Shown here piece by piece: positions 1 to 64,000 of a stretch of DNA of 64,000 nucleotides. Origin of the DNA: Chloropicon primus (taxonomy: Eukaryota); contig CP060754.1 of NCBI GenBank assembly GCA_023205875.1, forward strand, positions 310,001 to 374,000, in the 5' to 3' direction. Made by a program: the position numbers and the translations under genes. The notes under the pieces are model-generated. The model saw nothing but the letters and a program-made list of their open reading frames with translations, did not search any database and was not told the DNA's origin. Each line of letters starts with the position of its first letter. Positions within the stretch are counted from its first letter, which is position 1.

Positions 1-2
1 AG

Positions 3-2279
3 GAGGAGTATCTCGGGGAAGAGCTGGAAGACGACGTCATTTTCGATGGGGGCTACCGCCTGTCCTCTGATCGGTACAACGAGTTATTTGATTACCAGAG
101 GACGGGGGTGAAGTGGCTGTGGGAGCTGCACAATCAGGGGGCAGGGGGTATACTTGGGGACGACATGGGTCTCGGGAAGACCGTGCAAGTGATTTCATTC
201 CTTGAAGGTCTCCTGAAAAGTGGAATGTACGACACGTCAATAATCGTATGTCCCGTGACTCTCATGTCACACTGGGCAAGGGAATTCAGGAGGTGGGCTC
301 CTATGTTCAAAGTCTTCATCCTGCACGACAGTTTCTTCAAAACCAATGCGCTGAAGGAGAGCCAGAAGAGGGGGTCCATGCAGTTCCGGGTGATCAACGC
401 TGCTTTGAAGTCGAGCAGGGGCATTCTCATCACCTCGTACGAGCAACTTCGGCTGAAGCAGGAGCACCTCTTGTGCTTTCAGTGGGGCTACGCAATCCTG
501 GACGAGGGCCACAAGATACGCAACCCAAATATCGAGCTTACCCTCGTCTGTAAGCAGCTGTCCACCCCTCACAGGATTGTCCTTACGGGCGCGCCGATAC
601 AGAACAGACTCGTTGAGATATGGTCCTTGTTTGACTTCGTCTTTCCGGGAAAGCTGGGAACTTTGCCGGTCTTCACCTCCCAGTTTTCGGTGCCGATACA
701 GATGGGCGGCTATGCTCACGCCTCAAAGCTTCAGATCACCACGGCATACAAGTGCGCTTTGATCCTCCGGGACCTGATAAGCCCGTACCTCCTGAGGCGT
801 AAGAAAGTGGATGTCAACATCAATCTCCCAAAAAAATCGGAGCACGTTCTGTTCTGCCTGCTTGGCGAGGAGCAGCTTGATTTGTACAGGGACTACCTGT
901 CCTCTCACGACTGTGCGTCGATCATGGAAGGGAAGATCGATCCCCTCGCGGGAATAGATACGATGAAGAAAATTTGTAATCACCCAGACCTCCTTGATTT
1001 GAACACGGAGTGCGTGACTGAGTACGGGGATCCGCAAAGGTCGGGCAAGCTCCAAGTCCTGATAAAAGTGCTCGAAAAGTGGTGCTGCGATGGACACAAA
1101 GTCCTCGTGTTCTCCCAGACGAGGCAGATGCTCAATATTATCGAACACGCCGTGCAGAAGATGGACTACAGGCACTTGAGGATGGATGGCACAACTGCGA
1201 TTCAGAGGAGGCAGCAGCTCGTGGATACCTTCAACGAGACGGAGGACATCAAAATATTTTGCTTGACCACCCGGGTTGGTGGCCTGGGCTTGAACCTGAC
1301 CGGGGCAGACAGGGTGATTCTGTACGACCCGGATTGGAACCCGTCCACCGATCTTCAGGCTCAAGAACGTTCGTGGCGGATCGGTCAGCAGAATGAGGTC
1401 GTGGTTTACAGATTGGTGACGAGCGGGACGATCGAGGAGAAGATATACAATCGCCAGATATTCAAGCAGTTTCTCACCAGTAAAGTGCTGGAGGACCCGA
1501 AGCAGAGGCGAGCCTTCCAGAACGAGGACATCCGCGAGTTGTTCGTCCTGGGGGACGAATACAAGGAGGGAAACAGCAACCTGAAGGAGATCACGAACAT
1601 TGAAGCACAGCTGATGCCCGACGAGATTGTAAAGGATGAGGATGGCGCAGGCTCTGGAGCGGCGAAGGAGTCGGTGATCTTGCAATCTCTCATGGAGGGA
1701 GATGTCGTCTCAAAGGCCCTGTGTCACGAAAAGATCATGACGGCGGACACTTCGGCGCCTCCGAGTTACGACCAGAAGGCGTCGGAGATTGCTCGCAGGG
1801 CAGCGGAGCTCATGAAGAAATCGCAAAGAGACTGCGCCTTGCACGCCGTTTCAACTCCCACTTGGACGGGCAACTCTGGGTCCGCAGGAGCCCCAAGGCT
1901 CGGCAGCGCAAAGTCTCCAGGAGTCCCGAGGTTCGGCAGCGCAAAGTCCTCCTCCACCAGGCGGTTTGGTGGGCCAGTGGGCATAGCTGGCATTGGCGGC
2001 GAGGTCTTGACGTCAAAGGAACTGGTTGAGCACATAAGGAAGAGGGATAGGGACGTGGCCGAGTACCAGGGCGAGGGAGAGGCCTTGGCAAAATCCCTTT
2101 TGGATGACGTCATCATTTACTTCAAAGGCAGAGGCGCATCCGCTGTCACGGAGGACATCGTGGAGCACTTTGACTACCTGGAGAAGGCCAAGTCCAGGCT
2201 ATTCAAGCAGGTTCTCAAGCAAGCTGCAAAGTTCAGCAGTGCCGAAGGTCTCTGGACGTTAAGGAGGGAATTCTTGTAA
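3..2279 (+). CDS. ERCC6: CSB/ERCC6/RAD26-type SNF2 ATPase (transcription-coupled repair); 5' end outside window
   Basis: The frame is open from the window start (…LFDYQRTGVKWLWELH). It has motif I GILGDDMGLGKT, DEGH, LTGAPIQN, LLRRKK, CNHPDL, GGLGLNLTGA, DPDWNP, QAQERSWRIGQ, the CSB-typical PTWTG motif and a C-terminal winged-helix-like FKQVLKQAA..W.L tail. Confidence 0.93.
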   Translation, partial: EEYLGEELEDDVIFDGGYRLSSDRYNELFDYQRTGVKWLWELHNQGAGGILGDDMGLGKTVQVISFLEGLLKSGMYDTSIIVCPVTLMSHWAREFRRWAPMFKVFILHDSFFKTNALKESQKRGSMQFRVINAALKSSRGILITSYEQLRLKQEHLLCFQWGYAILDEGHKIRNPNIELTLVCKQLSTPHRIVLTGAPIQNRLVEIWSLFDFVFPGKLGTLPVFTSQFSVPIQMGGYAHASKLQITTAYKCALILRDLISPYLLRRKKVDVNINLPKKSEHVLFCLLGEEQLDLYRDYLSSHDCASIMEGKIDPLAGIDTMKKICNHPDLLDLNTECVTEYGDPQRSGKLQVLIKVLEKWCCDGHKVLVFSQTRQMLNIIEHAVQKMDYRHLRMDGTTAIQRRQQLVDTFNETEDIKIFCLTTRVGGLGLNLTGADRVILYDPDWNPSTDLQAQERSWRIGQQNEVVVYRLVTSGTIEEKIYNRQIFKQFLTSKVLEDPKQRRAFQNEDIRELFVLGDEYKEGNSNLKEITNIEAQLMPDEIVKDEDGAGSGAAKESVILQSLMEGDVVSKALCHEKIMTADTSAPPSYDQKASEIARRAAELMKKSQRDCALHAVSTPTWTGNSGSAGAPRLGSAKSPGVPRFGSAKSSSTRRFGGPVGIAGIGGEVLTSKELVEHIRKRDRDVAEYQGEGEALAKSLLDDVIIYFKGRGASAVTEDIVEHFDYLEKAKSRLFKQVLKQAAKFSSAEGLWTLRREFL

Positions 2280-2355
2280 ACAAAATTATGTAATGAATAT
2301 GAATAATGATATATAAATTAGGTTTATATAAATTAGATATCTATTTATCTATATA

Positions 2356-2391
2356 TTTTCGTGCTTTTCGTGCTTTTCGTGCTTTTCCTGC
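2356..2391. repeat. 9-bp tandem repeat (TTTTCGTGC)x3 plus one imperfect copy
   Basis: Directly visible after the AT-rich CSB 3' region. Confidence 0.85.
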
Positions 2392-2613
2392 CATCTTCTG
2401 CTCTGGCCACGTTGGAATGAGGAAGGGGAAGGCTACGGAGGGTTCAGGCAAGGGTTACTGGGTTCGTGCGGAGGCTCACCCCGTGGCCCGGTTGGTTTGT
2501 CTCTGCAGGGGAGCGAAAGAAGGAGCGGCGGCGGACCCGTTTTGTAGCTTTTTCGCTGTCCTGGGAACAAAATACGACAAAAATAGATAAGCACACAAAA
2601 GATAAGGACCAAA

Positions 2614-5600
2614 ATGGCAGCCTATGAGGTGCCCGCGGACCCGGGACCTTCCGGTGAGGAGGACCGCCCAAGACCCAGGTCAGCGTCCCAGTCCCAGAGG
2701 AACAAGGATAACTGGAAGAAAGCCGTCCTTGTACTCAACGCTGCACGCCGCTTCCGAGAAGCCGGAGGCAGGAAATCAAACAAGGCAGTCAAGGAAGGCG
2801 ATGCCGAGGCCCCGGCGATAAAAACTCCACGGAGTTCTCAGGATCTCAAGGAGGTCATGGACATTGAGCTGGGCTATGACTACACCATAAGCCCGGAGGA
2901 GCTCGTGGACCTTCTTACCCTTCCCACGGACATAGAAAACTTGAAGAGGTACGGCACAAGTGCAGACATTGCTAGGAAGCTCAAGGTGAACACGGCGTGT
3001 GGCGTGGAAACAAAGGAGGTGCAAAAGCGCCTGGACTACTTTGGCAGCAACGTCATACCCGATCCGCCCCACAAAAAGTTCTTGGCTTACGTTTGGGACG
3101 CTTGCCAGGACGTTACGCTTATTATCCTCATGTTCTGCGCCGTGGCCTCCCTCATCGCCGGGCTAGCAGCGGAGGGGGTGGAGGAGGGCTGGTATGACGG
3201 AGTTGGAATTTCCGTTGCCATCGTCGCGGTGATCATGATAACAGCTGTCCAGGACTACAGGCAAGACTTGCAGTTCAGGGAGCTTGACGCAAAGACGAAG
3301 GACATCATCCTTCACGTCACCAGAGATGGAAGCGCAAGTGAAATCTCGATCACCCAGCTCGTTGTGGGCGACATTGTGAACCTCTCGACAGGTGACCAGA
3401 TCCCAGCAGACGGTCTGGTGCTGAGCTCGCAAGCCCTTGAGGTGGATGAGTCCAGCATGACGGGGGAGAGTGACCTGGTGAAGAAAGATAAGCTCAAGAA
3501 TCCCTTCCTGCTCTCTGGAACGAAGGTTACTGATGGTTACGGTTCGATGTTGGTCACTGGCGTTGGGGTGAACACCGAGTGGGGCAAGTTGATGTGTGTG
3601 GACTCAGCTGCAAACGAGAAGGCGTTGGAGAGGCTGGACGAACAGTTCGCGAACAAAGAGATCTCCGAGGAGGAGTACAAGGATAAGAAGGAAGAAATGG
3701 GCGCCACCGAGCAAGAGACCCCTCTTCAGATTCGCTTGAACGACATGGCCACAAAAATTGGAAAGGGGGGACTCACTGTAGCGATACTGGTTCTCCTCGT
3801 GAGAATTGCCAAATTTCTTGTGTACAAATACGGCAGCGGGAATGAAAACTACGGCCACGGGAAGAGCGATAGCGAACTTCTTGTCCACGACATATCAATA
3901 GCAGTGACGATCGTTGTAGTCGCAGTGCCGGAAGGATTGCCCTTGGCAGTCACCCTGAGTCTGGCCTACTCCATGCAGAAGATGTATAGTGACAACAGCC
4001 TGGTGAGGAGGCTGAAGGCTTGCGAGGCCATGGGTGGTGCAACGAACATCTGCAGCGATAAGACTGGAACCCTCACAACGAACCGCATGACGGTAGTCCA
4101 GGTCTGGCTGGCCAATCAGCTGTTCAAGGACCAGGAGAAAGACTGCAGTGATGTGAAGGAGAAGGTCCCGGAGAAGATTCTCAAGGATAGCATCGCTTCG
4201 ATCTGCCTCAACTCTGAGGTGCAGGTGAGCAAAAACGAAGATGGGTCGCCTCTCTACACGGGCAAGGCTACCGAGATCGCCCTTGTGAAGTACGCCCTGC
4301 AGCTGGGTGCCAACTTGGACGAGGTGCGCGAGGAGTTCAAGGTCGTGAAAGTGGAGCCCTTCAACTCAGCGAAGAAGAAGATGGGAACGCTGTGTCAGAG
4401 GAAGGACGGCAAGTACTTTGTTTTCTGGAAGGGTGCGTCTGAGATCGTTCTTGACGATTGCGCCTTCCTTGCCTACCCAGGCGACAGCAAGAAAAAGCTG
4501 AGCGAGGCCACCAAAGAGGAGGTGAAGGGAATCATTCAAGGCATGGCCGAGAACAGTCTGCGCACTATTTGTGTGTCGTACAAGGAAGTTAAACCCGACT
4601 TCATGAAGAAGTTCGACGTCGAGAGTGACGACATACCAAGCAATGGCCTGACCTGCTTGAGCATTGCGGGGATCAAGGACCCGTGCAGACCCGGTGTTCC
4701 CGAGGCGGTGAAGAAGTGCCAGCACGCAGGAATCGTAGTAAGGATGATCACGGGAGATAACATCACCACCGCCAAGGCCATCGCCAGGGAGTGCAACATT
4801 CTCACGGAGGATGGGCTCGCTATCGAGGGCAAGGAGTTCAGGGCGATGTCCTACGCAGAGAGGATCAAGAAATTCGGTCCAAAGCTGGAGAAGATGCAGG
4901 TCATGGCCAGGTCCTCCCCAACCGACAAGTTCGACCTTGTTCACATGCTGAAAACTCTGGACGAGGTCGTGGCTGTGACTGGCGACGGAACAAACGATGC
5001 GAGGGCGCTGCGCGAGGCAGACATTGGCTGCTCCATGGGAATCACGGGCACGGAAGTGGCCAAGCAAAGCAGCGACATCGTTATCTTGGACGACAACTTC
5101 ACCACGATCGTGACGATGGTGAGGTGGGGAAGGTGCATCTACAACAACATCCAGAAGTTCCTCGCTTTCCAGCTTACGGTGAACGTGGTGGCCCTCTCCA
5201 TTAACTTTGTGGGCGCCGTTGTGCCGGGAGCGGAACCGCCATTCAGCCCCGTGCAGCTGCTTTGGGTGAACATGATCATGGACAGCATGGGGGCCCTCGC
5301 CCTCGGAACTGAGGATCCAACCGAGTCTCTTATGGACAACAAGCCTTATGGAAGGCACGACCCTCTCGTGACCCCAATTATGTGGAGAAATATCTTGGGC
5401 CAGGCCGCTTTCCAGCTCATCGTGCTGTTCATCTTCCTCTTTGAGGGAGACAAGCTCTTTAATTTGGACAAGGACATCGACCACGAGCTCACGATACTGA
5501 ATACGATCATCTTCAACTGCTTCGTGTTCTGCCAGATCTTCAACGAGATGAACGCGAGGGACATGGAGAAGCTGAACGTCTTTGAGAGCTTCTTTACGAA

Positions 5601-5931
5601 CCAGCTGTTCCTCTTCATCATCGTCATTTCGTGCGTGTTCCAGGTCATCATCGTGGAGTTCTTCGGCCAGGGAGCGTCCGTGGCGTCCCTCAGCTGGCAG
5701 CAGTGGCTCATCAGCGTCGGCATAGCCTCTATCACCATCCCCATGGGCATTGTGATCAAGCTCTTGCCTGTCGGGGAGAAGGGTCCTTGGACCTTGTACC
5801 AGGAGTGGACCGACGAAGGACAGGACAGAAGCTACCTCGAGAAGAGGCTGGCGGACGTGGAGAACGAGCTGAGCCAGCTGAAGGAGAAGCTGGCCCAGGT
5901 CCTCTCTCTCCAGGGATCGAAGAAGGTGTGA
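2614..5931 (+). CDS. P-type IIB (autoinhibited ACA/PMCA-like) Ca2+-transporting ATPase
   Basis: Has the DKTGTLT phosphorylation site, TGES, PEGLPLAV, KGASE and GDGTND. The N-terminal WKKAVLVLNAARRFR resembles the calmodulin-binding autoinhibitory segment of plant ACAs. Confidence 0.95.
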   Translation: MAAYEVPADPGPSGEEDRPRPRSASQSQRNKDNWKKAVLVLNAARRFREAGGRKSNKAVKEGDAEAPAIKTPRSSQDLKEVMDIELGYDYTISPEELVDLLTLPTDIENLKRYGTSADIARKLKVNTACGVETKEVQKRLDYFGSNVIPDPPHKKFLAYVWDACQDVTLIILMFCAVASLIAGLAAEGVEEGWYDGVGISVAIVAVIMITAVQDYRQDLQFRELDAKTKDIILHVTRDGSASEISITQLVVGDIVNLSTGDQIPADGLVLSSQALEVDESSMTGESDLVKKDKLKNPFLLSGTKVTDGYGSMLVTGVGVNTEWGKLMCVDSAANEKALERLDEQFANKEISEEEYKDKKEEMGATEQETPLQIRLNDMATKIGKGGLTVAILVLLVRIAKFLVYKYGSGNENYGHGKSDSELLVHDISIAVTIVVVAVPEGLPLAVTLSLAYSMQKMYSDNSLVRRLKACEAMGGATNICSDKTGTLTTNRMTVVQVWLANQLFKDQEKDCSDVKEKVPEKILKDSIASICLNSEVQVSKNEDGSPLYTGKATEIALVKYALQLGANLDEVREEFKVVKVEPFNSAKKKMGTLCQRKDGKYFVFWKGASEIVLDDCAFLAYPGDSKKKLSEATKEEVKGIIQGMAENSLRTICVSYKEVKPDFMKKFDVESDDIPSNGLTCLSIAGIKDPCRPGVPEAVKKCQHAGIVVRMITGDNITTAKAIARECNILTEDGLAIEGKEFRAMSYAERIKKFGPKLEKMQVMARSSPTDKFDLVHMLKTLDEVVAVTGDGTNDARALREADIGCSMGITGTEVAKQSSDIVILDDNFTTIVTMVRWGRCIYNNIQKFLAFQLTVNVVALSINFVGAVVPGAEPPFSPVQLLWVNMIMDSMGALALGTEDPTESLMDNKPYGRHDPLVTPIMWRNILGQAAFQLIVLFIFLFEGDKLFNLDKDIDHELTILNTIIFNCFVFCQIFNEMNARDMEKLNVFESFFTNQLFLFIIVISCVFQVIIVEFFGQGASVASLSWQQWLISVGIASITIPMGIVIKLLPVGEKGPWTLYQEWTDEGQDRSYLEKRLADVENELSQLKEKLAQVLSLQGSKKV

Positions 5932-6040
5932 GAGGCACGGAGGAAGAGGGTTTACAAACGCGGAAAATTAATATACACAAACAAACAAACAAAATAAAGC
6001 CTCTTTTCTTCTCCAGAGCTCCTCCTCGCTCTCCACCTCC

Positions 6041-6382
6041 TCACCCCACGTAGGAGATCGAGACGAAGAAGAGAAACACGCATGCGACGCAGTAGTCCGC
6101 GAACACTTTCTCCAGATTGCCCAGTTTGTCCGCTCCCTCCGTCTGAGTCACGTCTATTTGCATTCTGAAGCACACCGTGAGCACGGCGAAGCCCAAGGTG
6201 CAGAAGAAGCCGCCCAGGAAAGCGTTGTAGGGAAAGCTTCCGAACAGGTTCATGTAAGCGAACTGCAGCGCGGCGACCGTGAGGGCGTACAATATGAAGC
6301 AGTCCACGATCTTCAGCAGCTTCGGCGTCTTCGAGTACTCTCGCGAGAACACCTGCACGATCTCCTTGAGATCGCCCAACAT
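6041..6382 (-). CDS. DAD1: Oligosaccharyltransferase subunit DAD1/OST2
   Basis: 113 aa with TPKLLKIVD, G.FPYNAFLGGF and FADY..A motifs. A probable 5'-UTR intron acceptor (ttcag) lies just upstream of the ATG. Confidence 0.93.
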   Translation of the reverse strand: MLGDLKEIVQVFSREYSKTPKLLKIVDCFILYALTVAALQFAYMNLFGSFPYNAFLGGFFCTLGFAVLTVCFRMQIDVTQTEGADKLGNLEKVFADYCVACVFLFFVSISYVG

Positions 6383-6767
6383 ACTTGTCCCCCTGAAGTG
6401 TCACCACACGCGTCTCCCCCGTTCCCAAGCCTCCTCCACGGCACGCACGCGCACGCACGCAAAAAGAAGAGGAAGCAGAGAGCACCGCGTCCCTCCCTCC
6501 GTCCAAGTGGCACCTCCGGTACCGGACTTCGTCGACGACTGTCTCGCCCCCCAGCAAGCGCGCTGAGCACAAAAGGAAACCTTCCAAAAACCCTGCTCAC
6601 TATAGGTGTACACAATATTGCATCGATTCATACCAAATTCTTCGATTGTAGAAAACCCGTCTTTTCTTTTTGCGCCGCCAGAAGGAGGAGAAGGAGAAAG
6701 AGAGCCGAGAAGAGAGCAGCAAAGGGAGGAGGACAAGCGGCGCAGAGTGCACGAGACGATAGCAAAG

Positions 6768-7461
6768 ATGGTGAGTACGAGGGCTTGAGAGAGGGGCGGG
6801 TGGGGTGGGGGTCGCGAGAAAGATGGGCGGACTTCGGAGGGGCGTTGCCGAGCGGCGCGAGAGCCTTTGGCAGGCGAGAGGCGTTCGCCCGTGGGGGGGC
6901 TTTGGCTTGCGGGTCTGGGTTGATGGACGGGGCACGCTTCGCGCGGCGGTGCTTCTTGCCCTAGTTCGTCAGGCAGACCCCGAGGCGGCGGACCTCCGAA
7001 GGTATCGCGTCGTCGAAGTGCCTTGGTCGCGCACCCGGCGCTTGCGTGCGCGCGCTTGGGTCTTTGGCCGAGGCATTCCCCCCCGTCGAGAAAGGTTTCT
7101 CGACCCCCCTGCTCGCCAAGGCGAAGCGCGCCCCGTTGGTGCCTCCACAAGAGCGCGGACCCCCCCTCTTCGGAATGATTTGCGCGGCTTCGCCGGAACT
7201 CGAAAGCTGACCCAACTTGTTTTCCTCCCCTTCTTCTTTCCTCCTCGTCTGCAGCCAAAGCAAATTCACGAAATCAAGGACTTCCTGTTGACGGCCCGTA
7301 GAAAGGATGCCCGCTCCGTGAAGATCAAGAAGACCGGAGACGTCACCAAGTTCAAGGTTCGCTGCTCCAAGTACCTGTACACCTTGTGCGTTACCGACTC
7401 CGACAAGGCCGATAAGTTGAAGCAGTCTCTGCCTCCAGGACTTCACGTTCAGGATCTCTAA
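6768..7461 (+). CDS. RPL38: 60S ribosomal protein L38 (eL38); exons 6768-6770 (ATG only) and 7255-7461
   Basis: ATG|gtgagt … ctgcag|CCAAAG splices to [20 protein letters not shown]…[13 protein letters not shown]…[10 protein letters not shown]. Confidence 0.96.
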
Positions 7462-7920
7462 GCACGCAACACATTATTGTGCGCACGGGACCTTGTTAGA
7501 ATAGAAAAAAAATGCTTTATTAAATCAGCTGAGCTTTATTGACGAAGTTTAGTTTTGTTCAACGCGCGCGTGCCCGGTCTCCTCCGGCGGTCTCCCGAAG
7601 AGGCCTCCGCCTCGAAAGCGCCGGGGTCTCTCGTGGACCCCCTCCCCGATCTTGGTCGCAAGCCCTCTCGTCGTCTCACAAAGCTCTCAGCCACTCTCTC
7701 TCCCGTCCCATGCACCCCCCTCTGTCTCCGCCCTCTTCCCCGAGCCGCGACTCTCGTGTTCCCTGGCCCTCCCTCCCTTTCCGATCTCCGCAAAAAGCAA
7801 GCGAGTTTTCATCGGGGGAGGCCAAGGTGCGGAGAGAGAGAGACACGCAATCGAGGCAGAGGGCGTACAACTCGCGGTTTCGAGTCCTTGGGGGCCTTTC
7901 GCAGCACAGCTTAGGTAAAG

Positions 7921-9018
7921 ATGAGGGGGGAGACGAACGGGGGCGTGGAAAGCACCACTGCTTCAGGGAAACGCGTGTTCCGGTTTTGGCACCACGACTT
8001 TGAGGTGGACCAAAAGTACGAGCCTTTGAGGCCCATTGGTCGCGGGGCCTACGGCATGGTCTGCGCCGCAAAGGACTTGGAGACGGGGCAGAAGTGTGCC
8101 GTGAAGAAGATAACCAACGCGTTTGACAACAAGGTGGACGCCCTTCGGACTCTGAGGGAGATCAAGATACTCAGGCACCTCAAGGACCACGAGAACATAA
8201 TCATTATGCTGGACATCATGAAACCCGTCAGCAGGGATAAGTTCGAGGACGTTTACCTCGTCAGCGAGCTCATGGACACGGACCTCCACCAGGTCATTAG
8301 GTCCCCGCAAAAGCTTTCTGACGACCACATTCAGTACTTTGTGTACCAAATTCTGAGGGGTTTGAAGTACATTCACTCCGCGAACGTGCTTCACCGCGAC
8401 CTCAAGCCCAGCAACCTCCTCCTGAACGCTTCCTGCGACCTCAAGATCTGCGACTTTGGCCTTGCAAGGACCAAGAACGAGGAGGGGTTCATGACAGAGT
8501 ATGTGGTGACGCGCTGGTACCGGGCTCCAGAGCTCCTGCTTTCCTGCGAGGACAGCAAAAGCGAGTACTCGAGCGCGATTGATATGTGGTCCGTCGGCTG
8601 CATCTTCGCGGAGCTCCTGGGGAGGAAGCCCCTCTTCCCCGGGAAGGACTACTTCCACCAGCTCAAGCTCATCATGCAGGTCCTTGGCAAGCCCTGCAAG
8701 GAGGACCTCCACTTTGTGACGAGTGACAAGGTTCGGACTTACATAGAGACCCTGAACATAGAGAACCCCGATAGCATAGACAAGAAGTTCACGGACATCA
8801 ACCCGCTGGCGGTCGACCTGTGCAAGAAGATGCTGCAGTTCAACCCGGGGAAGCGGATCACGGTGGAGGAGGCTCTGAGCCACCCGTACTTGCAGTCGCT
8901 CCACAGCCTGAACACGGAGCCAACTTCCATGGCAGAGTTTTCCTTCGACTTTGATGACGCGGACCTCAGCCTCGAGACGATACAGGAGATGGTTTACGAC
9001 GAGATAATGAGCTTGTAA
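7921..9018 (+). CDS. Mitogen-activated protein kinase (TEY type)
   Basis: Motifs [18 protein letters not shown] and [14 protein letters not shown]. Confidence 0.95.
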
Positions 9019-9173
9019 CAATAGAGTTTTACTACTGCTGCTGCTGCTGCTATGTTGTTTTTGTTCGTTTTTGTCGTTGTTGTTGTCGCTGCTGCGCTTC
9101 TCTTGCTGCGTTTGCTTTCCTTTATTTTTTCCTCTCCTCTCCGCCTTGGTGCACCCTGGAACGTCCAAGCCAG

Positions 9174-9902
9174 CTATAAGAGCGTGAAGGACTTTGCAAC
9201 GAACAGGAGCTTGTCCTTCATGATGGGCCACCTCCTCTCGTTCGCCCCTGTGGTGATGGTGTACAACTTACCCTTCTGCACGCCCAGAACAGTCAGCGAG
9301 TGCCTCGTGAAGTTCTTCGCCTTGGCCGTGTATTCGATCGTGTAGTACTTGAGCCCCTCGTTCTCCCTCTCCTCGGCGCTCAGCACCGTCCCTTCCTGCG
9401 TCGGGGGAACCAAGACCTGCTTCACGAGCGTGTTCGCCAACGGCTTGACTTCTCCGTACTCCGTGATGGACTCCTTGTTCGTGGGCAGAATCTCGAGGGA
9501 AAGGCTCTCGAGGGGCTCGATGATGTCCTTCACCGTCACCTCGGCGCCGTCCACGGAGACTTCCTGCCACCCGAACGGGTACAGGAAGGCGTATCCCTTC
9601 TGGACGTTCTTCACCGCCGAGTACCCCGCGGGAATCTTGGCCTGCGCCTCCCCCCCCGCAACCGTGGCGCTGGCGCTCATGGCCAGGAGGGACAGGGCCT
9701 GCCTCCTCGTGAAGTCGCTCTCCTCGCTAGCCATCGCCCTGTTGTTGGACTCCTCCCCCTCGTGCGCGCGTGGGACCAACGCCCCGCCCCTCTCGCTGCC
9801 ATGCCTCCGCGCGCTCGACCTCTCGCCCACCAACCCAGACCTCCTCGCGGCACCGCTGCTCGCGGTCCTCAACGATCTCGACGTCGCGGCCGTGCTCCTC
9901 AT
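9174..9902 (-). CDS. PsbP-like thylakoid lumen protein (PPL1-like)
   Basis: The first ATG is at 9902. It has a transit peptide, twin-Arg TRRQALSLL, an AQA cleavage site and a PsbP-family core (GYAFLYPFGWQEV, KDIIEPLE, G.LYT.T…E.RW, SF). Confidence 0.88.
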   Translation of the reverse strand: MRSTAATSRSLRTASSGAARRSGLVGERSSARRHGSERGGALVPRAHEGEESNNRAMASEESDFTRRQALSLLAMSASATVAGGEAQAKIPAGYSAVKNVQKGYAFLYPFGWQEVSVDGAEVTVKDIIEPLESLSLEILPTNKESITEYGEVKPLANTLVKQVLVPPTQEGTVLSAEERENEGLKYYTIEYTAKAKNFTRHSLTVLGVQKGKLYTITTGANERRWPIMKDKLLFVAKSFTLL

Positions 9903-9967
9903 CCTTGTCACCACGGGAACGGGAACTCCTCTCCTTCTCTCGCTCGCTCTCTCCAATTAGCGCATGC

Positions 9968-10003
9968 AATTTGTGGCCCACATGCATATGTGGGCCACAA
10001 ATT
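9968..10003. repeat. Perfect 16-bp inverted repeat with 4-nt spacer
   Basis: AATTTGTGGCCCACAT-gcat-ATGTGGGCCACAAATT. Confidence 0.95.
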
Positions 10004-10176
10004 AAGTGAAGGGGGGGAGGGAGGGACACAGAGCCCTGGTTGCGATTGATGTACTACATTTGAACCGAACTATTTCTTCTTGCTAGTTTGTGATGCACCA
10101 GGCTACTTATGGCCTCCCCTCTCTCCGAGGCTCGAGGAATCGCTTGAGATCCGTCCTCCGCACGACGCGGGCCGGC

Positions 10177-11127
10177 CTAGGTGGCCGCGTTGTACCTCTC
10201 CTCGACGTCCTTCCAGTTCACCACCTCGAAGAAGTTCGAGAGGTAATCAGGCCTCTTGTTCTTGTACTGGAGGTAGTAGGCGTGCTCCCAGACGTCCACG
10301 CCTAAAAGAGGCACGTAGTTTCCTTGGGTCACGAGCGGGTCCTGGAAACCGGCGAGGGAGAGGAGGGAAAACGTTAGCAAAGGGGGGGGGAAGGCTGAGG
10401 GCGGATCGCGGGCGAGGGACTCACCTGGTTGCTCGTGGTGGTGACGAAGATGTTGTCCTTGGCGGGGTCGTAGGCCAACCAGCCCCAGCCAGACCCCTGG
10501 ACGCCAGCGGCCATCGCACTCATCTTGGTCTCAAGCGCTTCGAGGCTTCCGAAGGTCTCGTCGATCTTCTTGCCGAGGGCCCCGCTAGGCGGGGCGTAAT
10601 CGCTCTTGGGGCACATGTTCTTCCAGAAGATGGAGTGGTTCACCTGGGAGAGGGAAGTTGGAGTCGCCGTGTCAGGATTTGGCAAGAGAAGAGGAGAAGA
10701 AAGCGCAGGAACTCACGTGTCCACCTCCGTTGAACTTGATGGCCTGCTGAATCGAGATCAGGGAGGCGTAGTCGCCCTTCTGCTCGAAGTCCGCCTGCTT
10801 CTCCAGCAACCCGTTGAAGTTCTTCACGTAGGTTCCGTGGTGCATCTGGTGGTGAAGCTATCACGCGAGCGGTCCGAACGAGAGAAGAAGGAAGAAAGCA
10901 TCGATGCGATTGTCAGCACAAAGGGCCGCTCGAAGGGCGTGCGACCAGACTCGCGCCCTCACCTTCATGATATCGCCGCTGATGTAAGGCTCGAGGGCGC
11001 CGTAATCGTATGGCAGGTCAGGAAGTGGGACTGCAGACGCCTTGGCCCTGACACTCCTGACGCCCCTAACCCCTTTGGCGACCTTCATCGTCCCGCCCTT
11101 CGCAATGTTCGCCCTCATGGTGCTCAT
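10177..11127 (-). CDS. Mn superoxide dismutase; exons 11127-10963, 10857-10717, 10643-10425, 10341-10177
   Basis: Three GT-AG introns join [43 protein letters not shown] and [12 protein letters not shown] and NQD are Mn-type signatures. Confidence 0.93.
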
Positions 11128-11336
11128 CCTTCTCGGCCCTCTGTATCCGTCGCCAACAACGTGAACGTGAACGTGAACGAGTACTCGACTCGACTCGACT
11201 TCGACTTCGATTGCTCTTCCCTTTTTTCACACAAAAAAATATCCTCGGACCTTCGACCTTATCCGAAGAGGTCCTCCACCTCCCCTTCGAAGATTTCCGA
11301 AGAATTTCTTGATTAGATTAGCAGGGGACCTTGCGC

Positions 11337-12158
11337 ATGGCCGTGCTGCGAGGGTTGGCCACGAAGGCGGGTGCTCCTGCGCGCCGGCCCCCCCGTAGGA
11401 GGCCGTCGCCGTCGTCGTTGTCGTCGCCGTCGTCGCGGCCTCCTGCAGATTTTCGCTTTCGGTTGGGGAGCAGCACGCGGGAGCGAGTGTTCGAGGGCCA
11501 GTTCGGGGCGTGGCGAGTCGAGAAGGAGGACGAGGACGAGGTGTTCGCGTACAGGCTCGGCCTGAACGTGTGCGCGGCGTCCTTCGGCTTGCTGATCCCT
11601 GCGAGCTTGCTGGCCCCTGCGAGCTTGCCCGGAAGGGACGCGGTGCTGAACGCGGCGTACACGGTCGGCTCCCTCGGTTTTGGGACCAGCTTGTACTTCA
11701 TCCACATCTACATCACTCCGGCGAAGCGGTTCCTGCAAGGCCTTTTTCTCGCGGGCGCCCTCGGCTCCCTGTTCGTTCTCTCGAGGGACGGCTTCGGCTC
11801 GGTCCCGGGCTACGTCGTCGAGCACCCCGGTTCCGTTTGGTTTGTGGGCCCCCTCTTTGCCTCCATCACGGGCGTTGGGTTCAAAGAAGGGGTCTGCTAC
11901 CAGAAGAGGGAGGCTTTTGCCCTGGCCGCTCTCACGCCCCTCCTCTTGCTGACTCACCTGACCCGAGCCTTTGGGGAGAACTCTCCCGCAGTGGAAGCGG
12001 GCCTCTGCTCGATCTGGTCCGCGACCTTCCTCTCCTTCGCCCTCTCCAAGTGGAGCCAGCCGGTCCACGAGGACATTGGAGACAAGTCCGTCTTCACCTT
12101 CATGAAGCTGCCCGAGAAGGAGCAGCAGCGGATCCTCAAGTCCAGGAACGAGCTTTGA
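11337..12158 (+). CDS. DUF2301-like integral membrane protein, likely plastid-targeted
   Basis: An S/R-rich N-terminus and several TM segments, with G.FG.W, YR.GL, IHIY, KEG.C and DIGDKSVF motifs. Confidence 0.8.
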   Translation: MAVLRGLATKAGAPARRPPRRRPSPSSLSSPSSRPPADFRFRLGSSTRERVFEGQFGAWRVEKEDEDEVFAYRLGLNVCAASFGLLIPASLLAPASLPGRDAVLNAAYTVGSLGFGTSLYFIHIYITPAKRFLQGLFLAGALGSLFVLSRDGFGSVPGYVVEHPGSVWFVGPLFASITGVGFKEGVCYQKREAFALAALTPLLLLTHLTRAFGENSPAVEAGLCSIWSATFLSFALSKWSQPVHEDIGDKSVFTFMKLPEKEQQRILKSRNEL

Positions 12159-12237
12159 CATGGCGGCTCAACAAGTGCACACGTAGAAGGATATATGTAC
12201 AATAACACAACAATGAGAGGAACGGCGCCGGGCGCGC

Positions 12238-13425
12238 CTAAACGCTCGTGCCCTCGAGTAACCATCCATGTAAATCTAACAGAATGCCGTAAGCCTGCGC
12301 CGGGAAGGGTTTGGGTTGGACCAGGGAGTCAGGCGCGGCGTCCTCCGCTAGCAGGACGTTGGTTCTCAGGCAGTCCACGATCTTGTTTGCCTCGCACCTG
12401 ATGGATTCCATGACCCCCAGGTGCTTCTCCACCATGCGGGAAAACTTGCACGACTCGGAGCTCGCGAAGCTTTCGGCGATCGACTCGATCATTTGAAATC
12501 TCGACGACGAGTCTGCCGGGAGCCCCGCCTTCTCCAAGGCCGCCACGTCCTCCCTCATGCAGGAAAGGACCCCGGACATGGTCGCGGCGGACTCCCTGAC
12601 GCTCGTGATGGCACTGCTCTCTCTGAGGTACTCGGCGGCCGAGTGGCATATCGCCTGCACGTTCTCGTGGGACTCCGAGTGAACATCCCAGAACTCTGGC
12701 CATCTCAGGTCCTTGCCGTAGAGCAGCTTGAGCAACTGAAGCTGCTCGCTCACCAAAGACTTTCTTCTCTCCCTTTGCCTTCGATCGCTTCCCCCCATTC
12801 TTGCCAAGGTCGCGAGCTCCCACTTGGATTTGATGTACTGGTTCGTGACCTCCGCCCGGCCCGGGTCGGCGCGGTCGCCCGTGATCCAGTTCCTGTGCTT
12901 CTTCCTCAGCCTTCCTCTGTTATTCCCACCGGCCTCCGCGGAGTTTGTCTCCGGCCGGGGCGCCGACCTCAGCTGGGTCTCCAGCGCCTTCAGCTGACCC
13001 GCCTTGAACCTCTGGTACGCCTCCCGGCCCACCAGCCTGGCCTGCGTCTCCGCGACTTCCTCGAAACTGAGCTCGTTGCAAGGCCTCAATCCCAGCAAGG
13101 TCCTGTACCTGCTATTGACCACGACGGGGAAGGAGCAGTGCCGGCAAGGGAAGCCGGGGACTTCCTTCTCGCGCCAATCCACCGAAACGTTCACCAGGTT
13201 GCCGCAGCAGTCGCACAAGACCACGTCAGCCCCGCAGCAGTCCCACTTCAGGCCGACGTGCCCTTCCCCTCGCGATGAGGAGGGTTGGCCCCCTCTTTCC
13301 ACGCCCCCCTCTTCTCGGACTTCGCTCCAGACCTCTTTCAGGGGTTCCAGGGGCCGCCGTCCGCCCCCTCCCTGTCCCTCCTGCGAGGCCGCACCGCACT
13401 CGCAGGCCTCGTACTCGATCTCCAT
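12238..13425 (-). CDS. Hypothetical protein with N-terminal Cys-rich (putative Zn-binding) region
   Basis: Long ORF from ATG 13425 (MEIEYEACEC) containing CDCCG…CRHC. It is head-to-head with CWC27. No family recognised. Confidence 0.6.
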   Translation of the reverse strand: MEIEYEACECGAASQEGQGGGGRRPLEPLKEVWSEVREEGGVERGGQPSSSRGEGHVGLKWDCCGADVVLCDCCGNLVNVSVDWREKEVPGFPCRHCSFPVVVNSRYRTLLGLRPCNELSFEEVAETQARLVGREAYQRFKAGQLKALETQLRSAPRPETNSAEAGGNNRGRLRKKHRNWITGDRADPGRAEVTNQYIKSKWELATLARMGGSDRRQRERRKSLVSEQLQLLKLLYGKDLRWPEFWDVHSESHENVQAICHSAAEYLRESSAITSVRESAATMSGVLSCMREDVAALEKAGLPADSSSRFQMIESIAESFASSESCKFSRMVEKHLGVMESIRCEANKIVDCLRTNVLLAEDAAPDSLVQPKPFPAQAYGILLDLHGWLLEGTSV

Positions 13426-13522
13426 CTTTTGTGCGCTCTCTCCCTCGGTCTGACAGCCCCCCACAGGTTCAAAACAAAACTTCGCCGGGAAGGGGAGGAG
13501 GCGGAGGCAGACGAGGAGGAGA

Positions 13523-15050
13523 ATGTCGAGCGTGTACACGTTAGAGCCGGCGACGAGGGGGAAGGTGGTGGTCAAGACCTCGCTTGGGGCCCTTGACGTG
13601 GAGCTGTTCTCGAAGGAAGCGCCCAAGGCGTGCCGGAACTTCGTGCAGCTGTGTCTTGAAGGCTACTATGAGAAGACAGTGTTCCACCGGGTCATCAAGG
13701 ACTTTATGGTCCAGGGGGGGGATCCGACGGGCACGGGGGGGGGGGGAGTCAATCTACGGCGGCCCCTTCGAGGACGAGTTTCACTCTCGACTTCAGTTCC
13801 GGCGGCGAGCCCTGGTGGCTTGCGCCAACGAGGCGGACAGGCCGAACTCCAACGGGAGCCAGTTTTTCATCACCCTCGGCAGGTGCGACTGGCTCACGAA
13901 GAAGAACACGATATTCGGCTCGGTCACCGGGGACACCGTGTACAACCTGATGAAGTTCAACGAGCTCGAGGTCGACGGCGACGACAGGCCCGAGGACCCG
14001 CCCCACGTCGTCGGGACCGAGGTGGTGTGGAATCCCTTCGACGACATTGTGCCACGGCACGTGGAGGCCGCGGCGTCGGAGGCCGAGGCTCCCAGGGTCA
14101 GGGACGACAGGGGCCGCGTGAGGAACAAGAACCTCCTGTCCTTTGGGGCGGACGAGGAGTACGAGGACGAGGACGAGGGCGGGCCGGCGTTCGCTCTCAA
14201 GAAGGACTTGAGGAGTCCCCAGGTGGTGGCGGGGGCGCCGGCGAGCGAGGTCCGGGGGAATGCCGGCGAGCCTCGGCCGCCTGCGCGGGCCTCGGGAGGA
14301 CTAGGAGGCCTGGGGGGGTCGGGAATCCGGCCGAGGGAGGCAAAAAAGGCGGACTTGAGCAGCGCGACGCTGGAGCAAAACATGGTGAGCCGGCTGAACT
14401 CGCTTCGGAGGGAGCTCAAGGACGACGCCGCTGCGGCAGACGTTGCGACGACCGCTGGGGCGGTGCCGGAGAGAAGCACGGGGGGGCTCGGGGGCAAACC
14501 GGAACCCGCCAAGACGAAGAAGAAGCTGTCCCTGAGGAAGGCCTTGGGCATGAAGCTCTCCAGGCAGCAGGACCAGCACGAGGACTCGTCGGAGGCGAGG
14601 AGGCGCAGTCTGAAGAGGAAGAGCATGGCGAGCGGGAACAGGGAGAAGGCGACCCTGGCCAGGCTCAGCAAGTTCACGGCCGGCCTCAGGAAGGCGGAGG
14701 CGGCAGCCACCGCCGAGGAGGAGGAGGAGGAGGGCAGGGAAAGGATGCTGCCGGCGGCCTGGCGCGTGGACGACTACCTGGACGGCAGCGGCGACGACGG
14801 CGACGACGACCTGAGGTCCCACGTCCTCTTCTTCAAGGTGGCCGATCTCGCCGAAGCGGGCAAGGCCAGCATGGTTCGGAGGGACAACGTCGACGACTAC
14901 ACGGTCTTGGATCCCCTGCTGGAGAAGGGAAAGGGCAAAGGCGGGGGCAAGGACCGCCGGCACAAGCGCCGGCACCACACCCACCACCGCGGAAGCGACG
15001 GAAGAAGGCACCATCGCAGCAGTGGCCGCCACGAGGGAGGCGGCCGTTAA
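13523..15050 (+). CDS. CWC27: Spliceosomal cyclophilin CWC27 (CYP57-like), apparent frameshift at G run 13735-13746
   Basis: MSSVYTLEP.T.GKV, CRNFVQLCLEGYY and FHR…QGGDPTGTG are in one frame. GESIYG.PF.DEFHSRL, NGSQFFITL, NPFDDI.PR, LLSFG and DDY.V.DPL are in another. Confidence 0.88.
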
Positions 15051-15208
15051 AAAATTATTCGCTCGAGGGAGCTGACGCTTCCTCTCTCTCTATCTCTCTC
15101 TCTCTCCTGGAAGGAAGGGGGAACTCCCAACTCCTTTTGCCTTCTTCTTCTTGCGATTCGATTCGATTACAGATCAATATATCGGTTACACACACAATCT
15201 CCCCTCCC

Positions 15209-15250
<42 letters not shown>

Positions 15251-15400
15251 CCACGCACTCTCCCGCAAGAAGCCTTGAAGTGTGTTCACGTGCGTGCTGA
15301 CGGCGGAGATCCCGGTTTTCCCGCGCGCTCAGGGCTGTGCCGGAGGAAACGGACGAGGAGGAGAAGGCCTGCAAGCCGCGGCACACGGGGGCGAAGGTCT

Positions 15401-17312
15401 ATGGGACTCGAACAGGGGAGCATGGGCGGGCCGAAACAGGTCCTCGACCGCGAAGGTGCGTCCTCTTCTTTTCAGACTTTGTTTTTTTTTTGGTGGGAAA
15501 ACGAAAACGAGTCGGGTCTGTCTGACATCACGTTGCTCGCTCGCTCTTTTCTCTCCTGCACTCTGTCTCTTCCCAGCGGTCGTGATACTGGACTACGGGT
15601 CGCAGTACACCCAACTCATCACGCGAAGGTGTCGGGAGCTGTCGATCTTCTCCGAGATCGTCCCGGGGGACACGACTCTGGTAAGCGCCCTGCCCCTTCT
15701 CGCGCTCGCTTTCCCAGGAAGGAAGAGCCCCAACCCCCGCCCCTCTCGAAACAGAAACTGAACGCGCGCGTCGTCCGCTTGCTCCACCTCGCCCTTCTCC
15801 GTCGGCCTGTCTTTCTGTCGCTCGTTTGCTTCTTTGGCGCAGGAGAGGATCAAGGAGGACGCGCCTCGCGTGGTGATCTTGTCTGGGGGCCCGAACTCGG
15901 TGCACGTCGAGGGGGCACCCAAGGTGCCGGAAGGGCTCTTCGAGTACTGCAAGGAGAACCACGTCCCGGTGCTCGGAATATGTTACGGCATGCAGCTCAT
16001 GGTGCAAACCCTCGGGGGGAGCGTCTCCTGCGCCTTCAAGGGCGAGGGGGGGGAGTACGGCCACACGTCAATCGCGACGAAGAGCTCGAGACTCTTCCAG
16101 GCCGACGAGGAGCAGACCGTGTGGATGTCTCACGGGGACGAGACGAAGACGCTTCCGGAGGGCTTCTCCGTCGTGGGAACCTCCCCAAAGGGCACGATCG
16201 TCGCCATTGAGAATCCAGGCATCGGGTTCTACGGCCTGCAGTACCATCCCGAGGTCATGCACACCGAGAAGGGCATGGAGACCCTCAGCCACTTCCTCTT
16301 CAAGATCGCGGGCCTCAAGGGGAGCTGGAGCATGCAGAACGTCTTCGACGAGCAGGTAAGGTTGATCCACAGCAAGGTTGGGCCGGGGGACCACGTGATC
16401 TGTGCCTTGTCCGGCGGAGTCGACTCCGCGGTCGCGGCGACCATGGTCCACAAGGCGATCGGAGATCGCCTGCACTGCGTCTTCGTCGACAACGGGTTGT
16501 TGAGGTACAAGGAGCGAGAGAGGGTGATGGACACCTTTGAGAAGCACCTGCACTTGCCAGTGACGTGCATCGACGCGTCGGAGCGGATGCTGACGAGGCT
16601 GAAGGGCCTGGCAGATCCCGAGACCAAGAGGAAGGCCATCGGCGAGCTTTTCATCCGTGTGTTCGAGGAGTTTGCGGGCGTGCTCGAAGCCAAGATCGGC
16701 TCCAAGCCCAGGTTTTTGGTGCAGGGCACCCTCTACCCAGATGTCATCGAAAGCTGCCCCCCACCCGGAACCAACTTGAAGCACAGCCACATGATCAAGA
16801 GCCACCACAACGTCGGGGGTTTGCCCGAAGACCTCAAGTTCGAGCTCATCGAGCCGCTCAGGTGGCTTTTCAAGGACGAGGTCAGGAAAATCGGTGCGCT
16901 GATGGGTGTGCCAAAGCAATTCTTGAGCAGGCACCCTTTCCCTGGGCCAGGGCTGGCTGTCAGGATTTTGGGGGATGTCACCGTGGGCAGCGCCTTGGAG
17001 GTGCTCCGGCTCGCGGACGAGATTTACACCAGCACCATCCGGGAGTTTGGCTTGTATGACGACATTTGGCAAGCCTTCGCAGTCTTCCTTCCGGTCAAGT
17101 CAGTTGGAGTCCAGGGGGATCAGAGGACGCATTCCCACGTGATTGCTTTGAGGGCGGTGTGCAGCGCGGATGGAATGACAGCGGATTGGTACCCCTTTGA
17201 CGGGAAGTTTCTCAAAGAGGTCTCGTCCAGGATCTGCAACAAAGTGAAGAGCGTGAACAGGGTGGTGTACGACATCACGTCCAAACCACCGGGAACCATA
17301 GAGTGGGAATAA
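15401..17312 (+). CDS. guaA: GMP synthase (glutamine-hydrolysing); exons 15401-15455, 15577-15680, 15843-17312
   Basis: The spliced product has [44 protein letters not shown] and KPPGTIEWE. Intron phases are consistent. Confidence 0.94.
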
Positions 17313-17414
17313 CTTTACCTTTGGATGGCTCGCTTTGCAACCATTTTTTTTGGCACAAGCGCGCGCGTGTGTAAAATTTTTGATACATGCATCAAGACAA
17401 CATTAAATGAAGAC

Positions 17415-19091
17415 CTACTGAAGAGCAGCGGCAATGGCGTCCTTCACAGATTTCACGGGCACGACACGTATGCCCTCGACCTTTGGAGCACCTTGCTGGC
17501 TGTGAGGCACTACAACGCGTTGGAAACCCACTTTTTGGGCCTCGATGACTCTCCTCTCCAGCTGACCCACAGCTCTCAGCTCGCCCCCCAAGCCGATTTC
17601 GCCGACGAGGGCAGTCCCGGGGGCGATTTTCTTATCAAGGTACGACGACACGATTGCCATCAACACGGCCAGGTCGGCCGCCGGCTCCCTGATTTTAAAC
17701 CCGCCCGTTACGTTCAGAAAGAGACTTGTCCCTCCCACGAAGATACCTGCGTGCTTGCTCAGGACAGCGAGAAGCATGAAAAGCCTGTTGTAGTTGACTC
17801 CGTTGGCGCTCCTGATGTACTTTTGGTTCTCCCCTCCCTGAATTTCGCTGCACAGGGCCTGAATTTCGACCAAAAGCGGCCTCGTTCCTTCCATTGTGAT
17901 GGCGACTGCCGGATAGCTCAAGCCGTTTGCCGTGGACTCCGCAAAGAAGATGCTCGGGTCGAGCACGGGCTTGAGGCCATTGGGGGCCATTTTGAACACC
18001 CCAACCTCGTCTGTCGCTCCGTAACGGTTTTTCGTGGTCCTCAAGAGCCGGTGGTGCTCAAACCTCTCGCCCTCAAGGTACAAGACAACATCGACCAAGT
18101 GCTCCAACATCTTCGGACCCGCAAGCTCCCTGCTTTTCGTCACATGTCCTATAACAAACGTCGCAATGCTGTAGAGCTTGGCCGCCTGCAGCAGAGCCGT
18201 GGCGCACTCGCGTATCTGGCTTTGTGAGCCGGCCGCCCCCTTGGCTTGAGCCAAGTAAACCGTCTGTATGGAGTCGATCACCACGGCAGCAGGTTTCAGC
18301 CGCCCCATACAAGCAAGAATCTCCTCCAAATTCGTCGCGCTGTACAGGTAGAGCCCAGACTGCTGGGAGTCCACCTCCAGCCGGCTGGCTCGGAGTGCGA
18401 GCTGTTGCGTGCTCTCCTCTCCGGAGACGTACAGAACGCACTTGTTCTCCTTGTCCCCGTTGCCCTCCTGAGAAAGCAAGCCCGCGATTTGCAGCAGCAA
18501 GGTGCTTTTTCCCACCCCGGGATCACCCCCGACCAGCACCATGGAGCCAGGAACGAGCCCCCCGCCCAGAACGCGCCCGAATTCCGCTCCCTCCTCCTCC
18601 GCGAATCTCAACCTGAACTCGTTGTCGTCCTTGACGCTGACGTCCTTGAGGAGCTTTGGACCCTCTTCCGGAGCGACCCAAGCCAGCTTCGACCTCTCGC
18701 TCGAGGAGACGTGGGACTCCGCAACAGACGACATTCCCGCGATGGCCTGAACCCCCGCACCACCTCCCAAGCCGGGGTCCGGAGCTTTCGCCACCCTCAA
18801 CTGCTTCAGGGTGTTCCAGTTGCCACAGCTCGGGCATTTGCCGTGCCACTGAGCGAAGTCCTCCCCGCAGTCCTCGCACACGTAGATGGTCTTCGACTTT
18901 TTCTTGTCCTGGCTTCCGCTGTAGGCCCTCACGCCCACCACTCTCCTCGCCCCGAACCCAACGGCCGACTCCAGACCACGCAGCCCAGCAGGGCTCTTGC
19001 CCCCCACGACGAAAGGCCGGCAGAGAGCTCTCTTCCGCAGAAGACCCCCGTGGTAGAGTCTGCCCCAAACCCTGAGGTTGCACCGCATCAT
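17415..19091 (-). CDS. radA: Organelle-targeted DNA repair protein RadA/Sms
   Basis: C4 zinc finger (CEDC…CPSC), Walker A GGDPGVGKS, IDSIQ, GHVTK, KNRYG and a Lon-like C-terminus (GEIGLGGE), after a targeting-peptide-like N-terminus. Confidence 0.94.
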   Translation of the reverse strand: MMRCNLRVWGRLYHGGLLRKRALCRPFVVGGKSPAGLRGLESAVGFGARRVVGVRAYSGSQDKKKSKTIYVCEDCGEDFAQWHGKCPSCGNWNTLKQLRVAKAPDPGLGGGAGVQAIAGMSSVAESHVSSSERSKLAWVAPEEGPKLLKDVSVKDDNEFRLRFAEEEGAEFGRVLGGGLVPGSMVLVGGDPGVGKSTLLLQIAGLLSQEGNGDKENKCVLYVSGEESTQQLALRASRLEVDSQQSGLYLYSATNLEEILACMGRLKPAAVVIDSIQTVYLAQAKGAAGSQSQIRECATALLQAAKLYSIATFVIGHVTKSRELAGPKMLEHLVDVVLYLEGERFEHHRLLRTTKNRYGATDEVGVFKMAPNGLKPVLDPSIFFAESTANGLSYPAVAITMEGTRPLLVEIQALCSEIQGGENQKYIRSANGVNYNRLFMLLAVLSKHAGIFVGGTSLFLNVTGGFKIREPAADLAVLMAIVSSYLDKKIAPGTALVGEIGLGGELRAVGQLERRVIEAQKVGFQRVVVPHSQQGAPKVEGIRVVPVKSVKDAIAAALQ

Positions 19092-19321
19092 CAGTCCCTC
19101 TTTCCCTCCCTGTCCGCAGGCTTCTCCCTGAACGCTTGCACAATGTAGGCCAAGACCACAAGGTTGACCGCAATTACCGCGGCGTAGGCGTACGCCTGAG
19201 GCTTCTCCGCCGTGTCTTCGATGCTAAGGGATGTGCAGACGTAGTATAACACCGCCGGGACCATCCACATGCACACGGAGTACAACACCAGCTTCTTCAG
19301 CACCTTCCCCTGGTCCTCCAT
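19091..19321 (-). CDS. VMA21: V-ATPase assembly factor VMA21
   Basis: 76 aa from ATG 19321 with two TM helices. It has KL..YS..M..VP, AAVIAVNLVVLAYIV.AF.E and C-terminal EGKRD, resembling the VMA21 family. Confidence 0.8.
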   Translation of the reverse strand: MEDQGKVLKKLVLYSVCMWMVPAVLYYVCTSLSIEDTAEKPQAYAYAAVIAVNLVVLAYIVQAFREKPADREGKRD

Positions 19322-19552
19322 CTCCTCCCCTTCAAGTCCTTCAGTCCCCCTTGATTTTTTCCATATGGAAAAGATCAAGATTCAAATCCCATCGTCCCAT
19401 GGAAAGGTTGCGAAGAACGCGGGAAACGAGAGTGGCCTTGGGAGGAGCGAAGCGAAGGAGCGTCTCTGTACGGAGACGGATGGACGCATGGAGTGAGGGA
19501 GCGTGGCTCTAGTCTCGGTGACGGCCCATCTTGCGGCAGTTCTGCAGGACTG

Positions 19553-19592
19553 GTATTGGTGTATTGGTGTATTGGTGTATTAGTGTATTGGT
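19553..19592. repeat. 8-bp tandem repeat (GTATTGGT)x5, one variant copy
   Basis: Visible in the divergent VMA21/KATNIP intergenic region. The four exact copies each contain ATTGG (CCAAT on the minus strand). Confidence 0.9.
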
Positions 19593-19748
19593 CCCACCCC
19601 ACCCCCACCGGTTGGGACGGACGAGACGAGACGCAGGGCTGCGGGTGGCGTGGGCGAGGAAGTGGGAGGGCGTCTGAACCTCGAGGAGCGGGCCGGAGGT
19701 TAATGCTTCTTTCTCGAAGATAGCAGTGGCTTCTGAGGCGCGACTGCT

Positions 19749-22700
19749 ATGGCAAGGCCGAGAAGGAGGCACTGGGCGCGACCACTGGTCTCGGAAGACC
19801 GAGGAGGGAAAGCCCTCAAAAGCTATGCCCCGCGTTTCAAAAACTCTTGCTTTGGTGGGGACGTGGAGAGTGAGAAGGAGTACTACCAGGAGAAGCTGCA
19901 GGACATGGATGTGTCCTCAGAGCTGGTGTGGGTCGGAGAGAAGGGGAGTGAGAAGAAAGGCTTCGGTTCCAGAGACGGACAGCGCGAGTTGTTTGCAGAC
20001 ATAGGCGAGCTGGTGCTGAGGCCAAACCAAGTCACGGTGGCGACCTCGACAACGATGCCCGAGGAGAACTCGGCGTGCGGTGGGAGGTCGGAAGGCTGCC
20101 CCAGCACGTCCCTCAGCTCGCCCGCGGAGGGCAGTGACAGAGAGAGCAAGGGCTCAAACTTGAAGGAGAAGCTGAAGAAAAACCTGCAGCGCCTCAAGAG
20201 GCGGAGCAGGCTCACGTCGGCGAACAAGAGCAAGCCGCGGCAATCCAAGGGTGATGGACTGTGGGTCGACAACGGGTTAGACATCGCTCCGGGATCGTCG
20301 AAGGCGATCGAGGAGGGGAAAGAGGAGGACGCCGGTGACGACGATGTGTACAGCGACAGCTTTGAGTCTTTTGACTCTGAAAGTCCTTCAGAGGAGGAGG
20401 AGGAGGACGGCGACGATGACGACGACGCGTTTTCGCTGCTCGGAAGTGGCAGTGATGTCTGCTGCTATGACGTGGGTGCGCTCGAAGACGTGGAGCCAGG
20501 GAGTGCAAAGAAGACGGCTGGCTCTGCCCCAGTAGTAGAAGAAAGGAAAGAGGGAAGTGAGGGCAGCAGGGAGGAGGAGGGTCGTCCCGCCATGGACACC
20601 TTCGGGGCCTCCACTATGTTTCGCGAGCTGCCTGAGGCAATGGACGACTTGAGCTACGACGATCTTATTGGGGAGTACATCGATGGCCTTGAGACAGAAG
20701 ACACGCTGATCTTGGAGGACGAGAACTCACAAGAGAATCAAAGCGTGGATTTCAAAGGGTCTTTGCCTGCCGTGGCAGAAAGTGATTCCACGCCGCAGGG
20801 CAGCAAAGGAACAAAAGTCGGAGCCGATCTTGCGGGCCGTGGCGAAAGGAGAATGCCACTCAATAGCTTGGAGTCCTTCTGCAACACAGAAGTGCTTCAC
20901 CGAGAGGTAGAGCCAAAGGCTGCCCAAGTCGCGTCAACTAAAGAGAGCAGCAGGGCTGAAGAAGAAGCCGAGGTCGAGCGGTGCATCCCCGTTCTACCGT
21001 CTGGACTGGTTCTGAGGGTAGTCGTTCACTCAAACTGGGGCGACAAGGACTTTGTGGGCCTGAACGGGATCGAAATCTTCGACGAAGACGGACATATCGT
21101 GTGCTTCTCGTCGCAGAAGAGGCAGGTTGCGCTGCAGAGCGAGGATGGTCAGGACCATCCTGAGGCACGCTTCTCGAGTTTGGAGAAGCTGACGGACGGA
21201 AACAATTTGACTTGCGACGAGTCTCACATTTGGCTGCTGCCCTTCAACCAGGAGACCAAACCAAGCATCGTGTTCAGCTTCTCAGGCCGCACCTCAATCG
21301 GAGCGATTAGGATCTGGAACTACAATAAGAGCAGGATACATTCGCACCGGGGGGCGAAGAAAGTGGAGCTGATTCTAGACGACACACGCATCTTTCACGG
21401 GGACGTGCAGAAGGCCCCTGGGATCGCCAGCGAGGCGTGGAAAGGGGCAGAGACCATCTTGTTCACAACCAATGAGGAGACGTTCAAAAACATAGAATTG
21501 TTCGATGCCAAGTACTCTTCTGTGCTGAAGGTGCCAGCCACAGAAATCGAGCGCTCGACGAAGTCTTTGGTTCTGCCCCCAATAGAGATGGTGGAGCTGG
21601 AGGAAGACAACCTGGACCTGGATGATTCTTGCCTCCTGCGCATGGGCGTTCTTGATGCACGGGACACCGACGCTTGTGAAGAAGAAAAACGCAAGCCTCT
21701 CAGCGTGAAAGAGCTTGTCATTGAGGTCGTCAGCACGTGGGGAGACGAGTTCTACGTGGGTCTAGCTGGTTTGGAATTGCTGGACGACAAGGGGTGTCCG
21801 ATGGAGATCACGATGGATCATTTGACCGCAGAGCCGTTAGACCTGAACGTGATGCCGGAATCGTGCACCGCGGACGACCGAACCCTCGACAAGCTGCTCA
21901 ATGGCAACAACGTCACCACGGACGACATCAACATGTGGCTTGCGCCCCTGGACTGGGAGGACCAAGCAAACACAATCTCCATCGACTTGAAGTCTCGAAG
22001 AAAGGTGTCTGGCCTCCGGCTTTGGAACTACAACAAGAGCCTTGAGGATACCCTGAGGGGTGTGAAGTGCGTCAAAATTTATGCCGACGGAAAGATGGTG
22101 TCGCCCGCATGTGGCCACCTTATTCCCAAAGCCCCCGGGGTCTCCTCGTTCGACTTCTCGTACACGATCACCTTCGACAGGGAGGGGGGGTCGCGGGGCT
22201 CCGAAGCGGGTGGGGGCAACCCCGAATCCGCGCTTTGGCTCAGCGCCTTGCCAAGCGGCGCAGGGGCAAAGATAGCCGCTTGCCGGTCGCAGAGGCCCAA
22301 TCGTGCGATCAAGCAGGGCTGGGAGGTCCCGATACTGCCTTGCGGCTTCGTCTTCAAGCTCGAGCTCTTCAGCACGTGGGGGGACCCCCACTACATCGGT
22401 CTGACCGGCATTGAGATCGTGGATGCCCTCTCTGGCTCGGTCCTCGTGCCGGCGGCCTCCGTGGCAGCGGAGCCGAGGGGCGTGTGCGAGCTGGAGGGCA
22501 TGGAGAAGGACGTGAGGCTCCCCTCCAGGCTCACTGACGGCCACAACAAGGCGGAGGAGGTCGCGCACTGCTGGCTCGCTCCCTACAGCGAGTCCTCCCC
22601 GAACCTCATCACCATCTACGTCAGCAGGCCGATCGTCTTGGCCGCCGTGCGGATCTGGAACTACGCCAAGACGCCCTCCAGGGGGGCCAAGGACTTCCAC

Positions 22701-22958
22701 ATGTACCTTGACGACAACCTCATCTTTGACGGGGTGCTGCAAAAGTACCACGCCGGCCTCGGCGAGGACTACCACCAGGCCCTGCTCTTCACCAGGAAGG
22801 ACGACCTGGTCCGCCTCGAGTCGGAGTACACCTCCGAGCCCGGCGACATCGACCCGGCGGAGGTGATCTTCACGAACAACAACCAGGTCGTCAGGGGCAA
22901 AGCGGAGACGAGGGCCAGGGACCTCGGCCCAAGACCCGTCACCAGCGTCGTCCTCTAA
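19749..22958 (+). CDS. KATNIP: KATNIP/KIAA0556-like protein (repeated DUF4457 domains)
   Basis: Three repeats of S(T/N)WGD…GL.G(I/L)E…WL.P…(I/L)R(I/L)WNY.K..RG.K, and the C-terminus RPVTSV. The N-terminal boundary is uncertain. Confidence 0.85.
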   Translation: MARPRRRHWARPLVSEDRGGKALKSYAPRFKNSCFGGDVESEKEYYQEKLQDMDVSSELVWVGEKGSEKKGFGSRDGQRELFADIGELVLRPNQVTVATSTTMPEENSACGGRSEGCPSTSLSSPAEGSDRESKGSNLKEKLKKNLQRLKRRSRLTSANKSKPRQSKGDGLWVDNGLDIAPGSSKAIEEGKEEDAGDDDVYSDSFESFDSESPSEEEEEDGDDDDDAFSLLGSGSDVCCYDVGALEDVEPGSAKKTAGSAPVVEERKEGSEGSREEEGRPAMDTFGASTMFRELPEAMDDLSYDDLIGEYIDGLETEDTLILEDENSQENQSVDFKGSLPAVAESDSTPQGSKGTKVGADLAGRGERRMPLNSLESFCNTEVLHREVEPKAAQVASTKESSRAEEEAEVERCIPVLPSGLVLRVVVHSNWGDKDFVGLNGIEIFDEDGHIVCFSSQKRQVALQSEDGQDHPEARFSSLEKLTDGNNLTCDESHIWLLPFNQETKPSIVFSFSGRTSIGAIRIWNYNKSRIHSHRGAKKVELILDDTRIFHGDVQKAPGIASEAWKGAETILFTTNEETFKNIELFDAKYSSVLKVPATEIERSTKSLVLPPIEMVELEEDNLDLDDSCLLRMGVLDARDTDACEEEKRKPLSVKELVIEVVSTWGDEFYVGLAGLELLDDKGCPMEITMDHLTAEPLDLNVMPESCTADDRTLDKLLNGNNVTTDDINMWLAPLDWEDQANTISIDLKSRRKVSGLRLWNYNKSLEDTLRGVKCVKIYADGKMVSPACGHLIPKAPGVSSFDFSYTITFDREGGSRGSEAGGGNPESALWLSALPSGAGAKIAACRSQRPNRAIKQGWEVPILPCGFVFKLELFSTWGDPHYIGLTGIEIVDALSGSVLVPAASVAAEPRGVCELEGMEKDVRLPSRLTDGHNKAEEVAHCWLAPYSESSPNLITIYVSRPIVLAAVRIWNYAKTPSRGAKDFHMYLDDNLIFDGVLQKYHAGLGEDYHQALLFTRKDDLVRLESEYTSEPGDIDPAEVIFTNNNQVVRGKAETRARDLGPRPVTSVVL

Positions 22959-22989
22959 ACAACATTCCACCCGTAACCGATGTTTATTC

Positions 22990-23337
22990 TTATTCGTATA
23001 TTCTGTCCTGGTTCTGGCCCACGATGCTGTTGGCGACCTCCCAAGTCGTGTCAGAGGAAGCGTCATCCACTATGATGAGCTCCCAGAACTGAAATGTTTG
23101 CTTGAAGACGCTGTCCACGGTCTCCTGCAGCAGGCTCCCCTGATTGTACGCCGCGATCACGACGGAGAAAAACACGCTCTCACCGTCAGGCAACGCCTCG
23201 TCGAACTTGGGCGTCTCCTTGGTCTCGAGGATCCCCTTGGACTTGGGAAAGAGTATGAACGGATCTAAAGTGCCTTGATCGAGTGCCTCCACCTCGGCAG
23301 CCTTCTCCCGCTTCTCCAGGGGCTTGTCCGCCACCAC
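22990..23337 (-). pseudogene. Truncated glycosyltransferase family 2 fragment
   Basis: FSVVIAAYNQ…ETVDSV..QTF..WELIIVDDASSD is followed by a stop before the rest of the GT-A domain. There is no in-frame ATG back to the upstream stop near 23566. Confidence 0.6.
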
Positions 23338-23449
23338 CTCGACTACCGGAGTCCCCTTTCTAAATATCTTCCACCTCAGAAAAGGGCGGAGCTTTTTTGA
23401 GAGGAAGGGCGGAGAGCTTGTTTGAAGACTTCTTGTGCGGTGTGCAAAG

Positions 23450-24790
23450 ATGGCGACGTTCGGGCGGCAAATGTCGACGTAAGTGACCCATCGCCTCAGC
23501 GTTCCGGTCGAATGCCCCGTGCATGCCTCTCCCCCCCCTTGTTTCCTGGCTCGCGAGCGCGGGCGTCATGGGGTTTCCAATCGCATTCCAAGCCCTAGCC
23601 CGGCTTGCCTTGTTCGTGCTTGAAAGCGCTGCGATCTCGCGGCTCGAGGGAATTCTCTTTCGCTCTCGTCGCGCGCTTCTGCTGTCCCGTGCCTTCGCTG
23701 ACGACGCTTCTTGTTCGTTTCTCAGGGTGTTGAAGAGGGCACTTTGGGCTGATGTTTCGGTCCTCGGTGTTGCCCGCAGCATGTCGGGCGAGGTAAGAGA
23801 GACTCCGCTGCCCACGCCGCGCCCCCGTTTCTCGGCGGACTTGCGCTTGGTGCTGACAATCGAATTTTCGTCTCTTTGTTGTGCCACCAGGCGTACAATC
23901 CTGCAGTCTTTGTGGACAAGAACACCAAGGTTATCTGCCAGGGGTTTACAGGAAAGACGGGAACCTTCCACTCGGAGCAGGCGATAGCCTACGGAACGAA
24001 CATGGTGGGCGGTGTGAACCCAAAGAAGGGCGGCTCGACTCACCTCGGACTCCCGGTGTTCAAAAGCGTGGCAGAGGCGAAGGAGGAGACAGGCTGCAAC
24101 GCCTCAGTAATTTATGTCCCCCCTCCGTTCGCCGCGGCGGCCTGCCTGGAAGCTATCGAGGCCGAGATTGACTTGGTGGTGTGCATCACGGAGGGCATTC
24201 CTCAGCACGACATGGTGAAGGTCAAGAGCGCCCTGATGCAGCAGAGCAAGACGAGGATGATCGGCCCAAACTGCCCAGGAATCATCAAGCCTGGGGAGTG
24301 CAAGATAGGCATCATGCCCGGCTACATCCATACCCCAGGAAGGATCGGAGTCGTCTCCCGAAGTGGAACCCTCACGTACGAGGCCGTGTTCCAGACCACC
24401 AACGAGGGCTTGGGCCAGTCCACCGTTGTTGGCATCGGCGGAGACCCCTTCAACGGGACGAACTTCATCGACTGCCTCGAGAAGTTTGTGAAGGACCCCC
24501 AGACCGAGGGCATCATCATGATCGGAGAGATCGGAGGAAGCGCCGAGGAGGAAGCCGCGGAGTTCATCAGGGCCTCGGGCACTGACAAGCCCGTGGTCTC
24601 CTTCATCGCGGGTCTCACGGCCCCACCAGGAAGGAGGATGGGCCACGCCGGTGCAATCATCTCCGGAGGCAAGGGAACCGCGACCGACAAGATCAAGGCC
24701 CTCGAGGCCGTCGGTGCCACCGTCGTTCAGTCCCCAGCAGTCATGGGTGTAGCCATGAAGAAGCTTTTCGAGGAGCGTGGCTTGTTGTGA
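23450..24790 (+). CDS. SUCLG1: Succinyl-CoA ligase alpha subunit, mitochondrial; exons 23450-23478, 23726-23792, 23891-24790
   Basis: Phase-consistent GT-AG introns give [14 protein letters not shown]…[23 protein letters not shown] and RRMGHAG (phospho-His). Confidence 0.95.
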
Positions 24791-24948
24791 ATCAGTTCTT
24801 AAAGCAACATTTCAACCCATTCTTAAAAACAACAACTTATTGGTATTCATTGCCCCTCTTCCTCTTCACAGTCTCAAAATCTCGGCTGTCAGCGAAGCAG
24901 ACAGACAGTGCCACCTCAAGGAAGAGGGGGGAGAGTCAGCACGCAAAC

Positions 24949-27027
24949 ATGTTCGCCAAGCTGACGAGTTTGGTTACGGGGACGTCCCTCCCGTTCACCC
25001 TCGGGGAGGACAAGGGGACGGCTTGGAACTGGTGGACGCTCCACGACGCGACGTGGAAAGCGGACGGAACGAACGTGTCGGTGTTCAAGGCCGTCATTTC
25101 CCTCTCGGACGACGCCAAGTTGAACTTGGCGAGGAACAGCTTGAAGAGGCTCAGGGGCCTGAAGCACCCGAGCATCGTGAGCTTCAAAGACTCTCTTGAA
25201 TCGGCTGACCGGTCGAACGTGACGTTTTACATCGTAACCGAGCGAGTCATGACACTTGCTTCCTTTCTCGCCATGGACGAGATGCAGGGAAACACTTCGG
25301 AGGTCCTGGCGTGGGGTTTGAGGGCTGTGGTGAGCGGCATAAGCTTTCTGACGAACGAATGCAAGCTCGTGTACGGCAGCCTTTGCTACAACTCCGTGTT
25401 CGTGTCCCACACTCTGGACTGGAAGCTGGGAATTTTCGACCTCCTCAGCGAGCACGCTGGCATGGACAAGGCCATGGACCCTCAACCTTTTGTGCAAGGC
25501 CTCCCGTTGGTCAGCGCGCAATACCTTCCGGGGGAGGTGCACAAAAAAGAGTGGCAACTGGTGAAGGATGGGCCCGCGTGGGGCATCGATGCCTGGGGCC
25601 TGGGCTGCTTCATGCAGGAGCTCTTCAAAGGAAGCACGATGGCAGCGGTCTCCGAGCTCAGGGATCTGCAATCAATCCCAAAAGGCCTCCAAGGCGATTA
25701 TCAGCGGCTATTAAGCTCCCAGCCGCACAAGCGACTCAATCCGGCGCAGCTGCTTCAGAGGAACTCGTTCTTCAGAACCAAGTTGAGTGACATTGTGGTC
25801 TTTCTGGACAACCTCCTCCTGAAGGAGGAAGTGGAGAGAAACAGATTCTTTAGAAGCCTCAAGCAAGCTCTGCGGTCTTTGCCTAGCTTCTTGATCCAGA
25901 GGAAGATTTTGCCTGCCTGCCTCTCCGTGGTGGAGTTCGGGAACGTGTCTACGCCGGCGCTGCAGGCTATCCTTGATTTGGTGGAGTGCGTGGGCGACGA
26001 AAAGTACTTTGAGACTGGCGTCCTCCCTTTCATCCTGAAGTTGCTGGCGTCTCCGGACGTCTCCGTGAGACTGCTGCTGCTGCAGAGCGTGGAAAAATTC
26101 ATCACATTGCTCTCAGCAACAACAATCGAGAAGCAGTTCTACCCAGCAATGCAATCGTACTTCAAGGATCCGGACCCCAGAATCAGGGACCAGACAATCA
26201 AGTGCATGAGCCTTTTGGCCCCCAAAATGAACCAAAAGATCCTGAACTCGTCTCTGCTCCAGCACTTGGCGCAGCTGCAGAGGGATCCGGAGGCTGCGAT
26301 CAGGACCAACACGACTGTGCTGATTTCCAAAATTTCACAGTTTTTGGGCGAAGCCTCTTGCAAGAGGATTCTCCTGAACGCTTTCACGAGAGTTCTGAAT
26401 GACCCAGTGGCGACAGTGAGAAACGCTGGAATTCTGGCGCTGAAAGAGACGAGTCAGTATTATAGCGAAGAGGACATCGCAAGGAAGCTGATACCCACAC
26501 TGGCTCCGTTGGTCACGGACCCGGACCCAAGCATAAGTGTGAGCAGTTTCCAGTGCCTCGAAAAGAATTTCGAGGTTTTGAAGAATTACAACAAGAAGAG
26601 GGAAACGGAGTTGGCCTCGGCTCCACCTGAACCTGCTGCCCCACCAAATCCCTCGCAGGGTAACGGCAACAGCGCGGAAACCTTCAACATGGATGCCCCT
26701 CTCGTGGATGAGTGGCGACCAGAAGCCGAGGACAACAACCTGGTCCTTGGTGACGATGGGGGCTGGGACGATGATGGGCTGGAGGATATGTTGCAGGGCC
26801 AAGAGAGCACCACGAACCCCCTGTCGGGGTTGGATGACAGTGTGAGCCAACAGATGAGCGAGCTCATGGGAGGAGGATCAGGCGGGAGCAACACAAGGAG
26901 CGGTGCACCGATGGGGAGGAAGCACCTGTCTCCTCCTCGGAAACCCAGCAAGAAGCCAATGAAGCTCGGTGCGACGAAAAGGGCGACGAAGAGCGACGAT
27001 GCCTGGGGGGACTTGCTCAACGACTAG
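24949..27027 (+). CDS. SCYL1/Cex1-like pseudokinase with HEAT repeats
   Basis: The first ATG is at 24949. It has a degenerate kinase domain (LKRL..LKHP, IVTE.V, DWKLG, DAWGLG) and HEAT repeats including IRTNTT. Confidence 0.85.
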   Translation: MFAKLTSLVTGTSLPFTLGEDKGTAWNWWTLHDATWKADGTNVSVFKAVISLSDDAKLNLARNSLKRLRGLKHPSIVSFKDSLESADRSNVTFYIVTERVMTLASFLAMDEMQGNTSEVLAWGLRAVVSGISFLTNECKLVYGSLCYNSVFVSHTLDWKLGIFDLLSEHAGMDKAMDPQPFVQGLPLVSAQYLPGEVHKKEWQLVKDGPAWGIDAWGLGCFMQELFKGSTMAAVSELRDLQSIPKGLQGDYQRLLSSQPHKRLNPAQLLQRNSFFRTKLSDIVVFLDNLLLKEEVERNRFFRSLKQALRSLPSFLIQRKILPACLSVVEFGNVSTPALQAILDLVECVGDEKYFETGVLPFILKLLASPDVSVRLLLLQSVEKFITLLSATTIEKQFYPAMQSYFKDPDPRIRDQTIKCMSLLAPKMNQKILNSSLLQHLAQLQRDPEAAIRTNTTVLISKISQFLGEASCKRILLNAFTRVLNDPVATVRNAGILALKETSQYYSEEDIARKLIPTLAPLVTDPDPSISVSSFQCLEKNFEVLKNYNKKRETELASAPPEPAAPPNPSQGNGNSAETFNMDAPLVDEWRPEAEDNNLVLGDDGGWDDDGLEDMLQGQESTTNPLSGLDDSVSQQMSELMGGGSGGSNTRSGAPMGRKHLSPPRKPSKKPMKLGATKRATKSDDAWGDLLND

Positions 27028-27092
27028 GTTCAAGAGAGGTCAAAGGTTTTTCGTATGTATTACAATTTTTTTTTCGTTTCCCGTGAAAACGC

Positions 27093-27755
27093 CTATGCTT
27101 TGAAGACAGCGGAGGCTGAGATAATGATGGCCACGATGACCCCAAAGAGACCCAGGGCACTACCGAAGATCTCTATCACTAGAATTTTCACGAAGAGTGT
27201 TGAGTTCTGCGCGTCTGCCAGCGCACAGCTGCTCCCGACAATGCCCACGCAGATCCCACACACCAGGTTGGACAGGCCCACGCACAGACCCGAGCCAAAA
27301 ACTGCATACCCAGCCTTTAGTATTCCCACGCTCCACTCCCCGTCAGAGCCTATGGGCACGTCCTCCACTTTCGTCTGTAGGATGATGGCGGTGATTACGC
27401 CGTAGATGGCCGCAGCCTCGCAAAAGATGACACTGATCAGGTTCTTGCTCGTTATCCGAGGCGCCTTCACGGCCGCACCCACTAAACTACTGCCCGTCAA
27501 GAAGATGCCCCTGCGCGCGCGTTCCGGGGAAGTGAAGTGAAGAGGGAGAGAGCGACAACAATGAGGTCAGTTCCCTTGCTCGAACTTTTCACGAACGCGC
27601 GCGCCGAGCAAGCGTCCGTCGGCTTGGCCTCTCCTTCTCACTTACCACGCAGCCCCAGCAACGGAGAGTCCGATCGCCAACGCACAACCCAGGGAAGCCC
27701 ACATGTACGGGCTGATGTGCCTGAACACGAGACCCATGTACTCGTAGTCCACCAT
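27093..27755 (-). CDS. VMA16: V-ATPase proteolipid subunit c'' (VMA16/ATP6V0B); exons 27755-27646, 27510-27093
   Basis: Splices to …[10 protein letters not shown]…[17 protein letters not shown]…[16 protein letters not shown]…[12 protein letters not shown]. Confidence 0.93.
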
Positions 27756-28070
27756 GGTTCACAGGTATTTCTCTCTTCGTTCGCTTCCTCACTCCTACGT
27801 CCAAGCGCGTGCCCGCGCACACACACGCACACACCAGCCAACCAAACAACACCACCGAGAGCAAACGATTCCAAAGACCGCCTCGTCACCTCTCCGTTCT
27901 ATCTCTTCCCTGCGCTCAACAACACACGAGAAAGGAACTCCTTTCGCTCTCTCTTCTCTTCTCTCTCAACCCTCGCTCGCGCCTTCGCGTCGCGTAGTAA
28001 TTTTCGCCCGGCCCTGGGAGAGAGGAGAGGAGGGGAACTGGCGGCGAAGAGAAGGAGGGCGTGTGTGACG

Positions 28071-31000
28071 ATGGGCAAGAAGAACAAGAAGGGAAAGAAG
28101 AAGGCGCAGGACCTTGACGACTACCCTGACTACGACGATGACCTGGATCCTTTAAAGGGCGGAGGCGAGGCCGGGGAGGCTACGGACGGGAACGGTGACG
28201 GAGGAGAGGAGGACGAGGGGGCTGTGGAGCCACCGAAACCAGTGGCAGGGAAGAAGAAGGGGAAGAAGGGGAAGAAGGGGAAGAAGCAGCAAGTCAAGTT
28301 CGACGATAGCGACAGCGACGATGACTTCGATCCTTTGAAGAGCAAGCCGGCGGGTGGATTCGCCGCGCTCGGGGCGGGAGACGACTCCGATGAGGAAGCC
28401 GAGGAGGCGAGCTCCGAGGAAGAGGAGGAGACAGGTGGCAAGTCAAAGGGAGCCTCGGGCTTCGCTGCGCTGATGGGCGACGACGACGATGAGGACGAAG
28501 AGTCGGAGGAGGACGAGCCGGTCGTGAAGAAGTCCAGTGGCTTCGCCGCTCTCATGGCGGACGGGGACGAGGACGAGTCGGAGGAGGAGGAGGAGGAGGA
28601 GGAGGAGGATGAGCCGGTCGTGAAGAAGTCCAGTGGTTTCGCCGCTCTCATGGCGGACGAGGGCGAGGAGGAGGAGGAAGAGGAGGAGGAGGAGGAGCCA
28701 GACATGGCCAAACCAAGTGGCTTCGCCGCACTGACTTTGCTGGGGGGAGGGAGTGAGAGCGAGAGTGAGAGCGACCAAGACACAGACAGCGAGAGCGGTG
28801 AAGAGGCCGTGCTTCCTATTACTGGAAAGGTGCTGTCGACGGAGGACCACCCGAATGCAGACAAGCTGAAAGTTGTCGAGATTGATGCAGGGGATCGCAC
28901 GTATCAGATCGTTACGAGCGCAAAGAACGTGAAGAAGGGGAGGAGAGTCGCCTTGGCCCGTCCGGGCTGTGTCACCTGGGGAACCGGGATCAAGATAGAG
29001 AAGACCGAAATGAGGGGGATGGAGAGTGAGGGAATGGTTTTGTCGACCCTTGATCTTGGCTGGGAGACCGAGAAGAGCAAGAAGGCAGCGATCTTGCCCA
29101 AGAAGTGGAAGGCAGGCCACGAGGTGCCCAGAGAGATGCCAGAAGAAATGAAAGAGGACGGTGGAGTGGACCTCAGTGTGTTCGAAACGGGGAAGAAGAA
29201 GAAGAAGTCGAAGAAGGACAAGACCAAGGATTCTGATGCGGCGGAAGAGGAAGGCAGCCCAGATGAGGTGGACTTGAGCGCTTTCGGAAAGAAGAAGAAA
29301 AAGTCAAAGAAGAGCAAGGGAGGGGATTCTGAGATTTCCATGGAGAAGCTCTCTCTCGAGGAAAAGGAGGCTCCCAGCCCAGTGGAAGACGCCAAGCCCC
29401 CTCCTCCTGCTGAGAAGGAAGAAAGCGCCCCGGCCTTCGATGCATCCGCTTTTGCAACCAAAGGGAAAAAGAAGAAGAACAAGAAGAAGAACAAGAAGGA
29501 GCCGCAGCCTGCAGACGACTTGGATGACATCGATGCGATTCTTGCTCAGCTTGATGGGCCAGCCCCGGTCACAGAGGAGGCCAAGCCTGAGCCTGCCCCC
29601 GAGGAAGCAAAGCCAGAAGAGCCTGCTGAGGAAGAAGAGCCTAAAGCTCTCACCGCGAATCAGAAGAAGAAGCTCAAGAAGAAGCAGAAGGAAGCGGAGA
29701 GAAAGGCTCGGTTGGCAGCAGGCGAGGTTGATGAAAGTGAAACCAAATCCCCTGCCAAGGGCAAGAAGGGAGGCAAGCCAGTGTCTGCTGCTGTGAAGAA
29801 GATGCAGGAGGAACTGGAAAAGAGAAAGCAAATGGAAGAAGAGCAGGCGAGGCTGGAGGAAGAGCAGAGGAAGAAAGAGGAAGAGGAGGAAGCACAGCGT
29901 CTTGAGGAGGAAAGAATCAAAGAAGAAAAGAGGAAGCTGAAGAAGGAGAAGGAGCGACTGAAGAAGGAGAAGGCGAGGAAGGAAGGTAAATTGCTCACGG
30001 GCAAGGCCAAGGAGGAGGCAAAACGCCTTGCGGCCATGAGGGAGCAGATGCTTCGCCAAGCCGGCATCCTGCCCGATTCTGCTGAAGCAGAAGGCGGCGT
30101 GCGGAAGAAGGTTGTGTATGAAAAGAAGAAGAAGCGCCCCGCTCCAGCTGCAAAGCAGGAAGAGGTTAAAAAGGTGGAAGAGGAAAAGAAAGAGGAGGAA
30201 GTACCAGCCAAAGCAGAGGAGGAGGTGGTTGAGGAGACTGCCGTTGAGGAAGAACCTGTCGGGGACTGGGACGAGGTTGACTGGGAGGAGAAAGCAGATG
30301 AGAAATCCAGCTCTGCGGCACAAGCTGGCGCAAACGACGAGGCCGAGGACGACGATGAAGACAGCGATGAGTATTCGGAGTCGGACCTTGACAGTGACGA
30401 AGAGCTTGAGAGAAGGATCGAAGCCGCCCGTGAAAAACGACATGAGCGTCAAAGGGAGGCCATGAAGAACAGGTCTCCAGACCACCTTAGATCTCCAATC
30501 TGCTGTATTCTTGGGCACGTTGACACAGGAAAGACAAAGCTGTTGGACAAGATCAGGGGAACAAATGTGCAAGACGGCGAAGCTGGTGGTATCACACAAC
30601 AGATAGGTGCCACCTATATCCCGGGTAAAGAGATTGCCACGAGGACCGAGTGCCTTGGAGATAAGCAGATGAAAGGATCGAAGTTGCCGGGATTACTCGT
30701 CATTGATACTCCTGGTCACGAGTCTTTCACTAACCTGAGGTCGAGGGGAAGTGGTCTCTGTGACATTGCTATCCTTGTCGTGGATATCATGCACGGCCTG
30801 GAGCAGCAGACTATCGAATCTTTGAACATGTTGAAGATGAGGAAGACGCCATTCATCATTGCTCTCAACAAGGTTGACCGCATGTATGATTGGAAACCCA
30901 TACCAAATGGCGGATTCAGAGAAACGCTTGCATCGCAGGGAGACCACGTCCAGCAGGAATTCAAGAAGCGCTACAACGATGCAGTATTGGCTCTGAACCA

Positions 31001-32273
31001 GGAGGGAATGAACGTTGCTCTGTACTGGGAGAATCCTGATATCAAATCTTACGTCTCTATCGTTCCTACGTCTGCTATCACGGGAGAAGGAATTCCAGAC
31101 ATTCTCAATTTGTTGGTGACGCTCACTCAGCAGATGATGGTCGAAAGGCTCATGCACACGGAATACCTCCAGTGCACTGTATTGGAAGTCAAGCAGATCG
31201 AAGGTTTGGGAACAACAATTGATGTGATTCTCATCAATGGAACCCTGCGTGAGACGGACACGATCGTCGTCTGTGGTCTTGGAGGTCCCATCGTCACGCC
31301 AGTGCGCGCCCTTCTGACGCCTCACCCCATGAGAGAGATGAGAGTGAAGGGTTCCTACTTGCACCACAAGGAAATAGAAGCTGCCCAGGGTGTCAAAATC
31401 TGTGCAAACGACTTGGAAGGAGCTTTGGCTGGAACTCCGCTGTTTGTCCTGGGCCCAGAGGACGACGAGGAAGATCTCAAGGACGAAGTCGTCTCGGACG
31501 TCCAGAGCATTTTGGGCCAAGTCGACAAGAGTGGAGAAGGCGTGTGCGTTCAGGCGTCTACCCTTGGTTCCTTGGAAGCTTTGCTGGAATTCTTGAAGTC
31601 TCCAGATGTGAGGATCCCAGTCTCGGGGATTTCAATCGGCCCCGTCCACAAGAGAGATGTCATGAAGGCGAGTATCATGCTTGAGAGGAAGAAGGAGTAC
31701 GCGGTTATTCTTGCCTTTGATGTCGATGTGTCCAGGGAAGCTCGGGAGATGGCCAAGGAGCTCGACATCAAGATTTTCACGGCGGACATTATTTACCACC
31801 TTTTCGACCAGTTCACCGCGTACATGAAGAAGGTCAAGGAGGACAGGAAGAAAGAAGTGGCCCTGGATGCCACTTTCCCTTGCGTTCTCAAGATTTTGCC
31901 AACTTGCATCTTCAACAAGAAGGATCCCATTGTCCTGGGTGTTGAGGTCCTCGGTGGCATCGCAAAGGTTGGCTCTCCCTTGTGTGTCCCGACACAAGAC
32001 TTTGTCGAGATAGGAAGGATCGCTTCGCTGGAGAAGAACCACAAAGCTGTTGACAAAGCGTACGTGGGTGACTCGGTTGCCATGAAAGTGAACAGCACAA
32101 CTGCCCTGGAAGCTTCTAGGATGTACGGAAGGCACTTCGATCACACGGACGAGCTGGTGAGCAGGATCAGCAGGCATTCCATCGACTTGCTCAAGGAGAA
32201 CTACCGAGATGAGTTGACAAAGGAGGACTGGCAGCTCGTGCTGAAGCTCAAGCACCTGTTCCAAATCCAGTGA
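28071..32273 (+). CDS. EIF5B: Translation initiation factor eIF5B with an embedded tRNA-binding OB-fold domain
   Basis: ATG at 28071. It has [41 protein letters not shown] and [10 protein letters not shown], after a long K/E-rich N-terminus. Confidence 0.95.
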
Positions 32274-32315
32274 GCCTTATTTAAACAACAGTCATTACAA
32301 AAAAATTTTGTAACA

Positions 32316-33812
32316 TTAAGCAGGATTGACTTTTTGCTCCAGCAGGAGAGGCTTGTCGTCGCAGCAGATCGCGTAGACGACCGCGGCGCCAATGTACATC
32401 AATGCTGTGATCTGAAAGACGCTGGTGAAGGACCCTGTCTTCTCCAAGATGAACCCGGATATGGATACGCTCAAGATCCCGGCGAACGAGCCCAGGGTGT
32501 TGCTCAGCCCAAAAAGCTTTCCCGCGCTCTGCTCGGCGACGTCGGACATGTTGGCCACGAAGCCGGCCTGGCCAAGGGCCTTCAGGCCAAGGGCCACCAT
32601 GAAGAGAGGCACCGCAACCTCCAACCTGTTTCCCATCGGGTGAGAGATGACGAGGAGGGTCGACGCCGTTCCCAGGAACGACGTGCACTGCAAGGCCTTC
32701 CTGGCGTTCTTCACGGCCATCCCCCTTCGGATCAGGTAGTCCGCGAGGACTCCCGCGAGCGAGCTGCAGATCGCCATCACCAACCAAGGCAAGAGGGAGA
32801 AGATGCTCGATTTCGCGAGGTCCAGGGAGAACTGCCTGTTGAAGTAGGTCGGCAGCCAGCTCAGGTAGATGAAGTAGCCCCAGTGGTTCACGAAGTTGGC
32901 CAGGAAGATGGCCCAGGTGGACGCGCTGGACAAGAGCCGGGATATCGGGATGGCCCCGCCCTTGGCCCCCCCGCCGTCGCCCCTCCCCGAGGGGGAGTCC
33001 GGCACGGTGGACTGCCAGAAGAGCAGCACCGGCAGACCCAGCAGGCCGAAGGCGTAGAAGATCGACCGCCACCCGAAGTTCGCGATGAGGAAGGGCGACA
33101 GCAGCAGGCCCAAAATGTTTCCCGAGTGGAATCCCGCGAAGGATATTCCCAGGGCGGTGGCCCGCCTCTCGGCCCTCACGTTCTTCCCGATGAGGTTGTT
33201 CATGGACGGCAGGGCGACCCCCTCGCCCAGCCCAACGAGCGCCCTGGTCAGAAGGAGCGGGCCCTGGCCCAGCCCGGCCGCGACGGGGGTGAGAGCGGTC
33301 GCCACGGAGAACCACGCCACGCTAACCGCCATGACGACCTTTCCCCCGAAGGCGTCCGCGAGGATGCCTCCGAGGAGCTGCGTCCCCATGTACCCCCACA
33401 GGAAGGCGCTCTGGACCACGCCCGACACCGTGTCCGACCAGCCGAACTCGGCAGCCGCTTTGAGGACCGCTATGCTCATGCAGATGCGACAGATGTTGCA
33501 CAGCAGCAGGCTGCAGGCCGTGGGCATCGCGATCGAGAACAGGGAAGAGGGGGCGTCCCGCCTCGCCCCGCTCTCGGCCGACTCCAAGGCCCGGAGGGCG
33601 GGCGGACCCCGCCCAGGAGAAGGCTGCTCGCGGCGAGTGCATTGACGACGAAAACACCGTCGTCGTGGAGGATCTCGTCGACCAAGAGACCGAGAGGAGA
33701 GCCGACGAGAAGAAGAGAGCCGACCGGCCTCCCTGATCCCGGGCGAGAATCTGCGCGAGCCGTGGCGAGACCCCGGCCTCGCGAGGGGCCTGGGTCTGTC
33801 CACAGTCACCAT
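32316..33812 (-). CDS. MFS anion:cation symporter (PHT4/ANTR-like), likely plastid
   Basis: Transit-peptide-like N-terminus, CN..RI.MSIA, SAFLWGY, R.LVGLGEGVA.P, LSWLPTYF and GLSNT.G. Confidence 0.88.
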   Translation of the reverse strand: MVTVDRPRPLARPGSRHGSRRFSPGIREAGRLSSSRRLSSRSLGRRDPPRRRCFRRQCTRREQPSPGRGPPALRALESAESGARRDAPSSLFSIAMPTACSLLLCNICRICMSIAVLKAAAEFGWSDTVSGVVQSAFLWGYMGTQLLGGILADAFGGKVVMAVSVAWFSVATALTPVAAGLGQGPLLLTRALVGLGEGVALPSMNNLIGKNVRAERRATALGISFAGFHSGNILGLLLSPFLIANFGWRSIFYAFGLLGLPVLLFWQSTVPDSPSGRGDGGGAKGGAIPISRLLSSASTWAIFLANFVNHWGYFIYLSWLPTYFNRQFSLDLAKSSIFSLLPWLVMAICSSLAGVLADYLIRRGMAVKNARKALQCTSFLGTASTLLVISHPMGNRLEVAVPLFMVALGLKALGQAGFVANMSDVAEQSAGKLFGLSNTLGSFAGILSVSISGFILEKTGSFTSVFQITALMYIGAAVVYAICCDDKPLLLEQKVNPA

Positions 33813-34170
33813 CTCCCTCTTCGATTAGAGCTCAACCTCAAGCCCAGGCACGACGGCCTCGTCCGTCGAGCGCCGAGTGCCGTGCGCCGAAAGGGACGGC
33901 CCAGCACAACCAACCGCCAAGGTCCAGAGCGATCGACCCCGTCGTCGGGGTAACGATACAACGACGACAACGACGACAACGAACCCGAGCAAAGCAAAGA
34001 CAATCCTATCTATTCTAAACCCAAATACCCAAGTATTACACCAAATATTGAACTAAGATATTTCAGAGAGGGCGAGGCAGATAAGATCTCTGACTCTGAG
34101 GAGAGGAGAGAGAGAGAGAGCGGGTGACGACGACGACGAGGAACGGAACGAGAACCAAAGGTACGAAAGG

Positions 34171-34709
34171 ATGAACGCGGGAAGAGTGAGCAGGGCTGTT
34201 GGGGTGAGGGGCGTGAGGGCGAGTGCTTCTGCACGCGTGGCGCGCGTCACCGTGTCGAGGCGAGCGGTCTTGCTCAGGTCGAAGGCTTCGGATATGTCCG
34301 ACGCGCTGGAGAAGGCGATCGAGGAGGCCAAGGAGACCTGCGAGGACGACCCAAAGAAGGCCGACTGCGCCGTGGCTTGGGATAACGTAAGTGGTTGGAG
34401 AGCGCACGCGCGCACGAACTCCCGCCGGACCGTCGAGGCGGCTTTTCCCCGCGCCTCTGCGTGTGCGTTCGTTTCTTTTCCGCCGAACGAAAGAAACAAA
34501 TATCTTTTTCCTTCTCCCCGAACGAGCGGCCTGACCCTCCTGCCCTTGACCCTCCCCCTCTGCCTTCGCGCTGCTGCTGCGACTTTGCTCAGGTCGAGGA
34601 GATCTCTGCCGAGATCTCCCACAAGAAGTCGGCCAAGAAGGTCGACCCCCTGGAGGACTTCTGCGACGACAATCCAGAGGCCGATGAGTGCAGGGTGTAC
34701 GAGGACTGA
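34171..34709 (+). CDS. CP12: Calvin-cycle regulator CP12; exons 34171-34386, 34593-34709
   Basis: The spliced AWDN|VEE core, both Cys pairs, C-terminal DPLEDFCDDNPEADECRVYED and a plastid transit peptide. Confidence 0.95.
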
Positions 34710-34819
34710 GCGTTGTTGTCGTGCGGCTTGCAAGCGCCGAGCAATCTTCTATTTTTGCTGGAATCAAAAAGTTACAATTTGTGATTCTTATCCGAGGTTA
34801 AGAATTCCCTCTCGCTTCC

Positions 34820-37126
34820 TCACCAGTCGTCGTCCTCGGAGTCGTCCTCAAAGTCGTCCTCCTCGCTGTCCGTGCCTTCCATCGCGAGCCTCCTGGCCTT
34901 GGCCTTCTCATAAATAGCGGCCACCGTCATCATGGTGTCGTCCTTCTCCTCCTCCTCAGGGATCTCCTCGATGACGTTCAGGGTGCTGCTGGGCTTGCCC
35001 AGCCCCTTGGGCGTGAAGGACGTGGTCATCTTCCTCAGAGCAAACTGACCGCCCTTGATCTTGTTCAGCATGTCGTCCCTAGCCTCGAGCTTCTTTGGCG
35101 CCTTGGCCGGCGTCTTCTGGAGGTTCTTGTGCCTGGCCTTGATCATGCTCGCGAGATCGCCCGAGTCCGCGCTCACGGAAACCTTCTTCTTGAAGGCCGA
35201 CGGGGTCTTCTTAAGCGCAGACTTCAATCCGCCCGCGCTCGGCACCGGCGGAGGCACCACTGGTGGAGGCCCTCCGGCGGGCGGCGGCGGTGAGGGTGCT
35301 CCCGCGGCAGGCGCTGGAGGTGGTGGCGGTGGAGGCGGTGGGGGGGGTGCCGCGCTTGGAGGCGGCGGTGGCGGTGGGGGTGCCATGGTGGGCGGTGGAA
35401 CAGGAACAGAGGCCGGCATCACGTGCACAGAAGGCGCAGGCGCCCGAAGGGGCTGCATTGGTACTTGCTGTGCTGCTTGTACCGGGGCTTGGGCATAGTG
35501 CAATGCCTGGGGCTGCTGCTGCGGCGGCATGTATACCTGTTGTTGTTGTGGCGGTTGTGGTGCAGCGTATTGCTGCTGTTGGGGTGTGTAGTGGACAGGT
35601 TGCTGCTGCTGCAGAGAAAGCGGAGCTTGCATTCCTTGTTGTGGCTGTTGTTGGTATTGTGGTTGTGGCATGTGTTGTTGGTGCCCCTGGAAAAGGTGCT
35701 GGGGTGGGGGTGGGGGAGACCTTGTCGCCTGGTGTCCCTGCTGCTGCGGGCTCTGCTGGGCTATCGTCAGCAGCTGGTTCGGATAGGTCTGGTAGACCAC
35801 CTGTTGCCCCCCGACCTCCTTGACAGGCGTGAAGAAGCTGTCCGGCAGCACCCTCTCCGTGGGGCTTCGGTTCGGCTGCGCTTGTGTAATATACATGTAG
35901 TGGGTGTCCACCGCCGGGTTTGCAGCCTGGGGCGAGACAGGACCATGAGGCGTCCTGCCCGACACTGTGGCTTGCCTCTCCGTCTGCATGGTCGTGAGGT
36001 TGTTCCTGGGGGGGTGAGACAGGAGCACGTGGTCGACGCTCTGGCTCTGAGAATAATTCACACGGCTTTGGAACGCGTAAGGCTTCGGGCTCGTCACGAC
36101 CGGCGTGTGAGTCCTTCCGGCCATCTTCTCAAGGAGATGTGCCGGTGGCGGTGGAGGCCTCGCCGTGGGCCTGGCCACTGGCTGCTGCACCACCTGGATG
36201 GGTGTGTGCACAATGTTCTGAACCGGCATGTACTGCAGAGCCGCGGCCTGGAGAGTCTCCTCCACAGGCTGGGGCTCTTGCTCTTCCGCCTGCTCTTGCT
36301 CTTTCACCTGCTCGTCCTCTGGCTCCTGCTCGGACTCCAACATCTGGGTCTCCTCTTCCGTTGCATCTTCCCCCCCTGCCATCTCCTCCTGCTTGTCCGC
36401 CACCGAGTGCTTCGCTATCGACTTGATTTTCGTTGTCATCAAGGACAACCCGATCATCGAGTACCTTCGCCTGGTGCTTCTGTGCACCTTCCCGATAGAG
36501 CCTTCGATGACACTTCCCCGCTTTCCGAGCCTGTCTCCCGGAGACATTCTTTCCCTTCTCAGTCTCCTCTTTTCCCGTCTGGCTGCGTGAATTCTCTCGG
36601 CCTCCTCCATTTCCTGGATCGCAAAGGCTCTCATGCAATACTTCGGGTCTGAGAAGCGCTTGAGCGCCTCCTTGTCCTCCTCTGTCTTCGCATAAGGTTT
36701 CAGCAGATGCAGGGGCGGCAGTTTCTCGCATTTGTTTCTGTCCTCGTCAATGAATTCCGGCCTGCTCCGTGCCGTGATGAAGTTCGTCTCCTTGCCGACT
36801 CTTTGAGGGAAGCTGGCGTGCCACTCGATCAGCGGATTGGTGATGAACTCCGAAACCCCCTGGGACTGCACGGTGTCCACGCACTCGTCCACCTGTGGCG
36901 AGAGTTCGCTGCACTTTTGGCTCAAATCCTCGACCCTCTTGTCTACCCTCTCTATCTCGGTCTTGACCCCGTCGAAGATTTCGACGGCGTATTCGGAGAA
37001 GTCCGCCATCTGCCTCAGAAGGCCTGTCAGGTAAGCCATCGAGAAGTGAGCAGACACATCGTGGGGCGAGTTGAGGTCCGCCTTCTCGTAGATTGGCTTG
37101 CACTCCAGCCCAAAAGCCCTCTCCAT
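34820..37126 (-). CDS. SCAR/WAVE-family Arp2/3 activator
   Basis: An N-terminal WAVE-homology region (L.GLLRQMAD.S.YA.EIF, RP…C..LPPL.LL, FSDP), basic and poly-Pro regions, WH2-like motifs and an acidic tail ending EDDDW. Confidence 0.85.
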   Translation of the reverse strand: MERAFGLECKPIYEKADLNSPHDVSAHFSMAYLTGLLRQMADFSEYAVEIFDGVKTEIERVDKRVEDLSQKCSELSPQVDECVDTVQSQGVSEFITNPLIEWHASFPQRVGKETNFITARSRPEFIDEDRNKCEKLPPLHLLKPYAKTEEDKEALKRFSDPKYCMRAFAIQEMEEAERIHAARREKRRLRRERMSPGDRLGKRGSVIEGSIGKVHRSTRRRYSMIGLSLMTTKIKSIAKHSVADKQEEMAGGEDATEEETQMLESEQEPEDEQVKEQEQAEEQEPQPVEETLQAAALQYMPVQNIVHTPIQVVQQPVARPTARPPPPPAHLLEKMAGRTHTPVVTSPKPYAFQSRVNYSQSQSVDHVLLSHPPRNNLTTMQTERQATVSGRTPHGPVSPQAANPAVDTHYMYITQAQPNRSPTERVLPDSFFTPVKEVGGQQVVYQTYPNQLLTIAQQSPQQQGHQATRSPPPPPQHLFQGHQQHMPQPQYQQQPQQGMQAPLSLQQQQPVHYTPQQQQYAAPQPPQQQQVYMPPQQQPQALHYAQAPVQAAQQVPMQPLRAPAPSVHVMPASVPVPPPTMAPPPPPPPPSAAPPPPPPPPPPPAPAAGAPSPPPPAGGPPPVVPPPVPSAGGLKSALKKTPSAFKKKVSVSADSGDLASMIKARHKNLQKTPAKAPKKLEARDDMLNKIKGGQFALRKMTTSFTPKGLGKPSSTLNVIEEIPEEEEKDDTMMTVAAIYEKAKARRLAMEGTDSEEDDFEDDSEDDDW

Positions 37127-37608
37127 GACGTCTTTATCCTCCCAGTCTAGCGCTCGCCTTTCCCAAGAAGGCGGAACAAAGCTTCTGTCGCCTCAACTGG
37201 AGACCTCTCCCCAGCCCAGCCCTGTACTACACGACAAGTGTCCGTTCTCCGCCAACCACCTGTAACCAATACATGTATGCTTCCAACTCTTCTCCTCCCT
37301 TCCTCGTCCAACGAAACTGGGCCTGAATTCCCCTGGCTCTCTCCGACAATCACACGGTCGCGACGCAAACCCTCTTCCCCCCGTCACGCGCAGGGCGAAA
37401 CAGACACAGACGCAGACCCGTCCCTCCGTCGTAGTAGCGCTCTCGTCCCTCGCCTGAAGGTGAAGGCGCCTCGCCAAGTCAAAACTGGCGTTTGAAAAGA
37501 GAGATTAGAACGGAGGAGGCCCGGCTTGGGGAAGGGGAGACGCGGGAGGAGCACCGTGTCGTGTCGGGTCGGGTCGTGTTTCGCGTCCATCCGTTCGGCG
37601 AGAGCGTC

Positions 37609-38706
37609 ATGGACCTTCACCTCTTTCTCGAAGCCCAGAATTGGATCAGCGCGGTCGAAGAGAGGCCAGAGGTGGGAAGACCAGTGTGATTTCATATGAT
37701 TTGATTTGATTTCTGTTTGTGTTTCAAAAAGTCTTCGCCGTCGCCTTTGTCTCTCACCGCGTGCTGACAGGTGCTCTGCCCTTTTCTTTGCTCCGCGACC
37801 CAGGCCTTGGACACGATCTTTCGAGGGAGCGCGAGTTTCCACGTGAGCCTGGAGGAGAACTACAAGGAGAAGAGCGCGAACGAGCTGAAGGGAGCACTCG
37901 CTCCGGACGCCGTGTTCGTGAAGCTCAGGTGGGATCGCGCGAGCTCCTTGGAGGTTCCGTGCACCATCTACCTCTGCGCCAAATTGTCGCAGGCTAGCGT
38001 GGGGGCTGACGGAAACGACGGTGAGGCGGTTTACATAGAATTCAAGGGAAAGTTGTTTCTGCTTGCTCGGCGCACGATACGGTACGTCGTGTCCTCCCGC
38101 CCGCAACCGCGCCCGTCGCGCTCCCCGAGGAAGGGCAAGGGGCCCTCCGCCTCCCCGAGGAAAGGAGGCCGGCCGAGAGAGGAGAAATTGGCGAGCATCA
38201 TATTCGAGGGAATCACGCTGAACTTGGTGGAGAGCGAAAGCAGTGGCCGACCGGGGAGCTTTCAGCGGCTGATCAGCACCCTGGTGGACTGGGCGGCGGG
38301 TGGTGATGAGGGGGCTCGTCTAAGCACGCGGAAGAGAGGAAGGCGCCCTGGTTCGAAACGCGTGAATGGTTTCGCGGGACCCTTGCTGGCAAGGTGGCTG
38401 GACGTCATGGACTCGGCGGTGGAGTTGATCGAGGAGGGAAAGCCAAAGCCAGAGGAGTTGAATTCTTTCGTGTCCTCTGTGATCAGTCACAGGGGGGGCG
38501 CGGGAGGGGCGCCCCCGGCACTTGGCGAAGGAGGGGACTTGGGTGACACGCAGGAGCACGAGGAGTGGGAGACCAAGTTCGAGGGCTTTGAGGGGGACCA
38601 CGAAAAGATGACAAAATTTTTGGAAGACCATGTGGCTTTGCAAAGGGTGAAGGAAGCTACGAGGCACGACCTCCTTGTCGCGTCCCTTGCCTCCGCACCC
38701 GGCTAA
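37609..38706 (+). CDS. Hypothetical protein; exons 37609-37671, 37804-38706
   Basis: A phase-0 GT-AG intron joins MDLHLFLEAQNW… to a long ORF. No family recognised. Confidence 0.6.
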
Positions 38707-39008
38707 ACCCCCTTGCGTCCTCGTGTATTGTATTTGTACCCTTGTCATTGCCTCTGCCCCTACTTTTCCATTCTCTTCCTCGGATCCGCTTTTTTCCAAT
38801 TTGCAGGATGATCCGCTTGATGGCCACGCAAAAAGGCCCGTTGACTCTCTCGTCTTTGATTTCGCCTCTCTTCTTCTTTCTTGACCCATTCCGCATTACG
38901 ATTAAGGTTTTCCCCCAAATGGGTCCGAAGACGACGGGGGCAGCAGGATTTCGAACAACACAGGTCTTGGCACCGGAGGCACCGGAGGGGCGACCAGAGG
39001 AGACCGCC

Positions 39009-40723
39009 ATGGGGAAGAAAGGAGGAGCGAAGAAGGTGAGGAAAGGGGAAGAGGGAACAAGGAAGGGGGAGAGGAAGGCGGAGGGGTCGTCTTTGGTCGT
39101 GGAGGCTCTCTTGGAACCTGAAGAAACGACTTCGAATGCGGCGGACTGCGCGCACAGGGGGGAGGCCAATTGTGATGGGTGTGAGACTGACTTTGAGTTG
39201 TTTCCCTTTCTTGCGCGCGAGCAGGCGAAGAAGAAGTCCTCGGGAGGAGGAGAGGGCGGAGATGGAGGAAACTTGGACGAGCTTCAAGAGAAGCTCACCA
39301 ACCTCCAGTCGGACAAAGTTAACGAGGAGAAACTTCGTAACTATGTCCAGCTCGAGAGAGTAAGTCTTTCCCCCTACTTATTCTGCTTCGAGGCCCTCGT
39401 CGGGGTGCCCAGCGGCTTTCGTGTCGACCCCGCGTGAACCTAACTTTTTCTTTTTTCCCCGACTTGCAGGATAAAATCCATAGCTTCTGGGAGATCACCA
39501 AGCAGGAGTTGGACGATGTCAAGGCCGAGCTCAGGAACAAGGACCGCGAGATGGAGGAGCTCGAGGAGCGTCACCAGGTGGAGATCAAGGTGTACAAACA
39601 GAAAGTGAAGCATCTGCTGTACGAGCATCAGAACAACATCTCTACACTCAAGGCCGACGGAGAGCTTGCCTTGAAGAAACAGCAGGACGACTTCCTGAAG
39701 AGGGACTCCGAGCTCCAAAAGGACAAGAGGTCGCTCAAGCAGGAGCTCAAGGAGAAGGAGCTTGCCAACGAGCACTTTGTGAGGCAGCTCAAGCTCGAGC
39801 ACGCCAAGGAGATCACGAAGCTGAGGCAGGAGTTCGAGCTCCAGGCGCGCGAGCTGCAGCAAAAGTACGAGAAAAAGATGAAGATCCTCAGAGACGACCT
39901 CGAATTGAGGCGAAAGCAGGAGATTCACGAGATAGAGGAGAGGAAAAACACCCACATCAACGAGCTGATGAAGAAGCACGAAAGGGCCTTCTCGGAGATC
40001 AAGAACTATTACAACGATATCACACACAATAACTTGGACTTGATCAAGACCTTGAAGGAGGACGTTGCCGATATGAAGAAGAGGGAGGCTGCCAGCGACA
40101 AGCTCATGCACGAGATTCTGCAGGACAAGAAGAGCCTTTCGGAGCCCCTGGCGAGAACGAAGAAGGAGAACGAGTCCCTCAAGCACGCTCTGGCGAACTA
40201 CGAGAAGGACAAGGTCTCCCTCATCCACACAAAGGCGAGGCTGTCCGATACGGAGAAGCAGCTGCGTAACTTGGAGTGGGAGCACGAGGTCTTCGAGCAG
40301 AAGTTCCACGAGGTGGAGAAGGAGAGGGACGATCTGTACCAGAAGTTCGAGCACTCGATATACGACGTGCAGCAGAAGAGCGGCCTCAAGAGCGCCATGC
40401 TCGAGAAGAAGGTCGAGATCATGCAGGAGGAGATCGAGAAGAAGGACGCCCAGATTGGTCAGGTGCTGGCCGCTTCCAACCTTGACCCAGCCACGGTAGC
40501 CCAGGTGAGCAAGAAGGTGGAAGAGGAGCTGGAGAAGAAGAACAGGGTCATCAAGGCCCTTCAGTACGACGTGGCCAAGGTGTCCAAGGCGCACAACGAC
40601 CTCATTAGAGTCTACGAGGCGAAGCTCGCAGAGTTCGGTGTTCCGGTGGAGGAGCTGGGCTTCAGACCGCTCATGACGAACACATCCACTGCGCCAGCGG
40701 GTCTCGTGGTCTCCGGCTCGTGA
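39009..40723 (+). CDS. GAS8: Dynein regulatory complex subunit 4 (GAS8/DRC4); exons 39009-39035, 39225-39359, 39470-40723
   Basis: Splices to RNYVQLER|DKIHSFWEIT, with HQVEIKVYKQKVKHLLYEHQ, IKNYYNDITHNNL and KAHND…GVP.EELGF.P. Confidence 0.95.
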
Positions 40724-40842
40724 TCCCCTTGGCTCATGACGTAGGCCCGAGGTGGCGGCCTCGGTTGCAAGCCGCTTGCTCCCCGGGGGGACCTCGCCCC
40801 GAAGAAAAATTCACAAAATGTTTGTAACTATATCAAATTATC

Positions 40843-41477
40843 TTAATACCTTCCGGCGAAAGTTCCAGCGTCTCTCTCCTCGTTCCACTTTTCCAGCCAG
40901 ATGCTTGGGCACATGGAGCGGTAAGCCTTCTGGAAGAACTTGCAGTCCTCGGCGTCCTCGCCCTTCTCGGCTGCACACTTGTGGAACTCGTTGTACCTAG
41001 TGTAGCAGTGACGCGCCTGATTTGTCGTCGTGAACCTAGGATCGTAAGGCGTCGTTCCCAATTTGACCTCGACCGCTGGCTCCTCCTCCTCGGCCTCCTC
41101 CTCCTGCCGCGCGAAACAAAATTGAAGCGAAAGGCAACGGTTAGCGAAACGAATGGGGACCAGGAAAAAGTGCGTCTTTGAGCCGTTCTTTCTTTCTTCA
41201 ATTGGAGGGACTGGGGCGGGGGCTTGAGAAGCAGCCAGGGCAGCTCGAGGCAGAAGCGCGGCCCTCCACTCAATTGCCCTCCCAAGCCTCCCGAACCCCA
41301 CCAACAACAACTCTTTTGTTTTCTCCCCTCTCGAGGTGGTGGGATACCTCTCCCCTCCTCGCGTGTCGCGGTACCCACCTGTGCCTCGGCCTCCTCGACG
41401 GCCTCCTCCTCGACAGGCTCCGCCACAGCCTCCTCCTCGCAGTGCACTGCCTTTCCGAAGATCCACTCCAACACCAT
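40843..41477 (-). CDS. COX6B: Cytochrome c oxidase subunit 6B; exons 41477-41379, 41103-40843
   Basis: T.P.DPRF..TNQARHCYTRYNEFHKC…C…Y.SMCP..W…GTF.G, with an acidic N-terminus. Confidence 0.92.
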
Positions 41478-41844
41478 CGCTCCCGCTTTGTTCTTTCTCG
41501 TCTCTACAACTCCACGCGCTCGCTCCCTTCGTCTGGCTTCTCCTAGCCGTCGTCGACGACTAACCCTACCCCTACTCGTCCTTCCTCCTCGTACACCCAA
41601 ACAACACGAGTGTACCAGGAATGGCTGAGAGGAGATCTCTGTCTTGTCTGCAGGACTCGGAGGACTGGTTGAGGACGACGACCGACGAGGACGACGACGG
41701 ACCGACGAGGACGACGATTTGCTCGACGAAGCTACGCCTGACGACCTTTCGACAGATAAACTCTCTTGGTCAGGTCGGTGCCTCGCTTGGGCAAGAACGG
41801 TCATCGAGAGAGATACGATACGACACACGGCACGATAGGAGAAG

Positions 41845-43068
41845 ATGGAGGTGATGAGCGCGAGCGCGAGGAGGGTGGTGGGCAAGTCGGGGAGGTCGAG
41901 GTCGGGGGCGGGCCAGAGGGGTGGAGCGAGGTGCCGATCCTCCGCGCGGGGGGTAGGAGCGGGTTTGATGGCGTGCCACGGTGGAGCGCACCTGTCGGAG
42001 TCGAACAAGGCGGAGCTCGAGAGGATTGCGGGTCTCATCGCGACCCCTGGGAAGGGCATCACCGCCTGCGATGAGGGTCCCGGCACGATTGGGGGCCGGT
42101 TCGAGGCCGTGGGCCTCCAGAACTCCGAGGAGGCTCGCCGGTCCTACCGCCAGATGCTCTTCGAGACGGAGGGGTCGGCGGACTACTTGTGTGGAGCGAT
42201 CTTGGACCCGGAGACCCTGTACCAGCGCTCGTCCACGGACGGGGCCCTCTTCCCGGAGAAGCTTAGCGCCCTTGGGGTCGTTCCAGGCGTCAAGCCCCAC
42301 CTGAAGGTGTACTCCTTGCCTGGCCAGGGCGGGGCCACGGTGATGCAGGGGCTGGACAGCTTGGCGGCGAGGTGCGAGGAGTATGCCGAGGCTGGAGCCA
42401 AGTTCGCGAAGTGGAGGAGCCCCCTCGAGATCGACGTGACCGCGGGGCAGCCGTCCTCGCTCACCATCCAGACCAACATGGACGACCTGGCCAGGTACGC
42501 CCTCATTTGCCAGGACAACGGCTTGATGCCTATCGTGGAGCCTGATATTTCTCTCAAGGGCTGCCATGACTTGGAGACCGCGGTTATGGTGAACGTGCAG
42601 GTCCAGAGCGCCTTGTACAAGGCCATGCTCGACCACGGGGTCTTCATGGAGGGGGCGACGCTGAAGCCCAATATCGTGAACCCCGGCCTGGACTGCGAAA
42701 AGTCTTACACCGTGGAGGAGATCGCAAAGGCGAACATCGACGTCCTGAACCGATGTTTCCCGTGTGCAATGAAGGGCGCGAACTTCTTGTCCGGCGGCCA
42801 ATCCCTCGCCGACGCCTCCGCGAGGCTGAGCATGATGAACCAGATGAAGGGCACGAGCCCTTGGAACTTGTCGTTCTCCTGGAGCGCGGCGTTGCAGCTG
42901 CCTCTCCTCGACCTCGCCAGGGAGACAAAGACCCTTTGCCTCGACGAGATGTCGGCCCTGTACCTCGAGGAGCTCAAGATAGCCGGAGCCGCTGCCAGGG
43001 GAGAGTACACTCCAAAAGGAAACGAGGGCGCCCACGTGCCAAAGCAAAAAGTAGTTGTGAACGCATAA
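41845..43068 (+). CDS. Class I fructose-bisphosphate aldolase-like protein (divergent), probably organelle-targeted
   Basis: PGKGITACDE, QGLD.L, FAKWR, LARYA.ICQ..GL.PIVEP, LKPN (Schiff-base Lys), FLSGGQS and PW.LSFS. Confidence 0.88.
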   Translation: MEVMSASARRVVGKSGRSRSGAGQRGGARCRSSARGVGAGLMACHGGAHLSESNKAELERIAGLIATPGKGITACDEGPGTIGGRFEAVGLQNSEEARRSYRQMLFETEGSADYLCGAILDPETLYQRSSTDGALFPEKLSALGVVPGVKPHLKVYSLPGQGGATVMQGLDSLAARCEEYAEAGAKFAKWRSPLEIDVTAGQPSSLTIQTNMDDLARYALICQDNGLMPIVEPDISLKGCHDLETAVMVNVQVQSALYKAMLDHGVFMEGATLKPNIVNPGLDCEKSYTVEEIAKANIDVLNRCFPCAMKGANFLSGGQSLADASARLSMMNQMKGTSPWNLSFSWSAALQLPLLDLARETKTLCLDEMSALYLEELKIAGAAARGEYTPKGNEGAHVPKQKVVVNA

Positions 43069-43171
43069 AAATTTTCATCCAAGTCATCGCCCTCCATCCG
43101 CAATCCGCAATCCGTTCACACACGACGGCCCCAGTTCACCCCCGGAACTCTCGCGACGAGGAGGAGATAAG

Positions 43172-43978
43172 ATGGCGAAGGCGTTGCACTCGTTCGACGG
43201 GACGGGACGGGTGAGGGTTCCCGCGGCTAGGTCGGGGCTGGGCCCTCCCTCGTGCTCCTCGCGAGGATGGACGGCGCTCGGGAGGCATTACGGAGCCACC
43301 CGGACGTGTCGGCGGGTTCCCGCTCCACGGACTCTGGCTCTGGGTTCTACCGAGAACGAGGAAGTGGGGTCTCTGGAGGAAAGGCACGAAAGGGACGAGA
43401 AGCTGAAGGCCGCAGTCGGTGACTTCCCGGAGTCGGTCACCGTCTCGGTGACTTCCCTCCCGAGCCGGAACCTGCGGGAGCTCGTGGCCTCGACGCACAT
43501 CAACGCGCCGGCGAATATGGTTTGGGATACTCTCACGAGCTACGAGACCTTGCACGAGTTCATTCCGGGTCTGGCGGTGAACGAGTGCGTGGAGCGCACG
43601 GAGCGCGGAGCGACGTTGCTTCAGATAGGGGAGGCGAACACTGCTGTTGGGTTTAGGTTCAAGGCGAAGGTTCTGCTAAAGATTGAGGAGCACGTGAACG
43701 GGGTGAACGAGGGCCACAAGTTCAGGCGGGAGACGGAGGAGGGGAGGGTGAGGGACATCACTTTCGACCAGCTGGAAGGCGATTTCAGGGAGTACGAGGG
43801 CACTTGGAAGATTCTCGGCGGTGATTTGGAAGAGTCGTGCAAGCTCGTGTACATGCTTCGAGTGAAACCACAGCCTTGGCTCCCCGTGTCCTTGGTCATG
43901 ATGAAGGTGAGCCAGGAGGTGAAGGTCAACTTGGCTTGCGTTCGCATGCAGGCAGAGGCCACGAAGGTTCAGGTGTGA
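43172..43978 (+). CDS. Polyketide cyclase/dehydrase (START/SRPBCC) family protein
   Basis: I.AP…VW..LT.YE.L.EFIPGL and F…EGDF..YEG.W, after a transit-peptide-like N-terminus. Confidence 0.85.
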   Translation: MAKALHSFDGTGRVRVPAARSGLGPPSCSSRGWTALGRHYGATRTCRRVPAPRTLALGSTENEEVGSLEERHERDEKLKAAVGDFPESVTVSVTSLPSRNLRELVASTHINAPANMVWDTLTSYETLHEFIPGLAVNECVERTERGATLLQIGEANTAVGFRFKAKVLLKIEEHVNGVNEGHKFRRETEEGRVRDITFDQLEGDFREYEGTWKILGGDLEESCKLVYMLRVKPQPWLPVSLVMMKVSQEVKVNLACVRMQAEATKVQV

Positions 43979-44078
43979 TTTAAAAAAAAAAAAAAGCTAA
44001 GATTAAAAGCTTGTACGAGAAAATCTTAAAACTGCTTGCCAAGTCGCATTCCCACGACACTCACTTCTCTCCCTTGCC

Positions 44079-45254
<1,176 letters not shown>

Positions 45255-45719
45255 TTATCTCTCGTGCGTCGACGCTCTCTCCCTCGTCGGCGTTGTCGTT
45301 GTCGTTGTCGTCGTCGTCGTCTTGTGTCTCACCGTCTTGTCTTCGCCAGCGGTCGGTTTGTCTCTCCCTCGATGACGAGACAGGCGCGTGCAGTTCAAAA
45401 TACTAAGGATTTCTACAGGAGCGTTTCCCGCCTCTCACTAAAGTGGGAAATCTACTTCCTAGCCATGCACGTGACTGTGGAGATGGGTCGGTCTCCAACA
45501 GGGCTCCCTGAGGTGAGGGGACTCGGGTGTATGAGGCATCGATCGATCGAGCTTGAAGCAAGGCTTGTCCGTCTTGAAGACGTCGTCCAAGCCCCCGGTG
45601 GACTGCTTCTCCCTCGCCAGTCTTTTTTCTTTCTTTCTTTTTTGATAAATTTGATTAAAGGTGAAGAACAATACAAATACAATGGCGGTTTGGCTGTGCG
45701 CTTTTCGTGGTGGGCCGGT

Positions 45720-47228
45720 CTACGACGTGGCCTCCGCCTTCTTGGGCTGGACGGAGGCGTTCGGTTGCATGCCCAGCACGGCCCCGCTGTTGTTGTTGTT
45801 ATTATTGTTGTTGTTGTTGTTGTTGTTATTGAAGACGGGTAGGCTGGATCCCAGGACCTGGAGCGCGGGCAAGTTTTTCACGTTGTTCGCGTTCCCCAGC
45901 TGGGCGGAGGCCTGGCTCAGGAACTGGGCCGCTGCCGCTGCCGCTTGGGAGTCGCTCCCCTGCCCCTGGGGCATCGCCTGCGGGGGAATGGCCGGCATCC
46001 CGCCGCTAAATTGTGCTAAAGCTGGGGCGAACTGCGCCAGGGGGTTCTCGGGGACCCCGGCGTTGGCCCCGGCGTTGGCCAGCGCGGCCAGCGTGGCCGG
46101 CTGGGCGGCCATCTGCATCATCATCTGCGGCATCAGAGCCGGCTGGGCGGCCATCTGCATCACCATCTGCTGCGGAAGGTTGGCCACCTGGCCCACGGCC
46201 CCGGCCTGAGGCCCCAAGGCCGCCATCTGCATCATCATCTGAGCCTGCTGCGGCAGGCTCCCCGCGGCGTTCAAACCCCCCGCTTGCGGATTAAGGGCCG
46301 CCAGGGCGTCCACTCCCCCCTTTCCACCGCCCTGCGGCAGTCCCTGGGGGTAGCCAAGGAGGGACAGGAGCGCGGGATTCGGCATCAGAACCTGGTTTTT
46401 CAGGCCGTCCTCCGTCTGGAGCCCGAGGGGGGGCGCTTGCTGCCCCACGTCGTTCTGCCCCTGCACCTTCGCGTCCGCGGGCTGTTGCTGCTGCTGCTGC
46501 TGCTGCTGTTGGAGGAGGTTCTGGGGGTCCAGCGGCAGTTGGAGACCCGCTGGAAGCCCCCCGGCCGTGATGTTCATCCCCATCGTCTGCATCAGGCTCG
46601 CTTGTTGCATTCTCTGGTGGTAGTAAATCAGGTGGGCAATGTACACGTGGTTGGCGCACCGCTTCAGGGACTTCACCGGGGCCCGTGGGTTCTGTTGCTG
46701 AAGGTTCGGCTGGGGCGCCATGCTGGTGGGCGTGAAGTTGGCCTGCTGCCAGGCCATCATCTGAGAGTACAAGTTCTGGCTGAACGCCGGGTGGGGGAGT
46801 CCCTGGGGCCAAGGGTTTCCTGGGACGCCTGCCCCGAACTTGGCGCCCTCCTGCTTCACCCCGGCCTTGTTCACGCCGAAGCCCCCCTTTCCGTTGGCGA
46901 AGACGTCCTTCTTGCCGTTCTTCGCGCTCTTCCTCATGTCGTGCTCCTCCTTCTTCCCCCTTCCTCTCTTGTTGAGCTCCGAGTTGGGCGCCTCGTCCCC
47001 GTCCAGGTCGGGGCTGCCCGCGAGGTTGGCCAGGTCGAAGAGCGCTTCAGCCACCTCCTTCTCCTTGTCGCTCGCCGCCTTCGTGAGCCTCCTCTCCGGG
47101 CTCCTCTTGTTCAAGTTGTTCATCTTCCCCTTCATCCTGTTCTTCGTCTCGATGGGGTCCGGCCTCTTCACGGCCGTGCGAGCCCGCTTGGGGATGGTCG
47201 CCGGCAAGCTCTCGCCGTCCCCCGACAT
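45720..47228 (-). CDS. TIME FOR COFFEE (TIC)-like Q/N-rich nuclear protein
   Basis: ATG at 47228. EKEVAEALFDLA and LKRCANHVYIAHLI resemble the two short conserved TIC motifs; poly-Q and poly-N tracts follow. Probable upstream introns have donors near 47647 and 47379. Confidence 0.6.
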   Translation of the reverse strand: MSGDGESLPATIPKRARTAVKRPDPIETKNRMKGKMNNLNKRSPERRLTKAASDKEKEVAEALFDLANLAGSPDLDGDEAPNSELNKRGRGKKEEHDMRKSAKNGKKDVFANGKGGFGVNKAGVKQEGAKFGAGVPGNPWPQGLPHPAFSQNLYSQMMAWQQANFTPTSMAPQPNLQQQNPRAPVKSLKRCANHVYIAHLIYYHQRMQQASLMQTMGMNITAGGLPAGLQLPLDPQNLLQQQQQQQQQQPADAKVQGQNDVGQQAPPLGLQTEDGLKNQVLMPNPALLSLLGYPQGLPQGGGKGGVDALAALNPQAGGLNAAGSLPQQAQMMMQMAALGPQAGAVGQVANLPQQMVMQMAAQPALMPQMMMQMAAQPATLAALANAGANAGVPENPLAQFAPALAQFSGGMPAIPPQAMPQGQGSDSQAAAAAAQFLSQASAQLGNANNVKNLPALQVLGSSLPVFNNNNNNNNNNNNNNSGAVLGMQPNASVQPKKAEATS

Positions 47229-48558
47229 GCTCTCTTCGCGCGCGCGTGCGGTCGGTCGCAAAGGTGTCTCCCTCGGAGAGTCTCAGGCAAAAGAGCGCGC
47301 GCGGGTTCCCCTGCTTCCTCTCTCGACCGAAAGCTGCGGGAAGCTAACAAAAAAAAAAGTTCGGATAACTGGGACTCACGCCTCACGCGAGCGGCGATTG
47401 CTTCTTCTCTCGGTACAGTACTCGCTCCAAGCTCCGCGCTGAGCCATAATAGTCTGCGCGCGAACGAGGCGGGGGCCAGAGGGTGTCAGAGCCGCGATCG
47501 CATTACAGAGGGAAACAGGCGGGTGCTCGGGGGACGGGCGAGAACCGTCGGGTCAGGGAAACGGGCGGGCCCCGGCCCCGGGGGCGTGCGCCAGGGGCGC
47601 GCCAGGGCGGTCGGAATCCCCCGACGCGGCCGAGCGCGCGGACTCACCTTTCAACGTCTCCTCCACGGGCTCGGGCGACTCAAGAACCCACCCGGATGCG
47701 CAGCGCGCTCGCCTACTCGCCCTCGCAAGGCTCGTGCCGAGGTCTCCCCCACTGTGCCTCCCCAGAGGGTAAGGCGCGCGAAGGTCTCCCAAGGGCCTCC
47801 GCAGGCGTGCTCGCGGGCCGTCCTCGACCTCAGCGGGGATCCAGAAGCCGCTTGCGTCTGCTCAACCCCACCTCAACCAATGCCAAAGCCTCCCTGCGCT
47901 ACCTCCGCACGACAAGCTCCCTCCCTCGCAAGGCTCAAGTCCAGCGTCCCTCGCTCGCTCGCTCTCCTCGGCCTCTAGTCCCCCGGTGCTTGACATGCGA
48001 GTTTCTACACGAGGGGCAGACCCCCCACCCAAATCTCAAAATCCCCCGACGCTCGATCTAAAACAGATAACACCGCGTTTCTACTGGGCTCGGGATAGAA
48101 AGGCCTCGGGGATAGAAAAAGAGGTTTCCTCGTTGGCTCCTCGGGAAAGAGGGGAAGAGGAAGAGGAAGAGGAAGAAGATATTAAGGGGCAGGCGAAAGC
48201 GGACAGGGGGCTCGAGCTCATCCCCACCAAGCTCAGTCTCCCGGGCAGGGAACGCACGTGATGAAACTCTCATCTTTCGGCGAATGACAAAGTAGATCGA
48301 TCGTTCGATCGAAACAATCCAGGGTTCTTTATTTTCGGCCTCCTCTCTCTCTTGGTCTCTCTCTCGGTCTCTCTCTACTCTGGCAACCACAACATTGTTG
48401 TCCTGTGGTTTTCGACAGCGTGTGGATTCACCACGTCACCACCACCGTGGCCATGTGTGACGGACGGACGCTCTTTCGTTTTGGGAAAACTTCATCCTCC
48501 TCTTTTTCGTTGAGGAAAAGGTAAAGGTCGTCGGTCGATCAATCGATCGATCACGACA

Positions 48559-49671
48559 ATGATCCTCGCGACGACGGCGATGCTGCTGCGCTGCGGGCAG
48601 TTGGCTCGGGGGGTCGCCTCCGCCGCGGGGCGGCCGCCCTGGAGCACTCGGGTCGCCCCGGTGCCGCCCAACACCCTGGTGGACGTCCTGGGCGCCCCGT
48701 CCGGGGACGTGAGCGTGGGGAACGGGGACCACGACGCGGTCGAGCTCTCCCTCGACGACGCCCCGGGCACCGCCCCGGATCCCAGGGTCTCGATCGGGCG
48801 CCAGGCCGGGGACGCGAGCGGGAAGCTCGGGCCCCTCGTCCGGTGCCGCTTCCCGCCGGCGTCCTCGCCAGGATCACCCCAGCAGCTGAGAGCCAGGATC
48901 CCGGAGCGGTACTGCTCGCTCAGGCTCCGCGCCCCCGGGGGAGGGGCCTCGGTCGAGGGCGTCGCGGAGGCGGGCCTGGACCTGAGGGCGAGGGACGCCG
49001 CGAGGGTCCGGTCGGTCAGGGGGAGCGTGGTATCGATCGAGAGCGAGCGGGGGGACGTGGTCGCGGACAGCGTGTCCGGGTCGGACCTGAGCCTCCGGGC
49101 GACCCGGGGCCTGGTGGAGGCCAAGAAGGTGGTGGGCTTGCTGGTGAGGGTCTCCGCGGCCAAGGGGGCGTCCCTGAGGTCCCTGTACGCCGAGGAGGCC
49201 TCGGTGGAGAGCGAGGGGGGCGACGTGGCCCTCGGGAACGCGGGCTGCCGGTCCCTCCTCGTGAACGCGGGCGGAGGGGCCGTCAAGGTGGACGGGGTCT
49301 CCGGCAACTTGAGGGTGGCGGGAGGCAAGGCCTGCAGCGTCAACCTGAGTAGGGACTGCAAGAAAGTGGAGATCCTCGGCGTGGAGGGGGAGGTCCGAGT
49401 CACCGCGGAGCCGGGAAGGAGGATCAAGTGCTCGATAGACGCCGAGGCGGTGGCCTTCGGGGAGGGGGTGACGCTCGACGAGGACGGGTCCTTCATCACG
49501 GTGGAGGGCGAGATGGGCGCGAGGGCCCCGAGGCTGGAGGGCGAGGACGGCGCCGAGGAGGCGGATAGGGAGCTGGCGGTGACCTCGCCGAAGGCCAAGG
49601 TCGTCGTCTCGGGCAGCTCGTGGCTGACGGACATCCTGAAGAAGAGGGGAGTTCCAACGAGAAAAGAGTGA
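48559..49671 (+). CDS. DUF4097/FAM185A-like beta-strand-repeat protein
   Basis: A presequence-like N-terminus and repeated S..G.V beta-solenoid-like units. Confidence 0.6.
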   Translation: MILATTAMLLRCGQLARGVASAAGRPPWSTRVAPVPPNTLVDVLGAPSGDVSVGNGDHDAVELSLDDAPGTAPDPRVSIGRQAGDASGKLGPLVRCRFPPASSPGSPQQLRARIPERYCSLRLRAPGGGASVEGVAEAGLDLRARDAARVRSVRGSVVSIESERGDVVADSVSGSDLSLRATRGLVEAKKVVGLLVRVSAAKGASLRSLYAEEASVESEGGDVALGNAGCRSLLVNAGGGAVKVDGVSGNLRVAGGKACSVNLSRDCKKVEILGVEGEVRVTAEPGRRIKCSIDAEAVAFGEGVTLDEDGSFITVEGEMGARAPRLEGEDGAEEADRELAVTSPKAKVVVSGSSWLTDILKKRGVPTRKE

Positions 49672-49800
49672 GCTGAAAAAAGAAGAATTGTGAACGTCTG
49701 CTCTTGGGTTACTACCGAAACCTCCTCGTGCTGTGCTGTAATTTAATTCGATCTCTACAACGCCCACGCTCTTGCTCGTCCTGTGCTCGCATCACCCTGC

Positions 49801-50997
49801 TCACGAGAGGGGCTTGAAGACGCTGATGGACGCGCGCCTGTTGGGGGTCTTGCCGTCAAGCTCCCAGCCCTTGGTCTTGGCCTTGGACGCCGTCTTCTCC
49901 TTCTGCACGACCTCCTTGGACATGTCGATGCAACTCTTCCTTCTGATCTTCCCCCTGGAACCCTGCTTGGACTTCCCACCCGGATCCAGGACGTCCATGA
50001 TCGACCCTCGCCTCCCGTGCCTGTTGTGGGCACCCGTGGCGTCGTCCACCTTGAACAGGTCGTTCCTCTTGGAGCTCGCGAAGGCGGCGCCCTTTCCAGA
50101 GCCCGGCGTGTGGCCGGCGGACTTTCCCATGAAATCTTTCGTGGACTTTCCCACTTCCTTCCTCGGCGTCACCCCCGTCCCTAGAACAGAGTTGCGCCTG
50201 TTCTTCTCTATCCTCTCCCTCGTCTCGGGCGACATCGCCTTGTGCTTCAGGGCCACGCGCTTCATGAACCTCTCCATCTCCTTCCTTCTCATCGCGATCT
50301 CGATGTCTTCCGGGATCTTCGGGGAGTTGTCCTCCGTGCTCCTGGCGGAGACGGACGAGGCCGGAGAGTAGTCCTCCGTGCCAGACTCCATCTTCTGGTT
50401 CTCAGGGGTGACGTAACCCTGCTCCATCAGGAGGGCCTCCATGGAGCCCGGAGAGCTGTTGCCAGACTTTGGCGTGCCCATTGCGTTTCTGTACCTTGCC
50501 GTTCGTGGGGAGACGGTGGTGGTGCGCGCGAACTCAGGTACCAAGTCTCCTTCGTCCTTGTCGTCGTCCACAACTTCGCCTTTGAGCAAAGATGGGAAAC
50601 TTTGTGGGGTGAGGGGGTCGTACGATCTGCTTCTGCCTCCTTCCTCGGTCTCCCGTATCAGCTGCTTTATCGGACCGGTCAAGTTGTCCGCAGACTCGAG
50701 TATCTTTTGCAGTTGCTCGTCGAGGGTGTCCGAATCGCAAAGCTTGTTCTGCCTCGCGCGCCAAACAAGGGACACAAAAGGAATTGAAGAGGAAACCCGA
50801 CAACGAAAACGTCGATTCGGTCAGTCAGCCCATTCGGCCCCAGGGCACAAGAAGGAGGACGCGTGCCCTCTCCGCCCCCCTCCCCCGATCCGTGAGTCTT
50901 GGCGCGGGAGCCAAGCGAAAACAGCCAAGCCCTCACTCACCTGAAGCAGTTGTCTCGCGATTTCAACGTATCGTGGTTGCGGGTTCTCCAAGTTCAT
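49801..50997 (-). CDS. Hypothetical protein; exons 50997-50941, 50748-49801
   Basis: CAG|gtgagt…gcag|AAC phase-0 intron. The product is hydrophilic and low-complexity with several RRxS sites. Confidence 0.6.
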
Positions 50998-51491
50998 TCG
51001 AGCATGGTTCTCCCACCCTCGTCGTCCAATAATCCTGTTTCCTGCCTGCGCGTGCCTGCGTGCCTCTCTGTGTGTTGTGCCTCTCTCGCCCGTCCCTCGT
51101 CCCTGTTTCGAGCCACCGCCTACCCAAGCCGCGAGTGATCTGGTGATGGTACCAATTTTACGGGGACTCGTTTCCCAAAAATCCCAGTCCACAGTCCCTT
51201 CACCACCACATCCATGAAGGGACAAGAAAGGAAAGAGAGAGAGGAAGAGAGGAAGAGAGGAAAGAGAGAGGGAGAACCAGGCTGTTTCAAGACCAGCCTA
51301 CCACACCACCAAATCATCTCTCTCATCCCCCCGGAGCCAGGAGAGGATTCCTTTCCCTCTTCCTTTTTTCAAGTGTGGTTTGAAAATTCAGACATTTCCG
51401 ATGCTGGCGGATGTTCAAAACGAAGGGGGAGGGGAGCGACAGTCGACAGAGGTGGTCGTCAGGGAAACCGAACGAGGCAAGAGGGAGAGGT

Positions 51492-52115
51492 ATGACGGCG
51501 GAAGTGAAGGGGCAGCAGGACCTTGTGGACCTGATAGAGTGGAACTCTGTGGAGGTGCTGAACCAAAGCAGCGGTCACCCTTGGGTGAACGCCGTGAAGA
51601 AGGGGTACAGGGATGATCCGGGCCTCTACCTGGAGAGCGACTGCGACGAGCAGCTGCTGATCTACTTGCCTTTCACGCAGCAGGTGAAGCTCCATTCGCT
51701 TCTGATCCAGGGGCCAGAGAGGGAGACGGCGCCGTCAGCCATCAAGGTCTTCGTGAACCGAAGCTCCGTTGGGTTCGACGAGGCCGAGAGCGAGGTGGGC
51801 ACCCAAACCCTTGAGCTGGAGTCGGACGACGTGCTCGAAGGAAAGCCGGTGGCTCTCAAGTACGTCAAGTTTCAGAAAGTTCAGAGCGTCACCGTATTTA
51901 TCAGTTCGAACTTCGACGACGAGGATGGTGAGTAGTAGCAGTGCAGCGTTCGCTTCTTGTGGTTGTGTACGCCCCGAAGTTCGTCTCGTTCCTGACTTTC
52001 CCCCTTTCGCTCCTGTTTCCCAGTGACCAAACTCTCGAAGCTCGTCCTGTTCGGCACCCCCCAGTTCACCACTAACATGGGGGAGTGGGAGAAAGCCTGT
52101 AAGACCTGAGGCTAA
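51492..52115 (+). CDS. PITH-domain protein, candidate selenoprotein (Sec at 52107-52109); exons 51492-51927, 52024-52115
   Basis: PITH motifs LESDCDEQLLI..PF.Q.VKLHS, P..IK.F.N, LKYVKFQ.V.S and T.L.KL.LFG. The tail reads …GCC TGT AAG ACC TGA GGC TAA. The PITH call is firm; Sec decoding is inferred. Confidence 0.88.
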
Positions 52116-52165
52116 AGCTAGCCACCTGCAGCAGGTGGCTTGAAGCAAACACCCAGCGGCGGGGG

Positions 52166-52233
52166 GCGGGTGCCTCGATGACGGCCTTTGAACTCAAAGC
52201 AGACGCAAGCAGAGGCCAGAAAAACCAAACCGC
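52166..52233 (+). promoter_or_regulatory. Putative type II SECIS element
   Basis: ATGAC at 52178-52182; helix GGCCTTTG (52183-90) with CAGAGGCC (52210-17); AA bulge; CT/AG pairs; apical AAA (52196-98); mini-hairpin GC-AGAC-GC; 3' AGAA (52218-21) giving tandem G.A pairs. TGTAA poly(A) signal at 52261. Confidence 0.72.
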
Positions 52234-52364
52234 ATCAGTGTGCCCTCCCGCTCAACTCCTTGTAATATTATTATGCACAACTTGTGCACCTTCTCACACC
52301 AGCTAAAAAGAATATTTGATATTCATAAAAAGGATTGTAGTTGCTTATTGTTCAAGTGCTCTGT

Positions 52365-55300
52365 TTACAAATCCACGTGGTAGTTGTACAGGTTGTTGTG
52401 GAACTCGCCCTTTCCGTGGCCTCCAAAGAGAGCTATTTTATCAGTGCCAAAAGAAGCGCCCGCAGAGTCGTACCTCTGCAGCCCTGCCTCGTTGTCAGAA
52501 GGCAAAATCAAGGCCGTCCATGCTTTCTTTTCGGCGTCAAAGACGTAAGCGTCGCCCAACTCGGTGCCCATGTCCGCCCCGCCAGCCCCGCCAACGACGA
52601 CAATGTGGCTACCGAAAGCAACACCGACACCGCTGTGCCTCTCTGGAGGAAGGACCGATGGGAACGATATGGCATCGCTAGGGTCCATGACGTAACTCTC
52701 CCCGAAGTTAGTCCTGCGAGGACCAACCAAAGTCCATTTGGAGGACTTGAAGTCAAAGGACCACAGCTCCGTGGTCAGCTTCTCGCTGTCGTGCAAGTAT
52801 CCACCGTAGATGTACATCTTGTCCCCAGACACCACAGCTACGTGGCCAAACCGAGGACCCATGCCCTCAGAGGTTGGCATAACATTCCAAGTCTGAAGCT
52901 TGAAGTCGTACTTCCAGAAGTCACCCTGTGGGTCCGGCGATCTCCCTCCATAAATGTACATGCAGTCCTCGTGCACGACTGCGCTGTGATCGTATCGGCC
53001 CAAGGAAGAGCTCATGTTCTTCACGGGAATGAAGCTCCAGGCGTCCGCAGCAAAGTCGTACTTCCACAGATCGCTATAGAAGTAGGCTGACCTCTCTCCT
53101 CCGAAGATGTACATGCTGTCGCCATAGACCACGGAGGCGTGAGCTTGACGCTTTGGTGGGGGACTGCTGAGTCCAACCGACTCCCAACCGGCGTCAGGGC
53201 TGTACGAAACGGCGTCTTCTCCGCCCATCTGGACAGACACGGCTGGATCGTAGGAGGTTGCGATGATGGTATCATAGTAACCCACGGAACCCTTGGAGCT
53301 TCCAGCAGCGGTGGTGCCTCTGATGAAAATCTTGTCAAGATCTGTCGCTGCGGTTTCCGCGGTGAGCTGCCCATCCACATACATCTTCAGGTTGGTGTCA
53401 TCATCCACGAGGTAGAATTCGTTAAACCCGAATTTCCTGGACGAGGCGCCTGCCTTCCAAGGCGAGGAGTACGCGTACTTGCTTGGGTTGGACGAAGAGT
53501 AGACGCCAATGGCGCTTCCTGCGCTTGACTCGACCTTCGAACCACCGAGGGCAGTGCATGCCTCGAAGTCGGGGGACAAGAAGTGGATTCCCTCGCAAAG
53601 GGTGTCGAAGAAGTAGTACTTCAGCCTGAACTTCGTGAGGTTACTGGTAACCGTCTTGATCGACCCTCCGATCGTGTTCTCTGCGTCGACCTTCAAGGAC
53701 TTTGATCCAGTCACGGAAACGTCAGAGGAGGTTGTGAATCCAGAGATGTCACCGGCCGTGGCACAAGTATCGGTCTCCAGAGTGAATGTTTCCGGCAGGG
53801 TGTCTCCCTCAAAGTCTTCGAAATACTCGAACATGCTTGTGCTTGGAGTCGAGGACTTCTTGTGGTTTCCATAGTACATGTAGAATTCATCCTGAGCGGA
53901 CGTCAGAGATACGTAAATAGTCGTGCTTGTCGTGCCGCAGCCGGAGACACCACTTGGAGCCATGAAGTACTGAAGCTCGCTGCCTTCCTTGGAGTGGAAG
54001 AGAACGTCGCTGCAATCGGGCTTGAGCTTTCCGTCTTGGATCATTCCGTGCGTGTCCAGGTCAAATTCAACGATGTAATCGGTCGTCTTGCCTGTCACCT
54101 TGATGGTTCTCCTGTATTTCCAGTCATCGTCGGCATTCGTGCTCTTCCACTTCCACGTGTCACCGGCGTAACTACCCTGGTGGGTTGCGCCACCAAAGAC
54201 GTAAAGATCTCCGTTAGAAGGACGGGACTCCATGCTGTGCTCAAAACGCGTCACAGGCTTGTTGCCGTACGTGATAGCTTCCCTCAAAGCTGGCTTGGCC
54301 ACATTTATGACGGTAGGGAAGCCCTCCATGATAGCTTCGTCGACGTACAAGGCGAGGTAGTAAGATCCCGCAGAAGGATAGGTAACCGTGAACTTGTAGG
54401 TTTGCCCGGCTTCCTTCTCCACAGACACCTTTGCTGCATATGCCTGTCCATTCAAATCAGTGGCACTGTACTGGAAGCTGGAGGAGTAGTCCTTCGTTCC
54501 CACCATTGGGTTCCCGAAGGCATCCTTGGGCTCCACAACAATGGTCGTCGGAACTCCAGCCTCGGCCGCAGTCAGGTGTCCAGAGACAGCAGACTCCTTG
54601 GCCGAGATTGCGCCTGGAGCAATCGCGATGGTCGAGTCCACAAAGGTCGAGGCCCCTGAAGTGATCTTCAACTGGCCATCACCGGCATGTGAAGGAGTGT
54701 AAGAGAACATGTAAACGTCTCCAAACCTACCGCAAGGCTCGCCGTCGCCAGAGAAAGTACTGGTCACTGGCAGAGCAGCTGGCGTTGTCACGGCAATGTG
54801 TCCACACTCGGCTGCCACGGACGTGTCCAAGTAACCAGCGAACGAGATTTGGGAGGTCAGCGCAAGGTCTGCTGGAGGAGCGTATCCTGGGTATCCGCAT
54901 ACATCGCTGACGGTCGCGGCAAACACCTTGGTCTCTCCAGCCACTGCAGAACCCATGCTCCATGCGGAGCAATCCCCGCTAGTCTTGAGAGCTGCAGGCA
55001 ACTTGCCTTGAATGCTTGCGCTGTAGGGGCACTCTGGGGTGTCCAGCTTGAACTTTCCAACATTAGTCGGCGCAGTGTCAGTGGACCAACCCGATGTGGA
55101 GGACGAGGAGCAAACCGCATTCACGGCAAGGGAGCGGGCCCTTCCCTTGCAGATGTTCCCGAAGACTGCCGTAGACGCGGTCACGGCGCACGATTCCTTG
55201 TTCAAGCAAGCGGCCTCAACAACAGAGTTAGATGTCGAGGAGACGCAATCAGCCTGGTAGTTGCCGCAGCCTCCTTCGTTCTCACCAAAGTTGGCGTACA

Positions 55301-58300
55301 AGATCTCAGTGATCTTTGTCCCAGTAGGGCACTTGAGGGAGATCGCCTTGTTCTCGGTCGCCTTGTCGCAAACGAGACCAATAACGCCATCGTTGTTGTG
55401 CTTGGAGGAGTCCTTCGTGAGGTGACTGTAACCTTCGTTGAACCTGTAGTAGGCGACGAGGTGGTCATCCACAGCCTTGACGTTCTGAGGGCAGAGCGAA
55501 GTACCCTGAGGGTCAGCAAGGACAGCGGAGTGGATCATAACGTTGTCAATGAGTCCCTTGAAGTACTTTCCAACATGCACGGCCTGAGAGGAACGCTTCT
55601 GGTACTTTGGCTCCTCATCGTCGAAGCTTTTCGTGGCAAGCAAGGTTCCGTCCATGAAGAGCTGGAACTTTGTGCCGTCGTACGTCACACTCAGATGAGC
55701 CCAGGAAGAGGCAGAAAGTGTTACCTCAGACTTTGCGATCCTGAACGTCTCAGAGCCAACGTAAACACCTGCTTCGAGGTTGTACTTCTCTCCGCTGATC
55801 GCGAGAAGAGCGAACCAATACCCCTTTCCGGAGTGTTCCGACTGCTTTGACACAATGTACTCCTTTGCGTAACCTGACGTTCCCGTCTTCTTGACGAAAG
55901 CAGAGATGGTGAAGGAATCGGTGAGGTCCAACTCGTCAGAGTCCGCAAAGGTCGCGTACGTCGAGTCTCCCGAAAGAGACAGCGAAGACCCCTCCTTCAC
56001 GTCAACGCAGAACTTGCAGTCGCCTCCAGTCGCAGGCTTGCCGAGCGAACAGTACTCCGTGGAAGACTGAGATCCCCCCTTGCAGGTGTATCCGCCGTAC
56101 TGGCATACGGAAAAGTTCGAGGCGGTGACCCCCATCCTGTACTGGCCCGTCACCGGAGCGTTGTACGTCACAGAGTAAGTGCCGTCCATGTTATCCGTCG
56201 TGGATCCAGCAAAAGGCACTGGGCCCTCGAAGCTGACTTGTGGCTCGTCCAAATCACACCCGGAAGTTCTCAGGTTTCCGTACTTGTCGACAGTTTGGAG
56301 AGTATAGGTAACAGGGACGCCCGCAAAGGATGTCTCAGTTTCCTTGATTCCAAGAAGATCAGTGTCGTCAAAGATGTAAGACGCAGGGCCCGTGATGAAT
56401 GGCTGCACGTAGGTCTTGTACCCGCCCGACTGGATGTCAACACCGTTCAGCTTCGCGTAAACCTTGTAGTATCCCGCATCCTGCAAAGTGATGTTCGCCA
56501 GGTAGGATCCGTCGCCAAGATCAGTGATTCCGTCACCGACGTTCAGAATCTTCATTTCCGTGTGGACATGGAGGGGTCCGATAATCTCGATGGTGAATCC
56601 GTCGCCTCCAGACTTCATCTTCGAGCCGCACTTATCGTGTGCCGCAATCGTGACAAGGCCACACTGTCCAGCGATCATTCTAGTCAATGCGGTCCCGATA
56701 ACCTTAGTTGTCGCACTCGAGGCTTTGTAGTGCCCACAGACGTTTGGGACCCAAGCCGGCTTCACGAGGGTAGCATCCAAGAAATGGTCGGAAGCGACGT
56801 TGTCGGCGTAAGTACCCGTGCCCTCGTTCAGGGAAAGATACACGCTAAGATCAGAGTCGGTCCTTGGCAAGCACTCGGTGATGGGCTTCATCTCTGCGGT
56901 GGTCGCAACGGCCTTGTTGTAGACAGCGAAATCGTACAAAAGTCCACTGAATCCGCCACCCACAACGAAGTCACCGTCGGTTGGCACAATCATGGCCTCC
57001 CTGCTGAAGACTTTTTGCTCCGTGAGGACACCGTTCACAAAGAAGGACATCGTCTTTCCGTCATAGGAAACGGCAACGTGTTGCCACTCGTCCTTGAGAA
57101 CGAGAGATTTCAAGGACTTGTGCTCGCGGTAGATGCAAACCCCACTACAAGCACAGTCTGTTGACGGCTCCACGACGTTGAAGCTTGCGGACAAGCTTCC
57201 GTCGTTCACGCTGAAGTCAATCGCGTCGTCCTGGGAGGAGATGGACAACAGGCCAGACACCTTGTCGGGCTTGATCCAAGCTCCAATGGTGATTGGTCCT
57301 GTTCCTGCCCTGAGATTTTCTGACGGAATGACCTGCCTTGGCACGGCACTGCCACTGGAAGAGTATTCCAACTTGAGAGAGGCGTCTCCTGACTTGTCGG
57401 TGTACAAGATCTCAATCGCGTGCCAGCCCGCAGACAAGTCCATGGTGCCACTCAAGGCTCTCGCAGTGCCAGCATAGTCAGGGTCCTGGATAACAACGCT
57501 GTCAGCGACAGAGAGCGTGACACCATCGTCAGCCGTGACGTAGAAGGTGTAAAGAGAATCTACGGGGGCGTAAACGTAGCCAGAAGCGTTGAAGGACCAG
57601 ATCTCGTCATTGAAGTTGTTGGTTCCCCAGGTCAAATCGATCTTGCTGGCGATGTAGTTGTAATCCTTCGCACCGCCGTAGACTTGTGCAAGCAGGCCCT
57701 TTGCTCCCGCGGGAGTACCGCCTGAAGAGAAAGGAACGGTGACGGTAGTCTCCGAAGCTTCACCGAGGGACAGAGCATAGCCATCGGTATCGTAGAGCAT
57801 GACCACTTCGGTCTCACTGAGCTCTCTGTCGTAGATCCAAACGTCGTCCACGACAATCTTTTGACGCCCGCTGATCTTTCCGGTGTCAAAGAATTCCGTG
57901 ATCACGTTAGAGTAAGCGGAAGCACCGTTCACAAGGACGCCATTCACGTAAGTCTTTTCCTTGGTTCCTGCGACAAACTTCCATGCGTTTGGAACAACTT
58001 CAGCGTGTGACTTTCCAGACTCGGCAAGGCAGCCAGGGTACCCGATGGTGTCCTCGAACACCTCCTGGGCAGAGCAAGTCGTGGGGAAATCCTCTTCCCC
58101 GAACATGACCCACATGGCCAAGAATTTAGAAGACGCGGAGCAGGCCTGCATGTCGAGGGAGGCGCTGTTAGAGAGCTCGTACGCGGCCTTTTCGATCCCA
58201 TTCCTGTTGTTTGTCTGCGTGACGTTGCCGCTGGTAGCGGCGTCGTTTCCGTTGCCAGACACATCCTTCAAGCCACCCGCGAGTGGGAACCAGCAGGTGA

Positions 58301-61300
58301 GACCACTATGGACGTCGTCCACGCTGAGCGTCTTGGAGAACTTGTTCTCGTAGGTGTAGGACGTTGCGTAGGGCTGGGCAGGCGACGAGCACTTGTAGTC
58401 ATCGTGCTGCTGGACCGTCAAAGGCTTCGTGACGTACTGGCCGTGGGAGATCGTGTCGTTTCCACTTGAGGTGGCCAGAGTCACTTCAATGAGCATGTCG
58501 CTCACGTACTTGCTGATCACGTTCTGCTCGGTTGATGACTCAAAGTACACCTTAGTCTTTTCCGCGAAGTTCACACCCTCAATGGTGATCGTGTTGCCAC
58601 CCCTGAGAGGACCAACCGCGGCACCGGCGTGAGATCCCATGCCAGAGCTGACCTTCGTCACCGCCGATGGGAACCAAGGCAAGCCAGCGTAAGCGTACGA
58701 GGCGTGGGTGTCGTCCGAGCCCACGAAAGAGTGGGCAGTCGTGTCATAGGTCGTCTCCGACGAAGCAGAGAAGGTTCCCTTGACGCTTCCTACAACATCT
58801 GTCGCAAACTTGGCGGATGCCGGGTTGTTGAAGTTGAAGTGAGACACCAGGCTTGGAACCGCATTGAACGTATCATAGCACTTCACAGATGCCATCTCAG
58901 TCTCCGTCAACGCCCTGTCGTAAACACGGACTTCGTCCATGAGTCCGTCAAAGTACTCCTTAGGGTACATGAGGTCGTCCATGTCCATTCCCATCACAAA
59001 GAAGCCAGTGCCATCAGACTTTGGCCTGCAAGTGGTAGAGAAAGAAGCTTTTTTGACCCCGTCCAGATACAGGGAACCCTCGTTGGTGCCCGAGATGGTG
59101 ACCATGACATGGTACCACTTGTTCACGTCCACTTCGAGGTTCTGCCCCTGAGCATCCTTCATGGCGACGTCATAGATACAGTCGTCATAGTAGTAGAAGA
59201 CACCCTTGGCCCCGTCGCTCTTGAACTGCAGCAGACCCGCGTTCAAAACGGAGGAGGGCACCTTGGATCCAAAGGACAGGAGTCCCTGAATTCCAACCTT
59301 GGCCCTTGGATACACCCAAGCACCGAAAGAATACTCGGTTCCCGTCAACTTCTCTGCCACGGCATTGGCCTCGACGTAGTCCTTGGTCAGGTAACGGTCA
59401 GAGCATCGGACCGACGCAGACAGCCACTTGCCCTCCGAAGGACAAGGGTCCCCGAAAACGGAGGTCTTCGCAGGGACAGAGCACGAAGTCTTCCCGAGGC
59501 AATAGTTTTCAACGATGTCCTGGGTAAAGTGAGGGGCTTGGTCGGTATCGGAGTGGCAACCCGCGGCAGTCTCGTAAGTCGAGAAGTCAAACTCGTTGGT
59601 GGATGTGGTTCCATCGCAGTTCGTAACGCCCTCGTTGTTTCCCTTGGTTGGCCTTCCGAAGCTAGCGAACTCAACCATGTCAATTCTCAAACCAGATGGG
59701 CAAGTCATGGTCAGGGTCTGGTCCTCGTCCGCGCTTCCGCCGACGACCTTGGAGGACTTCACGACATCCCCCTCGAAATCCAGAACCGAGTCCCTGTAAG
59801 TGATCTCTGCACTGCCGAGCGCTGTTGGGTTTCCAGCCTGCATCGTGGCCATGCCAGGCATATCCGTGGAGGGAAGAGGACAGGTCACAGACGTTCCGCT
59901 AACGTAAGTAGCGGCCGTGGTGACTGTGGTCGTCCCCTTGCTGCTCGGCATGGCAAAGACGCATTGCAAGGACTTTGTCTTTGCGACATTGAAGCCAGTC
60001 ACGGTAGCGATCTTCGAGTCGCTCGTCAACGCGCTTTCCTTCACGTCCACCTCCTTCAGCGTCAGTGGCTCCCAAGGTGCCTCGATGAGGGACACCTTCG
60101 CGCCCTTGATGTAAGCCGCCTTGAAACTGTTTGCCTTGGAAGCCTCTGGAACACTGGTGACAGCAGGCTCCACGGTATACTTTCCGCTCGAATCCCCGGT
60201 ATTGGCGTTGAATCTGTAGTAAGCAAAGACGTCACTAAGAGCTTGCCCGGTCAACCTGGATGTCCAGTCGCTGCTGTAGTTCGGTGTCGCAAAGATACGG
60301 ACTTCGTCCACAAACCCGTTGAAGGATCTGCCCAAGGTGACCGCGCTGCCCTCGCACTCCATACCACCGACGAAAAACCTTCCGCCGGCAACGGGAAGAC
60401 CAGGAACTCTGATGTCTCCTGCCAGCTTGGCTCCGTCAACGGCAAGCGAGGCCTTCATTGTGATTCCCTTTGCCAAGCCCGTGTCAGGATAGACGAGATC
60501 AGAGGCGACCTCCGTCACCATTTCACGTGGCTCCACAGAAATCTCAAAGTAGTGCCACTCGTCGACCGTCACCGTGGTGCCAACCTTGGTCACGTTGCTG
60601 AAGTCAAGGTCACCGTACGGGGTGTCTGGCAAGTCACTCTGGAGGTACACTTGTCCATTCTGGTACATGGCGCAGATCTGGCTCTTGGTCGAGGTCGTCA
60701 AGTCGCAAGCTTCCGCAAAGCAAGCAAGGACTCCCTCGGAACCTGTCATGAGCGATGCTGGATAGAACCAAGCTCCAAAGGTAACGCCCGTGTTGTTCAG
60801 GCCCGAGGAGATGTTGTCGATGTAAACGTAGTCGTTCGAGGCAGAGAAGCTCATAGCAGCTTCCTTTGCTTCCACAGGAGTCGGGACTGCCAAGAAGGAC
60901 GGGGTGATGCTGCAAGATGGCAGAGCATGGTTAGAAACTGCGAGCGAGTACTCTGCTGGGTTGGCAAAACCAGTTGACTTGCACGCAATCTCGTCGTAGT
61001 TCTTGAAGACCGCGTCGATCACCTCATCGTCCTGTTTGCATTTGAGGAAAGCTGACGGGGCAAAACCAAATCCGTAGACGGTGACATCGTCGTAGCCATC
61101 AAAAGGAATGTTCTGGTCCCTCAAATAGTCGTAATACTCCCCGCACGTGCTTGGGGAAGGCAGGGGGTAAGAGAAGGCGGAGTTCGGTCCGAAACCAAGG
61201 TTTTGGGACTGGAACTGCAGCCTCGCATTCGTATCGTACCCAATTGTCGTCGAAGCACACGTGCTCGTGATTGGCCTCTTGGCAGAGAAGGACGGAGCAA

Positions 61301-64000
61301 GGAACGGCGTGGTTGTGAACTTCAACGTCGGGGTTCCAGTCACGGGACCGTCACTTCCAACGGTGTTGGAGACGACCGCAACATTGTTTCCTACGAGGGA
61401 TTCGTCGTTGAACTCGTAGTACACGATCTTGTCCTTGTTCGCCTCCTCCCCTCCGCCAACCGCAGAATTGAAACCGTAACCAGAGTCAGCCATTCCATCT
61501 GCGTTTCTGTTTACGGAGTACTTGCCCCACATGTAAAATTCGATTTCGCACGTCGTGAGGACCTTGCTCCATACAGAGAACTCGTCGTACATGGCAGTCA
61601 TCGTACCCTTGGCCCCAAGGAGAATATCCGTAGTGGTTGCAAGGTCCACGCCCGCGGCGGTGCCCTCGACGTTGCCATCGATCGTCAGCACAGCATCTCC
61701 ACCGCTCGTGAAAGAGAGGGAGACGTAGGCCCACGAGCCTACTGACAAGGCCTTGTTGCTCGTGATGAAAGTCGCTCCAACGCTGCTTATCAGCTTCAAA
61801 TGACCTGAAGAGGAGAGCTTCACCTCGAAGAGCTTGCCAGATTCACCAGACATGGCATAATTATCGTAGAAACCAAATACGCTTGGCTCCGTGCTGAATG
61901 TGACGTCCTCTGGATGCACCCAGAAGCCGACCGTGCCACCCGAAGTGAGCTTGTTGGCCACCTCGGCAATCACACTGTCCTTGGAGGTGTCCAAACTCAA
62001 CGCAATTTCCATCTGGTACAGAGGAACGTACAGCGATTCCATGGCGCCGCCGTTGGAGACCTTCACAAGGCTCGCGGAAGCTTCTTTCGAGCCAGGAGCA
62101 ACGCACTTGATGGTCTCTTCATCCTCGAACGTGGCTCTCACCACGTGATCTCCGATGTGGCACTTGAGATACTGCGATTTAGCGAAGTTGTCGCCCTTCA
62201 CCGTGACTTCTGTTCCTCCGTTGACGTGGACCACCCCCGGCGATGCCTTGTGTGGGCACGCAGCAATAGTAGGCGATGGCAGGAAGGCGAACTGAATGCT
62301 TCCCGACGTGCAGTCGGTCTGGCACGCTTGTCCGTTGTGACTTCCCGTCTCATCACCCACAGTTTGACCTTTGGCATCAAAGGCAAGGGTGGAGATGTCC
62401 TGCTTGCTGGCGGCCTTGTGCGCCGCGTAATCGTTGAACTTGTAGTACGCCACAAGGCCAGTCTCCGAGCTCGCGGCCAGGGGCGTGAACACCTTCGTGG
62501 ACAGCTCCGTGGCACTGAGGCCCCTGGAATACACGAAGACTTCGTTGATGTACCCAGTGAAGGGGTTCGACGAGGTGTACGAGCCCATGAAGAAGAAGCC
62601 AGTAGCTCCAGTGTTCGAGGCCAGCACAGTCCCCACGCTCAAGGCTTTGCCGGTGCTCGACGTGCCCAAGTTCAAAGCCGTGTTCCTGTGGTAGTTTCTG
62701 GAAGTAGAGGAGAAAGACAACTTCTCCGCGCCGTCCAAGTAGAGGGAAACCGTTCCGTCCGTCTCAATGGTGAAGGCGGCGTGGTGCCAGGTGTTTGTGC
62801 AGAAAATTGGATCCGTAGACAAGTCAATGCCCTGGGCGTCATCCACGTACTGCAAAGAGTAGAAGGACCCGCCGTCCTGCACGGTGTGCCCGTCATTGTA
62901 AACCTCCGGGGTGAACTTCACCCAGTTCAACTGATGGACAATGTGCTTGGTTCCCCCCGAATCCTCGTAGCCGGCGGTAAGCAATGGCATGCTCGCAGCC
63001 GCGTCGTCCTTTGGCAAGAACCACGCGCCCATGGTGACACCGCAGTCCTTGTCAAGAGAGTTGACCACCGCGGGAACGTTGACGTGGGAACCTCCACTCA
63101 TCGAGAGGACGCTGTCCGTGACAACGATCTTGTAGCACCTCTCATCTATGGTTGCCGGCACACCCAAGGTCATCGCATAGTCTATCGCCGTTGTCTTGGC
63201 ATTCTTTGCCATCCAGCACAGCTCGTAGGTGCACTCCTGGCCACTCTTTGGGGTCCAACTGAACGTCTTTCTGAAAGGATCGCCGTTGATGGCGGTCGAG
63301 TCAGTCAGGGTGGCTCCTTCAGGAAGGCTTCCCTGCGAGAGGTAGATGCTGATAGGACCGAATCCTCCGGCCTGCTTGGCATCCAAATCGAACTCAACCT
63401 TGTTCCCCGGCGAGACGTAGAAAGTCGTTCCATTCGCAGGCGTGGGCCCAGCAAAGTTGGTCATTCCCGTCAAGCCGGTTCGGTCGTCTCTCCAGTAGAC
63501 AGCGTCGTCTGTGGAGAGCATGATATCGATGCAACGGAACTTGGAAGTCACGTAATTGTCGTAGGCGTAGAAGCACACCGAAAGCTTGTCCGGCCTTGGA
63601 TCCGTCGTCTGAGTATCCGTGTTCTTCAAGCCCCAAGTGAATTGACGCTTGACGGACTTTCCATCAGACCCGACGCGCTCGTGGCTGCCAAGAACCATGT
63701 TGTACGGGCAAGTCGTCTCCGAAGTCGCCTCGGCAGCCGTGCAAGCCGCATTCGTCGTTCCGGGGACCGTGAAGCTGTCTCCCGTGTAAAGGCTTGATCC
63801 ATAGATGAAGAGCTCGGTGCAGTCATCGTTGTCCTTAGCAACAAGGTTGAAAGACACCTCTTGTCCCTTCTTTGCCTGAACCACAGCGTTGTTGTTCGCG
63901 TTCACGTTGCAGGGAGTCTTGCCGTCCAATCCGTTCGTTCCGCACTCTGCCTCGTCCACCCAGACAGGGGCAGTGTTATACTTGCAGGAAGAGATCGCGG
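52365..64000 (-). CDS. Giant (>3,860 aa) mosaic lectin-like protein: LamG/ConA-like repeats, IPT/TIG, two galactose/rhamnose-binding lectin domains, PA14, filamin/Ig-like, DUF2341-like, Kelch; 5' end outside window
   Basis: Uninterrupted ORF open to the window edge. It has repeated W.H….LY.DG…F.G..DEV..Y..AL (LamG), CP.G..I….ASFG…FGDPC (Gal-lectin), YTFYVTADDG…GWH.I…Y (PA14), D..DG.Y.V.Y (filamin) and R..H….MY.FGG…DLW.YD (Kelch). Confidence 0.9.
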   Translation of the reverse strand, partial: AISSCKYNTAPVWVDEAECGTNGLDGKTPCNVNANNNAVVQAKKGQEVSFNLVAKDNDDCTELFIYGSSLYTGDSFTVPGTTNAACTAAEATSETTCPYNMVLGSHERVGSDGKSVKRQFTWGLKNTDTQTTDPRPDKLSVCFYAYDNYVTSKFRCIDIMLSTDDAVYWRDDRTGLTGMTNFAGPTPANGTTFYVSPGNKVEFDLDAKQAGGFGPISIYLSQGSLPEGATLTDSTAINGDPFRKTFSWTPKSGQECTYELCWMAKNAKTTAIDYAMTLGVPATIDERCYKIVVTDSVLSMSGGSHVNVPAVVNSLDKDCGVTMGAWFLPKDDAAASMPLLTAGYEDSGGTKHIVHQLNWVKFTPEVYNDGHTVQDGGSFYSLQYVDDAQGIDLSTDPIFCTNTWHHAAFTIETDGTVSLYLDGAEKLSFSSTSRNYHRNTALNLGTSSTGKALSVGTVLASNTGATGFFFMGSYTSSNPFTGYINEVFVYSRGLSATELSTKVFTPLAASSETGLVAYYKFNDYAAHKAASKQDISTLAFDAKGQTVGDETGSHNGQACQTDCTSGSIQFAFLPSPTIAACPHKASPGVVHVNGGTEVTVKGDNFAKSQYLKCHIGDHVVRATFEDEETIKCVAPGSKEASASLVKVSNGGAMESLYVPLYQMEIALSLDTSKDSVIAEVANKLTSGGTVGFWVHPEDVTFSTEPSVFGFYDNYAMSGESGKLFEVKLSSSGHLKLISSVGATFITSNKALSVGSWAYVSLSFTSGGDAVLTIDGNVEGTAAGVDLATTTDILLGAKGTMTAMYDEFSVWSKVLTTCEIEFYMWGKYSVNRNADGMADSGYGFNSAVGGGEEANKDKIVYYEFNDESLVGNNVAVVSNTVGSDGPVTGTPTLKFTTTPFLAPSFSAKRPITSTCASTTIGYDTNARLQFQSQNLGFGPNSAFSYPLPSPSTCGEYYDYLRDQNIPFDGYDDVTVYGFGFAPSAFLKCKQDDEVIDAVFKNYDEIACKSTGFANPAEYSLAVSNHALPSCSITPSFLAVPTPVEAKEAAMSFSASNDYVYIDNISSGLNNTGVTFGAWFYPASLMTGSEGVLACFAEACDLTTSTKSQICAMYQNGQVYLQSDLPDTPYGDLDFSNVTKVGTTVTVDEWHYFEISVEPREMVTEVASDLVYPDTGLAKGITMKASLAVDGAKLAGDIRVPGLPVAGGRFFVGGMECEGSAVTLGRSFNGFVDEVRIFATPNYSSDWTSRLTGQALSDVFAYYRFNANTGDSSGKYTVEPAVTSVPEASKANSFKAAYIKGAKVSLIEAPWEPLTLKEVDVKESALTSDSKIATVTGFNVAKTKSLQCVFAMPSSKGTTTVTTAATYVSGTSVTCPLPSTDMPGMATMQAGNPTALGSAEITYRDSVLDFEGDVVKSSKVVGGSADEDQTLTMTCPSGLRIDMVEFASFGRPTKGNNEGVTNCDGTTSTNEFDFSTYETAAGCHSDTDQAPHFTQDIVENYCLGKTSCSVPAKTSVFGDPCPSEGKWLSASVRCSDRYLTKDYVEANAVAEKLTGTEYSFGAWVYPRAKVGIQGLLSFGSKVPSSVLNAGLLQFKSDGAKGVFYYYDDCIYDVAMKDAQGQNLEVDVNKWYHVMVTISGTNEGSLYLDGVKKASFSTTCRPKSDGTGFFVMGMDMDDLMYPKEYFDGLMDEVRVYDRALTETEMASVKCYDTFNAVPSLVSHFNFNNPASAKFATDVVGSVKGTFSASSETTYDTTAHSFVGSDDTHASYAYAGLPWFPSAVTKVSSGMGSHAGAAVGPLRGGNTITIEGVNFAEKTKVYFESSTEQNVISKYVSDMLIEVTLATSSGNDTISHGQYVTKPLTVQQHDDYKCSSPAQPYATSYTYENKFSKTLSVDDVHSGLTCWFPLAGGLKDVSGNGNDAATSGNVTQTNNRNGIEKAAYELSNSASLDMQACSASSKFLAMWVMFGEEDFPTTCSAQEVFEDTIGYPGCLAESGKSHAEVVPNAWKFVAGTKEKTYVNGVLVNGASAYSNVITEFFDTGKISGRQKIVVDDVWIYDRELSETEVVMLYDTDGYALSLGEASETTVTVPFSSGGTPAGAKGLLAQVYGGAKDYNYIASKIDLTWGTNNFNDEIWSFNASGYVYAPVDSLYTFYVTADDGVTLSVADSVVIQDPDYAGTARALSGTMDLSAGWHAIEILYTDKSGDASLKLEYSSSGSAVPRQVIPSENLRAGTGPITIGAWIKPDKVSGLLSISSQDDAIDFSVNDGSLSASFNVVEPSTDCACSGVCIYREHKSLKSLVLKDEWQHVAVSYDGKTMSFFVNGVLTEQKVFSREAMIVPTDGDFVVGGGFSGLLYDFAVYNKAVATTAEMKPITECLPRTDSDLSVYLSLNEGTGTYADNVASDHFLDATLVKPAWVPNVCGHYKASSATTKVIGTALTRMIAGQCGLVTIAAHDKCGSKMKSGGDGFTIEIIGPLHVHTEMKILNVGDGITDLGDGSYLANITLQDAGYYKVYAKLNGVDIQSGGYKTYVQPFITGPASYIFDDTDLLGIKETETSFAGVPVTYTLQTVDKYGNLRTSGCDLDEPQVSFEGPVPFAGSTTDNMDGTYSVTYNAPVTGQYRMGVTASNFSVCQYGGYTCKGGSQSSTEYCSLGKPATGGDCKFCVDVKEGSSLSLSGDSTYATFADSDELDLTDSFTISAFVKKTGTSGYAKEYIVSKQSEHSGKGYWFALLAISGEKYNLEAGVYVGSETFRIAKSEVTLSASSWAHLSVTYDGTKFQLFMDGTLLATKSFDDEEPKYQKRSSQAVHVGKYFKGLIDNVMIHSAVLADPQGTSLCPQNVKAVDDHLVAYYRFNEGYSHLTKDSSKHNNDGVIGLVCDKATENKAISLKCPTGTKITEILYANFGENEGGCGNYQADCVSSTSNSVVEAACLNKESCAVTASTAVFGNICKGRARSLAVNAVCSSSSTSGWSTDTAPTNVGKFKLDTPECPYSASIQGKLPAALKTSGDCSAWSMGSAVAGETKVFAATVSDVCGYPGYAPPADLALTSQISFAGYLDTSVAAECGHIAVTTPAALPVTSTFSGDGEPCGRFGDVYMFSYTPSHAGDGQLKITSGASTFVDSTIAIAPGAISAKESAVSGHLTAAEAGVPTTIVVEPKDAFGNPMVGTKDYSSSFQYSATDLNGQAYAAKVSVEKEAGQTYKFTVTYPSAGSYYLALYVDEAIMEGFPTVINVAKPALREAITYGNKPVTRFEHSMESRPSNGDLYVFGGATHQGSYAGDTWKWKSTNADDDWKYRRTIKVTGKTTDYIVEFDLDTHGMIQDGKLKPDCSDVLFHSKEGSELQYFMAPSGVSGCGTTSTTIYVSLTSAQDEFYMYYGNHKKSSTPSTSMFEYFEDFEGDTLPETFTLETDTCATAGDISGFTTSSDVSVTGSKSLKVDAENTIGGSIKTVTSNLTKFRLKYYFFDTLCEGIHFLSPDFEACTALGGSKVESSAGSAIGVYSSSNPSKYAYSSPWKAGASSRKFGFNEFYLVDDDTNLKMYVDGQLTAETAATDLDKIFIRGTTAAGSSKGSVGYYDTIIATSYDPAVSVQMGGEDAVSYSPDAGWESVGLSSPPPKRQAHASVVYGDSMYIFGGERSAYFYSDLWKYDFAADAWSFIPVKNMSSSLGRYDHSAVVHEDCMYIYGGRSPDPQGDFWKYDFKLQTWNVMPTSEGMGPRFGHVAVVSGDKMYIYGGYLHDSEKLTTELWSFDFKSSKWTLVGPRRTNFGESYVMDPSDAISFPSVLPPERHSGVGVAFGSHIVVVGGAGGADMGTELGDAYVFDAEKKAWTALILPSDNEAGLQRYDSAGASFGTDKIALFGGHGKGEFHNNLYNYHVDL

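What the first reader, a model, noticed from the sequence alone, without database searches (positions are those of the whole stretch)
17415..19321. VMA21 and RadA ORFs joined by an overlapping TGATG stop-start: candidate translationally coupled bicistron
Seen: on the minus strand …GAC TGA TG ATG CGG…. The VMA21 stop (19093-19091) shares its A with the RadA ATG (19091-19089), and a second in-frame ATG follows at 19088. There is no space for a terminator or promoter between them. Established: bicistronic nuclear mRNAs occur in green algae, usually explained by leaky scanning, whereas stop-start overlaps typify bacterial coupling and viral termination-reinitiation. Inference: the VMA21 ATG is in a strong context (gagATGG) and has two internal in-frame ATGs, which disfavours leaky scanning and suggests reinitiation.
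Basis: partly seen in the sequence, partly recalled or inferred. Interest (0 to 1): 0.75.

Follow-up and report, generated by a model that had tools for sequence, protein, structure and literature searches.

The report
Algal VMA21–RadA two-gene message candidate
In a tiny marine green alga, a small V-ATPase assembly gene ends on the same base where a DNA-repair gene starts; the two likely share one messenger RNA, as many green-algal gene pairs do, and the public annotation likely fuses them by mistake.

Summary
Both ORFs are real genes (PF09446; TIGR00416 above cutoff), and the RadA clusters with Chloropicon primus RadA. One contig in 1 of 4 runs bridges the junction unspliced, which suggests but does not prove one mRNA. 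A C. roscoffensis-like locus keeps the VMA21>RadA order but with a 70-nt, AUG-free spacer, so the pair is conserved and the overlap is not. No UGGGA (TURBS core) is present. Overlapping stop/start codons are already reported in Auxenochlorella bicistrons, and VMA21 is already ORF1 of a Chromochloris bicistron with another partner. The internal-ATG argument is weak (poor contexts; Met18 conserved in 11 of 12 rows). The strong VMA21 start is real and keeps reinitiation open. Best reading: a new locus of the known green-algal bicistron class, with RadA likely made by ribosomes that bypass the VMA21 start. NCBI model QDZ17686.1 fuses the genes through a 74-nt intron that the contigs and protein conservation contradict.

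The parts
19091..19321 (-). ORF1: VMA21-like V-ATPase assembly factor, 76 aa, intronless
   Evidence: PF09446 above cutoff; 56% identical to the L001 orthologue, codon differences 22/16/34 by position; C-terminal FREKP conserved
17415..19091 (-). ORF2: RadA/Sms, 558 aa, likely organellar (C4 Zn ribbon, Walker A GDPGVGKS, KNRYG, Lon-like C-terminus)
   Evidence: TIGR00416 above cutoff; Pfam; 90% cluster shared with C. primus QDZ17686.1
19086..19093 (-). TGATGATG junction: VMA21 stop overlapping RadA ATG1 by 1 nt; ATG2 starts 2 nt after the stop and has A at -3
18912..19091 (-). Predicted organellar targeting peptide of RadA (residues 1-60; 12 R/K, 1 D/E)
   Evidence: composition, and local similarity to the C. 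roscoffensis N-terminus (21 of 5000 shuffles reach the score); targeting inferred from Arabidopsis RADA (PMC9129000)
19060..19133 (-). 74-nt intron implied by the fused public model QDZ17686.1; likely not real
   Evidence: reconstructed from P0121; read through unspliced by X1 record 3 and entered by X2 record 4; it would remove conserved VMA21 residues 64-76
19341..19400 (-). Upstream ATGs at 19400, 19392 and 19364: a 19-codon uORF and a 5-codon uORF (19392-19375). Whether they lie in the mRNA is unknown
   Evidence: L001 also has two ATGs 8 nt apart, the second opening a 5-codon uORF
19353..19361 (-). GAAAAA(A)TC motif, single copy in the window and also upstream of L001 VMA21; candidate cis-element
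   Evidence: picked after seeing the alignment
19419..19426 (-). E2F-like site TTTCCCGC in the region shared with the divergent DUF4457 gene (motif recalled from memory)
   Evidence: 16 matches in the window; one also upstream of L001 VMA21

Best explanation
VMA21 and RadA are two separate genes that likely share one mRNA, a green-algal-type bicistron, in which RadA would be made mainly by ribosomes that bypass the VMA21 start. Shown: two real ORFs, a 1-nt overlap, an unspliced bridging contig in one run, conserved order with a different spacing in a relative. Inferred: transcription starts upstream of VMA21 and ends after RadA; most ribosomes make VMA21; a minority skip its ATG, either because the leader is very short (under 43 nt if it excludes the upstream ATGs) or after translating the 5-codon uORF; they pass two weak internal ATGs and start at RadA ATG1 or ATG2. 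On this reading the overlap is the shortest possible spacer in a compact genome and not a coupling device.
For: X1 record 3 (18624-19281, 658 nt, no gaps) bridges the junction with 190 nt on the VMA21 side; all 4 runs skip a GT..AG intron at 15679-15842, so they hold spliced RNA. No TGTAA lies anywhere from the VMA21 ATG to the RadA stop, and the highest A+T over 40 nt after the VMA21 stop is 0.525, whereas 25 of 27 control stops reach 0.575 or more and TGTAA is about 6-fold enriched after them. L001 keeps VMA21>RadA with a 70-nt spacer free of ATG, and a weak VMA21 context (-2.15) against RadA (-0.8). C. roscoffensis accessions WZN61357 (RadA) and WZN61358 (VMA21) are consecutive. The anatomy fits the class: short ORF1, long ORF2, short gap. 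5 of 43 rows of the Auxenochlorella list have inter-ORF 0; one has a 213-nt ORF1 with 2 internal in-frame AUGs. One pair shares a single base there, and its listed Chlamydomonas orthologue pair is 80 nt apart. VMA21 is ORF1 of Cz10g22200>Cz10g22190. The internal ATGs score -2.8 and -0.6.
Against: Only 1 of 4 runs bridges the junction, at depth 9. Contigs cannot show a single transcript, and the same runs fuse the convergent GMP synthase and RadA genes into one contig. X2's contig ends 15 nt upstream of the RadA ATG, which could be truncation or a separate start. The VMA21 context is strong locally (above 16 of 22 control starts) and the RadA ATGs are weak (above 4 and 2 of 22), the inverse of the class pattern. 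The lack of out-of-frame ATGs in VMA21 is not significant (63% and 89% of synonymous shuffles also have none). The lack of an A+T-rich tract after VMA21 partly follows from RadA coding sequence lying there. Conservation rests on two species of one genus. The TSS is unknown.
Confidence: 0.45

Rival explanations
1. One bicistronic mRNA, but in C. primus RadA is made by termination-reinitiation: ribosomes finishing VMA21 restart at the overlapping ATG or the one 2 nt later.
For: Strong ORF1 context, weak ORF2 contexts and a 1-nt overlap. UAAUG/AUGA-type overlaps typify coupled termination-reinitiation, and cellular cases without TURBS exist (PMC5972666 passages). Duenas et al. do not exclude some reinitiation.
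Against: The overlap is absent in L001 (70-nt spacer). No TGGGA within 110 nt upstream or in the VMA21 CDS. Reinitiation after long ORFs is described as presumably very rare. The context matrix rests on 22 hand-picked, unverified starts, and RadA ATG2 has the commonest local base (A, 15 of 22) at -3.
Confidence: 0.22
2. Two overlapping monocistronic mRNAs: RadA has its own start inside the VMA21 CDS, and VMA21 either ends inside RadA or is the only product of a long transcript.
For: X2's contig stops at 19106. The last ~40 nt of VMA21 are purine-rich like local leaders. The L001 spacer has a CT tract that could be promoter or leader sequence. Overlapping transcripts occur next door (GMP synthase/RadA).
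Against: No 3'-end-like sequence follows VMA21 in either species. The purine-rich end encodes E/G/K/R/D residues also seen in P0156. X1's contig extends 190 nt into VMA21.
Confidence: 0.25
3. One spliced fusion protein, VMA21(1-63)-RadA(12-558), as in the public model QDZ17686.1.
For: The NCBI/UniRef 610-aa model; a GT..AG 74-nt intron reproduces it exactly.
Against: No contig shows this joint; X1 reads through it and X2 enters it by 47 nt. The donor GT is absent in L001 (GCC TTT). The 'intron' encodes the conserved FREKP, with E66 invariant in 12 of 12 rows. C. roscoffensis has separate models. The 558-aa form is itself in the collection.
Confidence: 0.05

Closest known systems
Green-algal nuclear bicistrons (Gallaher 2021 PMC7896298; Duenas 2025 PMC11892635)
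   Same: Short ORF1, long ORF2, very short gap, functionally unrelated partners, few AUGs before ORF2; stop/start overlaps already reported in A. protothecoides.
   Different: Chloropicon is not among the species those papers list in the sections I read; the ORF1 context here is strong and the ORF2 context weak; no Iso-Seq or Ribo-seq exists for this locus in my calls.
Chromochloris zofingiensis Cz10g22200 (VMA21) > Cz10g22190 bicistron
   Same: VMA21 as ORF1 of a two-ORF transcript.
   Different: The partner is a 735-nt ORF, too short for RadA; the spacer is 220 nt.
Viral coupled termination-reinitiation (calicivirus TURBS, influenza B M1/BM2 UAAUG)
   Same: Pentanucleotide stop/start overlap (TGATG against UAAUG).
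   Different: No UGGGA core; overlap not conserved in the relative; nuclear gene.
Arabidopsis RADA (At5g50340; PMC9129000)
   Same: RadA/Sms domain layout with a non-conserved N-terminal extension.
   Different: KNRYG for KNRFG; targeting not tested here; I did not check its transcript structure.

Membership tests
Green-algal bicistron | Both ORFs consistently on one full-length mRNA | tested here: inconclusive
   1 of 4 runs has a bridging contig; contigs cannot prove a single transcript
Green-algal bicistron | Both ORFs translated (Ribo-seq or proteomics) | not testable with these tools
   Only protein conservation is available
Green-algal bicistron | Short ORF1, longer ORF2, short gap | tested here: met
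   231 nt, 1677 nt, -1 nt, against local gaps of 103-1121 nt
Green-algal bicistron | Colinear orthologues in another species | tested here: met
   L001, 70-nt gap; consecutive C. roscoffensis accessions; one genus only
Green-algal bicistron | No separate poly(A) signal after ORF1 | tested here: met
   No TGTAA and no A+T-rich tract; a sequence proxy only, and TGTAA follows just 9 of 27 control stops within 150 nt
Leaky-scanning bicistron | ORF1 start context weaker than ORF2 | tested here: not met
   Window: 2.9 against -2.6/-4.5; met in L001 (-2.15 against -0.8); matrix from 22 starts. In the paper this is a statistical trend, not a rule
Leaky-scanning bicistron | AUG depletion before ORF2 | tested here: inconclusive
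   0 out-of-frame ATGs in both VMA21 ORFs, but only 0.44 and 0.11 expected
Leaky-scanning bicistron | Short 5' UTR | not testable with these tools
   Contigs cannot show starts
TURBS-type termination-reinitiation | Stop and start overlapping or within a few nt | tested here: met
   TGATG; not met in L001
TURBS-type termination-reinitiation | UGGGA motif 1 upstream of the stop/start | tested here: not met
   None in the 110 nt upstream or in the VMA21 CDS, none in 200 nt in L001; feature from PMC5972666
TURBS-type termination-reinitiation | ORF2 output depends on termination at the ORF1 stop | not testable with these tools
   Needs a reporter
RadA/Sms | C4 Zn finger, Walker A, KNRFG-type motif, Lon-like domain; TIGR00416 | tested here: met
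   KNRYG variant, also in P0005 and P0022
VMA21 | PF09446 above gathering score, two hydrophobic segments | tested here: met
   39.5 bits against 29.5; profile hits include named VMA21 proteins; transmembrane topology not computed

The most novel reading that the evidence does not exclude
After losing the 70-nt spacer, C. primus switched from leaky scanning to true termination-reinitiation at TGATG (strong ORF1 start, weak overlapping ORF2 start), while its sister species kept the leaky layout. That would be a native nuclear case of TURBS-free reinitiation in green algae and a two-species natural experiment on how bicistron mechanisms interconvert, possibly tuned by a conserved 5-codon uORF.
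Probability: 0.2. Interest if true: 0.65.

Novelty: new member of a known kind. Interest (0 to 1): 0.32.

Why it matters
If confirmed, it extends nuclear bicistrons to Chloropicon (Chloropicophyceae), for which my searches found no such report. It corrects a public fused gene model that hides the C. primus VMA21 and gives RadA a membrane N-terminus in place of a targeting peptide, and it suggests that such fused models may hide more bicistrons in this genome. The two sister alleles (overlap with strong ORF1 start; spacer with weak ORF1 start) make a ready pair for testing leaky scanning against reinitiation. The phenomenon itself, overlaps included, is already in print.

Tried and rejected
No whole genome is held, so no genome-wide overlap census was possible. 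No run is on record as RNA; 'RNA' is the tool's guess, backed only by the spliced joint. The lack of cover over VMA21 in X2-X4, and over roughly 19340-20280 in all four runs, was not used as evidence. A control on how often contigs bridge other tandem genes is missing, so the background rate of bridging is unknown. The homologue search with the single VMA21 found nothing. The search for longer fused forms found none but is weak, and did not return the known fused model either. The RadA motif scan gave 2 loci in metagenome contigs, of which only L001 includes the upstream region, and 0 in viral and genome contigs. Third lineage: VMA21 P0156 and RadA P0123 share a longest-contig length of 20519, a hint only; the frame-compatibility test of P0128 against P0156 excluded offsets -4 to 46 but cannot exclude an overlap at P0128's first Met, and the two may not be conspecific: inconclusive. 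Single MFE folds of the junction, VMA21 start and L001 spacer were run without shuffle controls and not interpreted. Read-through is rejected (the ORFs are in different frames); an upstream in-frame RadA start is rejected (TAG at 19226 with no ATG between). 'RadA' does not occur in the supplements of either bicistron paper, but the Auxenochlorella tables carry mostly gene IDs without names, so a VMA21 or RadA row there cannot be excluded, and one Gallaher file was cut when stored. Earlier-findings look-ups returned nothing.

Full report
Observation. The minus strand reads GAC TGA TG ATG CGG. The 76-aa ORF 19321-19091 and the 558-aa ORF 19091-17415 share base 19091, with a second in-frame ATG at 19088. 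ORF1 is VMA21 (PF09446, 39.5 bits against cutoff 29.5). ORF2 is RadA/Sms (TIGR00416, 502.8 against 403). RadA has no Met between residues 2 and 120 and its Zn ribbon lies at 70-96, so ATG1 or ATG2 is the start. Residues 1-60 are basic, nearly free of acidic residues and locally similar to the C. roscoffensis N-terminus (21 of 5000 shuffles reach the score). This fits a targeting peptide; Arabidopsis RADA goes to both organelles (PMC9129000, passages). The nine other same-strand neighbour gaps I listed are 103-1121 nt, so -1 stands out.

Organism and annotation. The RadA falls in one 90% cluster with QDZ17686.1 of Chloropicon primus. That public model is 610 aa and is VMA21 residues 1-63 joined to RadA residue 12 onward; a GT..AG intron at 19133-19060 reproduces it. 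The intron is likely false. No contig shows the joint, X1 record 3 reads through it and X2 record 4 enters it. It would delete FREKP, with E66 invariant in 12 of 12 aligned rows, two of which are near-identical. The donor GT is absent in the relative.

Transcript evidence. Four runs were laid; none is on record as RNA, but all skip a 162-nt GT..AG intron next door. One contig (X1 record 3, 18624-19281, depth 9, no gaps) bridges the junction with 190 nt on the VMA21 side. X2 ends 15 nt past the RadA ATG; X3 and X4 do not reach it. That is 1 of 4, and a contig is not a transcript: in X1, X2 and X3 a contig runs on past the GMP synthase stop, and in X1 and X2 far into the convergent RadA gene. 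I have no control for how often tandem genes are bridged. As a proxy, the first 150 nt after 27 control stops are enriched for A+T-rich words, including TGTAA (9 of 27, 1.4 expected). VMA21 has no TGTAA before the RadA stop and no A+T-rich tract, in the window or in L001. This is partly expected because coding sequence follows.

Conservation. One metagenome scan gave 2 loci; L001 covers the upstream region. Its RadA matches the C. roscoffensis cluster and is preceded on the same strand by a 73-aa VMA21 (56% identical), but with a 70-nt spacer free of ATG. C. roscoffensis RadA and VMA21 have consecutive accessions. The pair is conserved and the overlap is not. With two taxa the direction of change cannot be told.

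Start contexts. A matrix from 22 hand-picked, unverified starts in the window (A at -3 in 15, G in 5) scores VMA21 M1 at 2.9 (above 16 of 22 leave-one-out controls), the internal ATGs at -2.8 and -0.6, and RadA ATG1/ATG2 at -2.6/-4.5. In L001, VMA21 scores -2.15 and RadA -0.8. The internal ATGs carry little weight: they are weak, and Met18 is present in 11 of 12 rows. Neither VMA21 has an out-of-frame ATG, which is not significant. There is no UGGGA. L001 has the same layout: two ATGs 8 nt apart, the second in strong context opening a 5-codon uORF. Either the leader is shorter than 43 nt or it holds uORFs; both would let ribosomes pass a strong ATG. That step is inference.

Mechanism. Most likely one mRNA (about 0.7), with RadA made by bypass of the VMA21 start (0.45 overall). 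Reinitiation at the overlap (0.22) has the inverted contexts in its favour and the non-conserved overlap against it. Separate overlapping transcripts (0.25) remain open until ends are mapped. The spliced fusion gets 0.05.

Comparison with what is known. For Duenas 2025 (PMC11892635) I read the abstract, Results parts 1-2 of 4, Discussion part 1 of 2, SI part 1, Dataset S01 parts 1-2 and S02 part 2. It states that some A. protothecoides loci contain overlapping ORF1 stop and ORF2 start codons. 5 of 43 rows (two loci are listed twice) have inter-ORF 0; one has a 213-nt ORF1 with two internal in-frame AUGs; one shares a single base while its listed Chlamydomonas orthologue pair is 80 nt apart. 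For Gallaher 2021 (PMC7896298) I read passages, section 16, supplement hits and Dataset S1 part 3: VMA21 is ORF1 of a C. zofingiensis bicistron with a different partner, and negative inter-ORF distances occur. TURBS features come from passages of PMC5972666. The two Chloropicon genome papers were searched by term only: 'bicistron' and 'overlap' are absent from PMC12301720, 'RadA' is absent from PMC6731263 and its 'overlap' hits concern assembly; their supplements were not read. Library searches for polycistronic + Chloropicon and VMA21 + RadA listed nothing on this pair (listings only; subscription papers are not covered).

Verdict. A real and well-described feature; a probable new locus of a known class in a lineage where my searches found no report, plus an annotation fix. 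The claim of viral- or bacterial-style coupling is possible but not favoured. Interest 0.32.

Noticed in passing
window 41845-43068 and 43172-43978 (+): Aldolase followed after 103 nt by a polyketide-cyclase-family ORF; no A+T-rich tract or TGTAA after the first stop (lowest of 27 controls) and no ATG in the 120 nt before the second start: a second candidate bicistron or read-through pair.
   Followed up: partly
window 17313-17414: GMP synthase (+) and RadA (-) stops are 102 nt apart and contigs run through both, so their 3' UTRs likely overlap; the same convergent arrangement is in L001 and L002.
   Followed up: partly
window 19419-19426 and 19381-19386 (-); L001 3073 and 3093: E2F-like and TTTGAA motifs (both recalled from memory) upstream of VMA21 in both species, and an E2F-like site at 15317 upstream of GMP synthase; a cell-cycle-type promoter would suit RadA more than VMA21.
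   Followed up: partly
L001 4600-4667: The relative's RadA has a short intron with a CT-rich tract that the window's RadA lacks; gene callers split it into 358-aa and 156-aa pieces.
   Followed up: no
window 19550-19579 (-): Short CCAATACA-type tandem repeats between VMA21 and the divergent DUF4457 gene.
   Followed up: no
window 52365-63698 (-): A 3777-codon open frame with laminin-G, TIG, filamin, lectin, PA14 and Kelch domains.
   Followed up: no
window 27561-32273 (+): A 1570-aa ORF joining a tRNA-binding domain (PF01588) to an eIF5B/IF2-type GTPase.
   Followed up: no

What the first reader, a model, noticed from the sequence alone, without database searches (positions are those of the whole stretch)
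51492..52265. Candidate new selenoprotein: PITH-domain protein with C-terminal CxxU-G and a SECIS in its 3' UTR
Seen in sequence: after removing intron 51928-52023 the PITH ORF reads …TTNMGEWEKA-C-K-T-TGA-G-TAA. The TGA lies three codons after a Cys and is followed by one Gly codon and a TAA stop. About 70 nt downstream, before the TGTAA signal at 52261, is a SECIS-like hairpin: AUGA (52178), an 8-bp helix GGCCUUUG/CAGAGGCC plus 2 bp after an AA bulge, apical AAA, a mini-helix and a 3' GA. Established knowledge: chlorophyte algae make selenoproteins; penultimate Sec followed by Gly occurs in thioredoxin reductase; CxxU is a redox motif; in TXNL1 the PITH domain is fused to a thioredoxin and binds the proteasome. 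Inference: this stand-alone PITH protein carries its own Cys/Sec redox tail and may be a Sec-dependent proteasome-associated oxidoreductase. I do not know PITH as a described selenoprotein family, and standard annotation would stop it at the TGA. Caveats: the AUGA-to-AAA spacing is 14 nt (needs the bulge) and helix I is weak.
Basis: partly seen in the sequence, partly recalled or inferred. Interest (0 to 1): 0.92.

Follow-up and report, generated by a model that had tools for sequence, protein, structure and literature searches.

The report
Algal PITH selenoprotein with CxxU-G tail
The apparent TGA stop of this small green-algal gene for a predicted proteasome-docking (PITH) protein most likely encodes selenocysteine, as the codon, the glycine and stop after it and an RNA hairpin are kept in a second species, but PITH selenoproteins are already listed for algae, so it is a new member of a known family.

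Summary
Observation confirmed. The intron 51928-52023 is spliced in RNA contigs of 4 of 4 runs laid, and the spliced contigs carry both the TGA and the hairpin. The ORF up to the TGA is identical to a Chloropicon primus protein annotated as ending at ...ACKT. A syntenic orthologue (85% identical, four-fold sites only 40%) keeps TGA-Gly-stop with synonymous changes and has its own, better SECIS at another distance. 25 of 27 Chloropicon-type proteins end at ACKT. eEFSec and PSTK are annotated in the species. Sec recoding is about 90% likely, untested at the bench. The novelty claim fails: Jiang et al. 2020 list a 'PITH selenoprotein' among 42 algal families, and this scan noted PITH selenoproteins twice before on other DNA. 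I could not see which Sec motif the published family has. What stays open is the mechanism. TXNL1's proteasome-contact residues are kept, and the Cys/Sec pair sits on the tail that in human TXNL1 binds the Rpn11 zinc through His289. My best guess is a redox-switchable selenolate ligand for Rpn11 (inferred, 0.45), ahead of a tail oxidoreductase (0.33).

The parts
51492..51927 (+). Coding exon 1, PITH domain residues 1-145
   Evidence: Pfam PF06201 E 3.4e-46; RNA contigs begin at 51426-51472; spliced ORF up to the TGA equals P0002, 173 aa
51928..52023 (+). 96-nt GT..AG intron
   Evidence: skipped in contigs of 4 of 4 runs; absent at the matching place in orthologue L001
52024..52115 (+). Coding exon 2 to the TAA stop, ending TNMGEWEKACKT-U-G
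   Evidence: last codons compared with L001
52098..52100 (+). Cys171 codon, first Cys of the CxxU motif
   Evidence: kept in 25 of 27 Chloropicon-type proteins fetched
52107..52109 (+). In-frame TGA, predicted Sec174
   Evidence: TGA kept in L001, followed by GGT TAG
52110..52115 (+). Gly175 codon and true stop TAA
   Evidence: GGC TAA in window, GGT TAG in L001
52178..52221 (+). Predicted type II SECIS, core to core: AUGA, 8-bp helix II, apical AAA, mini-helix, 3' GA
   Evidence: counterpart at L001:877-922 with 1 two-sided and 1 one-sided change among 6 alignable pairs
52166..52233 (+). Possible weak helix I (GCGG 52166-69 with CCGC 52230-33) closing the SECIS
   Evidence: a different pairing appears, so uncertain
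52261..52265 (+). TGTAA, likely polyadenylation signal (green-algal UGUAA signal recalled from knowledge)
   Evidence: spliced contigs end at 52251, 52280 and 52341; L001 has TGTAA at 952, likewise just after its SECIS

Best explanation
This spliced, transcribed Chloropicon gene most likely makes a 175-residue selenoprotein, a lone PITH domain ending Cys-Lys-Thr-Sec-Gly, that is predicted to dock on the proteasome cap and would use its Cys/Sec tail as a redox-switchable ligand for the catalytic zinc of the deubiquitinase Rpn11. Steps: (1) shown: splicing, the TGA-Gly-stop and the hairpin on one transcript, and their conservation in an orthologue; (2) inferred, about 0.9: the SECIS recodes UGA to Sec; (3) inferred, about 0.75: the domain binds Rpn2/Rpn10 and lays M164/W167 in the Rpn11 groove as TXNL1 does; (4) inferred, weakest: reduced Sec174 (or Cys171) takes the role of TXNL1 His289 on the zinc, and oxidation to a Cys-Sec bond releases it. 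The confidence figure is for the whole chain.
For: Splice and single-transcript cover. Orthologue L001 is syntenic with the same convergent neighbour, 147 of 172 residues identical, four-fold sites 27 of 68 identical, yet keeps TGA GGN TAR; the chance of keeping GG and TA by drift is about 0.026. Its UTR is otherwise unalignable, but it has a SECIS with 13-nt spacing, 156 nt after the TGA instead of 68. 25 of 27 Chloropicon-type proteins down to 63% identity end exactly at ACKT; the other two leave the frame or stop early. eEFSec, seryl-tRNA(Sec) kinase and selenoprotein W1 are annotated for the species in a supplement of PMC6731263. Top fold match is proteasome-bound TXNL1, E 5e-17, TM 0.84. 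TXNL1 contacts E136, D162, R234, M275, F278 map to E21, D52, K123, M164, W167 (alignment). His289 binds the Rpn11 zinc. Among 124 representatives with a short tail, 38 have His in the last three residues (His is 1.8% of the domain body), 6 end in Cys and 3 in Cxx. Short plant- and fungal-type tails carry His 5-7 residues after the F278-equivalent; Sec174 is 7 after. A preprint reports that Cys-bearing peptides inhibit Rpn11 without disulfide bonding (PMC13648738, passages).
Against: No protein-level evidence of Se. DNA behind the stop was seen for only one orthologue; for the other ACKT-ending proteins the stop codon is unknown. The window's SECIS has 14-nt spacing and a non-consensus base before GA; covariation on two sequences does not beat shuffles (260 of 500). 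The tail is 3 residues shorter than TXNL1's, and Sec174 aligns with TXNL1 position 285, four short of His289, so reach to the zinc is unproven. 74 of those 124 tails have neither His near the end nor Cys, so a zinc ligand is not universal in the family. No CxxC-G homologue was seen. The predicted tail has pLDDT about 50. tRNA-Sec, SBP2, SecS and SPS were not checked.
Confidence: 0.45

Rival explanations
1. Same selenoprotein, but the CxxU-G tail is a catalytic redox arm: it swings near the substrate entrance and reduces disulfides or oxidised thiols, standing in for the thioredoxin domain that TXNL1 has and this protein lacks.
For: CxxU and a penultimate Sec before Gly are redox motifs in SelW/SelT/SelH-type proteins and thioredoxin reductase (recalled). 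Cys171 is kept at i-3 in all 25 ACKT-ending proteins. This gene has no thioredoxin domain: contigs start at 51426-51472 and the next gene upstream is divergent. TXNL1's thioredoxin domain is modelled near the substrate entrance.
Against: No thioredoxin fold supports the motif. Land-plant PITH proteins stand alone with no Cys in the tail, so loss of the thioredoxin domain does not need a redox tail. Many homologous tails end in His, which is not redox-active.
Confidence: 0.33
2. The TGA is the ordinary stop; the protein ends at ...ACKT, and Gly-stop and hairpin are coincidence or a relic.
For: TGA is the commonest stop of long open frames in the window, 29 of 52 (crude, includes non-coding frames). 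All database models end there. The window's hairpin fails the 11-13 spacing and has no Rfam match.
Against: GGN-TAR kept with changes only at synonymous positions against 40% neutral identity, plus a separate SECIS hit in the orthologue's diverged UTR (2 of 5000 shuffles). Gene callers stop at any TGA, so the models carry no weight.
Confidence: 0.08
3. Selenoprotein whose exposed Cys/Sec tail is mainly a degron or sensor: it sets the protein's own ubiquitin-independent turnover at Rpn11 in response to selenium supply, oxidants or metalloids.
For: TXNL1 is degraded on arsenite or auranofin in a way that needs proteasome binding and its catalytic Cys; exposed Cys act as Rpn11-dependent degrons in a preprint.
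Against: Nothing in this locus tests turnover; it does not explain why Sec rather than Cys is kept.
Confidence: 0.1

Closest known systems
Algal 'PITH selenoprotein' family (Jiang et al. 2020, The algal selenoproteomes, PMC7539508)
   Same: PITH domain without a thioredoxin-like domain, predicted Sec, algae (passages).
   Different: Chloropicon is not mentioned in the main text. The family's Sec motif and species list lie in figures, a supplement and a website that I could not see. Mamiellophyceae homologues end in ...LKKC, which suggests a C-U type there, against CxxU-G here; their stop codon was not seen.
Human TXNL1 (TRP32) PITH domain and tail on the 26S proteasome (PDB 9E8G, 9E8O, 9BW4; PMC12700817, PMC12700798)
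   Same: Same fold, E 6e-36 by sequence; five named contact residues kept or conservatively changed.
   Different: No N-terminal thioredoxin domain; tail 3 residues shorter; ends C-K-T-U-G, not GKKGESH; no His.
Plant stand-alone PITH protein At3g04780 (PDB 1XOY)
   Same: Best solved sequence match, E 1.6e-46; lone PITH domain of like length; streptophyte-type, Mamiellophyceae and Chloropicon proteins group in the tree, but only weakly (SH-aLRT 79, quick tree).
   Different: Plant tails have no Cys or Sec; some end in His, others in acidic or amide residues.
Thioredoxin reductase C-terminal Gly-Cys-Sec-Gly arm (recalled, no call)
   Same: Penultimate Sec followed by Gly on a flexible tail.
   Different: Adjacent Cys-Sec there, CxxU here; unrelated fold; no flavin domain.

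Membership tests
Eukaryotic selenoprotein gene | In-frame TGA conserved in an orthologue, with coding-like conservation after it | tested here: met
   L001 keeps TGA GGN TAR at 40% four-fold identity; one orthologue only
Eukaryotic selenoprotein gene | SECIS in the 3' UTR of the same mRNA, at least 51-111 nt from the UGA | tested here: met
   68 nt in the window, 156 nt in L001; on spliced contigs; minimum distance from PMC3753652; the window's value is inside that minimal range
Eukaryotic selenoprotein gene | SECIS core UGAN/KGAW, unpaired apical AA, helix lengths in range | tested here: inconclusive
   GA/GA and AA present in both; K position is A and C; spacing 14 (window) and 13 (L001); SECISearch3 not available
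Eukaryotic selenoprotein gene | Covarying SECIS stem | tested here: inconclusive
   6 of 6 pairs kept, 1 two-sided and 1 one-sided change, better than all six slid controls on cells paired, but 260 of 500 shuffles reach it with two sequences
Eukaryotic selenoprotein gene | Cys-for-Sec homologues | tested here: not met
   No CxxC-G tail among the tails printed; nearest are Paulinella CSC and CSCDH and Entamoeba CCCCC. This is a common supporting criterion, not a strict one: PMC7539508 lists families found almost only in the Sec form
Eukaryotic selenoprotein gene | Sec machinery in the genome | tested here: inconclusive
   eEFSec and PSTK by annotation in a published supplement for the species; no genome held; tRNA-Sec, SBP2, SecS, SPS not checked
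Eukaryotic selenoprotein gene | Selenium incorporated in the protein | not testable with these tools
   needs 75Se or MS
Algal PITH selenoprotein (PMC7539508) | PITH domain, no Trx-like domain, Sec codon | tested here: met
Algal PITH selenoprotein (PMC7539508) | Same Sec position and motif as the published members | not testable with these tools
   supplement too large to read; figures and database not available
TXNL1 / TRP32 | N-terminal thioredoxin domain with CxxC | tested here: not met
   transcript starts 20-66 nt before the ATG; Pfam finds PITH only
TXNL1 / TRP32 | Proteasome-contact residues E136, D162, R234, M275, F278 | tested here: met
   E21, D52, K123, M164, W167
TXNL1 / TRP32 | Terminal His that binds the Rpn11 zinc | tested here: not met
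   tail ends CKTUG, four residues short of the His289 position at Sec

The most novel reading that the evidence does not exclude
Across eukaryotes the PITH tail carries an interchangeable ligand for the Rpn11 zinc (His in animals, fungi and many plants; Cys/Sec in Chloropicon, Mamiellophyceae and some protists). This protein would then be a selenoprotein whose Sec is a reversible, redox-gated ligand for the metal of another enzyme, tying selenium supply and redox state directly to proteasomal deubiquitination.
Probability: 0.3. Interest if true: 0.75.

Novelty: new member of a known kind. Interest (0 to 1): 0.4.

Why it matters
As annotation it is modest: it corrects the C-terminus of a gene in every Chloropicon record seen and extends a predicted, little-described selenoprotein family to the Chloropicophyceae. 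As mechanism it could matter more. The 2025 TXNL1-proteasome structures put this exact tail in the Rpn11 active site, so a family that has had no proposed function in the text I could read gets a concrete, testable one. A natural His versus Cys/Sec series would also help test what PITH tails do at Rpn11, which is open even for human TXNL1.

Tried and rejected
Rfam at E<=10 gave no SECIS model match, only a chance lncRNA hit. No whole genome was held, so tRNA-Sec, SBP2, SecS and SPS could not be searched; ARAGORN found 0 tRNAs in the window. More orthologue DNA was sought without success: second read-laying, 1 of 4 runs laid and only on the 5' end; viral contigs, three scans, no PITH relative; prokaryotic genomes, 5 pattern matches, all non-homologous. 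L002 is a distant PITH with another tail and no SECIS hit; L003-L005 are weak 28-35 residue matches. The tree (67 selected rows, last 10 residues removed, longer rows cut to their C-terminal part; quick method, careful search unfinished) cannot say whether Cys/Sec tails arose once or several times: Cys-ending rows need 6 changes, but starred branches force only 1. Alternative donors at 51932, 51935 and 51941 break the frame. The upstream in-frame ATG at 51411 lies before the start of all contigs laid. The convergent gene's transcript does not explain the cover of the hairpin: its TGTAA is at 52365-69 and a separate contig starts at 52342. No complex was folded: the Sec-Gly end cannot be supplied, no Rpn11 of this organism was on hand, and a pass would follow from solved TXNL1 structures. 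ESM Atlas returned only plain PITH clusters. Gobler 2013 and 2011 (Aureococcus selenoproteome) were not held; they may be the first source of the family. PMC6627142 has no mention of PITH; PMC7678280 and the main text of PMC12301720 gave nothing relevant. I did not search for longer, thioredoxin-fused paralogues in Chloropicon and make no claim about them.

Full report
Observation. Removing 51928-52023 gives a PITH frame ending TTNMGEWEKACKT-TGA-G-TAA; three other donors break it. Contigs from 4 of 4 runs laid (three studies; two runs on record as RNA, two guessed) skip exactly this intron, show no other letters, and run through the TGA and the hairpin to 52251, 52280, 52341, or on into the neighbour. 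The convergent neighbour has its own TGTAA at 52365-69 and, in one run, a separate contig from 52342, so the hairpin belongs to the PITH mRNA. Contigs are unstranded and give no true ends, so this is good but not final.

Identity. Pfam PITH, E 3e-46. The spliced ORF up to the TGA is letter for letter P0002, a 173-aa Chloropicon primus protein annotated as 'galactose-binding domain-containing'. I take the species name from that record and did not determine strain or assembly.

Is the TGA a Sec codon? One orthologous locus was obtained, L001, among 5 loci from the metagenome scan. It is 170 of 172 identical to the C. roscoffensis protein and 147 of 172 to ours, and has the same convergent neighbour. 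Four-fold sites are 27 of 68 identical and the first 60 nt after the stop 19 of 60. Yet the end reads TGC AAG ACA TGA GGT TAG against TGT AAG ACC TGA GGC TAA: changes fall only at synonymous positions, on both sides of the TGA. Keeping GG and TA by drift has a chance near 0.026. L001 has its own hairpin at 877: AUGA, 10-bp helix, AA after 13 nt, mini-helix, GA, -18 kcal/mol, 156 nt from the TGA instead of 68. At the protein level 25 of 27 Chloropicon-type sequences fetched, including C. laureae at 63% identity, end at ACKT; the other two are a fragment and a model that leaves the frame early. These are redundant (cluster 2 alone gave 15 of its 39 members), and their stop codons were not seen.

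Is the hairpin more than chance? A SECIS-like pattern (AUGA, 11-14 nt, AA, 18-27 nt, GA, at least 7 pairs, at most -9 kcal/mol) hits once in the 128 kb of both window strands, here; once in L001; and in 0 of 18 other loci. Shuffles: 1 of 5000 and 2 of 5000. The 14 was allowed after seeing the element; with 11-13 the window's hairpin fails and L001's passes. The base before the 3' GA is A and C, not the K of the UGAN/KGAW consensus (PMC3753652, passages). Folding z-scores are -2.2 and -2.4 core to core and about 0 with flanks. Six alignable pairs are all kept, with one two-sided and one one-sided change, but two sequences cannot beat the shuffle control (260 of 500). Rfam finds nothing.

Machinery. 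No genome was held. A supplementary table of PMC6731263 names eEFSec, seryl-tRNA(Sec) kinase and selenoprotein W1 for C. primus (files 13-20 of 20 were not searched; of the paper itself I saw only the listing). A supplement of PMC12301720 names selenoprotein W1. tRNA-Sec, SBP2, SecS and SPS remain unchecked. Overall I put Sec recoding at about 0.9.

Is it new? No. [quoted passage not shown] It gives no motif or function in the text and does not mention Chloropicon. Searches for PITH together with selenoprotein terms listed no other paper that links the two by title, abstract start or term counts; the library lacks most subscription papers, and the two Aureococcus papers were not held. This scan noted PITH selenoprotein candidates before on other DNA: e1-7273124 (CxxU-G) and e1-7142310 (C-U-G, with the same Rpn11 idea). 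I had read the Jiang passage and written down the Rpn11 idea before that look-up; I did not check their sequences.

Family survey. Of 150 representatives at 50% identity, 138 align to the conserved Gly156; 14 with long tails were set aside; of the other 124, 38 have His in the last three residues, 6 end in Cys, 3 in Cxx, 3 have another Cys in the last ten, and 74 have neither. Mamiellophyceae proteins end in LKKC, a likely C-U form, but I could not get their DNA. No CxxC-G form was seen. The quick tree holds Chloropicon together (99) and cannot resolve one or several origins of Cys/Sec tails.

Mechanism. The model is a PITH jelly-roll, mean pLDDT 88, with a low-confidence tail; its best match is proteasome-bound TXNL1. 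In PMC12700817 (passages and section 7) and PMC12700798 (passages) TXNL1 contacts Rpn2 and Rpn10 through R234, E136 and D162, lays M275 and F278 in the Rpn11 groove, and binds the catalytic zinc with terminal His289. By the alignment these map to K123, E21, D52, M164 and W167. Docking is therefore likely (inferred). The tail is 3 residues shorter and Sec174 aligns with position 285. Short plant- and fungal-type tails place His 5-7 residues after the F278-equivalent, where Sec174 is 7 after, but whether such short tails reach the zinc is not known from anything I read. A preprint reports that Cys peptides inhibit Rpn11 without disulfide bonding (PMC13648738, passages). Selenolate is a strong soft-metal ligand and CxxU can close to a Cys-Sec ring (recalled). 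I therefore favour a redox-switchable zinc ligand (0.45 for the whole chain) over a catalytic redox arm (0.33), a degron or sensor (0.1) and a plain stop (0.08). None of these roles was tested.

Verdict. A real feature, very probably a selenoprotein gene mis-annotated as stopping at its TGA; a new member, possibly a CxxU-G variant, of a family already predicted in algae. Interest 0.4, carried mostly by the testable Rpn11 hypothesis.

Noticed in passing
window 52365-63698 (-): Single 3777-aa open frame convergent with the PITH gene; its C-terminal part is conserved next to the orthologue in L001 (67% over 306 aa). By eye a mosaic of lectin-, Ig- and Kelch-like repeats (no domain search run). 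Its stop codon overlaps a TGTAA signal at 52365-69.
   Followed up: partly
window 52098-52102: The Cys171 and Lys172 codons spell TGTAA inside the coding region, just before the Sec codon; use of it would give a transcript without the SECIS. Not kept in L001, and no contig ends there.
   Followed up: partly
proteins P0260, P0265 (Mantoniella), P0131, P0283, P0271, P0098, P0326: A large set of PITH proteins ends at ...LKKC, LKSC or LKPC, as expected if a Cys-TGA (C-U) form is cut at the TGA; likely the published family. DNA not obtained.
   Followed up: partly
proteins P0195, P0300, P0313: Unnamed proteins far from Chloropicon in the tree end in WKPCKS or WKPVKC: a second lineage with a possible CxxU tail.
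   Followed up: partly
proteins P0157, P0288, P0233: Paulinella PITH tails end AGCSC and AGCSCDH; an Entamoeba invadens PITH has five adjacent Cys in the tail.
   Followed up: no
L001:620-645 versus window 51928-52023: The intron is absent in the orthologous genomic locus: an intron gain or loss between the two Chloropicon lineages.
   Followed up: partly
window 52159-52167 and L001 about 769-777: A GGGGGGCGG run lies 42-46 nt after the stop in both UTRs, the only 9-nt match besides the SECIS 5' core; may be chance in G-rich sequence.
   Followed up: no
window 48559-49671 (+): 370-aa ORF with a weak DUF4097 match just under the Pfam cut-off.
   Followed up: no
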